A stretch of 64,000 nt of DNA, from positions 40,922,001-40,986,000 of the forward strand of contig CM119371.1 of NCBI GenBank assembly GCA_051294905.1, written 5' to 3'. A program made the translations under genes and the position numbers. This document shows, in pieces, positions 1 through 64,000 of this stretch. Source of the stretch: Botryllus schlosseri. Taxonomy: Eukaryota. Position 1 is the stretch's first letter. Each line of letters begins with the position of its first letter. The notes beneath the pieces were generated by a model that was not told the DNA's origin, made no database searches, and was given only the letters and a program-made list of their open reading frames with translations.

Positions 1-184
1 TATCGAATATGAATGTAGGAAACTTCAAAACAATATACTGCATAAGCTTCAAGTTGTGAAAGAATTTTTACCACATGCGTGGTCTATGCACGGTACTGTT
101 CAGTGAACCGCAATCGATTGCGTTACCGGGCGTAGCTTTTTTGTGTGTGGCTTGATATTCATGTTGATTTGACTACAATGGTCT

Positions 185-414
185 TTTTACAACAGGCCGG
201 TATGCTTTATTTTTAATTCCGTATTTACCGACTGGTAGCACGGCCCACTTCCAGGTTTTATAATAAGACACCGCTTACGAGGATCACGAGGCGAGGAGGA
301 GCCTAGATAAACCTCAAACACTCAGATAGGAATTATGGAGTCGACCTCGGTCGGAATCGAACCCAAGACCCATTGGTGTTGTAGCTGTGGATCATACCAA
401 CTCTATATCGCTAC
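185..414 (-). mobile_element. Second tRNA-derived SINE-like repeat; partial copy about 40940-41090
   Basis: Minus strand GGTAGCGATATAGAGTTGG...GGGTTCGATTCC (A/B-box like); the body is repeated near 41 kb. Confidence 0.6.
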
Positions 415-3244
415 CATAATATTTGGTCGATGGGTTGATGACTTTCAGCAGTTAATCAGAAGTGGGTACTTTTGAAATTGCAACACGTATTTTCGCGACT
501 AACGCAAAATGACTACTGACACCGCACGTATAAGGTGAAATTTTCGAAAATATATTCAGTTACCGCGAAACAGAAGCTATTTCGCGGGATTTTTTTATGG
601 CAATTGCACTCAAAAAATTAATACAAACTATGACAAAACTAATTTGTTCTTTATAAAATCAAAAGCGTGAAAGTTAGTAGGTTTTCGTAAAAAACTTCTG
701 AAGTAGAACAGGAGTAGGCTAAAAGCATAACGACTGGAGTAAGCACTTCAAGCAAAGATCAAATTTACTCCTGTACTTCGAAGAAGTAGAAATCCTCCGT
801 TACTGACCAACTCGGGGTATAGTGACATACAAAAGCCTGCTGCAAAATTGTGTTGGATGCCGAAAACAAATTAAAATCGATACACTATTAAACATTATAA
901 TTAGATAAAGTCCGCCAATAGTCGTGTTCTGATTCGGTGCTTCATATGTTACGCTGTGTATCTAATATAACAGCATCATATCACCAGCAGATGAAACATG
1001 CAGAATTGTTTATTATTGAAAAGTATTCGTAAGATAATGCCTTGCTTTCAACCTCCCAGCTCAGATCACGCTTGCGAAAACCTTGCGTGCAGCGTGTCCA
1101 TCGAAAATGATTCATCCGACGGAATTTGGCGTGTATGATTGAATTTGAAGCGGCCCCTTCCTTAAAATCATAAACCGTAAACCGAAAACAGCTTTGGTAG
1201 GAAATTAGTCTCTGCAATTGACGCCCACAATTGAAACTCCGACAAAGCGAATCCGCAAATGATAAACTCCTTGCGGCGTGCGAATGAAAGGGGGACTTAT
1301 CTCCCTGCTCGAGTGATGTCCCGTTCCCACAGAACCACCTGAGAGCGATTCCAACACCGGGTACGCGGCGTTCAAATTGGACAATTGAAATATTTCTACC
1401 CATACACCGTGTCTGGGTTATTACAGACATCATTATTTATAGCATGTATTGAGATAACGTGACCATAACCAAGCTATGAAAAGGATTTATGATATTTCTC
1501 ACGCTGATGTAAAATGACAACTTGAAATTAGCACCTGGGCCAGAACTAATACTCGAGTAAAAAATAGTGCCGTAATGCAATCATCGTACAACAACCCTAC
1601 AAGTCGTATAGCCTGAACGGTTGACGAATGACGATATACGCATCGTACGACGTTGAGTATTGCTACGATGACATTACGAACCGTGGGTCATTGTGGGGCT
1701 ATAGAGATTGTACAATTCGGAAGCCCCTTTCGTCGAAGGAGCCATATTTACCTTATATTTTCAATGGTCAATGCCAATCCACTGTGACCCTACACAACGA
1801 ATATAATACGAATGTCATGATAACCGAGTAAACTACTCCAGAATCTAAGTATAATGAGTGATATTACACAATATTATTGCACAAGTAATACACCATACTC
1901 TTCAATACCTTCTTTATGCATGGATGCCAGTCTTTTTTTATCATGAATTCAATTCTATCCATCGCCGTGAGAAACCTTCGCGCGATTGTTCTGCTCCATT
2001 GAATAGGCACAACTTTTGAAATTGAATGAAAATCAATTTATTTGTGAGCAATCGTTTTATTGGTCCTTATAATTAATTAATCAATCATTGTCGACGATTG
2101 TAATGACACGATAATCGCTTTATAACCCATTCCATTGGTAATTGAATGCATTGGAATGAATATGTCCCCGCTATGTTTTGACGTGTTCGACCGCATGAAT
2201 TTTTTTACACTCAATGACTTTCGCTGCCTGGCACGTGCCTTTAAAAGCGTGTGTTTAGGGTTCGCAACAATTCAGCAGTCTGGGTCATTTCGATTCTATT
2301 GAACGATTAGAATGTAACAAGAATAAGGTAAAAATTGAGACTCCATTATGCTTCCTTGCGATATATGCTTTCTACGTGAATGGAGGTAAGATTATGTTCC
2401 CCGAATCGTAGTTATCTTAGTTGGTTCCGAAAATTGTGTATGCAATATGCGTGAAGCTGGACCACAAAAACCGCACAACTTTCATCGTGTTTGCAAGTCG
2501 CATTTCGTATTGACAGCTCGTCTTGTTAGGAATCTAATTAATCCTATTAGGTCGTGGGTTACTACAACATGAGTGACATTATCTCCGTAAAGCATGCCAA
2601 ACCCGCATATTGCGGGGTAAATCGAGGGAGACTCTTTGGCACGCTTACGTTCGAAGAAAATTGGATTTTGAGCGCCTGGCGAATTTCGCGGCTGACTTAC
2701 TCATGTTGGAGTGGAACCTCACAACGTCATTGTGGTAATTCCCACGATAATGAGCGATGGAACTTGCCTCCTTAACTGCAATTCATGTGCGGCGAGGTAA
2801 AACTGAGCATAGCACAGACACTGGGCGTTTCATTTCGCTAGTTATCATTTAAAATATATTATGGCTACTTATATTCTATAAACTAGTATAGAAGTGGATC
2901 GCAAACACTAACTTCCATGGTTTATGAACGCTGGAGTCAGTCACGCTCAAACTGCAAACTGTATTTATGATTTGAACCAACTCTATAGCCACGTAAGAGG
3001 TGACGGTATATTTTTCATGATCAGATCAGTTCATCAGACATTGAACATCGACCCATAGCACGATTGGGATAAGAATTTAATTATCAACAAGATATAGTGA
3101 GCGTCTGGCTTCTTGATCGGTAGGTCGTGGGGTACATCCCCGGTCAAAGATCAATAAAACTGGTATCCGTGGCTTCTCCTAGCTTGGCGCTCAGTATTTC
3201 AGAGGGAGCGCAGTGTGCGTGTGGATTTGTGCATGCCTCTTCTT

Positions 3245-3810
3245 GAGGGTTGTAATGACTCGAGTCATATGACTCGACTCGAGTTACGATTTTCTGATGA
3301 CTCGACTTGACTCGAGTCATTTTCTCAAAATTCGGAAATAACTCGACTCGACTCGAGTCAATTTGTGTATTGACTCGACTTGGACTCGAGTCATTGCGCA
3401 TGACTCGAACCAAGTCATATGACTCAGACGGCCAAGACCGACATTTCATTGTAATTTCGAAGAATAGTAAAGTACCCAGGTACCCACCCTATTGTAATTT
3501 TGTCTATTGGTACTGGTACTTGAAAATGCGAGCAGAAACTGTTAAAAGTGAGGAAAATCGGTATATTATAAATGCGAGCAATTCGGTATCACAAAACAGA
3601 GTCAGAAAAGTGGGTTTAACAAGACTTCAACTGGAAACTCAATGACACAATGACACAATGACTTGGACTCGGACTCGAACCTCTGCTCGATGACTTGGAC
3701 TCGGACTTGACTCGGTGGTGGACTGAAAATGACTCGACTTGATTCGAGTCAAAACTATGAAAGTGAGATTGACTTGTGACTCGGAGCCTTGTGACTTGGT
3801 TACAACCCTG
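3245..3810 (+). mobile_element. hAT-type MITE family A (CAGGGTTGTAA TIR, GACTCGAGTC-rich)
   Basis: Termini (G)AGGGTTGTAA...TTACAACCCTG; flanks CTCTTCTT/CTCTTTTT (8-bp TSD, 1 mismatch). Confidence 0.85.
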
Positions 3811-4271
3811 CTCTTTTTCACATCACCAAGGCCCAGGTCGGGTCAGATTACAAAGTCGTTCGACAATACCTTTTCATTGCATCGCAATCTTGTGGTGTGT
3901 TCATCTAATGGAATTATTATTAAACTGATATTGATAACTGATGCGGTGCGAAACCAGGCTATGTCTACACATTCGTTGACCAGTAGCAATGCACGTCATG
4001 CTCACATTCCTTTCCTTATGTGGAGATCGTGTGTATGAGCATCACGGCGTTTCTAAGCTGCACGAGGCTAGGCTACGGTGAATATGTCGAAAAGACAAAA
4101 ACATGAACGTTATATAATACATACAAGTCTATCTAGTTTGTTCCAAACTAGAGAAAAATCTCATCTGTGGCATGTTTTTGTTGACTCTAATATAGTTTGC
4201 ACGCTTCGCTGCACACCATCGATTCGCTGTGAGTGTTGTCCATGAATTTCTGAATAGGTTTGAGCCGAAAG

Positions 4272-7200
4272 ATGTCGAAGAAAATTGACGTGGACAACCT
4301 TAAAAACTACCTGGAAAACGAATGCGGACTGTATGGAGGCGAGCTGGAGGTCAAGAAGTTTGGGTGAGTAAGTAACAAAGCTATTTTAGCTATATATGTG
4401 TTTACAACCGAGCGAGGTGGGGTAATGGTAGAACCGAGCCGAGAGCGGCAGGCTTGCTGATCAGTGGGTAGTTGGTTAAATTCAGACCAAAGTAATGAAA
4501 CTGGTTTGGCTTTCAAGCTGGCCTTATCATTCCGGTACAGCATGGAGGAAAAATATAGTTGTGGTCCAGACTAGATCACCTTACCTATCGTTTCGAAACA
4601 CAACATGTTAATAAGTGGCTTGTGTTGTTAGGCGAAATAGATATGCCAGAGCGTCGTACAGTAATATCAACCACAAATAATAGGGCCCACATCTCTTGCA
4701 TAATGTGTTCTCCAATAGTAAAATGTAGGATACCGGTACTGGGCATGAACAGCAAGAAAATATGCGTATATGGCAATATGGCAATGATATTCTGCAGAGC
4801 GTCCCTTTTAGGGACTAAATTAACACAATAGGTTGGCCAAAAATGATACTGGTAAGATACCAGGGTTGTAGGATGACTCGAGTCGCGATTATTTGAGTCA
4901 GTCTGTGTATTGACTCGACTTGTACTCGAGTCATTGGGTATGACCATGACCAAGTCATATGAATAGAGACTAGGACGGCAAAGACTGACATTTCGTTGTA
5001 ATTTCGAATATTTTGTAAAGTTACCATACTTTTGGTATTTCGTCTATTTGTAGGCTACTGGTACTTGAAAAAGTATCGAGAAACTGTTAAGATTGTGAAA
5101 ATTAGTGTATTATGTATGTGAAGCGTAGTTGTAAAAAGTGGGTTTGACGAGACTTTAACCCAAAACTGAACAGTTAACACAAGGACTCGGACTCGACCTT
5201 ATGCTCGCCCACTTGGACTCGGACTTGACTCGGTGGTGAATTAAAATTGACTCGACTTGACTCGAGTCAAAACTATAAAAGTGAGATTGACTTGTGACTT
5301 GGTAACAACCCTGGGCTATACCAGCAGAATATACAATATTGGCAATAAACCACAATATTACCGGGCGTATCAAGCTTCCACAAGTTGATTGGCTTTTACA
5401 CTAAAGCCCATTGATCGAATACTAGCGGTACGAAATTAAATAAATGATATACATTCTTAAATTGCTGCTTGTATATTTTTTCAGGGCTGGCCAGTCAAAC
5501 CCGACTTACCATCTCAAGTTGGGATCGCAGGAACTGGTTTTGAGGAAGAAGCCTGATGGCAAACTACTCCGAGGAGCTCACCAGGTAGGAAACCAGAGTG
5601 TGACAACTAGAACATTTTCCGTCCAAATTAAATTAGAATTAGAATTATAGCTACACAGTTTTTTCCGAATTAAATTAGAATTTATGAATTCGCAAAAACT
5701 TGGAACTTTGAATTTTATTCCTAATTAAAAATAAATAACAAAAATCAAGTTCAATTTGTATAAATCAGACGAGACAAGATAGCGTAATGGTGGAGCGTCT
5801 GGATACTTGATCGGTAGGTCATGGGTTCAATTCACGGCGGTTCAGACCTAATCAGTAAAACTGGTATCCAAGCCTTCCCCGCTTGGCGCTCAGCATTACC
5901 GAGATAGCATGTAGGGATGGTGCAAGACTTACCGTAATTTTCCATGTATAATCCGCAAAATTTTCATGATTTTTCCCCCTAAAATCGGGGGATGCGTATT
6001 ATGCATGGGAACAACACGCTTGAAAAAAACTCGAAATCACACCTTTCTTCATGTTTTCTTCTCCAATCGCGCATCACTTTCAGCCATCGTGCCCAGTAAT
6101 TCGTATTATCAGTGTAACACGCTACCGATTATCAAAAAGCGTGTTGCCAATTAACGATAGTCGTCTGCACAGAACGCAATCTCCTGCTGAGTTGGTTTGC
6201 CGTTTGCACGCGAGCAAAATTAGGTCATTCATTGATTGCTGAACGCACGCGCGGCAATCCTCGCTAATTCATCGATAGGCCATGTGGGTGTGCGCAAAAT
6301 ATAATCGCTTGCGTAATCAGTCGCTCTTCCAACAGGTGTGGTGTGCACGACATAACCGTTGGCCTGAGCAATCGCATCTGACCTCGTGCCCAAGATGACG
6401 CGTCGCCGGCGTCGCAGGCTTTGGCTGCTATCTACTATCGTATAAAGGCAATACCGTTACTTGTATAATGATTAGCAATTGCATCTGTAATAGGCCTCGT
6501 GCGCAAGACGTCGTATCGCTGGCCCAAACTTCGCGTCGCCAGCCTCGCAGGCTTTGCCTGCTCTGTACTATCGTTTAGAGACAATGCCGTTAATTGCATA
6601 ATGATTAGCAATGGTCATGTCATGATTGTTCGACAGTGACATCACAAAACAGATCAACATCGAGTAGTAAAACACAGCTATTCATGTACTGCGAATGCAG
6701 GGTGCGTACTATACATGGGTACAGGCTTTTTTCCAGAATTTGCATGCCATTTTAAGGGTGCGTATTATACATGGGGGCGTACTATACTTGGAAAACTACG
6801 GTAAAAAACCTTACGAGGCTATATCTGCACCTTCCTTGACCAACGGCATATGTACATCATGCACTCATGACATGCATATGCACAGATCGTGTGTATGTAC
6901 TATGTATATCATGAGTCGGTGTATATGCCGCAAAAACGTCCAGGAGAAGAAAAATATATTCTTACAGTTCATTCTTGGAAGCATGAGGATTACAAATGTC
7001 AAGGTTGGCTCCTTTGCCGTCATACAGTTCTCTTGAATCAATTTCGTGAAAGCTACAATTAGATTAGAAATATTACCGGCATTTTGCTCTAATTAGACAA
7101 TTAGAATTATATAGGTAGCCTATCCAATTCTGGTAGAAACCCATTATTGTAGAGTTTTAAGGGAATTATTGTTGTTTGTCTTTAATATAAAATGTAAACA

Positions 7201-10200
7201 CCGAATCAATTCCAGATTTCTGAATATGATTTATGACAGAACAGATGCATGACTTCAATGGTTGAAATTGTTTTTACCACTATAAAACAACCTACTCGGG
7301 CACTTATCAGACCTTAATTTACAACTACCACTTGAAGCAGTTTTGACTTGTATTCAAAGTTACTAATTCTACTGGTAATTGTGTTGAAATTTACAGAATT
7401 ATGTATACTTGTAGGATGTAGCTCCACTTGCAGTACCAAATTCGATTACTTTGACCGCCCCTGTTGGTTTATATGCGCAGGTCGGCAGAGAGTATCGTGC
7501 CATGAAAGCTCTACACTCCGTTGGATTTCCCGTGCCGAAAGTGCTCGCGCATTGCACCGATGATAACGTGATAGGAACTGAATTCTTTCTGATGGAATTT
7601 ATGCGGGTACGGTGGTTCCAATACCAATATGTCGAATTTTCGCCTGTCCATAAGTGCCTAAATGGATGACACCTAATATTCTTTTCCTGACAAACTGAGC
7701 CCTGCATTACAAATGCCACCGGTAGAAAAAAAATATGCGGCCTGTGAAGTGATGCCACTTTGAGCCGTTTTAATTCAATCTGATTTTTTCGTGCGACTAG
7801 ACAAAGCAGTATGTCAACCACCGATAACAAGACCAGTGTCGTAGTGATAACGTAGGACACAAAGGGGCATCGCCCCCAGCAGTTTGGTTCAACACACTAT
7901 CGGGGGCCCGAGACCAGTGTTTTTTGGAGGGGATGCTGACGAAGTGCTGTTACGGTCCTGGTAGTGTGTAATGCCTCATATTTTACGAGTGTTACTTTTT
8001 CTAGGGTAATGTCAGCACGTACTCACTGCCAAGCGAATCGGCGAAAGATAACCGGCAATATCTTCTCTCTGCTGTGGAGACGCTCGCGAAATTGCACAAC
8101 ATTTCACCGGGCAGCGTTGGGCTGGCTGACTACGGCAAGAAAAATGGCTTCTGTCAAAGACAGGTATTTTACCACTGTGTCTCTCTGGTAGACTTAAACT
8201 ACCCAGTGCCCATGCAAACTTCGGTGACCAGATAGGACTAATTAGAGCAAAATGTCGCTAATCTAATTGGTGAAATGTATCTATATTCTAATTTTAATTT
8301 AATTCTAATTTTTGGTTTTCCTGAAAATGCTACATGAAAACAGTATAGTATAGTGCAAAACCAGCCAAACACAACTATTCATGTACTGCGAATGCAGAGC
8401 GCGTACTATACATCGGCACAGGCTTCTTCCCCAGAATTTACACGCCAGTGTAAGGGTGCGTATTAGGGTGGTTCAAAAATAACCTTTTTTCCTGAATCTT
8501 GCAGGTTACTTGATTAAATCGTTAGGTTGCCTTAAAAAACGACGCACACCAAATTTGAATTCATTCCAACCAATATTCGCGGATTTCGTAGAGTTTGAAA
8601 ATTTTGAATTTGCCTAAAAATGCAAAAAAAAATTTTTTCAAATTTTTTTGCCAACCCCATGAAATTGTTGCGCTGTCTTCGAAAACGATGCAAAACAAAT
8701 TTGACTCAATTCGAAGCCGTAGAAGTGGAGTTATTTCAGTTTTTCTTTGATAATTCTGGGATTATCCTTGATTGGTGGATCATCCCAGAATTATCATCAA
8801 AAAACTTGAATAACTCCGCTTCTGCGGCTTGGAATTGAGTCAAATTTGTTTTCCATCGTTTTTGAAGACAGCGCAACAATTTCATAAGGTTGGAAGGAAA
8901 ATTTGAAAAAATTTTTTTTTGCATTTTTAGGCAAATTCAAAATTTTCAAACTCTACGAAATCCGCGAATATTGGTTGGAATGAATTCAAATTTGGTGTGC
9001 GTCGTTTTTTAAGGCAACCTAACGATTTAATCAAGTAACCTGCAAGATTCAGGAAAAAAGGTTATTTTTGAACCACCCTAGTGCGTATTATACATAGGGG
9101 CGCACTATATTCGGAAAATTACGGTAATTGAATTTGGTAGCAAATGTGCTGCTATATTTAAAGTTCTAATCGAACTTGGAAAAACTGTGTTGCCATAGTT
9201 CTAGTTCTAATGTAATTTGGAAAACATTAGAAATTAGGAAAAATAGCTTGTAATACCAGTGCTAATTTAATCTTGAAAAAACTGTGTAGCTATAATTCGA
9301 ATTCTAATTTAATTTGGAAGAGCTGAAAGAGCTTATAGCTGTACACTTTTTTCCAAGTTAGATTATGATTAGAATTATAGTTACATTGTTTTTTTTAAAT
9401 AAATTAGACTAGTACTACCGAAGATTAGGTACGCACTTTTCCAAATTCAATTAAAATTACCGTACAATTATAGCTACCTACTTTTTTCCAAATTAGATTA
9501 GAATTAGAATTATGGCTACACACTTTTTTTGTGAAATATTAGACTAGAATTACCGAATTATAGCTACAGACTTTTTTCCAAATTAGATTAGAAGTAGAAT
9601 TATAGCTACACACTTTTTTTCTGATAAACTAGACTAGAATGACAGAGTTACAGCCACACACTTTTTTTCCAATTAGATAAGTATTAAAATTATTCTTACA
9701 CAGTTTTTTCTAATAAATTAGACTAGAATTACCTAATTATAGCTGCACACTTTTTTCCAAATTAGCTTAGAATTAAAATTATAACTACACAGTTTTTTTA
9801 TCAACTGAATTATAGCTACACACTTTTCTTCCAAATTAGATTACAATTAGAAATACTGAATCCGCGAAAACTGGGAAATCAAGATGTCATTCTTAATAGG
9901 CATGAGAATGGCAAATGTCTGTACACCAAGTTTGACTTGTTTCACACTATAGTCCTACAGTTCACCTGTAGCATTTTCATGAAAACCATTTACAAATTAG
10001 TTTTGTCTTTGCTTTGTTCAGGTCTGCCCTTCCGTAATGTGATATGTTGCTAAAAATTCCCCCAGGCTGCTGAAATTTCAACGATGCCGAGTTATCTCAT
10101 TTTATATCTAATATCAGCATAAAAACTCATATGTCAAACCGAGGTCATGGCCTATATTTATCGAAACAGATAATCTTAATGTACACATCACGCTTGACAA

Positions 10201-13200
10201 TGAGAAATTACTCCACGCGATCTTGTTACAAATCAAACACTGTTAACTCCTCGGTTTTTATTTGTGTACGGTCGAAAATTGAATCCTAGCTATGCCCGAC
10301 TGTATGCCGAAATAATATCGGAGTATACGTGAATTATGAGTCGGTAAATATTGAAAGCTAAAGGGTGTTTATTGAATTTTGTAATCAAAACAGTACATGT
10401 ATGAAATTCGATTCTAAATGTAAGATCGATGCCCGAACCTTGTCGGCGTTGTAAGGGGTTGTTTGTGTAACCTGAGTTAAGTAAATTTACTTGACGTTGA
10501 CAAGGTAGAGGCTCCTAATCACGTTTATCTGTATCTTTAACTGGTTTTGTATGTCTTGAGGCTGATGTATTGATGAAATCTCGCAAGTAATGACATGTAA
10601 CTACTAGCTTTGACACAGTTTTGCTATGATACGGGATATGATTAATAACATCCGTGTCCGATTGAAAAATGTAGCGTTAGTATGTATGATTCTAAAACGA
10701 CGATTGGTCATGAATGTGTCTAATCCAGGGTTTTGACTCGAGTCAAGTCGAGTCATTTTCAATTCAACATTTAGTCAAGTCCTAGTCAAAGTCAGTGGGT
10801 AGAGGGTCGAGTCTGAGTCCAAGTCATTATGTTCCCTGTTCAGTTTTCAGTTCGATACGGTTCAACCCACTTTTTCAACTCTGCTCTAGTGATATAGAAT
10901 GGCTCACATTCATAATATCGTAATTTTCCTCACTCCGGACAGTTTCTGGCCATATTTTCCAAGTATCAGGACTGAAAGACGAAGTACCAATCATGTGGTG
11001 ACTAACTATTCTTCGGAGTTACAAGGAAATGTCTGTCTTGGCCGTCCTAGTCTCGAGTCATATGACTTAGTTCGAGTCATGCACAATTTTGTTGCTGTTT
11101 ATAACTAGCCCACAGTAGGCAAATTATTATTTACACCAGACAGATTACGGATGTACGATTATTGAGCTAAATTTGAACAGAAACTTTGGGGGTCTGCGTG
11201 GTCTGTCACTGTGCGAAAGGGGTCCGCGAAGACAAAAAGGTTGAGAACCACTACTGCCGAGAGTAGTTTTGTGGAACCGTGTGTTAGCTACGGCCAAACC
11301 TAACCCTAGCTGGAGGCAGCGATGCGCATCAACCGAGCGTCATGGGAAGCACTGTTAAATACTGTAATCGATGGTCATGGTGAACACACATCTGACACAT
11401 GTATCACTAAATGCCTGATTTTACACATTCTTTTTTTGCAACTGACCTGAAAGTATGTGTTTACAAACGTAGCCATATTTTGGTTTGCCACTAATCGTTG
11501 TTTATTTGTAGAGGGTAACGTTGTTTGCGTTCTGGGTTGTGATACGTTATGGCCAATTTTGGAATGTGTACTTTCTCCATTAGGTTCCGAAGGATAATTT
11601 GAGTGCGGTTTGCCATGTGTTTGAAAATCCTGGCAACACCATATAGGCTACTATTGGAGCAATTATATCGTTATGTACTATTATAGCAACATTACGGGAT
11701 GTAATATATGTAAAACTTAACGAGATGGGGTAATGCTATTTAGTTTTTCTTCTTTGTGCGCAATGCCTGCTTAAGCATTCCTGAAAACACTAATTTGCAT
11801 AATTGAATAACATAATGGTATTGAAATAACCACAAATATTTTTGGCTGGCACCCGTCAGGGGTAATCGTCAGCAAATATTCTGGTTAATTTCGATATGAA
11901 TATATTATCCAGTTATATACTGATGTTCTGTACCTCCAAGATTATTTTCAAGACTTTTTGACACATTAAGGCTGTAATTTCAAAATTTTGATTTCATTTT
12001 ATTACTGCAATAATATCATTTGACGAACGGTGTGACTTCATCTATAAACTATTCTGCTATTTGAAAAGTTGACGATGATCGTTTTGACTTTGAAAGATCA
12101 AAATCTCAAGGAACTATTGTAAGTAAAGGCAGTTTACTTGAGAATGCCTACTCGTAAAAGTGTTTCTTACAGATTTAACGGGTTTTTACCATGCATATCC
12201 AATAGCAATCGGTATAAAAGCGAAAGTGGTCTTGATTATTTTGAGGAAGTTGCTTAAAACAACATGAGGTAGGCCAGTATGTCAATTGATCTACGCGCGC
12301 ACTTTAGAATACGTGGCGGAAATACTTATTGCATTCATGCGTTACTCCATAGTATCTTTCTTTAATTCCAGAACTTTACTTCACCTGTGTTGGCGCTATT
12401 TGCTTATCCACAATACAACCCATGAACCCAAATATGTACTTATACCGAGCTTGAAATTTCTCCCCAAAAATGTGATACAGGCTTATGATGTAATGTTGTT
12501 TTGGTAAATCCCGTAGTAAAACACTCTTTATGAATAGAAGATTGTTGATGATTTGTAAATTTGTTCAAAACACTTTGTTTGAAGTACCGCGCCGTGGTTT
12601 TGAGCTCGATTATTACGGTATGCAGGAATGCACCTATTCTAGTGTACTGTGATTCTATGTAGCAGACTTGAATAACAAGATGATTATAGCTTTTTAATTA
12701 TACCAAAATGCCGGGAATCCAATTCTAATCTCATATATGAAATGTTTTTATGGTCTAATTTTAATTTTAATCTAATTTCTGGTTTTCCTGCAAATGGAAC
12801 AGGAGAATGGTGTAGTGCGATATGAGCCAAGCTTGGTTGTAGGCTAATTCCATTATAACTTAGCAATGGCTGTAATGCATGCCTCAGAATTGTCCAATAT
12901 TTACAAACGTTGTTCTTTTTTTTCATTCTAGGTACATTAAAAAAAATTATATCGAAAAATTTCCAGCGGTTCAAAAGATAACGCGATTCAAAATTCTCTT
13001 GTCACTAGGTGGCGCTGCATGCAAATATTTTTTGCTTTAATAATGGTGGAGAATCAATTAAAATGTCTAATTATCCGATTCTGTGGCCAAGGACATGCAA
13101 AAATCAGCTTTTTCGCCCTAAACTCGAAGGAAAAAAGTTACTGATCAAAAAAATTATTGGGGGGGTGAGGACTTGAAAATCCATGTAGGATTCCGTTTCA

Positions 13201-16200
13201 CACACAAAAAAATTATTGCGAATTGTACTTTGAAGCAACATGATTGTTAAAAAATCGAATTTTCAAATTAATCTCTATTCCACAACGAAATCACAAAAAA
13301 AATGTCTTTCAATTTCGTAATTGGTTATAATAGTAGTTACGGTGAGCAGCATTGCAATTTATTTTATTGTACCTACAATTAAAAAATGAACAGCATTTGG
13401 AAATATTGGACAGTTCTGAGGGTATGCATTACAAATGTCAAAAAATTTGCTAATTTATAATGGAATGAGTCTGTACAGACGTTTGTCGTTCTCGAACATA
13501 TTAGGATTAACTTTGAATTTGATACGAAGTGAACGATTTTTGTTTTATTTCTTTCGTGAACTCTACTCTAAATTGAAAAAGAACTGTGCAGCTATAATTC
13601 TGATACTAATCTAATTGGGAAAAGCCAAAATTTTTTAGTTGATCAACTCTGCTACATATGGTCATCATGTAGTAACAGCTACACATTCATCAGTCAGAAT
13701 CGACCCACGCTGTTATCACAAAGGCCAATGTAATAATTTATGTATTGTAGAAACGGCACTGGCATCATATTCTTTGTGGCGTCATAAAAGGTACGTGTCT
13801 GAGTCTTCCACTTCATTCATACTTTCATAATTTGTGATGCTTGCTTAGACTTGAAGCCTAATATCCGATTCAGAATCGAATCACTCAATTTTGGCCAGCA
13901 CTAATTGTAGCACGGCAGAATTGAAATGAAAATGGGTTCCAGGTAGCATGGAGCATTATTAAATTCCTGTCTATTTACGAATTTTCCGAGTTGTTGACGG
14001 AATTTGTGAGAAAACAGATTAGCGTTATTGGCCCATAAGAAAAATGTAAACACCAACACAAAAGGGGCGATTATCGCGATTAAAATTCCCTCGCAGCATA
14101 GCGTAAACCGTTGCTCATTCAAGCGTGTTGTGATGAGCTTTTTTTCAATGAGATCGTGCTCGTGACATCACTATTGGCAAAATATCAACTCAAACGACAA
14201 GAAATAATCGCTAGGCCTGCTGTGTAGCAGGGTTTTAATGAATCGAGTCAGGTCTCGACTTGAGTCTCAATTTCTCGTCTACTCGAGTCATTTTCTCGAA
14301 ATTTAAAATTGACTTGACTCTAGTCAATTTCTGCATTGACCGAGTCATATGACTCAAGATATTCTATGTTATTTGGTTCAATTCACATCTATGAAAAAAG
14401 ACCCAAAAACCCGCTTGCACGAGAAAATCAGTATATTATGAATTCGAAATCATCCAATAGTTTCACAGAGGGGAATTGACTTGAACTCAATAATAAGCAG
14501 TGAACTCTATGACTTTGACTCGGGCTCGAGTCTCAACTTCATTACTCGGAGTCGCCCCATTACTTGCTGACTTGGACTCTGACTTGGCTCGGCGGTGAAT
14601 TGAAAATGACTCGACTTGACTCGAGTCAAACCTTTAAAACTCAAATTGACTTGTGACTCAGAACCTTGTGACTTGGCTACAACCCTGTCTTAACCATAAA
14701 CCCAACCCAAATACATTAATACATACATGCCAAGTTCCGTAGGCCTATATCACAATTCAATCTCATATTCATATTTGAATTTATTAATGCAATATCGATG
14801 TATCGCTTCATAATAGTAATAGGTATTGTGTTTCAAATGTCAAATTCACTGATTGCCTAATTCACCGCCATTGAAAAAATGTCAATCCATCTGTAAGTTC
14901 CTTGATAAAGTTTGAAATGTTAAAAGCGTTGTAATCCCGAACGCCGCTCTGAGTTAATATTACCACCCCTTGAATTATCGTGCATAAACACAACCTATTT
15001 CAAATACAAGTATTCATGAGAGATCATCTCTGGACTCGTGTGTATCAAAGTCTCAAAAACTGTTTTCGATGAAACACAGTCTTTCTGATCCAATTTGTGA
15101 ATCTGTGTTTCGAAATCACGAGATTTCATTGGATTAGCATCATTACAAGATGATCTGTGTATATTATTAGCATCCAGAATATTTAACGAGTCTGTACTTA
15201 AGATTGCAATCGCCAGAGAAAGTCAGCCTACAAAGTTGTGTCTAAATCATCCTATCTTTGATATTTCGTAAACAGACGGCATGAATTATAATTCATTTTG
15301 TTCAGTCTAATCGTGTCTAAACATGAATTTTGGACGGATGTCGCACCCTGAAGGCTATAATTAAGTGTGCCTTGATATAATATCGGGTTTGTTGTTCACG
15401 AATTCAATAGATGTCCAAACAAGTACCCCTGTGTTATGATTATAATCACCTGGAGTGACCTTTTCTGCCTCTTACGCTTGTGTGTTTTGATGCAATGCAA
15501 TATAGATTAACTAGATTTAAAAATGATAGGCTGATGGTGTATGTAATGTTCGTATTCCATTAGAGAAGAGACACAACCTTGTAAAAAAGCACACAATGAA
15601 ACTGCTTTATTCTAGTGACATGTATCCATGCTAGAATCTCGAGCCGGTGAGATAGCGTAATGGTGGAGCTTCCGGCTTCTTGATCGGTAGGTCGTGGGTT
15701 CGATCCCCGGCCGGGTCAGACTTAAGACCTGATTAGTAACAGTGGTATCCATGACTTCCAAACTTGGCGCTCAGCAAGGGTAGTGCAAGACTTAGGAAGC
15801 CTTACAAGGCTATATCTGCACCTTTCTTGTCCAGCGGCATATGCACATCATGCACTCATTGTGCGCATATGCACAGATCGAGTGTATGTATATCATGAGT
15901 CGATGTATATATATACCATAAAAACGCCAAGGTCAAAACTAGACAACGTGCTATGCTATGTTGGTGATCGTCAAAATTAATTGCACTTGAAATCTTGGTA
16001 AGGGATAGAATAACGCTGATTCTAACACTGAAATTATTGCGCGTACACCAAAAATTGGCCAGTAACGAATCAGATCTACGTTTTTGGAGTGCTCAATAAA
16101 TTTTGCCTCCTTTCTTATTGAATAGATTTCAATGTGATACTATTTATTTCTTTCACTTGTGAATTTGAAAAGAGGAAAGTAGTTTTAAAGTATGTTTGCA

Positions 16201-19200
16201 ACACGTTTACGAGTGAAATTGTCTCAACAACTGGGGTTAATAGCCCCTCTATCATGCTAACTGAATGTATGTGAATATGCATCTACTTTTCAAACTGATA
16301 ATTCATTGTACATCCACTCAAGTTTTTTTCGTCTGATCTCGATAAAATGCTTGAAATCTTGACCTTTTCTGTGTATAATTACGTATAATTATAAACCACA
16401 ACCCGGGTTCAAATCTCTGCTATTGAAATTGCAGTATTAGATTACCTAAGTTTCAGGCATATTTCTAGGTCATTATCATGCTCGAAGTTGGGAACCGTGC
16501 ACTTGACTACATATTTTTATGAAGAGAGTATTTTCCCAACCTCTCGTGAACTTGATATTTTTGAATTTGGCCTATCTCCAGACTGTAAAGTTTCTTCAGG
16601 AACGCGTTTTAGGATAACACTTCCGTTTGGCGTGGTTTATACCACGAGTAATCCACGCGCCGTAAAATGAAATCCTTTGTTCTTGCGATTTAGCAGGTAT
16701 AATTTCAAGATGGTGTTTATGTATACGCAGTTAAGTGTTTACAGATTATCTGCTGGATAAAAGCGTTGCTAATGACTTGTGAAGTAAAGGTGTTGTCATC
16801 CGCTTTTAGAATGGTAGTACATTACTAGTTGCTGACGATTACCCCTGATGAGTGTTAGCCGAAAATATTCAGGTTTATTTCAATATGAATATACTATCCA
16901 GCTGTATATTGAAGTTCTGTACCTCCAAGAAGCTCTTTGGAATGGTAAAAGTGAATTAATGTCTCGGCAATTGAAGTCTGATTTAAGCATTTAAATGAAA
17001 GGGACATAATTATCAGATTTGCAATGACTCGAGTCGTGATTTTTTGTAACTCGATTTGACTCGAGTCATTTTTTCGAATGCGTAAAATGAATTGACACAA
17101 GTCAATTCTTGTATTGACTTGACTTGTTCTGAAGTCATTGTGCATGACACGAACCAAGTCATATGACTCGAGACTAGGACGGCCAAAACAGACATTCCAT
17201 TGTAACTGGGAAGAATAGTAAAGTTACCACATTATTTCGTCTATCAGTCCGGATTGAACTGATAACTGAACAGTCAACATAATGACTCGGACTCGAGTCA
17301 AAACACTCGGACTCGACTCTCTACTCATTGACTTTGACTCGGACTTGACTCGGTGGTGAATTGAAAATGACTGGACTTGACTCGAGTCAAAACTATAAAT
17401 GTGAGATTGACTTGTGACTAGGAACCTTGTGACTTGGTTACATCCCTTATAATTACTTGTTAACAAGGTACACCTTCGTTAAAGATGTAGGTAGATTTTT
17501 GGCCGAAATTCGGAACACAAAAGTTTTGATTTGAAAGACACATTTTTTCTCATTTTCGGTGACCAATCATTTAAAAGATTGTTCTGTCTCAACATCAGGG
17601 ATGTAACCAAGTCGCAATGTTCTGAGTCACAAGTCAATTGGACTTGTATAGTTTTGACTAGGTCTAGAATCAAGTCGAGTCATTCTCAATTCGCCACCGA
17701 GACAAGTCCTATTCCAAGTCAGGGTCCGAGTCATAGTGTTATAACTCGAGTCCCGAGTCCAAGTCATTGTGTCTACTGTTCAGTTCCTAGTTCAAGTAAA
17801 GCTCAACTTACTTAAAAGTGAAACTATCGGGTGATATCGAAGGCCTCCAATTCATAATATACACATTTTCTCACTCTGAACATGTTTATTCAAATTGATC
17901 TAAGACATTTTATGGGTATTTTTTTCAAGTATCACTCGTGATACATGAGACTAAAGTCGACTCAATACAAAAATTGACTCAGGTAATTTGCCATTTTTGG
18001 GAAAATTCCTCGAGTTAAGTTGAGTCAACAAAGAATTATGGATCAAATCATTGCAATCCTGACCAACATACATGACATGTGTCGACTTTAAAAGACTATC
18101 AGAAAAAAAAGCATTTAAATACTTTCACCATTTATGAAAACTTCGTGAAACAATGATTCATGGTGCAGAAATTAAAAAGTAGTCGTCATAATATATTGGA
18201 AGTGGCATGTAATGAATAAATATCACCGAGCGTCAGATTTGGAAGAGATCCCAGATTAGCATGCATTAAGATATTACTGTTGCACACGAATGCTGTTATT
18301 GCAGTCTCAAATTCAACGCAATTGGTCAAAGTCTGTGTGCTATCTTCAGAATGGTATTATCATTTCGCATCATCTTAAGTTCGAGATAAATTGTCAATCA
18401 TTGCCTCGCAAAATCTGGTTTTCGCGTATATTTTTGAAGCGTTGAACTCGATCAAAAGATAATCCCATGAATATACTCGAGTTTGCCGGTAGTTCAAAAA
18501 AAGGACGTCCCTGCTTGTCAGTCAAAACGTCTCCTTCAGCCGACGTAAATATCGTGATGTCAATGTTTGTAGAGATTCGCGTCGCGTCATTGTTGAGATA
18601 TTTTATGCGCTGTGTTTTACACGTTGGAAATCCGGGATTAACGTTCTTAGATCGATCGCTGTGACGTACCTCAATTGTATAAGCTTTACCTAGCCTATAA
18701 TCTGCTGTTTATAAGCTGGATTTGTGGAACCTTCCGATGTGTCACAGCTATGAATAACTTTTTGTCATCAATCAAAGCTACTACAAAAATATTTATTGTG
18801 CTGCAACAGACTTGGACCACTAGATAATTCTAGTTATCTAATTAAACTAATCACAGCGAATTCCCAGTAATCTAGCTCTGATCTAATTTGCAAAATGTTT
18901 CATTGCTGTAATTTTAATTCTAATTTAATTTCTGGTTTTCCTGAAAATGCCACAGGAAAACTGTATAGCCCGAAAGGAGCCAAGCATGCTGTACATACAT
19001 TTGCTATTCTCATGCTCACGATAATAGGCGTTCAATATCAAAGTTCTCGCGAAATCTATAATTCTAGTCTAATTAGGAAAAAACTGTGTAGCTATAATTC
19101 TAATTGTAATCTAATTTGGAAAAAAAACGTGTAGCTATAATTCTAATTCTAGTTTAATTCGGAAAAAAAATGTGTAGGCCTAGCTATAATTCTAATTGTA

Positions 19201-22200
19201 TTCTAATTTGAAAAAAAAAACTGTGTAGCTGTAATTCTAATTCAGCAAAATATTGTAATTATAATTATAATTTTAATCGAATCCGGAAAAATCGTGTAGC
19301 GATAATTCTAATTCTAGTCTAATTCAGAAAAAAATAGTGTCGCAATAATTCTAATCTAATTCGGAAAAGACTGCATAGATATAATTCTAATTCTAGTCTT
19401 ATTCAGAAAAAAAACTGTGTAGCTATAATTCTAACTCTAATCAAATTCGGAAAAGACTGCATGGATATAGTTCTAATTCTAGTGTAATTCAGTAAAAAAA
19501 AAACTGTGCAGCTATAATTCTAATTCTAATCTAATTTGGAAAAATCTGTGTAGCTATAATTCTAATTCTAATCTAATTTTGGAATAAATCTGTGTAGCTA
19601 TAATTGTAATGCTAGACTAATTCAGCAAAAACTGTGTAGCTGTAATTCTAATCTAATTTGGAAACACTGTAAATTTTATAGTTGTCCAATCTGTGCTGTG
19701 ATTGTGGAACAGCACAACGAATTTTGACAGTCATTGTACTTGACATGGGCTTGCTACTCTTTTTAACGCTATAGGTCCTTTGAATATATCCGTAAACTAT
19801 TTCCTCTTAAAAGAAATTTGCAAGAAAGACCCTTGCTTATGTATTCTGGGAAAGAGAAATATCTCGTTATAAACCACATTTCATGGCATCGTGTTTACGC
19901 AAGGGATATGGATGCTAGCAAGCCGGCTTTAGATATTTAACCGGTGAATTCCTTTCTTAAGGTATGCTTTAGAACTTGAACTTTGAAACAATAAGTTTCC
20001 GTCAAGGTACAATCGTTTCCTGGAAAATGGGCTGAGAATTTGAAATTTTTGTTTACTGGCGTCTGAATACCGTGCTCTTTAGCGGGTATTCGGGGATGTG
20101 CTATTTTCTATTGCTATCAAGAATGTAAGGTTTAAATCTGAACGGGCACCACGCCCTAAATATGATGTGGTCTCAAATTTTAACCGACCGTGTGAAATAC
20201 ATTTTGGAAACGTCCATTTTATTCAGAAAGCAAAATGTGCAACTAGAGCTAGAATGAGAACCACTCACTCTACAAAATCTGTAACTAGAACTAGAATATT
20301 CACTTTTCAAAATCAGAAACTAGAAATAAAAAATTTTCGAAATGTGCCCCTTCGAATTCAACTTTGAAATCCAAATTCGATAGATAACGCCCCGAAAATT
20401 TCAAAACCCTACACAGCAAAAGCGGAATCACATGTAAGAGTCACATTTTTAACAGGTCAACACGTGGTGGCGCCAGTATGACGCTGCAAAGCATAAAGTC
20501 ATCCCGGAAATGAACGATCTTGCGCATTGGCTAAAGAGCAACATACCCGCCGACGTGGCCAAACCTTCAATAGTTCACGGAGATTTTTCAATCGGCAATA
20601 TCATGTTTCATCCGACAGAGGTAGTATGGAAGCTGTCAGAGACAGTAGCTGGTGTCTGCCACAACAACATGGGCATCACATGTCAAAATTTGTGGCTATG
20701 CCTTTATGGAAATACCTGGGCAAAATCGAGTACCTATCAGAATGGTTCGATTAGGCGTCGTTGTTAAAGATTATTTGCTATCTTTTTAACCATGCATTTC
20801 TCATTGCACTTTATGACAATGTTGCGGCCGATTACGTCTCCACAGATACATCATTTCAGTAACGTGCTTAGCTTTTTACTACGTATTTTGTATGCTGCGA
20901 TACAACTAATCAAGGTTTCAAGGCTTTTAAGGTGGAAAATAGTATCGTGGCTCAAATTTTCTTTGATAAATTAACTCTAATAAGTAGGGCGATTTTGATT
21001 TTGACTTAAAAAATCAGAGTTTTTACATTTTTCGACCGCAAAAACTTCATTTTGACCAAATTTTGACCTTGTGTATGTAAATTAGGTGTTTTATCACATA
21101 ATTTTAAAATTGCACTACTTATCTTCATTTCTGGTTGGAACTGTCTGTCCTTACGAAGCAGTTTGGCCTGAAAAAACTTTTTTGACTTGAAAACTGACCA
21201 ATTTTTACTATGAAAAAAAATTTTTTTTTTGACAAAATCTGAAGAATTCCAGTAGCTACATCACTCATTATGGTAGAAATAATCGAAATTTGTTGTAGTA
21301 CAACAACGAAATATACTTTCCTACAATCTCGGGTAGAAAATGTCTGTCCTTACTAAGTAGCTTACCAAGAAGCTAGAGAAGTTGAACGTACACTGCTTGC
21401 GACACACCGTGTTACTTCATTCTGACAATGTTGTTTACATCGCAATTTTTCATCATGCTCTTCATAATATAAGAACCAAAGCCCACGCACTCTAGCCTTA
21501 GTTACGATATTGCTGTAGCATATTGAGCATGTCACCATGTCAACCTGTTTGTTCATTTGAATGTTTATGATTCACAATGAGCAGACAACATGCCGTCTTG
21601 CCGGTAGGCCTATAATGTAGGCTGCAAGCTGTAAAATGTCAAATGATAAGTTTACCGACAGTGCAAACATCTACGATACAAACAGAATGCAGGTTGCAAA
21701 AAAAATTTGACTTTTTAAACAATTTTGACAATTTTTTGACCTAACGCTACAATTTTGACAAAATTTTGACTTCTTTTGACTTTTATTTCATTTCAGAACA
21801 AAGTCTTGTGCGTGCTCGACTGGGAACTGTCTACGCTTGGCGACCCGCTGGCCGATATCGCATACTTCTGTATGCCCTACTATCTACCGCAAGAACTTTT
21901 GCAAGCCAGCTATAGAATAGAGTAAGTTAGATACAAATCAATTCAATTTATTGCTAAAATTTTCATCATTTCAATACACCGACAGATAGCGATACAATGA
22001 AAAGATAGGAAGGTGTCAAAACGACTTGGAGTAGTCTTTGAAATCAGACACCCCCCTTGGCCTAGGCCATGTAAAAAGGAGGCATGGTTGTAATGACTCG
22101 AGATTTCCTGATGACTCGACTAGACTCGAGTCATTTTCTTAAAATACGGAAAGGACTCGACTCGAGTCAATCTGTGTATTGATTCGACTTGGACTCGAGT

Positions 22201-25200
22201 CATTGCGCATGGCTCAAACCAAGTCATATGACTTGAGACTCAGACGGCCAAGACCGACATTTCATTGTAATTTCGAAGAATAGTAAAGTAACCGCACTAT
22301 TGGGTTTTCGTCTATTGGCACTTGTACTTGAAAATGCGACCAGAAACTGCTAAAAGTGAGGAAAATTGGTATATTTTAAATACGAACCATGCGAAATCGC
22401 CAAACAGAGTTATAAAAATTGGTTTTGACAAGACTTTAACTGGAATCTGAGCAGTCAACACAATGACTTGGACTCGAGTCATAATACCATGACTCGGACT
22501 CGTCCCTCTGCTCGCTGACTTGGACTCGGACTTGACTCGGTGGTGAATTGAAAATGACTCGAGTCAAAACTGTAAAAGTTGAATTGACTTGTGACTCGGT
22601 TACAACCCCGATGCACTCTGAATAAAAAGTAGAAGAAGATATTATAAAAATATTATAAAAAAAGGTGGTATTGGTCGGAAGGCGAGATCGATATGTCAGG
22701 TCCAGTGAACTTGGGGGCTGACTTGTATTGATTCAGTAGAAATTGTTTGTATTTCGACTTGAATGAGGACATGATCGACGACTGTATGATAGCCTACTGT
22801 TCCACACTGCAGGTCTGGCATATTTGATAGAGCGATGATCTTTTACTCGCACCTTGTTGGTATAAAAATTACTTTTCTTCTTGTTCTTAGATAAGAATTA
22901 GCATTTAGGAATAGATTAGAATAAATTACTGCCAATTCAGTCCAATTAGACAACTTGAAATATCTAGTTGTCTAAGTCTGCTATGTCATTTCTACGTGCT
23001 GCGCCACTTAGCTAGCAGGAAACCACTTGATATATACAAGCCCTTCGCCTTGTTTCCAGCAAGGACCTTGGTGTAACCCGCAATACATACTCCCATATCA
23101 AAACAGCATAGCTGTAATATGACACCGCAAGGTACGAATTCAATTCTTCTAACAAAACTCTTCAAGTGAATACCAATTGGAATTTGATTCTGTAAAAAGC
23201 TCTTGGCTGCCCTCTAGAGTGGCTTACTATACCCTTTCCAGTTGTGGTTTATAATTATGGGTTTTGAAGAATTTCTTGGAGGCACAGAACTTCAATATAC
23301 AACTGAATATATATTAATATTGAAATGAACCCGAATATTTTCGGCTGACACTTGTCAGGGGTAATCGTCAGCAACTAGTAGAGAATTTAAAAGAACATTG
23401 TATGGCAACAATTGTATCACCAAACATGACCTGGCAGTTCGAAAATTTTTAATTTCTAAATGCAGTGCAAAACTTTCTTCTCTAATAGCAATACTTCGGA
23501 AAGTTCAGGCAACCTAACAATTTTACAAGGTAGCCAGTGAAATTTGAAATAACAGTATTTTCATCAGCCATAGTGTACAGTGCCTGGCATTTTTACGAAA
23601 TATTGTATGCAATATTTCAAATTCTTACGTTTCGTGACATTTTTAGAGACCTACTTATGCCATAATCGTTTGCGTGCAGACAACTTTGTCCATTTATTGG
23701 AAATTCATATTTATTCTAAAGATGACATTGTCTACCATCACGCAGTATTAATTTTCAAGTGGTTTAAGGATATTGGACTTGTTACAATCTCAATAGTGTG
23801 TCACTTTACAAGCGTTGTTGTTTATTGCAATATAAAATTCCGTGAAACAGAGGATATTGTCCACCGTCACGCAGGGTTAATTTTCAAGTGCGTTCAAGAC
23901 AATTAGACATGTTACAATCTCAATAATCCATAGCATCACCATGGTTGCTTGTACAGTAAATTAGACCAAGCCTTGTTTATGGAATACAAAAATAAATTGT
24001 GCGCTCACCCATTTGAATTCATGCTCGTATTTTGTGGTGGTGAATATGTGCTAAAATTATTCAAGAATTTGGTTTTCCACATTAATCTGTCTGCAGACAA
24101 GATTATGGTTTATTAATGTGTTTGGATGTTTACACTTGAAGGAAAAGCTTCAAGTTCAAAAGCTATTTCCGTGATAGACATTTTAGTATAGGCTACTTTA
24201 GCCGACCCCAGATTTAAGATTTTAATAAACATTGCAATCCGAGTTAATCAAAAGGTGTGCTGTAATGTGTGTGATTGACAAATTGTCGAGATTACACAGA
24301 TATTGTCTGAATGTTTTCACGTATTCACAATGCTACACAATCTTATGGTGTTTTTTAATGTCACTGAGAATTGCTTCAAATAAATGACGGAAATTGGCTA
24401 ATATTTTGACTAATTTCATTTGCAATTTCATGCTCAACTTGCCTTAGAAGTGTTATTACAAAATTTGCCTGAGGAAAGATATATTCTAAGTTTTTTTGCG
24501 GGCTGATTTAGCTCCACAACTGCGCATTTTTCTTCAAATGAGATTAGAATTGGAATTAAATCACAGAAACATTTCACAAATTAGATTAGGATTACATTAC
24601 CGGCATGTAACTCTAGATTAGTCTAATTGTTCTGCCTCTGTGTAAACGACATAATATTTTTATCAAGCCTTCGCGCAATCAATTTTAATGTGTTTGTCAA
24701 ATCATATTACATAATACTAGTGTGGCAATCAGCCTTATGGTGTTGTCCCTAAACTACGCATATACACACAAATTAATACCCTATGCATACGCAGATGATC
24801 GTACAGTCATAAATATTTAACCTTAAAATTCTAACTGACGTAATAGGGACCTAATCTGTGATTGAATATTTTGTGATTTGCGTAATGTTGTCATGTTTCC
24901 CCAAAATCAAAGCACTATCTTGACGTGAGGTTATGTTTGACTTGCTGTTTTTGGAAGTAATTAAACAGCTTGAGCAGTTGTACCAATCTGTCCCGATAGG
25001 AAATATGATTGGCAGCGTATTTTATTTCGAAAATATTTTCTATTGATTTTTTTTGTGTCTTCATAATGACCTGCTAGGTTCAATGTACTTTGGTGTGGGT
25101 GTGACATATGTTTTCTGTAAGGTATTGTAATTTTAAGAGTAAAAAAGAGTGAGTAATAATAATAGCAGATATGTATCATTTGTTGTGTCCAAGGCAGGGA

Positions 25201-28200
25201 TTTGTCTTGATATTTTTACTTGAAACCGTCAATTTTTCGATAATCTGGGTGAGAATACACAATGTCAGTTTGTTTTGACAGTAATTTTCACAGAGAATTT
25301 CTACCCAAAATTCCTGGACAACTCTGAAACACTCTTGGGTCAATATGTAATTCTAGTGGTTTAATCAGACTAATTAAAGTGAAACGCGGAAAAATAAGGG
25401 GTGAAAAGTTTTCATGCTCTAATCTAAACTAGAATCTAATATCTGTAAAATTTCTAGGTGTTAATCTGTGCTTTGAAGTATTCACATCTACTAGTGCTAC
25501 AATTTTTTTTTATGCGAGTAATATCAATTTCATATTTTTACGGTACTTATCTCTTCTTACTTGCAAATCAACGAATGTACTTTTATTAGCACATTGTCTA
25601 ACTGAATAAGTTGTTAACAAAACTTGACCTTGAAAGACTAGACACATCCTGATTCCAATCGTATGAAGCCAAGACATACTTCCACTTCTTATTTAGTTTG
25701 AGTACTGCGGTGCTTGGTTGGTGTTGTTAGAGTTATTGCTTGGAAGCCAAATGCCATGTCATAGGTGTAACATTGAGATACAGATAATTAATACATGACA
25801 TAACTCTTTGTGATGCAAATCAAAGAGAATAGAACCAAACTAGAAATAGTTTGTAGCAAGCTTTTTAAATCCCTATTTTCATTTTGCATAATACTTGATG
25901 AAAGCTGCTACCGTATATAAAATTCATTCAGACAGCTTAAAACATCATAATACTTAAATTATGGGTATTTAGGAAACTGTGAAAAAAGTTGCGAAAGTTG
26001 CAATAACTTGCCCTAGTGATCACAATTGTCTTTGAATTTGAGTTGAATCTGCGTAGATTTAGTATTCCACAGACCACTGATTTGAATTAAGACTTTTTTA
26101 CCATCACAGTCGTTACAGTTACTGTATTTTGATATGACGTGTTAACCGGACAGCAGCGCAAATAGAACTGTAGGAGAAATAGCTCCTTGTCACTTGAAAT
26201 CGATTTTACGCCAATTTCTCTCCGTGATGCCAAGTAGCTTAAGTAGGTCGGAGTATGTTGACTTAAGAGTGAGGTCAGAAAGATAAATCCAATCTCCTTT
26301 GAAATAAGGTCTTTGTACAGTGTTTCCAATTGTGTTACTCGAAGTTTTGAATAAATTTGAGTGGTATTACTTCACGCATTTCGAGTGCGATACATCCTTA
26401 CAATATACAGTGTTGTAGCCTAATTTCGTACACTATTAATAGGTTTTGGATCATTGGGAGGGGTTATCTTCAGTAAATTGTGTGAAGTAGGCCAACACCC
26501 AAGAGTTTGTCTCTCTAGAATTTTTTTCCTCGTTATTTAATTGAAGGCATTGGCAAAATCGAGTGAAAGCAGGGAATATAATGCCTCTATTTATTGATTT
26601 CATTCTGATTTAACTAGTGTGTTACCATGGCTACTGTCTTTGTTACAAGTAAAAAGTCCTTTGTAGGTTATATCGTCAATTTTTTCATAAAACAATTTTC
26701 TGATGGACAGATTCCTTCAACTATGCTGTTCCCATTATATCATTCTATAGTCCTACCACATTAACAAGGCAAACAGATTTGAGGTTGGGCAGAAAAATGC
26801 CAAAAACTATAGTTTCATAGTCTATGTCAGTTATGTGAATTCGTGTTTGTAAGGGCATACGACGCATACCACAATACTTTATATTATAAAACAACATTAC
26901 TGGAGCTCTTAGAGTGCAATATTAGCAGTGTAATCATGCACTTACCTCTAAGACATGGGTAACAGAGGGTTTTTTCATTGAAAGCCTCGTAATATTCAAA
27001 ATTTACTTTTCAAGGCACACATAATGGATTATTTATCTAGTAGTTGACCAGATGTGACATTACAAGACAAAATAATAACAAAATTCTTATTGTTGCTGGA
27101 TCCCATGGATAATTGGTTTTCGATGTCATTTAAATTCATATATGATGTACAAATTCTTTTTAAAAGTGTATTATTTCGCAATTATTATATTTTATTCACG
27201 ATGTTGCTAGTTGATTCATCATTTGGGATGAATTGGTGGTGTAATGAGCAAGAATTACTTAGTGTCTCATCTTAAGCGTGTCACAGTGTGTCTCATCTTA
27301 CCCTCAAATGGTGGTAAGTTAAGACATTTGAGCAAGGAATTTTGAGGGCCAAGAAATCCATAAGTATGTTGTTCAATATAACTAAAAACAGAGTCATGAA
27401 TAGTAGGGACCACAGGCTTTCCATTGGTACCAAAATTAATCCTCAGAAGACAACACTCTTTGAGTGGCGTTGAAATATCAGAAAAGTGTCTCATCTTGGC
27501 CTCCTCCCCCTATATTCATATTGAAATGAACCCAAATATTTTCGGCTGACACTCGTCAGGGGTAATCGTCAGCAGGTAGTACAGAATTGGAAAGAACATT
27601 GTATATCAACAGTCGTATCCCAAAATATGACGTCACCAGCAGAAATTTCAAATATGAGAGTGTTCAATGTACTATTTTTAGGTGGTACGCGAACTAAAAG
27701 ACTATTTATGGATTCCGAATCTTGACATATTTCAATCAATAGTTCAAAGAGATGTAGGCCTGCCGATAGATGACGTTTGAGATTATTGTTATTTTTGCTA
27801 TCCACTGTGAACACTTCAATAAAATTCTGGGTCAAAAGTTAACTGCTACTCGAGTCACCTTAAGATCTAATCATCCAGGTGCGTGTCCTTGAAAAGTGTG
27901 TGCGGTTTCGTGTGTTCCCCTTACTTGACATTGTGGCTAACCATCACGTGTAAAACTTTAGATAATAACAGCATAGAGGAATTATAATATCACTTAATAC
28001 CAGACTTTGGCAGCTAGCTAAATCTAGTTGTCTATTTAGACTGATTAAATAAATTGAAATGTCCGTAATCAAATTGTAATGTAATTTGTGAAATGCTTTA
28101 TTGCTCTAATTCTAATTATAATCTAGTTTGTGAAATGTTTCTATGCCCTCGTTTTGATTCAAATCTAATTTAATTTGGAAAAACCTGTCTAGCCATAACG

Positions 28201-31200
28201 CTAATCCTAGTGTAATTTGACAAAAACTTAAGCTATAATTCGTATTCCGATCCAATTTAGAATGTTGATTATTGCATTACCCACCTTCCCCGAATTTTTG
28301 TGCATTGAAAGAAGTTTATGGATGTTTATACATCCTTTACCAATGGAATTTTCGAGAGACCCTTGGCGGTACTGTACAATTGTATATATATTCATATTGA
28401 AATAAGCCTGCCAGTGTTAATCGTCAGCTACTGGTGGAGATTTCAAAACAGTTATATACCAGTGTATCAAAAAATCCATATAATCGAATTTTTAGTGCCG
28501 ATGACATCATATTTGGAAATACGATAGTTTATATCAATGTTCTTTCCAATTGTCTGCTAGTTACTGACGATTACTGCCCCAAAGATATTCGGTTTTATTT
28601 CAATATGAGTATATTATGCAATTGTACGCTGGTAACGAAATTTTCGCTCTTAACTTGTTGGCCATTCTGCATATTTGTAGAGTAATCAGGGGGCTGTCGG
28701 TAAAAATATATGTGATGCATTGTCTTGAAAACTACCTTTTCAAACTACCCACTAGTTCTACTTTGGTAGCGCCAGTGAATACTTGACCTCCTGTGACATA
28801 TTGTAGTATTAATGGTAATTTGCGAAAAACCAAGTATTTGAAATAGTATTGAAGATTTGTAGGGTGTTTTTTGTCTAAATGGAACCTTGTGTTCGAATTG
28901 AGACAGGTCAAAATCGAATACATATCCATTCCGCCTTTTTTGCTGTTAAAATTAGATTCTTTTCTGTTTACAGCCTGAATGAGATTATTTCGGAAGAAGA
29001 AATTGTGCGTCACTACTGCAGGGCGAGAGGAATCTCTTATCCGTTGCCCAATTTCGAGTTTTACAAGGCCCTCGCTTGCTTCAGACTGGCGTCAATCCTA
29101 CAAGTATGTGTTACTCTTGTTTACCGTTATTTGCGGACCGAAAATTTGTTTTATTTCAAAATTTTTTTTTTTTTAATTTATTGTGGTAATTTTTGTGAGC
29201 TATTCACTTCAAATTACGAATTCTCACTGCTAGGGAGTGTACAGAAGGTTTCTGCGTGGCAATTCGAGTCAAGATTCTGCAAAATTTGTCGAGACAACCA
29301 TTCAACCGATGGCGTCCGCTGGATTGAAAGTAGCATTAAGGTTTGTGAAACACACAGGTTTTCAAGTTATTGAATGCAGTACTGCTTGCCAAATGCTTTA
29401 GGTTTAGTGTAACAAGAGTCATTCAATTATAATATAAATCTGGTTTCGATATTGCCAAAAATGATGAAAAAAAGTCCTCAAGATAGCCCAAGTATAGCCA
29501 CAATATTGTATAATCACTAGGGTGATTTCTTTTGAACTATAATACGATAGATTTTGACCTGAAAAATGAAAAATCTGATATTTTTTCACATTAAAACTTC
29601 TTTTTTACCAAATTTTGACCTAACGTTTGTAAATTAGGTGTTATCCCACATAATGTTCGAATTGTACTACTTATCTTCATTTCTGGTTGGAACTGTCTGT
29701 CCGAACGAAGTGGTTTGGCCTGAAAAAACTTTTTTGACGAATATTTACATGAAAAAACTTTATTATAACTAAGTCTGGACCTATGAAGAATTCCAGTAGT
29801 TACATAACGCATTATGGCGGAAATATTTCAGTAGGATGCTGCGGTACCTTGAGCATAACACCATGTCAGCCTATTTGTTTCATTCGGCCATTTATGTTTC
29901 ACAATAAGCTGATAATCGACCGTCTACAACGGTAGGCCTATAAAGTAGGCTACAAGCTGTAAAATCTGTAATGATAAGTTTAACGACAGTGCAATCATCT
30001 ACGATACAAACAAAAAATTAGGATTTATTTCAATATGAATGTGCTATGCAATTGTATATTGAAGTTATGTACCTCCAAGCAGCTCTTAAAACTAGGACAA
30101 CGCAAAAAAACAATAGCTAGTTGAGTGTTCTCGAGTCGAGTCATTACAGCCCTGATACAAATATAACTAATGATTCATATCTGAAATCATTCGATTACAC
30201 AAAAAATGCTCATAACGACTTTATGCCGCATTGAAATATGTCACTCAGATCAGTTACTTTGACAAGATATTATGAAGATTAATGGATTTCGTAAATGGTC
30301 TCATTGCGTCACGATCACATCGATTGAAATTTCCGTGAAATGTATTGTTTTGAAATCAAATGTGCCGTGAACAGATCCTTTCTGGGAATGCATTGTTCGG
30401 TAACGATCCTTGTACGATAGTGTTCCGCGCTTCGTGAACAACTTCATTATCTGATATGATATCATCATAAATTATACTTTGAAAGATATGTTCGAAAATC
30501 TACGAATTTTCACTTCGATTGAATCTGCAAGAATCAGCTAACCCCAAATTTCCGTCTATGCACAAAAACTATACCTCGTTACCAGGACGATTGTTTTTAC
30601 CAAAAAAACGAAGGATTTTGTACATAAAAAACATAATTTTGACCTTGTGTGTGTAAATTAAGTGTTTTCGCACATCATGTTGTTAGGATTTGGTTGGAAC
30701 TGTCTATCCTTACGAAGTAGTTTGACATGAAAAAGCTTTTTGACACATAAACTGACGAATTTTCACATGAAAAAAACTTTATGTTAACGAAATCTGGACC
30801 TATGAAGAATTCCAGTAGTTACATCACCATTATGAGTGAAATAATTAAAAACTACTACACTAAAAGCTTTCCTATATCGCTGCTTTTAGTCTACTTAGTA
30901 AAACCATGCTGTTTTTTTCACGAATTCGCGTAGATATGCATTTTTGGCGATCATTTATGGGGTAAAATATGTGAACCTGTTGAAACTTGACTACTATGTC
31001 TACAAATTCCAGCCACAAGTAGAGTGTGCTGTGTTGTTTTGAAAGCTAATACCCATTACTTTGTTCCAGCTGATTCACAGATCGCTTTAGACACGGTTTT
31101 ACATCAAAGTATTTTGAAATTCTTGCGGTGTGGTTAATCGTGTTTTGGGAACTTGAGGCACGTGCTACTGCTTGTGGCATGACAGATTAGAATCTTTCTC

Positions 31201-34200
31201 TTTTGATTTTACCCCGATGACTCACAGGTATAGTAGCTGTATGGATCCACCCGTTAATTTATTGCTTTTATCAGGTCAGAGATCTGAAACAAGACTCTAC
31301 CCTGAAATTACCAATGAGGACGATTAACCTTATCAAGAAATCTAACAGACCGTGGTTAGCAAGGATTTTTGTTGGACATAGACTTGTACAAACTATACTA
31401 TCAAAATGTGCAACTAGAACTAGAAATACTCAGTTTTCATAACTCACGACTAGAATTAAAACTAGAACCAACGACCTTTTGAAAAATGCACAAATAACTA
31501 ACAAAAACACGACTAATTTGTTTCATTTAGGGAGCAAACCATTCATTTTTATTTTATCGGGATCGGGATCCACACTGTATATGAACATGAAATGGGACGG
31601 TTTTCAACCTCCAAAATCAACTCACTTTTCAAAATACGATGGGTTTTCGAGGCAATTTTTCATGATATTTTATACCTCTGACTGTGAATTTCAGATATCC
31701 AATAACATCATTTCATACACAATGTACGCTAGCTGCCTGATCTGTTGAAAAAATCCCCTGAAATCTTCAAATATTTCCGCGGTACAGGTGTAGGCTATAT
31801 CCGGTTTGTAATCCTTTGTTGTTTAAGACGGCAGTAACATTTATGCTACACACTGAGCTTTCTATGACATCACAGCATTTTGAATGCTCTTTCTTGGCTC
31901 GGTTAAGCCAACATTATCTCAGGACATAGCCCACTGTTTACACAAATATTCTTTCGCTAAGTTTCATGACGATATATTTACAAGCTCACGGTGCGCGGTA
32001 GCGCTAATGTCATGTATTATAGGTGCATTATGCTCTATTGTTAGTTTTAGTTGATACAGGGGACCTCGCTACTATAACAACTTCCTAGTTGGCTATTGTA
32101 GTCATCGGCTAGGTGAACAATACCATGCCCCGCTGTGGTCTGGTTAGTGTTGATATTGTAATTTTAAGTTCATATTGGATTTCACAATGGTCTTGTCAGG
32201 ACACTGGTTACTTTTAATCGTTGCCTTGGTAACGGTATTTTTCCAGTATTGAGATTTAGCTACGTCATACCTTTGGAGATGCTATGCGGTGGACTCTTTT
32301 GTCACATTTTTATTTGTGAACCCTCCGTTCCAAAGTGTGTTTGTAAACTAGTGCAGATGTAACCTGGCTTCAGAAGTCTGTTAGTTGACCAAATTCTGTT
32401 CAGAGAATATTAAGCTTCATTTAGCCTTCCTGCATGTAATACATCAAGCTGCACAAAATTATATCACATTCGCACGAGACACGGTAGTCTGATATAATAA
32501 ATGCTATCACAAAAAGGGTGTCTTTTGAACAAAGTATCTCCGCTTTTTCAGAGTACTCAAAAGTGTATTGCCTGCTAACTTTCACAGTTTAGATTTTTAT
32601 GAGTAGCGTTAGTTTTGAGTTTTGCATCACATCTGAATCAAGATTTAGCGTCATTCCTGGTATTTTTAGTGTTGTCTTAATACTATCGCCTGGCTGTGAA
32701 AGCTATAAAGGAGGACCAATTGCCAAAACGGAGGACATTTTCGATTTCTTGAAATACCAGGACAAATCTTCCTAAATGAGAACATATGATAATGATAACC
32801 TCAAGTTTGACATATCACAACACTGCAAAAAATCGACCATACCATTTTCAAATTAGCACATTGCCATGTAGTTGAACGACGAATATAGCTCCATTCTGCC
32901 AGCTGGTGGATATCATTTTATAATTCATAGTAGTGCATTTGAACATATTTGTTCCGCGTAAGGTTTATACACTGTGTCAATATGAATTCCATTGTTGGTT
33001 ATGCTACGATGGATAAATCTTTGCACACAGCTCAGTGGGTGAGTCTGCGGATTTTAGCATGGCTTAGGCATCAGTATCAATAAGTCTGTTCTGCGCAGTT
33101 TATCTGTAGGGTTGGGCAAAAACGAGGAGCTGAGTGGTATTAAACTTTGAGTCAAGTATTCGTTTCTCACTCGTGATGACATCACGACAGTACAAATGAT
33201 ATACATAGTTCAGATTTGTACCTTTTATGCGGCCACAGGGAATAATGACAGCTCTACATCCCATCAAAGATCATTTGTAGTTTTGGGACCATAGTTATTT
33301 CATGCTTAGGGTTTTCCACTACTTCAAAGATATGTCATTTCCAGTAACGTGCATAGCTTTGAACTACATGTTTCGTATGCCGTAATACGATTATTATGCC
33401 CATCCATAATTATCTGAAGTGATATGCGATTGTTATCACTTATCATGTAACGTATACCAGGTTCACCATGATTACAACAATATATCGGCGACAGTATCAG
33501 TAATGTCTGTCACAGATTGCCAAACAGTCGGTTTGTTACTAACGCATGACTAGATGAAATGGAGCAATATCAAGCAGGTTCTTGCAATACATCTATAGCC
33601 ATATAATTGCCGTTCACCAGGCTTGAAAATTTGAACCGCACATTTCTAACTGAGGCAGAATCGCTACAATGATGAGCCAATGTAGGTCTACTTCATTTTA
33701 TTTGACACAAATTTACATATGCAAACACTTCAATGAAGCAGGCCCTAATTAAGTTCTGATGGCACCTCGGCTTCCTATGCTTTTCAAATAATTGGTAGCA
33801 TAGGTGGTTGTAATATATAGAGACACTGTAAGTATAGAACTGCAGTATGTATATTGATATTGAAATACACTCGAGTTTATAGTGCAATGCACCCAAATTA
33901 TTATATATTCTATTCAGTTATGGGCAAATTATTGTTGTTTTACAGTTTTTTACGTAATCCTGCAGTGTTTGCAGTCTATTTTAGTGCTCAATCCTATTTT
34001 CTTATAGTGCTGGTAGCGGAAAAATGAAGCCCATGACACTGTCACCTAGCAAGAAGGGAGAGGCTTGTTTGGAAAAGGTCAAAGCCTTCATACAGAATCA
34101 TATAGCCCCATCGGAAAAGGTATGGTATTTCATCGCACAGGTATTATATATATTCTGATGCAACAGTGATTAAAAGGTAGAGGTCAGGGCTGTAATGACT

Positions 34201-37200
34201 TGAGTCGCAACTTTTCATTGACTTTACTTCGACTCATGTACTTAAAAAGGAAAAATTACTCAGCTTGACTGGGTCCCATTATGCATTGACTCGACTTAAA
34301 CCAGAGTCATTGCGCATGACTCTACCAATCCATATGACTCGACACATTCTATATCACTTATTCCAGCCTCGAATATCAGGACCATTTGAAAAATAAGCTC
34401 AGAATATGTTACAAGTAAGAAAAAATGAACATGAACTCGATACTGAACAGTAAACACTATGACTCAGACTAGGACTGCAGTCTTAAGACTAGGACTTGAG
34501 ACTCAGGCTTCCCTCGGTGGTGAATTGAAAATGACCCGACTTGAATCGAGTCAAAACTATAAAAGTCAAATTGACATGTGACTAGGAACCTTGTGACTTG
34601 ATTACAACCCTGGTAGAGGTTTGTCAAATATCCAGTTTTGCTGCTCAAGTGGGAGTACAAGTAACACCGTTGATTTCAAGAAGTACTCTCGAATACTCAA
34701 ATCAGATTGCCATGATTAATTTACATTTTCTCCTATTCAGGAATACTATGATTTCTACAAAATTGAAGGGAACAGATGGAAAATTTGCCCCATTGTGGAA
34801 GATTTGAAGGTGAGTGTGTGCAAAATATATCTCAGGAGAGAGAGAGTCTGTGTGTGCGTGTCGATTGTGTTGTTGATACAACTGACGAGAGTCAGTTTTG
34901 CACAAGAAGATTTTTCTGAAATTTAGCTCAACCCTCCCCATTTTTTCGAGCTTGGGACGGGCAGAGGCAATGGTGTAGACAGGGAGCAGAATTGGGAACC
35001 CTCTACCTCCTTTGCAAGATCAATTCTATCCCATTTTGAAACCCCTCATTGTTCTCTCGGAGAGAGTCATCTGCTTATCCCTTATTCTGAATGCATTGGC
35101 ATATTGTTCATATTGTTTCTTCGTTCCATTGTTTTACACCAGACCTTGTAATTTTTAATAGTAATCGCCCACTCCTGTTGTACATTGTCATAAGAACCTA
35201 AATCTTTATGATAAGTCATTTGTGATACTAGATTATGCCCCACATTCAGTCATTGATAGCGCACCGTGTATTCCAAAATGTAGTATTTTGTTACTTTCTG
35301 CCTCTGCTATCAGTTCCGGAATGATATTCTTCAAAATATCAACTGCACTCTCACAGAAGACCGCGGATTACATTTGCTATTCGGCTCTTAAGCCATATCT
35401 ATTATTTTCAAGAAAATCCTTACTATTGCCTCTGATTGAATACAGTTTCCGTCTAAGTCGTAACGGGCAATATCTATGATGGAATAAAACACAAAGTTCT
35501 GACCCACGTATAGTATCGATGTTATTCCTGCAGGCGAAAGCCAAGTCTGAAGGACTTTGGAACCTTTTTCTGCCGGAAATCAGCGGCTTGAGCAATGTTG
35601 ATTACGCTTACGTCGCCGAACAGCTGGGAAAATATCATTTCGCTCCGGAAGTCTTCAACTGCAGCGCACCAGGTTTGATGATAGGCCTATCTATATAAAT
35701 TTTACTAATCTATGACCATTGTGTTAAGACTTATACAAACTGCCAATCTAGTTATTTTATGGTCAACTATCTACTGTTTTTTGAGTAGTTTTAGTTCTAG
35801 TTGCGGATTTTGAAAGTGAGCAGTACTAGTTCTAGTTCTAATTGCGCGTTCGAAAAATGTTGAAAAACAACTAGAATACATATGTCGTCATTTAGCATGA
35901 ATCGTAATACCAGTGTTTTGTTGTGTGATATTCTTGTATCTATTGTTACCTCAGAGTCATAGTGCTACTAACAGTTGCATAGCCAGACGTTGGTTTTTGG
36001 GACGAAACCCCTCTCATTTCTAACTGGAAACCCTGCTTTTATCGTTATGCCGATTCCATCTTCAATATTTTATCTTCATTTTGTAATTTAGCAGGTTTTT
36101 TTGGCAGATCAAACTAGTGCAAATTGCTGCAGTTTCAAAATGCGACTAGAACTACCTACGGTGAAATTCGCAACTGGAACTAGAACGGATGAACTTTGAA
36201 AGTCCGCAACTAACTATAATAACTCATGATGCGAATTCATGAATTGCAAATGAGCTGAGAAATTATGGAAAGCTATTAAATGTCAAATCCGATGCAGTTT
36301 GTAAATAAAACCACGCAAATATCGCAGTCCCAGATACTATCATATAACCTATATCAATTTTTTCTATAAGATACTGGCAATATCGAAGTTTTGTATCGCT
36401 ATGGCGACGAGTATCAAAAGCAAAAATGGCTCACGCCATTACTGGAAGGAAAAATTCGATCCGCGTTTTGCATGACAGGTTTGTATCATTCTGTGTTTTA
36501 TTCAATATCCTGTATGTTGACATTTGATTGTTTCTACTTTTAGAACCAGCGGTAGCTTCAAGTGATGCGACCAACATGCAGTTATCGATGACACCCGATG
36601 GTGAAAGCTATATTGTTAACGGCAGAAAATGGTGGAGCAGTGGTAAGCTGGGCTGAGCATAATGATTCAAGTACTCGAATGTGGAAGGAGTATTAAATCT
36701 AATGACTCAAGTGATGAGGGGTAATTTTTTTCAAATACTTAAGTTGTACGCTCTTTGGTACTAAGAGTTAATTTATCAACGAGAATTATAGTTTCGATAC
36801 TATTTCCCTTTGAAAGTCTTATAACCTTGATTGGTCTTATTGCAGCAGGCGAACCAACAGCAGCATCACGTAGTGCGACGAAATAGGAAAGATTGGGAAA
36901 ATATCAAAGTGTCTTTAATGTGATGTAGAACCGGCATTCTATTTTTCACGGTGGCAGAACACGTATATATTCCTAAACTTTCAACGTCAGTGGTTCTCAA
37001 CCTTTTTGTCTTCGCAGATCCCCTTTGAACCGCCACAGTCCCCCTCCACAGTTTTAATTGACATCTGTCTTGTGTAAATACTAACTGTAGGCTAGTGATA
37101 AACAGCGACACGATGACTTTTCCTGAAAATAACACGGTATTATTTGTGAAGAAATTAGGAAGACTTGTGGTATTTCAAAGCGAATTCTGCAGCTGCATTT

Positions 37201-40200
37201 CTTGATATACGCGTTCGTTAGGGTGGAGTGAAAAATGGAAAATTTTAAATTACAAAACTGACACTTGATATGCGGTGCCGAATATGAAAAAAATAATTTC
37301 TGTAATAATTTTGGGCTCGTGCGCCCTCTAGTGGTCGTGCAATTTCACCGAACGAGCCAAAAATAGGTAATTTCGCTATATATTGATAACCGCTTACACT
37401 AGAAAGCTGATTTTGGGCTTAAAATATGCAGAAGTAACGAGTTTTTATCTCACTTCCACAGAACTGTGTCTTAAAGATGAACAGAAAAAAAGTTGAAAGC
37501 AAATTATTGATTTTTAGAAGAACAGTAGTAGAATATTTTATCTCAAACTGCCGATCTGTTAATGTGAGTTCTGAAGTTTTAGCAGTTATGGAGCGAAACT
37601 GCCTCGTGATTTCTTCAATGTAAAAGAATACAAATCTGGTTGTCTACCATTTTGCAAATTTGGATGTTCTGGGGACCCCCGGTTGAGAACCACCGTTTCA
37701 CGTCTTCCATACTGTTGTGATTTCACAATGAGCCATAATCGACTCTAAGCCTAATACTTGATTTAAAATGGAAGCACTCAGCTACTCTATTTTGCCCTCG
37801 CAGTAACTCATTTTGATACCACGATACAATCAGATATCATTCGTTGAATTCAATACTCAGGAGCTGGAGACCCGAGGTGCAAATTCGGGATCGTAATGGG
37901 CCGCACCACAAGCCCGGGCAACAGAGGACCCAACCAGGCACACACTATGGTTATTGTGCCGTTCGATACGCCAGGGGTGACGCTGGTAAGGCCTCTGAGC
38001 GCCTTTGGTTTTTTTGGTAAGTTTTTACTTTCCCTTCACCGTTAAAGATGGTAGTTGTGAAAATTCCACTCAATTTAATTTGAATTGATGATATCATACT
38101 TGGTGATATGATTGTTGATATACAATGTCCTTCCCAAATCTCTACTAGTTGCTGACGATTACCCCTGACGAGTGTCAGCCGGATATATTTTGGGTTATTC
38201 CAATGCGGTTGTATATGGCTCCATGATTCTCTGAAATTATGACTGTTAATATTCACTCTTCTCTTAATGTCTCTACTAATTCCTGATGATTGCCCCTGAC
38301 GATGGTTGGATGGAAATATCTGTTTTTTTGTGTATATGTGAATATATTATCCAATTGTATATTGAAGAACTAGAACTAAAACTGCTCACTTTTCAAAATC
38401 CACAACTAGAACTAGAATTACTAACTTTCCCAAATCCGAACTAGAATTGGAATTACTCATTTCCAAATACGCAGCTAGATCTAGAACTACTCTTTTTCCT
38501 ATATCCACAACTGGAACTAGAACTACCCCCTTTCCAATATCCACAACTAGAAGTATATCTACTCAAAATTTGAAATCCGCCACTAGAACTTGCTGGATTG
38601 GTGGTTTGTACAAGTGAATATTCTTGTTTATTATAATATAAACATGTTATTCAGTTGCATATAAAACTCTGCACATTCGATGGTGTCTTCAAATACTCTC
38701 TTGCATGGAAAAGTTATTTCGGTACTATGTTTTCATGACAGACCACCCCTACGGCCGTATGGAGATCGAATTCGACAACGTACGCGTTCCGAAACGGAAT
38801 TTGATCGGCGGCGAGGGGCGGGGCTTTGAAATCGCTCAAGCAAGACTCGGCCCCGCTCGGGTGCATCACTGCATGCGCTCGCTCGGTGAGATTTGTTTGT
38901 TTTTATGCGAAATATTAAATTTTCAAATTTTGCAGATTTTACAATGTAGGTTTGATGAAGCCTTGTGGCATTTATTGTATATCGCGGAGTTTGACAGCTA
39001 GCAAATTTTTCAAATTAGATTAAAACTCGAATGATACCTACACGTTTTTTTCCAAATTAGACTACAATTACTGAATTAGCAATAACCTGTCCTCTCATAT
39101 TACGATATCTTCTTTTACTTTTCATTCAGTGTGCATGTCTCCTCGTTACATCACCTAGGCCAGGGGAGTGTCTGATTTCGAAGACTACTCCAAGTTGTTT
39201 TGAGACCTTCCAGATTTTGTGGTGTGTTGAAATGATGGAATTTTTAGCAATAAATGGAATTGAATTGAAGAATTAAATCCCGAATTACAAAAAAACACGT
39301 CCAAATACAAGATGGTCTCATATCAAATCATAGTTTATTGTCATAACCATGAAAATAGCATTTTCAAGAAAATCAGTATTTTTGACTGGAATTAAAATTG
39401 GAGCATAGCCACATTTCACAAAATATATTGGAACGGATTATCGGCGTTTGATTGAAATTTACAATTGCCTGTTTACAGGGATAGCGGAACGATGCGTGGA
39501 ATATTTCTTGTCGAGATCCTGGCAGAGAAAAGCTTTCGGGAAGCGGCTTATTGACCACGTGAGTGCGCGAAGCCGGTGGTTTTCATACTTTTCGGTACCG
39601 GTAAAATTGCGGAAAAGAAATTTGCTAGTTTGGGGACCTTCAAAAAGGAAAATTAGCCTGAGATATAAGAAATATTACGAGCCGTTCATCGGGGTTGTAA
39701 CCAAGTCACAGGTCGATGTCACTTTTGTAGTTTTGACTCGAGTCAAGTCGAGTCATTTTCAATTCACCGCCGAGTCCAAATCAGTGAGTACAGGGTCGAG
39801 TCCGAGTCACAGTGCTATGACTCGAGTCCGAGTTCAAGACTTTATGTTCCCTGTTCAGGTGCGAGCTCAACCCACAGTCTTAACAGTTTCTGGCCCTATT
39901 ATCCAAGTATCAGGACTGATAGATGAATTACCAATCATATGAGGACTTACTATTCCTCGAAGTTATGATGAAATGTCTGTCTTGGCTGTCCCAGTCTTGA
40001 GTCATATGACTAGGCTCGAGTCAGGCACAATGACTCGAGTACAAGTCGAGTCATTACAAAAATTGACTCGAGGCGAGTCATTACAGCAGCCCTGCAACTC
40101 ATGCAACTCGAAATACAATGCGTTTTTGATATTGCATCACATCACATGTAGATTGGTTTCAGTTCAAAGATGCTGACCCTCATTGAAATAAACCAGAATA

Positions 40201-43200
40201 TTGTTTGCTGACACTCGTCAGGGGTAATCGTCAGCAGCTAGTAGAGTATTGGAAAGAACATCTTATATCAAGAATCGTATCACGAAATATGACGTCACCG
40301 GCAGGAAATTTTGAATAATCTGGTTGAAGAGACCGCATACTATTTTAGTTGGTACACATATTCTTTATGTAGGCACAGACTTGGTTGGCCTATTCAGATA
40401 AATGTCGACTCCAAGGCACCTCAATGAATGTGTGTAATATCTGTATATCTATACCGTCTGTTGAAAACCACTGCACTTGCACTAAACAATACCTTGGTAC
40501 ATGGCATTTGAAATATTCTTCCTTCGCAGCAAGTAAACCAACATCATTTAGCGGAAACGCGAATCGAAATCGAACAGGCAAGACTGCTGGTGCTGAAAAC
40601 TGCGTTTCTCATCGATGAAAACGGCGGCAAAGCCGCTAGGAAATTGGTTAGTGATACGTTGTTTGTGTTTGCTTCTAGAATTTCAAGTTAAAGGTAAATA
40701 GCTTTATCTAGAAAACTCTAAGATAGAATTGTAAGCAGTAAAAAAAACACAACCATTTAGGTAGTGATATGATGCAATTAGTCTAATCATCGAAGGACAA
40801 TCGGGACGAGAAATTGATGATTCACAAGGCTAACGTTGAGTGGTGTTGTCGCAATATTTCCGAGTACATTTATCGCTTTGACAGGGTAGTTTTTGTTGTT
40901 GTTTGTGGTGTACACGATGCTTGTCGACTGCCACGGTGATTTACACCAGACCAATTTTCTTCATTTTTACGCTGTAGATGCCGACTGCTAGCACGGCCCA
41001 CTTTCTAGGCTTTTATAAGACATCGCTTACACGGATGAGATGGCGAGGTGTAGCCTAGGAAATCCTGGAAAACTTCGGTAGGAATTCTGGTACAATCCAC
41101 TTTTTCAACTCTGCTCGAGTGATGGAGAAGGGCTCATATTCATACTATCGTAATTTTCCTCAGAATTAACAGTTTCTGGTCCTATTATCCAAGTATCGGG
41201 ACTGATAGACAAGATACCAATCGTGTGGTGACTTTACTATTCTTCGAAGTTACAATCAAATGTCTGTCTTGGCCGTCTTAGTCTCGAGTCATATGACTCA
41301 AGTTTAAGTCGAGTCATTTCACGAAAAAAAAGACTCGAGTCAACGAAAAATCGTGACTCGAGTTGGAGTCGAGTCATTAAAACCTGGTGTGGATTATACC
41401 ACTACGCTATCTCACCTCTCTTCTGCATGCTTGTAACCAAGTCGCAAGGTTTGGTATCAATTTTTCTTCTTCAGTTTTGACTCGAGTCAAGTTGAGTCGT
41501 CTACAATTCAACACTGAGACAAGTCCGAGTGTTGAGACTCGAATCCGAGTCATAGTGTTATTACTGTAGTGAATATTTTTTTTACATGCCAAAAAAGTCA
41601 AAATTGTTGTCAAAATTATAGCGTTAGGTCAAAAAATGTCAAAATTGTTTGCAAAGTCAAAATTTTTCTGCAACCTGCACTTCGATTGTATCGTAGATTT
41701 TGCACACTTGTTGAACTTATTTTGACATTTCACAGCTGGTAACCTATTTTATAGGCCTACTGTTGTAGACGGCCCATCGTCTGCTCATTGCGAATCATAA
41801 ACATTCAAATGAAACAAATAAATTTACATGGTGTTATGGTCAACGTACCGCATTATCCTAACTGAAGCAAGACTGCGTTGCATTGCATGGTTCTTATATC
41901 GAGAAGCGCATGATGAAAAATTATGATGTAGACAACGTCGTCAGAATGATGCAGCACGGTGTGTCACCGGCAGTGTACGCAGATAGGGCCAGATTTCGTT
42001 AAAATATAATTTCATGAAAAATTTGTCAGTTTTCGAGTCGGAAAAGTTTTTTAAGGCCAAACCAACTTCGTAAGTACACACAGTTCCAACTAGAAATGAA
42101 GATAAGTAGAACAATTCTTTATTATGTGGGTAAACACCTAATTTGAACACGTTGGGTCAAAATTAAGTTTTTAAGGTCAAAAAATGTTAAATTTTGATTT
42201 TTTAGGTCAAAATCTTCCGTTTATAAGTAAAAAAAATCGACCCAGTTATCACTGTATAGTCTTGAGATCCAAGTGATGTTCAACTCATTTTTTGGTAATC
42301 TGCTCGCGCGAAACTAATTCCTCACATTCGTAATATACACGTTTGTCTCACTCTTAGCCAGATATGGATAGTAAAGGGAGTAGTTCTATATTTTGGCCCG
42401 ATTTGGCTTGAGTCATATGAGTGCTATGACTTGAGTGCAAGTTGAGACATTTTCAATATTTCGAAAAATGACTCGAGTAAGGTCGAATTAGTGAACAATA
42501 GCAGCTAAAGTCTTAACTCTCGATTCATCACAACCCCGCTCCCTCAAGATTTATTGCTCTTGAACTTTTGACGTTTCCAGATATCCATGATGAAAGTGGC
42601 TGCTCTACGGGCGTTCAAAAACGCGGTAGACAAGACCATTCAGATCCACGGCGCCGCTGGAGTGTCTCAAGACTTCCCGTTTGCTTCGTGGTGAGTAGAA
42701 TCTGCACCGTGGCCTGCCGATCGGGCGCTAATTACATTCAGAGGTGGTGAAAGGAGTTTCGCTAATTTTTCCAACAATGAAGTCGGAGTCACAAAAATTT
42801 GGAGTCGGCGGAGTTTTTAAAGTCAAGTCAAGTACTTTCAAAGGTCTCTGAAAATTGCCGATAGTAAATAAAATAGCATTTGTGTGTACCAACTATTAAT
42901 ATTGATATTATTGAAAACTTACACATATTATTCGCGAATTTCAATTCAATTGCATAGAGAAAGAAAGAATTCGGTAATTAGTTACCTGGTTCGTTATTCA
43001 GTACTTGAATAGAGCTTTCAATACAGCATCCATTGTATTATAATATTTACTGAACACGAGGACTTTTGGGGTGCCTCTTTTCTGCACTTGAAAGGCGAAA
43101 CCAAAAAGTCAAAGTTTTCGAGTTCAATAAGTATCATAGTGTTGGGATCAAGTCACTACCTTCGAGTCACGAGTCATTTCGAGTCATCACACATTTTGAC

Positions 43201-44212
43201 TCGAGTCAAGTCGAGTCTCTCGATTTTTGGAGGTGACTCGAGTCAAGTTAAGTCACTTGATTTTTCAAGTCAGGTCAAGTCACGAGTCACGTCAAAATTC
43301 AAGTCAAGTTGCCTTTTTCGAAGTATGAAGCATGATTACGTCATTGCATTTCGCTAGGTGTCGGAATAACAGATTGATTGGTCATTGATTCTGAACCGAT
43401 GAACGAATATTGAGTTAAATATACAAATAAATGCAACAAGGGGCTGTATCGCTCACATAGAACTATTAAACTACGTAAGTAATTGCATAGCCTCATTTTA
43501 TAGTTACCAGACAAGATAAAGAATCGAGAAACGAATTGATAAGATGCAATATATCACCCATTTATACATAATATTGGTATGATAAAAAACAAGCGGTTCG
43601 GTTAAGATAAGAACAGAGAACAGAAATAGATATTTTGCTATTAAATTACATTATTACTAGTTTAAGACAACGTAAGCTGTAGCTTCGATCACTTCGTTTG
43701 TGGTCCATATATTTGTGAGAGAATATTTGAGGATCAGTGAAACGCACGATCATTGAATGACTGGTCGGTCTCACGGATTACACAAGTGTTTGGCGAACAA
43801 TCCGAACATATGCTAGATAAGGTGATTTTTACTTGATGACTTGAAATTGACTCGTGAATTTTGCTCCGAGTCACGAGTCAATTCACATTTCTGATACGCC
43901 GATTCAAGTCAAGTCATTTTAGCAAAATGACTCGAGTCAGTCAAGTCATACGAAAAAGGTGACTCGAGTCATCCCAACACTGTATCATACTACAGTGGAT
44001 GTTGAAAATTAAATTCAGTAATTGTAGTTCGAAAGAAATGTGTAGCCATGATTCTAATTCTAGTCAAGTTTGGAAAATAAAATTTTCACGTCCATATTGA
44101 CAGGTTTGCTTCAGCGCGCGCATTGCAGATTGCCGACGGCCCAGATGAGGTTCATCTGAGTTTAATCGCCAGGATGGAGATATCAGAACAGTCGCAGAAA
44201 TCGAGATTATGA
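4272..44212 (+). CDS. ACAD11: Acyl-CoA dehydrogenase family member 11-like (APH kinase + ACAD domains, no HAD domain), 19 coding exons, about 748 aa, C-terminal PTS1 (SRL)
   Basis: Manually spliced exons, all GT-AG with consistent phases: 4272-4363, 5485-5584, 7481-7606, 8005-8163, 20456-20620, 21797-21921, 28974-29103, 29234-29340, 34008-34119, 34741-34809, 35534-35672, 36371-36478, 36544-36642, 37861-38016, 38742-38885, 39479-39558, 40530-40646, 42581-42690, 44104-44212 (2247 nt including TGA). Kinase motifs: [39 protein letters not shown]10/11-type motifs: [74 protein letters not shown]. Confidence 0.93.
4861..5313 (+). mobile_element. MITE family A copy
   Basis: CAGGGTTGTA...AACAACCCTG termini and the same internal sequence; no clear TSD. 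Confidence 0.8.
5932..6801. mobile_element. Tc2/pogo-like (Tc1/mariner superfamily) MITE inserted in a SINE
   Basis: TA|CCGTAATTTTCC...GGAAAACTACGG|TA. It splits a SINE that is intact at 15641-15917. A partial right end also occurs at about 8370-9125. Confidence 0.8.
8464..9080. mobile_element. Palindromic (foldback) hAT-type MITE, 617 bp
   Basis: TAGGGTGGTTC...GAACCACCCTA; arms are complementary almost to the centre (about 8772); perfect 8-bp TSD GTGCGTAT. Confidence 0.9.
14228..14687 (+). mobile_element. MITE family A copy (diverged)
   Basis: CAGGGTTTTAA...CTACAACCCTG termini with GACTCGAGTC motifs. Confidence 0.75.
15641..15917 (+). mobile_element. tRNA-derived SINE (uninterrupted copy); other copies about 3087-3200, 5771-6935 (split), 53553-53654 plus 55376-55520 (split, related)
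   Basis: Pol III A box TAGCGTAATGG (15653) and B box GTTCGATCC (15698), followed by a shared non-tRNA body. Confidence 0.8.
16831..16874 (+). ncRNA. Minimal type I hammerhead ribozyme motif (core intact, first stem I pair mismatched)
   Basis: GCTGAC-GATT-ACCC-CTGATGA-GTGTTAGCC-GAAA-ATAT-TC-AGGT: CUGAUGA and GAAA core boxes, palindromic stem III AAUAUU, UUC cleavage triplet. Confidence 0.7.
17020..18061. mobile_element. Two adjacent MITE family A copies in opposite orientation (about 17020-17447 and 17596-18061)
   Basis: The second copy has CAGGGATGTAA...GCAATCCTG termini with flanks CTCAACAT/ACCAACAT. Confidence 0.75.
18808..19670. repeat. Dispersed CAGACTT-terminated repeat with about 45-bp tandem units (AAAAAACTGTGTAGCTATAATTCTAATTCTAGTCTAATT); also 8190-10000 (inverted arms), 5600-5720, 12664-12850, 28001-28260, 39000-39080, 61770-61920
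   Basis: Tandem units are directly visible and share a terminal sequence. Confidence 0.8.
20985..21780. mobile_element. Non-autonomous repeat with TAGGGCGATTT end and TTTTGAC motifs; copies 29518-30015, 30620-30850, 41575-42245 (reverse)
   Basis: Several hundred bp of shared sequence between copies; the TAGGG terminus suggests hAT. Confidence 0.65.
21935..22865 (-). mobile_element. Second CR1/L2-group LINE family 3' end; other copies about 39085-39270 (+), 49060-49340 (+), 54222-54569 (-), 56145-56520 (-), 44880-45060 (-)
   Basis: Minus strand encodes remnants [12 protein letters not shown]...[15 protein letters not shown], followed by a shared 3' UTR and AATAAA plus a microsatellite tail. 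Confidence 0.75.
22083..22610 (+). mobile_element. MITE family A copy nested in a LINE 3' end
   Basis: Interrupts the LINE sequence ggagg|catgcacactgaat that is contiguous at 54376-54394. Confidence 0.8.
27530..27573 (-). ncRNA. Minimal type I hammerhead ribozyme motif (intact)
   Basis: Minus strand reads GCTGAC-GATT-ACCC-CTGACGA-GTGTCAGCC-GAAA-ATAT-TT-GGGT: stem I ACCC/GGGU, core boxes, NUH = UUU. Confidence 0.72.
34185..34612 (+). mobile_element. MITE family A copy
   Basis: Perfect 8-bp TSD GTAGAGGT flanking CAGGGCTGTAA...TTACAACCCTG. Confidence 0.85.
36988..37695. mobile_element. hAT-type MITE (CAGTGGTTCTCAAC termini) with a nested TAGGGTGGAGTG fragment from 37218
   Basis: TIR CAGTGGTTCTCAACC / GGTTGAGAACCACCG; flanks TTCAACGT/TTTCACGT. 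A related end lies near 11250 and the nested family recurs at 59370-59620. Confidence 0.7.
38368..38590. repeat. About 31-bp tandem repeat (AACTAGAACTAGAATTACTCACTTTTCAAAATCCGC); related at 20240-20340, 31405-31500, 35785-35850, 36135-36225
   Basis: About seven degenerate units are visible. Confidence 0.75.
39691..40094 (-). mobile_element. MITE family A copy
   Basis: GGGGTTGTAACC...TTACAGCAGCCCTG termini. Further degraded copies lie near 10726-11090, 41090-41560, 42380-42536 and 60229-60668. Confidence 0.75.
43137..43982. mobile_element. hAT-type MITE family B (CAGTGTTGGGAT TIR)
   Basis: Similar over its whole length to 45112-46004. Ends ATCCCAACACTG; flank TATCATA(C) is repeated. Confidence 0.8.
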
Positions 44213-45111
44213 AAGAAACGAATCAGTCATTTACCAAATTTTACATGATCCTTGAAACTGTGCCGAATACTTTGAGTTCAATTGTTGTCTTCTGCAAATT
44301 TCTCAGTTCTATCTATCATTGCGAGATATGCGTGTTATCACACTATGAGCTTGTATGTGATTACCATAATCTTTTGGCCATCTCTTGCTGTCCGTGCAAC
44401 TGCAATTGCGTTACTCACGTTTTTAAAATGATCAACCCAAGTCTATGCAATGATAATTAATAATTCTTTCATCCGTTTTTACTTTTATGCGAATTTTCAA
44501 CATCGATTGTTCAACGTGCGTTCGTTTTGTGATAAGAATGCGTTCTATCGCGGTGGAAATGCATTGACGGTCGTGAAATGATAATGAATCGTCTCACGTA
44601 CCTAGATTGGATATCATCGATTAGTTTGAATGCAATTGTTCCAACTATGATGCCCGCACTCATTCGTCCTGAGCTCCTAACGCCCTCACGTGTTTCGAGC
44701 TCGCAATACAGGCTTTCGAAAGCGCAACAACAATGACCCAGAAAGCTGGAAAATCGCGTGACGCTATAATCTTTCGCATTCGCAATTCATGTCAGACGCA
44801 GTTCATCTGGCTAATGAGTCGGTTCAGCGCTAGCCTGTATATCAGTTCATTTTAATACTCGTTTCAAAACACGACAAGATATCAATCTAATGTAAATGTA
44901 GGAGGGAGTTGAAAGAACTTGGAGTAGACGTTTATTCCAACACCTACCTTCTAGCTCGTAAATATAATAGAATTGTACTGAATTGGAAGTAACGCAGCGA
45001 TTGACGAATAACAGATGAAGGGTGATGGAAATGAAGTGACATGGTGTTGGTAGGCGAGGTCGTTTTGTCGGTGTCCGGTCAATACCGAGAGAACCATTCG
45101 CGAGAATGAAC

Positions 45112-46004
45112 CAGTGTTGGGATCAAGTCACTACCTTCGAGTCATTTCGAGTCATTGCACATTTTGACTCGAGTCAAGTCAAGTCACTCGATTTTTGGAG
45201 GTGACTCGAGTCAAGTCAAGTCACATTTCAAGTCAAGTTGCCCTTTCGAAGTATGTATGGGGCATGGATACGTCATTGCAATTTGCTAGCTGTCTGAAAT
45301 ACAGTTCGAGTGGTCATTGATTCTGAACCGATGAACGAATATAGAGTTAAATATAAACGCAAGAAGGTGCTGTATCGGTCACATATGCGTAGAACTGGTA
45401 AACTACGTAATTGCATAGTCTCAGTTTAGAGTTACCAGCCAAAATAGAGAATAGAGAATCGGAATGATAATGATTCAATACATTGTAGCCTACCCAGTTA
45501 CAAATAGATATGATACTATTGGAGCCTGCGACAATGGTTGAGGACTACATAAACTATATTCGACTTGAATTTCAATAAAACAAGAGGTTTGGTTATGGTA
45601 AGAACAGATAACAGAAATAGACATTTTGCTATTCTATTACTTTACTGCTTGAGTTACGACAACGTATACTGTAAGCTTCTATCACTTCGTTTGCGGTCAA
45701 TTTATTTGTGAGAGAAACGCACGGTCATTGAATGATTGGTCGCTTTCACGGGTTACACAAGCGTTTCGCGAACAATCCGAACATATGCAAGATACTGTGA
45801 TTTTTATCGACACCGATTACTTGATGACTTGAAATTGACTCATGAATTTTGCTCCGAGTCACGAGTCAATCCACATTTCTGATACGCCGAGTCAAGTCAA
45901 GTCAAGTCATTTTAGCAAAGTGACTCGAGTCAAGTCAAGTCATGCGAAAAAGGTGACTCGAGTCTGACTCGAGTCAAGTCATGACTCGAGTCATCCCAAC
46001 ACTG
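45112..46004. mobile_element. hAT-type MITE family B
   Basis: TIR CAGTGTTGGGAT...ATCCCAACACTG with perfect 8-bp TSD GAATGAAC. Confidence 0.9.
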
Positions 46005-46069
46005 GAATGAACACCACCGAGAACGGAAATTACCGAGAGTGCAATGCAGGCATGTTACGTAGGCTCACC

Positions 46070-46628
46070 AGAGAGAGAGAGAGAGTCTTTTATTTTTCAT
46101 CAAACCAAAATACATAACACTCGGCAGTGGTGGTGGTACAGAAAAATATGCATGCACAGTATTCGGTATTAGATAGGAATGATCGATAAGACCGTGAGGG
46201 TCATCTAGTCTGATTACACCAGCATCAAACAGGTACGCTTGACTCTAAACAGTCTGGCTGTAAAAAAAAGTTACAGTAGTTAAAAAAATAAAATAGAAGA
46301 AAAATTAAACGATGGTAGCAAATGATCAATGAAGCAATGTCTGGGCGAGGTAGGGCAACAGTGTTAGTGTAACGATAAGAGGTGATCAAGTAGGGCTTTT
46401 TTGAATCTATCATAAGGCAATTCACGGATATGTGGTGGTAATGCATTCCAAATGATAGGTCCCGAGTAGTCGATAGATCTCTTAGTTAGGTTGCTATTGG
46501 GTGGGGGTAAGTAGATATTTCCCTTTGACGAGGATCTCGTGTAATTGGAATGGACATTTTTAGCAGGTATGAAAAAGTCATCAAACACAGGAGGCAGACT
46601 ATTGGAAAAATATTTGTGAACAACTTTT
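46070..46628 (-). mobile_element. 5'-truncated CR1/L2-group LINE (ORF2 C-terminus, 3' UTR and (CT)n tail)
   Basis: HKYFSNSLPPVFDDFF...HSNYTRSS...KRSIDYSGPIIWNALPPHIRELPYDRFKKALLDHLL*, then AATAAA and (CT)n. A second 3' tail lies at about 53275-53424 (+). Confidence 0.85.
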
Positions 46629-46849
46629 GATACTTCGAAGCGATATTATTGCTCATCAACTCGCAAAATTCGATGCTTGCGGTAGTAAGGCGATATACGA
46701 CCATACCCCTCTTTTAAGGGGATTTGTCCTCTTTTTTTTTAAAGTGCCCTCGGAGGACGCCTTTTTGTCCTCTTTTGAAATTTTGTCCTCCTTCTATGTG
46801 GTGGTGGAGTAACAAGCAATTATTACGTAACAGGTAACAGGGTGAATCC

Positions 46850-47275
46850 GTACTTATGAGCGAAAGTCTCTGAAAAAATGAAGTGCGATTTCGCTCTGAT
46901 GCTCTGTCGTTTCTTGTTGAACTCAGTCTGCAGATTAGGGCAAGATTTTCATTTGCCGGGGAAAGCATACTTGAGTGTATTGAATCCGTTAACAGCCTTC
47001 TTATCCACACAAAGAATACTAAAATCATTCATTCCCCTAGGCTAGCTGTGCAATTTTCCCTCTGTGATATTATTTGATGAACTTGATGATTTGTCGGAAG
47101 AATGGGCTGCTGTGGCAAGATCGCAAAATGAGCTGCAGGTGCCAATGCCCTCCAACAGAATTTTTACAAAAATTGAAATCTGTGCCCAATGGATTCGGTG
47201 AATCAAAATTCCCTTTACTGGAGAAGCTCATGACGAATCTCTTGGCATTGCCACATTCCACTGCATTCGTGGAAA
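46850..47275 (+). pseudogene. Decayed hAT transposase C-terminal fragment (dimerisation domain)
   Basis: Frameshifted segments FRSDALSFLVELSLQIRARF... and LKSVPNGFGESKFPLLEKLMTNLLALPHSTAFVE match the hATC pattern FPxLxxLxxxLLxLPxSxAxVE. Confidence 0.75.
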
Positions 47276-49849
47276 TGGAGTATGCTGTACAAGTGTACAT
47301 AGACACCTCCCCATTGTTTGGTTGAAGATGTACGGTAGTAGGCAAGATGCCACACAAAATATACTTATGTTTGATGAATGGTGTACGGTCGAACGATAAT
47401 TTTTATGTCGCCGTATAATTCAAAAGCAACAATATTTGATTTTTTTGTGCTATATTGAATTATTTCCATCAATTTTGTTGAATAATTATACAGTATATCA
47501 ATTTTTTTCATTAATTTTTGCTAAATAAACATGCAGTAAATCATGCATATGTATCGAATTCATGTGTGGAACACTTCTTATCTATGGATTTGTACCTTTG
47601 GTCATCATGATCACTTGGCAACGGCCAATTTTTCCTGCAGTTTACTAATCTAGTGTTTTTTCGCCAATCTAGTGTTTTTTCACAACATAATCTTGTGTTT
47701 TTCCGGGAACCTAGAGTGGCAACACTGGGATATATCAGCTGTATGACTCAAGTGGTATCGTATCAGATGTATCACTCAGGTACCCGCGCTGTATCAGCCA
47801 GGTAATTCTCAGTGATCACTCTGCATAATAAATATCACGTATAGATACAGCTGTGATACAGCTGTATATCAACAGGGCCTAGCGCCGCAGTAGCGTGGAT
47901 TTGAGGTTGAGCAGCTTTTGTACGATATGGAGGAGCAGCGGGGTTGGCTACGCAATTGGGACGCTTTTGACAATTTTCCATTTAGCACCTTCAGCTTTGT
48001 TCAACTAAAGCAATGAGAAGCATGTGCGGGCCTAGTGTACTTTCATATCGACGACTATCACGAATCAGTGTTCCCTGTGCTGTGAACATGGTAAAGTTGA
48101 TGCCATTGGCGTTTATAGTTGATTTAGGATTAAGTTCAATGTATCGTAAATCGGGGTTTGGGCATTGGAAGCCGTATAATCAGAGTTGATGGTAGGTGTA
48201 AGTTTACGGCTGGCAACCCATAATAACGAATAAGGATCACCAGTAAAGTCGGCACTTGAGGAATTTCGGATTAAAAATGAGGAATTTCGGATTAAAAATA
48301 TATTAACTACCGGTATTAGGTTTTGGAGTTATGTTGAGTTTAGAACATATACGTAGCCGGAAATGGGCCACGGCCCTCAATTTTTTGAAATCTCTCGTAA
48401 ATTGACATACAGTAGAGTAATTTGGAGCATAGCAGGGATGTATTAAAATGGTGTTACGTCTCTGTCCGTATATAATAAGTAACCTACATACTGTATTTAT
48501 TTTGCAAGTGCGTCTGTTAGTCACCAGAAACCCTTTAATGCCCCACCGACTCAGGGTATTGTAGTGTATTCAAAACCCATACCCCAACCCTAATGTCCGT
48601 CAACTTCAACGGTAGCCTAATATTCCAAACCCTAATCCCCCGTGCTTACATGTGATCTATGCATGTTCTGACCTCGGTACAATACTGATGCATACCGTAT
48701 CTTTTACATTAAGATAGTTGATACAGTTATAATAGTTGATACATTAGTAACGCCGAAATTGCCAAGCGCTGAGTTCACTGATAACCATGGTAAAATTGGA
48801 GCTGTGTGGTGTCATAAAATAAGTGTTTGGGTATCATATGATTATAATTGGGGTTTAAGCTAAAGCTACCCCCGGCCATAATTATCGATAACCCAAACAT
48901 AATCTTGAACTTGGTATATCCGCCATCAATTTTGACATCATGTGGAACACTGATTGCTAATGGTTGTGTTGTACCCATATTAGTAACCTAGACCAGATTT
49001 CAGATGACTTGACTGGACTCGCTTTGCAGAAATGACTTTACTTTACTTGGCATTTCAGGAATGTAGGTTGACATGAAGCGAAGAACTATATACAGTCCAT
49101 CCTCAAGATTACCGGACCACGACTAACCTATCGATCTCGCTTCCCATGACATGACGCCCTATTTCTTGTCGCTTTCTTTTTCTATACTATCTTCTTTACT
49201 TTCATTCAGTGTGCATGCCTCCTTTTTACATCACCTAGGCCAAGGTGGGTGTCCGATTCCATAGACAAATCCAAGTCGCTTCGACATCTTCCTTTCTTTT
49301 CATTGTATCGCATTTTTTGTGGTGTATTGAACTGATAAAATTGCTAATAAACCAATGATGAACTAAATCTTTTTACCTTATGTACAATTGTACAATGTAC
49401 ATGTTCTTGGCACACTAGTATGAGCTGTGGGAGCAGCCAATCATTGAGCAATTACGCAGTCTGGTTTTATTGAGCCTCTGTTGGTGTGTGACACAAATGA
49501 ATCGACTACAAACCAGCTAACTTGTGTTCACATCATCATAGACTTGGCAGTTATCTATCTTCAGAAATGTATTTCTCTGTAAAAGACTGCGCAGTAGAGG
49601 GATTGAAAAAACTTTTTTTCAAATTTCATTAGCTTTGTTGTAAAATCGTCAGGTTACCTAAAAAGAGTTTAAATACCACATTTGGCTAAAGAGATGCCGA
49701 GGTCGGACAAATTAACATTCTGACCATTTTTGGAAATGAAAGTATTCACGGTGGCAATTTACGTCACTCCGACATGGCCAAAAATCGTATTCCTGGTGTG
49801 ACTGAAGGGGCCAGAATGTTCTTTCCACTCATTTCCATCTTGCCGAACT

Positions 49850-50170
49850 TAGCGAATGCCTTGAACAGAGTACGAGCATATGCATAATCATACTGGTGTC
49901 GAAAGTTATACATGTGAAATATGCGGAATGGAGGATTATGTATGTGACATATGTGTAAAAGATTTTGCAGGACGAAGCGGTCTAGAAAATCATATACCTA
50001 CTCGCATTGGGTTGAGGCCTTACGCCTGTGGAGCCTGTGGAAAGGCCTTCCTTTATGTAGAAAATTTGAAGGCACACTTGGATATTCATACTGGGGTGAA
50101 AGATATTAGCGTGATATACAGTAAGGCCTTTGGTCAGAAGTTAAATTTAAAGGGTACATGCGTACTCATT
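49850..50170 (+). pseudogene. Degenerate C2H2 zinc-finger fragment related to the 51143 array
   Basis: HTGVESYTCEICG...CDICVKDF...CGACGKAF...HLDIHTGVKD, with an internal deletion, a lost His and a frameshift. Separated from the intact array by a MITE. Confidence 0.7.
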
Positions 50171-50312
50171 CTTCGACTAAATAATTTTCAATATGAATTC
50201 TGAGAACATGGATTTTGATTGCTGTTTAGGACCAGGTTTCTCATCGCTGATGCTGGAAAATAGTAAAATGATGTAGTCAGTCGGTGGATTGAGCACAATG
50301 AGCAGTAACAAC

Positions 50313-50755
50313 CAGGGTTGTAACCAAGTCACAAGTCAATCTCACTTTTATAGTTTTGACTCGAGTCATTTTCAATTCACCACCGAGTCATGGTATTATG
50401 ACTCGCGTCCAAGTCATTGTGTTGACTGCTCAGTTTCCAGTTAAAGTCTTGTTAAACCCACTTTTTATAACTCTGTTTGGTGATATCGAATGGTTCGCTT
50501 TTATAATATACTAATTTTCCTCACTTTTAACAGTTTCTGGTCGCTTTTTCAAGTACCAGTACCGATAGACGAAATCCCAATAGAGTGGTTACTTTACTAT
50601 TCTTCGAAATTACATTGAACTGTTGGTCTTGGCCGCCTGAGTCTCGAGTCATATGACTTGGTTCGAGTCATGTCATTTCCATATTTTGAGAAAATGGCTC
50701 GAGTCAAGTGGAGTGATCAGAAAGTCGGGACTTGAGTCGAGTCATTACAACCCTG
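50313..50755 (-). mobile_element. MITE family A copy
   Basis: TIRs CAGGGTTGTAA; TSD GTAACAAC/GTAACGAC. Confidence 0.85.
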
Positions 50756-51142
50756 GTAACGACACTGTATTAGTTTGCATTGGCAAGTAAAAATTTTTGT
50801 AATATATTATTTCAAATTCATTGAAGTAGTGCAGACTATATGCATTTTCAGTCATTCCCCAAACCATTTTGAGATTTGTCTGCGAGATGGAGTCTAGGAA
50901 CTTTCAGATGGTTTTCTGTTATTGTTAAATATTTGTTTTTTGCAGATCAAATACACTATTTTTGTTAACCCTACTAAATCGCAGAGATCTTGACACTCCA
51001 AATACTGCTAGTCGAAATCAAGTTGGTTGTACGGCGGATCTTTCGTTTTAGGAAAATTTGAAATAGCACATTCACATAATCATATTCACATTAAAAACTA
51101 CGAATGTCAAGTTACTAATAAGAGAGCGCATTGAAGAATCAC

Positions 51143-52114
51143 ATGTTTAACGATGCTGCGGTCAAAAGCTATGGATGCGAGATCTGCGGGAAAACATTCA
51201 ATAGGAGGGGAAATTTGAAGAAGCACATGGATATACATAGCGGTGTCAAAAAGCATGTATGCGAGATTTGTGGATATGCTTTCACGCAGAGAAACGCACT
51301 AAACCAGCATCTACCTATTCATACTGGTGTCAAAAAACATGTATGCGAGGTTTGTGGATGTGCTTTCACGTACAGAGGGGCACTAGACAGACATCTGCTT
51401 ATTCATACTCGTGCCAAAAGATATGCATGTGAAATATGCGGAAAAGCTTTCAGTCGCAAGGGGCATTTACCAAGTCACATGAAAAGTCACACTGGAGTGA
51501 AAAATCTTATGTGCGGGATATGCGGGAAAACCTTTCCTCGGAAAGAAAGTTTGAACCGTCACATGCGTGCTCACTCTACTTCAAGAAGTTATACCTGTGA
51601 ATTCTGTGGTAAAGCCTTCAGACACCCAGAAAATGTGAAGACACACATGCTTATCCATACTGGGGTGAAAGATCATGTTTGCGAGATATGCGGATGTGCT
51701 TTCACCCATAGAAACGCACTAAACAAGCATTTGTTTATTCATATCAGTGTTAAAAAACACATATGCGAAATATGTGGATATGCTTTCACTCAGAGCGGCG
51801 CACTAAACCAGCATATGCGTATTCATACTGGTGTCGAAAGCTGTGCATGTGAAATATGCGGAAAAGACTTCATTCAAAGAGCAGGTTTAAACTATCACTT
51901 GCGTGTTCACTCTACGTTAAGTATTTTTACCTGTGATTTCTGTGGAAAAGCCTTTAAACACGCATGCAGTTTGAAGACACACCTCGCTCTCCATACTGGA
52001 AGAAAAGATCATGTTTGCGAGATATGCGGAAAAGCTTTTCTTCGAAGACCGGATTTGAAGCAACACGCGCGCACACATCGTACTGCGACAACAAAATTTG
52101 AATGTGCGGTTTGA
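51143..52114 (+). CDS. C2H2 zinc-finger array protein, 11 tandem fingers
   Basis: 11 intact C-x2-C-x12-H-x3-H fingers with TGVKK/TGVKD-type linkers. First ATG is at 51143 (ORF track starts at TTG 51131). The true start is uncertain. Confidence 0.8.
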   Translation: MFNDAAVKSYGCEICGKTFNRRGNLKKHMDIHSGVKKHVCEICGYAFTQRNALNQHLPIHTGVKKHVCEVCGCAFTYRGALDRHLLIHTRAKRYACEICGKAFSRKGHLPSHMKSHTGVKNLMCGICGKTFPRKESLNRHMRAHSTSRSYTCEFCGKAFRHPENVKTHMLIHTGVKDHVCEICGCAFTHRNALNKHLFIHISVKKHICEICGYAFTQSGALNQHMRIHTGVESCACEICGKDFIQRAGLNYHLRVHSTLSIFTCDFCGKAFKHACSLKTHLALHTGRKDHVCEICGKAFLRRPDLKQHARTHRTATTKFECAV

Positions 52115-53654
52115 GGAAAATTGATATGAACGCGAAGAGAGGGCGTTTTTTCTGCTGGGAAATGTGCGGATGATCCTTCGGACGTGTTTTTGACACTGCT
52201 GTGAAAGACCGGAATGTGATGTTTGAGGAATAGGCTAACTCACAGAGTGGTTAAGTATTGGAAGCAGATTTGATTATTAATGGTGATCACGGGTACAAAT
52301 GAATCGGATAAACCTATAACAGGACCTGCAACACTTGCTAGTTTTTTATGCATGAACCAGGGCTTTGGAGCAGTCGTAAATTTTGAACTGCTCCAGCTCC
52401 GGAGCTCTCTTCTATGATGAAGTAGCTCCGGAGCTCATTGATGCCACTGCTTCGGCTCCAGCTCCGACAACTATGGTTCGGTTGTAGCTGTCGCAAGGAA
52501 CAGTCATTTTGTGGGGGTACGCAAAGTCCTGTGACGTGAAAATTCTGTCGATGACGTCATATCCGCATTTACTCGCTATTTCATATACATTGTATACATG
52601 ATACACCATTAAAACAGTGATGTGGTGTTCTAATACCCCCACTGCGCTCGCTAATATCAAGCCATACAGTCCAATTTAATCTTGAAATGGTGCGATTTGT
52701 GAAGATGTAACTGCAGAACTGAGTGCATGTCGCGACATTTATCAGCATAAATCCACTGTTTACCAAACATACCAAGCGGTTTCAAATTCGATATTGTATG
52801 TAGAAACAGGTTTACTGGTTAGTTAGAAAAGGTGGTGCCAACGAGGCAGCAATCCTTAATTTTGTAACTATTATTGTAAAATTATTTGAATTCAGCCATT
52901 TGATATTGATAGCACTGGGTAGGAAGCACATTGCGGTAAGACTTCTAAGAGAGCCTTTTAAATCAAAACATCTCATCTCAAGTAGCTAGCCACCAACATT
53001 TTTTAAGAAATCATGAATTACTTCGCACCATGTTGGTATAAATTATACGACAACAGCCAACTCAAATTGTAAAATAAGTCATCTCACAAGGCCAGGGGTG
53101 GGCAATAATTTTTCCCCGCTGGCCAAATGAAAGCTGGAAATACATTGGGGGGCCGATCGAGTAAATAATTTGAACTATATTCTGCGGCGCGTTAATTGTA
53201 TCTCTAAATTGAAAACAGTGAATTACATTGTTGATACCTTTTATTTTCCTTTTTTTCACTAGCATTTTTTACAGCCAGACTGGTTGACCATCAAGGTCGT
53301 ATCGATCATTCCTATCTAATACCGAATACTGTGCGGTGTGCATGCATATTTTCTGTACCACCATAATTGCCGTCAGTTGTTATGTATTTTGGTTGGTTGA
53401 AAATAAAGAATCTCTCTCTCTCTCACTTTCGGTGAATGCATTGTTATTAGGCAATGAAAAAGTGACGGTTATAATTAACAAATTAATATTTATTCGCCGT
53501 TGTAATTCAAAACAATGGCAAACATGATGCATTTTAAACTCCTTTCAAACCACCGAGCGAGATAGTGTAGGTCGGTCGGTAGGTCGTGGATTCGATCCCC
53601 GCCCTGGTCATACCAAAGAATCGAAAATTAGTTTCCGCAGCTATCCTGCTAGGC

Positions 53655-55375
53655 CAGTGATGGCCAAGCTTTTGAGCTCGCGGGCCGCATTCAACATCTG
53701 AATCCATTCGCGGGCTGCACCAAAACGCAATATTGGTATTTGATCACATAGCGAGGACATGGAGATAATATAGAGGCTTGATACCAAACATTGCTTTGAT
53801 GATGTCGTACACGCGTCAGAAACAGTGGTGAGATTTCATGGGCTGGTCGAACTCAATAACCAATGTGTCAAAACTGTTGAGATGAAAGTCGATCGTCCCT
53901 ATTCTTGAAACAGAATTGAAATTTGAATATGCGAGCAGCTAACTGCTCATAGATTTACTAATTCCACTTCGGTTTAGTGCCAGGACACACAATGCTGACA
54001 GCATCATAACCATGTTAGCATCAAACACGCTTCTACCATGTGTAGATAAAATATAAATACCCTAATTATACGCATACAGAGAACGAATCGGATAGTTTGA
54101 TGGCATGAAAGATGACGACTGTGGATGAGAGATTTTTGAATATAAAATTCATACTAAACACAGAGCCATAACTGGGATTTGATGTAAATCTTTGCATATG
54201 AGATCAGTTTTGCGGCCCCTTTCATCATCATCATCATCATCATTGGTTTATTAGCAATTTTATCAGTTCAATACACCACAAAAAATGCGATACAATGAAA
54301 AGACAGGAAGATGTCGAAGCGACAAGGAGTAGTCTATGGAATCTGACACCCACCTTGGCCTAGGCGATGTAAAGAGGAGGCATGCACACTGAATGAAAGT
54401 AAAGAAGATCGTATAGAAAAAGAAAGCGACAATAAAAGGGCGGCATGTCATGGGAAGCGAGATCGATAAGTCAGTCGTGGTCCGGTAATCTTCAGGATGG
54501 ACTGTATTTATTTAGTAGTAATTGCTTGTATTTCGACTTGAATGTGGACATGCTCGTCGACTGTCGGATTATAGATAACTAACCTACGGATAGATATACA
54601 ACACCCGTCGTCACGCTTGCTTGCCCGGAGGAAAATACTGCTCAACAATCTGAACGCAACGTAATTGCCAATCCCACAGCTGGCGACCCAAACGCTCAAA
54701 TTAAATAAATTTAATCTTATTTGAAAGCTACTGTCGCAGTGATTCTGAAAATGTACTTTACAGTCTCATCAAGGCAATGGAACCATCCCGAAATAGCCTT
54801 CAAAGTCTGAAAATCGGCATTGTTCTTAACAATCGCAGGACGCACCACAATGGCCATAACAATGCCCCTTGCGTGGTTGCGATTGTTCAGAACAATGCCG
54901 ATTTTCAGACTTTGCGGTGTATTTCGAGGCGGTTCCATCGTCCTGATCTGATTTTAATGTCTATTTTCGGAATCAGTGCGACAGTAGCTTTCAGATAAGA
55001 TCAACTTTATTCAATTTGAGGGCTCGGGTCGTCAGCTACGGGATTGGCAATTACGTTGCGTTCAGATTGTTGAGCAGTATTTTCCTCCGGGCAACAAGCG
55101 TGACGACGGGTGTTGTATATCTATTATCTATCCGTAGGTTAGTTATCTATAGTCGGATGGCCGGCGGGATACTTTCGGATGCTTTCACGCCCCCAAGCGG
55201 ACGAGCTGCTCAGTTTGAGAACCACTGCCTTAGAATTATCATGTTGCAATATAGTAAGAAAAAGTTACATTAATTCGATTTTTAGTAAGCATTTTTTCAA
55301 TATTTTTAATAAGTTTCTTCAGACTCTCGAGGGCCGCACAGAACGGTGTTGCGGGCCGTAGTTTGCCCACCCCTG
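53655..55375. mobile_element. hAT (Charlie-like) non-autonomous element with nested insertions, inside a SINE
   Basis: CAGTGATGGCCAA...TTTGCCCACCCCTG, subterminal GGGCCGCA motifs, TSD TGCTAGGC/TGCTAAGC. Confidence 0.75.
54570..55151. mobile_element. Foldback MITE with 7-bp TSD (P/Galileo-like)
   Basis: TATAGATAACTAACCTACGGATAGAT...ATCTATCCGTAGGTTAGTTATCTATA; long imperfect palindrome; flanks GTCGGAT on both sides. Confidence 0.8.
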
Positions 55376-57382
55376 TGCTAAGCGCTCAGCAATCACGGAT
55401 AGCATGGAGGAGAAAAAACGGGGGCGCAGACTAGACGACCTCATGGCCGTATCGTAACTGAGGTAACTCCGTCGTCAAAGCATCTCGATGGTGCAGGCGA
55501 AAAAGAATATCATCTCTCTCTCTCAGACACGTTCGTTATTACGACAACAAAATGTAATTACGATACTACGAATCATGTCTTGGTCGCTGCCTCCTGAGCA
55601 GCATAGGCCTACTGCTTGGTGACATGGCCTTTGCCGTTGATAGAAACTTATTGCAGTGCTTACTAAATCCGCCCTCCCTTAGCCGATGTCTGTCGTGTTT
55701 TTGACATGATACCGACTTAAATTATAGTCCACGGCAACCTAGTCGCAACAAACTGAAGTAAATAAATATTTAGTGCTTCGAATCTTCTTGGAATTTCGGA
55801 AGTCGGCCCTGATCTTACCTTTGTCGACATGCCCGCCGTTCATCGATTCATCACGAACACTTATTCACTTGTACGAATCAGGAATTTGGAAACGTATCGC
55901 GTAATAATTTAATGCACAGAGGGGACAAAGAAGGTTTGAACAAAACTATATGGAAACAGTGGTTTATATTGTTTCGGCACACGCTGCTATACATTGGCTT
56001 CATTTTGAATATGGCCCTGCTTTGCTTGTCCTTACGGCGAAAAAAATCCTCTAAAAAATGTTCTGGTGAAGGACGTACACAAAGAAGAGGAAGAAAAGGG
56101 CAAGCAAAAAAGAAGAGCCGTCCAATGAAAAAGGATCATTACGTTTCAATGTATTGCTAAAATTTTCATCGTTTCAATACACCAAAAGACTGCGATACAA
56201 TGAAAGATATGAAGATGTCGAAACGATTTGGAGTATCAGTATTATTAATATTTTCAATAAATCAAAACGCCACAAAACTGCGATACAATGAAAAGATAGG
56301 ATGGTGTCGAAGCGTAAAACAGAGAATATGAAAGGCAGTAGCGACAAAACGAGGTGGCATGTGACAGAAGGCGAGAATGATATGTTATGTAGTGGTCCCG
56401 TAATCCTGAAGGCTGACTATAATAGTATTCATTTAGTTTAGAAGATATTACTTGTATTTCGACTTGAAATGCGGACATGTTCGACGATTGTCTGATAGCC
56501 GACGAGATGATGTAGTCAAGATTACACATTGTTGCATCGTGCGTGGATACCTTTATTAAAAGACCGTCACTGACCGTTTCTACATCCTCCTATAATATAT
56601 TATGTCCATTAAATCACCCCGAGGCTTGTATATCGCACTGTGCATTGCGTTTGTCTAAAGCGGTTGAAAATATATTGCATTCGGGAAAAAACGATGGACA
56701 CACTATCGAATGTGACTTAGCCACATTATAGATAACTAAGGTAAGCATTTCGTAGACACTCGCTCTCTTCTTCTCTCTCATCAAGGATACAACCAAAAGT
56801 CGCTACAACGAAGCAGCTGATTCGGGCAGTCTGCATTCTGCAACTGCAATCACTGCAACTGTAATCACTTTGCAGTTTGCATTGCACTGCATTTGCTAAT
56901 GTAATTTATGGTTTTCCTGTGAAAGCTACCAGACGATTGTGTTGTGCGAAGCGAGCCAATCGTGTTGTCCAGCTACATTTGATATTATCGGAACTTGATT
57001 AAATTTTCAAGATTTTGCGACTTCAGTAATTGGATTTCTACTTCAATTTGGAAAAAATACCTATAATTGGTATTTCGTGATTCATAATTCGTAGGTGTAA
57101 TTTTAATTGAAACCTAATTTTGAAAATTTATAGACTTGATATTCAGGAGTAAATCCGTTAAAATTGATAAATTTATTCCGAGTTTGAAGTTGTTTGACTT
57201 GAAAAAAGGCCGACCCAACTGGCGAAAGACCCAGTTGATGGTTACTTATTTCCTATATGTCATTTTAACGTAGGAACGTATGGTAACCCATTATATTTGC
57301 CACTTATTTGATAAGATGCTTATGTTCTTTTCAGATAGTTCTGCATAAAATAATCTATAGGCCGTACGTCTGCTGATCCAAA

Positions 57383-60300
57383 ATGACACCTACCACAATA
57401 TTATCACCATCGCCGAAAGGTCAGGTAATCCTGGACAAAGTCAAGACGTTCATAAAAGATCACATTGCCCCGAGAGAGAAGGTATTGTATATGCAATTTG
57501 AGCTTAAGTGGTCGAATTGTAAAATGTGCGAAATTCAGTTAAAAACTTGAAATTTGGCATCTTGTCTAAGCACCTCAATGGCACAGGTGGAAATACACTG
57601 CTTTTTCGGTGTTCTTAAAGTGTGATAAGCTGTCATAGGCAGTGTGAGAAAGCAGTCATCATTGGTACTCAAGTAAAATCAGAAGTAGAGGTAACGTCCA
57701 AGATACAAGTAAAGCCCCAGGCCTAGTTCTCCTTAAAACCAGGAAACTGTCGACTAGAAACAGAATTAGTCTTTTGCTGCTCGTCACCTATGGTAACCAT
57801 CAGCACCTCTACTTTTTCGTCTCTCAGGCATAGCCGAACATAGTGTCATTACTGACTACTGCTGCCTAATGGTGTAACATGAGAAAGTCAAGTGTGTATA
57901 GCCAGCCGAGAGTAAAGGAGGGAGATGTGACATACAAGGGGGGAAGAGGAGGTATATTTTGAAAACGGACAATGTTCTATATATATTATAGCCTATATTC
58001 TATTAGATTAATTGGCTGAATTCTATGCAGGGTTGTAACCAAGTCACAAGTCTCCGAGTCACAAGTCAATCTCACACTTATAGTTTTGACTCGAGTCAAG
58101 TCGATTCATTTTCAATTCACCACCGAGTCAAGTCCAAGTCAGCAAGCAGAGGGTCGAGTCCAAGTCCAAGTCATTGTTTTAACTGCTTAGTTTCCAGTTA
58201 AAGTCTTGTTAAACCCACTTTTTATAACCCTGTTTGGAGATATCGCATGGTTCGCATTCACAATATACTAATGTTCCTCACTTTGTGCAGTTTCTGGTCG
58301 CATTTTCAAGTACCAGTACGAATAGACGAAATCTCGATAGTATGGTTCCTTTACTATTCTTCGAAATTACAATGAAATGTCGACCTTGGCCGTCTGACTT
58401 TCGATTTATGCGCAACGACTCGAGTCCAAGTCGAGTCGATACACAAATTAACTCGAGTCGAGTCATTTCCGTATTTTGAGAAAATGACTCGAGTCAAGTC
58501 GAGTCATCAGAAAATCGTGACTCGGGTTTGACTCGAGTCATTACAACCCTGATTCTATGTATGACTGCCAATGCAACAAGGATCAGATCATCTTGCTCGT
58601 GTTAACTTCTCAATACGCATAAACATATGCCAGGTATGGAGTATCAAAACATACATTTTATTTAATCCAGTACCAGTATGTGAATAAAGACTTACTCACA
58701 AAGCAGGGGCGCGCTATTGATGAATGAACGTAGGGGCATAATCTAGTATGGCGATTGGTTAAGCAGAATGATTTACGTCGTTAAGACCTCACAACAATGG
58801 CGTGAGGAACAATACAAACAGTCGAACAACATGCATTCGGAATAAAGGATGAGCAGTTTACTCTCTCCAAGAGAACTATAAATGGTAGAGTCGAGCTTAG
58901 AAAAGGGGTAGGGGGTTCTACGATTCTACCCACTGTATACACTATACACCACTGAGGACAGTATGCTTATTCTCTATTGTACTGGGTACTTCGATTATAA
59001 ATGTAATGCCTTCATGTAATAGCTACCGTACTTATATTACAGGAATACTACGAATACTTGGAAAGAGCCGAGAACAAATGGTGTGTCATCCCTATGGTGG
59101 AGGAGCTGAAAGTGAGAAAGTTTGCATTAATTCTTATCACGGTATCAACTTGTTGTGGCTAAACCTTGCCTAGTAGTTTCAACTTGTCTTGTGTCGGAAG
59201 TATGGCTCAGAAAAGTACGATTTTAAGTCAGGATTGGAAATTAGACTTTCAAAGCTGGTCTTGTGCTCGTGAATTCTTCCTATTACCGCTTACAATTGTT
59301 ATACGATATTCCATAACAACAAACTGTTTTGGAAATCTCACAAGATATCTTTTAGCAACATAGTAAATCGGGTGGAGTGAAAAAAAAATTTGAATTTCGA
59401 AAAGTTCCATTGATATTTGGTTCCTGCACCCTCTAGTGTTCGTGTAATTTCACCGAACAAGACGAAAATAGTTAATTTTGCCATATCTTGATAACCGCTT
59501 ATGCTAGAAAGCTAGTTTTGAGCTTAAAAGCTGCGGAAGCAACATGTTTCTATCTCACTTTCATAAAACTTTGTCTTGAAAATGTACAGAAAAAAAGTTG
59601 CAAGCAAATTATTGATTTTTAGACAGCCATGAAAATGTCGGTTGGTTTTGCCAATGCAATTAGCATGTTACAATTTGTTACATTTCTGATTTAACAACAA
59701 AATCTTGTTTGGCGTACCGGTACCTATGTGTGAAATTATAAATATATTCTCATGTAGAAGATATAATATCTCTTTCAGAAAAGTAGATTCTTCCTGAATT
59801 CGGTAGAGTTTCCAAGAATAAATACAAAGCCATGATCAGGTCTTGGCACAATAATTCAAGCACTCGAATCTGAATTGAGTAGTCGAATAGTGAGAGAGAG
59901 ATGATTCGGTCGAGTGCTGAAATTATATCGTTTTTGCCCATCATTGTTGATTTATCAGCATAGATTATAGTTTTGATAATATTTTCCACTATGAAAGAGT
60001 GTAAACCTCAGTTGGTATCGCAGCATGCAAAACGTAGGCCTATAGTACAAACCTACTCATATTGGAGGAAATGACCTTTTTGAAAAGTCGTTATCCACGG
60101 AAAGCATTGTTGCAAAGTCAAATAAAACAAATACAGTCTAAAAAATGCGTAATTATCTTTAATGTGATGTATTGCTGGCGCTATGTTCGTTATGGTCGCA
60201 TAGGAGGTACATATTCGAACGTTCCTCACCGGGTTGTAACCAAGTCACAAGGTTCCGAGTCACGAGTCAATCTCGCTTTTATAGTTTTGACTCGAGTCAA

Positions 60301-63032
60301 GTCGAGTCATTTTCGATTCACCACCGAGTCAAGTCCGAGTCAGTGAGTAGAGGGTCGAGTCCAAGTCATTTTGTTCACTGTTCAGCTTCGAGTTCAACCC
60401 ACTTTTTCAACTCCGCTTGAGTGATAGGTATAGCTCGCATTCATAATAACGTAAGTTTCCTTAGACCTAACAGTCTCTGGCCCTATTTTCTAAGTATCAG
60501 GACTGATAGACGAAATACCAATCATATGGGGACTTACTATTCTTCGAAGTTACAATGAAATGTCTGTCTTGGCCGTCCTAGTCTCGAGTCAAATGACTTG
60601 GTTTACGCGTTTCAGAAAAAGACTCGAGTTAAGTCGAGTCACCAGTGACTCGAGTCATTTCAACCTTGGGTTCTCGTCTTTCGTAGTGTTGTGACGTCAA
60701 AATATAAAGAATCTAATTTACTTTTACTTGATTATGCCGAGACTGCGAGGCAGTATTTCGTAATATCGATGTCAACGAGTCGATACCCTTGATATGCATC
60801 AGTTGTTACATCAAAATCTTGAATATCAAACAGGCCAAGGCCAAAGCTCAAGGTCTATTCAACCTTTTTCTGCCTGGCGTAAGTGGATTAAGCAACGTCG
60901 ACTACGCTTACGTCGCCGAGCATCTTGGAAAATATGGTTTTGCGTCTGAGGTCTTCAACTGCAGCGCACCAGGTACGCCCGGATATTTTCAACTGACACG
61001 AGGCAGGGGTAATAGTCAGCAACTAGTAGAGAATTGTAAGAACTTTGGATACCGGGTATCGACAATCGTGTTACCAAATATGAAATTTCATGCCGGTGAC
61101 GTCATATTTTGTGATACGATTGCTAATATACAATGTTCTATCCAATTCTCTACTAGTAGCTGAAGATTACCCCTGACGAGTGTCAGCCGAAAATATTTGG
61201 GTTTCTTTCAAATATCAATAAGGTTATAGTATTCGATTGAAGTTCTGTGCCTCCAAGAAGCTATTGAATGGCAAATCTCAAAAATTCACTATATCAGCCT
61301 ATAAATGAGATGACCCCAAATCAATTCAACATGAAATGAATGCATGTAGGCCTATGTCATATTATAAACTAGGCAATAAAAATTTAAGTAATAAGTAAAA
61401 CAATAAACTTTCAAATTTTACTGTTCGCCTCATGAAATTGTTAAATTGTCTGAAAAATAACGATGCTTACTAATTTCTGCCCATTTCCAACCGGTACAAG
61501 CGAAGTGATTTCGGTTGAAAACTTTTGAGTTGCAAAAAATAGCCTGGACAGTGGGTAATTCCAGAATTGTGAATCACTCCGCTTCTATGGGTCAGAATTG
61601 CATCAATTTTGTTTTTGCATCGATGTTCGTGGGGTTGACAGTAAAATTTGATAATTATTTTTAAATTTTTTAAAATAAATCAAAAATTTCAAACTTCTGC
61701 AGCGTATTTTCAGGCAACCTAACAATTGATCGGTGATTCCTCGGAATATGAAGAAGAAAAAATTGAACTACACAGATATTTCAAAATTGCATTACAATTA
61801 GAATTACTTGATTCGCAAAAACTCTAAAATTGGCACGATGTATTAGAATTAGATTACATGAATTTTGCTCCAATTCGTCTAATTAGAAGACAACTAGGAT
61901 TAGGTAATTGTTGAATTCTGACTGTGATGTTTGAACTGCATAGATATAATCTTCTTAATTACACACCAGGTATCCATATTCGAAAACTTGGAACTTAATG
62001 CCTCCTTCCATACTGTTGTTCCAGTATTTACGTTGGGATGTTACCATGATAGGAAATGTTTTTGTTTCCATTCAGACACCGGTAATATGGAAGTTCTTTA
62101 CAAGTACGGCAGCGAATATCAGAAAGAAAAATGGCTGAAGCCATTGCTGGAAGGGGAGATCAGGTCTGCGTTTTGCATGACAGGTTTGTGTCATTTTGTG
62201 ATTGCCAATTGCGCGATTCAATTGTCAGTAGAAGCTCATAGCTTCTGTTCGCCGTAAAATTTCACAAAGCTAGTTAGTGGTACCGTAATGGAAAATCGCA
62301 ATGTACACATAGCTGTTACTGTGTTTGCTGTGTGACGCACCAAATACTAGACCTTGGTAGTTTAGTTAATCATTTGCCAAAACACTGATGCAGCGTTATT
62401 GCGTTCATGCATGATAGCCATGCCAGAAAAGTGATTTTCATTGCATTTCAGCCAAATTGCTTCAAATGACACCAACTGGCCGTAGTGATAGTCTCAATGT
62501 TTGGAAATAATTGTAGGCTTATTTTAACACTGTAAAATAGAATCTTATTAGCCGCATTGCCTCCTTACTTAGCCTTGCAACACAAACTCTGTGACCCCTG
62601 ACCTTAGTGTATTGTGGTCTTGGCAAAATGTATGATTTCATCAATGACATTGGCAAAGTGTATCATGACATTGTCAATATATACATTATACACATCCTCA
62701 TTTGACTGATAGGCTTACAACCAATCAAAAGTTTAGAATCTTGGAGGCGACAAGGGCTGATCTCAATAATTCGAGCACTCGATCTTGGTGATATGATCGT
62801 TGATGTACCATGTTCTTTTCAATACTCTGCTTGTCGCTGACGATTACTCCTTGCGAGTGTCAGGCGAAAATATTTGTGCTTATCTCAATGCGAATATATT
62901 ATTTGATAGCAAATAATTTGCGTCTCAATTCAGAACCGGACGTGGCGTCAAGCGATGCTACTAACATGGAACTGTCCATAATCCCAGACGGAGATTATTA
63001 CATTGTCAACGGCAAAAAATGGTGGAGCAGTG
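57383..63032 (+). CDS. Tandem ACAD11-like paralogue, 5' part only (continues past window end); starts at the dehydrogenase domain
   Basis: Exons 57383-57481 ([33 protein letters not shown]), 59043-59111, 60834-60972, 62076-62183, 62934-63032 match exons 9-13 of gene 1. The last four have identical lengths (69, 139, 108, 99 nt) and phases. Motifs [38 protein letters not shown]. No stops or frameshifts downstream of the ATG. Confidence 0.87.
58028..58551 (-). mobile_element. MITE family A copy
   Basis: Perfect TIRs and perfect 8-bp TSD ATTCTATG. Confidence 0.9.
60978..61265. mobile_element. Hammerhead-bearing repeat (probable Penelope-like element 3' remnant) as an inverted pair; other copies about 11820-11950, 16823-16940, 23270-23440, 27510-27800, 28380-28640, 30025-30085, 38085-38370, 40180-40350, 62790-62900
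   Basis: Shared sequence gacgtcatattttgtgatacg...ctctactagttgctgacgattacccctgacgagtgtcagccgaaaatattcgggtt...attgaagttctgtgcctccaagaagct. Copies are variably 5'-truncated and some are in inverted pairs. Confidence 0.65.
61159..61202 (+). ncRNA. Minimal type I hammerhead ribozyme motif (intact core)
   Basis: GCTGAA-GATT-ACCC-CTGACGA-GTGTCAGCC-GAAA-ATAT-TT-GGGT. Confidence 0.72.
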
Positions 63033-63328
63033 GTGAGAATAATGTAAACCCTCTATATCGTATTTGATAAAATAATATTTATAGTGTTCGGTAATAATGA
63101 AAGAATTTCCCACCGTAAATACTATTTTTTCAACCACAAAATTTGTACCGAGTAAATTCGCTTCTGCGTTTCAGAATCGAGCCAAATTTGTTAGGCCTAT
63201 TCATCGTTTCTTAGACATCCTAACAATTTCATGGTGATATTTGAAAAAAGTAATTATTTTTATGCAGTAAATCCAACATACCAATGATTCTACCGGTTGG
63301 AATTGAGCAAACTTCATAGGGTGACCAG

Positions 63329-63918
63329 CAGGGTTGTAATGACTCGAGTCATGACTCAACTCGAGTCCGACTCGAGTCACATTTTTCAGATAACTCGACT
63401 TGACTCGAGTCATTTTCTCAAAATACGGAAATGACTCGACTCGAGTCAATTTGTGTATTGACTCGACTTGGACTCGAGTCATTGCGCATGACTCGAACCA
63501 AGTCATATGACGGGAGACTCAGAAGGCCAAGACCGACGTTTCATTGTAATTTCGAGGAATAGTAAAGTAATCACACTATTGTGATTTCGTCTATTGGTAC
63601 TGGTACTTGAAAATGCGTCCAGAAACTGCTAAAACTGACGAAAATTATAATATTATAAATGCGAACCATTCGATATCACCAAACAGAGTTATAAAAAGTG
63701 GATTTGTAAGCCTTTAACTGGAAACTGGGCAGTCAACACAATGACTTGGACTCGACTCGAGTCATAATACCATGACTCGGACTCGACCCTCTGCTCGGTG
63801 ACTTGGACTCGGACTTGACTCGGTTGTGAATTGAAAATGACTCGACTTGACTCGAGTCAAAACTATAAAACTGAGATTGACTTGTGACTCGGAGCATTGT
63901 GACTTGGTTACAACCCTG
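63329..63918 (+). mobile_element. MITE family A copy
   Basis: Perfect TIRs and perfect 8-bp TSD GTGACCAG. Confidence 0.9.
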
Positions 63919-64000
63919 GTGACCAGTAAAATTTGAATTTTTTTTTTCAAAAAATCACAAACACCAATGCTTCCACTGGATGGAATTGAGGCAAATTTGA

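Follow-up and report, generated by a model that had tools for sequence, protein, structure and literature searches.

A hammerhead motif from the terminal repeats of a Penelope-like element, probably left as an inert truncated insertion in Botryllus schlosseri

Gene and repeat content of the locus

The window, a 64-kb stretch of DNA from Botryllus schlosseri, harbors the exon-sized frames of a host gene on its plus strand. Five of the 48 frames scanned against Pfam gave a match, one of them to a zinc finger. The combination of APH and acyl-CoA dehydrogenase domains is an architecture which we take to be that of an ACAD10/11-like gene, whose frames are spread over more than 55 kb of repeat-rich introns. 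A BLAST search with the full-length Penelope-like element (PLE) described below recovered 14 pieces in the window. Since the APH and acyl-CoA dehydrogenase frames follow each other along the plus strand from 7415 to 63064, the pieces of the element's terminal repeat (pLTR) most likely lie in introns of this gene. The features are the following:

7415..63064, plus strand: exon-sized frames of the host gene in domain order (Pfam), with APH (7415 and 20453), Acyl-CoA_dh_N (61928) and Acyl-CoA_dh_M (62804)
11801..11941: head-to-head inverted pair of decayed pLTR pieces with broken cores (11801-11878 minus, 11868-11941 plus; BLAST)
16823..16937, plus strand: pLTR piece with intact core boxes and the first stem I pair broken (BLAST)
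23263..23430, minus strand: pLTR piece with G8>A (BLAST)
27511..27695, minus strand: focal insertion, a 5'-truncated PLE end of 185 bp (BLAST to positions 1988-2173 of the full copy L065, and junctions)
27517..27519, minus strand: start codon (ATG) of the 848-aa ORF of full-length copies, 14 nt past the predicted cut
27530..27563, minus strand: type I hammerhead motif (4-bp stem I, CUGACGA box, 1-bp stem II, GAAA, palindromic stem III half)
27545..27550, minus strand: predicted pseudoknot, 3' strand, made up of six loop II bases out of seven
27568..27573, minus strand: predicted 6-bp pseudoknot, 5' strand, with its end 8 nt before C3
28375..28626: two internally deleted pLTR pieces in inverted orientation (28375 to about 28448 minus, 28484-28626 plus; BLAST)
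30012..30091, plus strand: pLTR piece starting inside the GAAA box (BLAST)
38086..38367, plus strand: two direct pLTR pieces about 130 nt apart, GAAA box broken in both (BLAST)
40182..40435, minus strand: longest piece in the window, with 31 decayed codons of the endonuclease C-terminus, then pLTR, core broken (tblastn E 2.7e-5, blastn)
60978..61268: two pieces inverted head to head, the one at 60978-61083 (minus) with a broken core, that at 61082-61268 (plus) with an intact core and U17 (BLAST)
62785..62907, plus strand: decayed pLTR piece, core broken, directly before an acyl-CoA dehydrogenase exon (BLAST, Pfam)

The 12 places named as copies of a dispersed repeat in the original prediction are all members of this family, and two further pieces had been missed (11868-11941 and 30012-30091, both plus strand). 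The copies it called mutant or deleted are so, with G8>A at 23329 (minus), internal deletions near 28410/28565, a broken GAAA box at both 38151 and 38281 (plus), and broken cores at 11830, 40190 and 60980 (minus) and 62836 (plus). The core boxes of the three copies described as intact (16831, 27530 and 61159) are so, but at 16831 the stem I pair by the cut is broken (C-A). The proposed repeat unit of 34-44 nt has to be abandoned, as the pieces measure 30-245 nt and derive from a longer element. Three inverted pairs of pieces are present in the window. A strict core pattern matches at three places (16845 plus, 27559 minus and 61173 plus) and nowhere in 300 base-shuffled windows; together with the reversed genome control, which gave no match, this rules out a chance origin of the motif. 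Against the curated covariance models of Rfam, neither the window (E<=5) nor any of six full elements (E<=10) gave a hammerhead match.

The window harbors several other repeats. A 627-bp near-perfect palindrome at 8459-9085 is MITE-like (309-nt arms, 94% identical, 9-nt spacer), and its Rfam match to MIR5048 was rejected as a hairpin artefact (68 bits versus a cut-off of 160). A second palindrome with 217-nt arms lies at 54621-55094. A C2H2 zinc-finger array at 49865-52114 (plus strand; 330-aa frame at 51122, piece at 49865) is apparently nested in a dehydrogenase intron on the same strand, and a 200-nt inverted pair (49162-49361/54237-54436, 95% identical, 4.9 kb apart) lies around the zinc-finger frames. 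A second abundant dispersed family with palindromic words of the type GACTCGAGTC occurs on both strands (3276-3811, 17047-17448, 22095-22608, 50383-50750, 58027-58545, 63359-63918 and others). AT-rich minisatellites with periods of 36-44 and 86-90 nt are common to distant sites (9466-9799, 19059-19657, 28072-28218 and 38368-38565).

The focal insertion

The focal insertion is 93% identical to L065, a young full copy, and comprises the last ~10 codons of the endonuclease domain, the stop, the pLTR and the first three codons of the ORF, so that just three element codons follow its ATG. The minus strand from 27573 to 27530 reads as originally described, with both boxes, the G10.1-C11.1 pair, the 7-nt loop, AAUAUU, the NUH site and stem I all present. 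The C3-A9 box occupies 27559-27553, G10.1 and C11.1 lie at 27552 and 27544 with 7 nt between them, and GAAA (27543-27540) is followed by the palindromic AAUAUU, U16.1 (27535) and H17 (27534), after which the cut is predicted; stem I pairs 27563-27560 with 27533-27530. The base at the cut site is U17, versus C17 in young copies. As C17 lies in a CpG, decay is the likely cause of the change to U17 in the copies at 27530 and 61159.

The insertion is antisense to the host acyl-CoA dehydrogenase gene, between exon frames, and the host pre-mRNA would therefore carry its complement. No intact partner on the same strand was found near it within the window. This truncated 185-bp insertion is likely inert, and the copy at 27511-27695 is very probably a passenger.

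An autonomous Penelope-like element

At L065, units with a period of 2,692 bp are 99.9% identical to each other and carry an intact 848-aa ORF between two motifs; an inverted piece is followed by a truncated unit and then by further 2,692-bp units. The hammerhead lies in the pLTRs on both sides of the ORF, in the L065 structure as well as in the family representatives, and full ORFs of 845-851 aa are flanked by the motif on each side. In Pfam, the 848-aa ORF matches RVT_1 (E 7.8e-9) and, at its C-terminus, GIY-YIG (E 0.021 and 0.014, weak matches short of the curated cut-off), and a PDB search gave only weak matches to RT. EN+ PLEs are recognized by a CCHH motif with two cysteines between GIY and YIG, and by a DKG motif before the RT core (PMC8557442). 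The ORF harbors VVYEYRCHCDCGYVG and two downstream histidines, in an EN part aligned in seven representatives, and KPDKG as the DKG motif before the RT core. The CX2-5CxxC zinc finger of the RT-EN linker is absent from the seven aligned representatives, as in the Penelope/Poseidon clade. Partial tandems forming pLTRs, 5' truncation, an inverted 5' copy and a 30-40-bp tail, all hallmarks of EN+ PLEs, are present. The element is an EN+ Penelope-like element, assigned from its motifs to the Penelope/Poseidon clade; the original pointer to Penelope-like elements was the right answer, the copies belonging to an autonomous PLE.

When one window copy was used to search the genome, 3,147 candidates emerged at first look, of which 40 were scored. 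Among the best 29 other loci (L002-L030, selected for similarity), 26 continue upstream into the GIY-YIG-type C-terminus of the ORF and 18 have a second copy on the opposite strand within 1.5 kb. Searching with the ORF N-terminus listed 127 places, many of which are tandem, stop-free frames of 850-880 codons. Scoring of 8,000 candidates yielded at least 814 relatives with E<=1e-50, almost none of which has a name. Proteins of sister families are 55-70% identical, and the motif lies at the same place in each.

Some loci show particular arrangements. L031 (G000:C12:23479500-23489000) and L066 (G000:C1:13417500-13427499) are head-to-head inverted element arrays, forming palindromes of 4.4 and 6.5 kb at 96-99.7% identity. 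Full ORFs at L075 and L082 lack the upstream motif and keep the downstream one. At L033:3-2476 the element has inserted next to a frame that, judged by eye, resembles the RNase H/integrase of LTR retroelements.

We also considered a non-autonomous retrozyme or satellite made of short tandem units with one hammerhead each. Two direct pieces lie 130 nt apart at 38086-38367, and animal retrozymes have been argued to derive from pLTRs (bioRxiv 10.64898/2026.07.22.740005). However, the window contains no tandem array of the repeat, by which a satellite or retrozyme is rejected and this explanation largely refuted there; the 5' ends of the copies are variable and reach into the ORF, whereas their 3' ends are fixed, and the tandem unit found is the whole coding element of 2,692 bp. 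This origin is hardly tenable, and the flagged motif is very probably the hammerhead motif of a PLE terminal repeat, left here as a likely inert 185-bp truncated insertion.

Genome-wide copies and their decay

The exact 34-nt motif occurs 3,206 times in the 496-Mb genome. Across 80 stretches of 10 kb at even spacing, taken as an unselected sample, the unit matched 29 times, and 27 of these matches overlap the core; within the 5' half of the ORF none goes past the first 100 nt. This corresponds to about one copy per 30 kb, on the order of 10^4 genome-wide by extrapolation. The core is kept in six of the 17 unselected copies that span the motif, and every helix in three. Divergence in these 17 copies amounts to 19/221 (8.6%) in the core versus 130/1,354 (9.6%) in the flanks (p=0.71), so no extra core conservation appears in the dispersed copies, although n=17 cannot exclude rare selected ones. 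As the core is no better kept than the flanks, selection acts in the transposing lineages and leaves no visible trace in the scattered copies. The original proposal of an independent, dispersed family of self-cleaving RNAs does not fit these copies, which are truncated ends of an autonomous retrotransposon with an often broken core (6/17 kept), unconserved relative to the flanks.

Covariation and a predicted pseudoknot

The focal copy and the family representatives share the core CUGANGA, GAAA, U16.1-H17 and G10.1-C11.1, or the U3-A8 variant. Family G (L079-L080) departs from this in its full-length copies, whose core box (UCGAUAA) carries C4 in place of U4. In 11 aligned sequences of about seven families, C3-G8, G10.1-C11.1 and the 6-bp helix are paired in 97.7% of 88 cells, which count related sequences (about seven lineages) and not independent events. 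Four of the six pseudoknot pairs change on both sides, as does C3-G8 (to U3-A8); none of 500 shuffles reaches the covariation score, and slid controls are paired at 23-49%. Stems I and III are 100% paired in six sequences of families A-D, those with a 4-nt insert (the aligner misregistered the other five), and four of their seven pairs change on both sides. The stem III palindrome switches from AAUAUU to AAGCUU across families, and in families E, F and G the stem III insert measures 5-6 nt and is an imperfect palindrome.

A pattern that leaves loop II free matches 1,033 times in the genome and once in the control. Among 20 out-of-sample loci, picked for loop diversity from the first 100 listed, 14 pair at least five of the six bases upstream, including seven that pair all six, with new pair types, and six pair only three or four bases. 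On permuting loops among these loci, the mean was reached in 2 of 10,000 trials. Covariation thus supports a predicted fold comprising stem I, the stem III palindrome, C3-G8/U3-A8 and the 6-bp pseudoknot. The minimal type I hammerhead motif with palindromic stem III, as originally predicted, is backed across sister families. Not noticed in that prediction were the pseudoknot, the ORF and the start codon that follows the predicted cut.

Nested folding gives the ribozyme no advantage, either in a young copy (z -1.6) or in the focal one (z -0.1). Since the structure would be a pseudoknotted dimer, nested minimum-energy folding is not expected to recover it. A competing hairpin that buries the core is possible in the focal family (-5.4 versus -7.4 kcal/mol for the pseudoknot helix).

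Cut site, copy ends and RNA reads

In eight of eight family representatives the long ORF begins at the AUG nearest downstream of the predicted cut, at a distance of 9-24 nt. Almost all unselected copies (24/25) end at least 10 nt beyond the cut, most of them in two groups, +21 to +38 (nine copies) and +56 to +74 (12 copies). An end within 3 nt of the cut occurs in no match of the selected set (56 matches, in which four loci are counted twice) and in only one of the 25 unselected copies, and the cut site was therefore rejected as an insertion boundary. Because copies end past the cut and not at it, we infer that the template is continuous across this site. Such continuity would also be given by a ligated circle, as in the proposal of Cervera and de la Pena that cut ends are re-ligated to a circle, here of 2.7 kb, from which rolling-circle reverse transcription makes the arrays, and arrays of at least three near-identical units do occur. 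However, an uncut tandem transcript explains the same facts, and a ribozyme-dead lizard Poseidon RNA inserted equally well in vitro (PMC11167929). We therefore consider the circle unlikely and retain the uncut tandem transcript as template.

Four raw RNA runs (3-6% of each) were aligned to one unit. Depth reaches about 240-990 per strand class over the pLTR, on both strands, versus about 0-5 over most of the ORF, and most reads continue from the pLTR into unrelated sequence. No pile-up of read starts or ends and no drop in depth was seen at the cut in these runs, whose reads are mostly passive fragments of both strands. The reads reflect passive transcription of fragments and are uninformative on cleavage. 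The abundance of pLTR RNA could nevertheless suggest that dispersed copies are working ribozymes, stand-alone or adopted by the host, that cut host pre-mRNAs. The genome indeed holds thousands of exact motif copies, and the sense intronic copy at 61082-61268 keeps its core, stem I and five of six pseudoknot pairs. This is very improbable, as the core is kept in so few copies and no better than its flanks, the reads come from both strands without a pile-up at their ends, the focal copy is antisense to the host gene with no same-strand intact partner near it in the window, and a single minimal motif of S. mansoni did not cleave (PMC4209133). Truncated ends of a retrotransposon remain the preferred explanation for the dispersed copies.

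Two other candidate functions of the region were rejected. A splice acceptor before the pseudoknot (pyrimidine run plus AG, cf. the Drosophila intron) is not common to families B-G, and no such joint was found among the listed 15 of 29. Removal of upstream AUGs by the cut is not a general rule, two of the eight representatives having no AUG in the 140 nt before it.

A possible role in the transposition cycle

In the mechanism that we propose, a tandem transcript of full-length elements would carry at least two motifs, each of which would fold into stem I, a one-pair stem II and the 6-bp pseudoknot that keeps these two stems together. Two motifs would then dimerize by pairing their palindromic stem III halves, probably helped by the element's protein, as the AAUAUU duplex contributes no more than -0.2 kcal/mol. 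In the RNA produced by cleavage after C17, the first AUG would lie 14 nt from the 5' end and be that of the ORF. Reverse transcription would proceed on RNA uncut at this site and, judging from the copy ends, begin internally at two places, about 30-40 and 65-75 nt beyond the cut, which may give the truncated copy, its inverted partner and the 'tail'. In full-length tandem transcripts the motif is probably a working ribozyme, dependent on dimerization and probably on protein.

The motif might instead be kept as a protein-binding or translation-start structure, cleavage being incidental. Its position just before the AUG is fixed, no reads end at the cut here (a weak test on four RNA runs), and in the lizard element insertion in vitro does not require cleavage, reads ending at the cut being absent there too (PMC11167929). 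Against this, catalytic positions are invariant, and the tertiary pair C3-G8 changes to U3-A8 across families whose proteins are 55-70% identical, as selection on an active fold predicts. We regard a purely structural role as improbable and favour the working ribozyme.

Whether or not cleavage serves translation is a separate matter. Hammerhead cleavage promotes cap-independent translation in RNA viruses (PMC13725137), and the ribozyme cut may define the 5' end of the message, a possibility to which we give serious but not majority weight. More doubtful is a broader proposal, in which PLE hammerheads would not be minimal: a pseudoknot at fixed distance would replace stem II and make an efficient dimer, the cut 9-24 nt before the start codon would license translation of each unit, and uncut RNA would be the template for reverse transcription. 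The lizard element, which cuts inside its own ORF, speaks against this proposal, as does the S. mansoni motif, in which 5' shortening made no clear difference (supplement of PMC4209133). If true, the proposal would assign a function to PLE hammerheads, with seven natural variants in one genome as a test set. The role of these ribozymes is still called unclear (PMC8557442), and the elements described here make the translation-start idea directly testable. Their value lies in the set they form, a single genome holding several sister families that were active recently and have intact ORFs, a covarying predicted pseudoknot and a predicted cut just before the start codon.

Comparison with known systems

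The find is in one respect an ordinary one, as hammerheads of Penelope pLTRs, with solo copies in the thousands, were already published in 2014. Cervera and de la Pena (2014; PMC4209133) reported minimal hammerheads in both pLTRs of metazoan PLEs, thousands of solo or opposite-strand copies and U3-A8 variants, with no activity as monomers and low activity as dimers. The motif described here resembles them in being of type I with a stem I of 4-5 bp, G10.1-C11.1, a palindromic stem III remnant, a place in both pLTRs and a U3-A8 variant. It differs from the S. mansoni motifs of the same paper, which have a helix II of 7-8 bp, by its one-pair stem II and a loop II predicted to pair upstream of stem I. 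PLE motifs usually lack the tertiary interactions, according to a review (PMC6155905). The word pseudoknot is absent from the main text of PMC4209133 and from PMC11167929, and refers to a frameshift in PMC8557442, figures aside; in the literature examined the structure is thus not described for PLEs, which does not establish its absence from print, and Lunse 2017 may describe it.

The closest relative in organization is Poseidon of Anolis carolinensis (Frangieh et al. 2024; PMC11167929), with RT plus GIY-YIG at the C-terminus, tandem arrays and two copy-end positions in the start of the ORF. The spacing of copy ends is 30-40 nt there and about 35-40 nt here, and in both cases RNA coverage of the pLTR is high, with no reads ending at the cut. 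In vitro, the tail of Poseidon is set by two internal start sites of reverse transcription, the template is mainly unprocessed RNA, and the hammerhead cuts only with protein added. In Poseidon the cut falls 26 nt inside the ORF and reverse transcription begins 111-118 nt into it, whereas here the predicted cut precedes the AUG by 14 nt and the copy ends fall about 20 and 55 nt inside the ORF.

The predicted fold resembles that of hammerheads described in 2011 (PMC3088659), where a stem II of one pair is combined with a 6-bp pseudoknot between stems I and II and C3-G8 covaries to U3-A8; cleavage is fast there, and U3-A8 is an active covariant. The example tested there is a metagenomic type II hammerhead with a real stem III (kobs >1.2 per min), unlike the PLE motif, which is of type I and would form stem III only with a partner. 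According to a review (PMC6765202), Lunse, Weinberg and Breaker (2017) reported PLE hammerheads with a very short palindromic stem III and dimer cleavage, with which the present motif shares the association with PLEs and the palindrome. Finally, non-LTR retrozymes and newt satellite 2 likewise carry type I hammerheads with a palindromic stem III that act as dimers, but they are short non-coding tandem units, whereas the motif of B. schlosseri belongs to an autonomous element of 2.7 kb.
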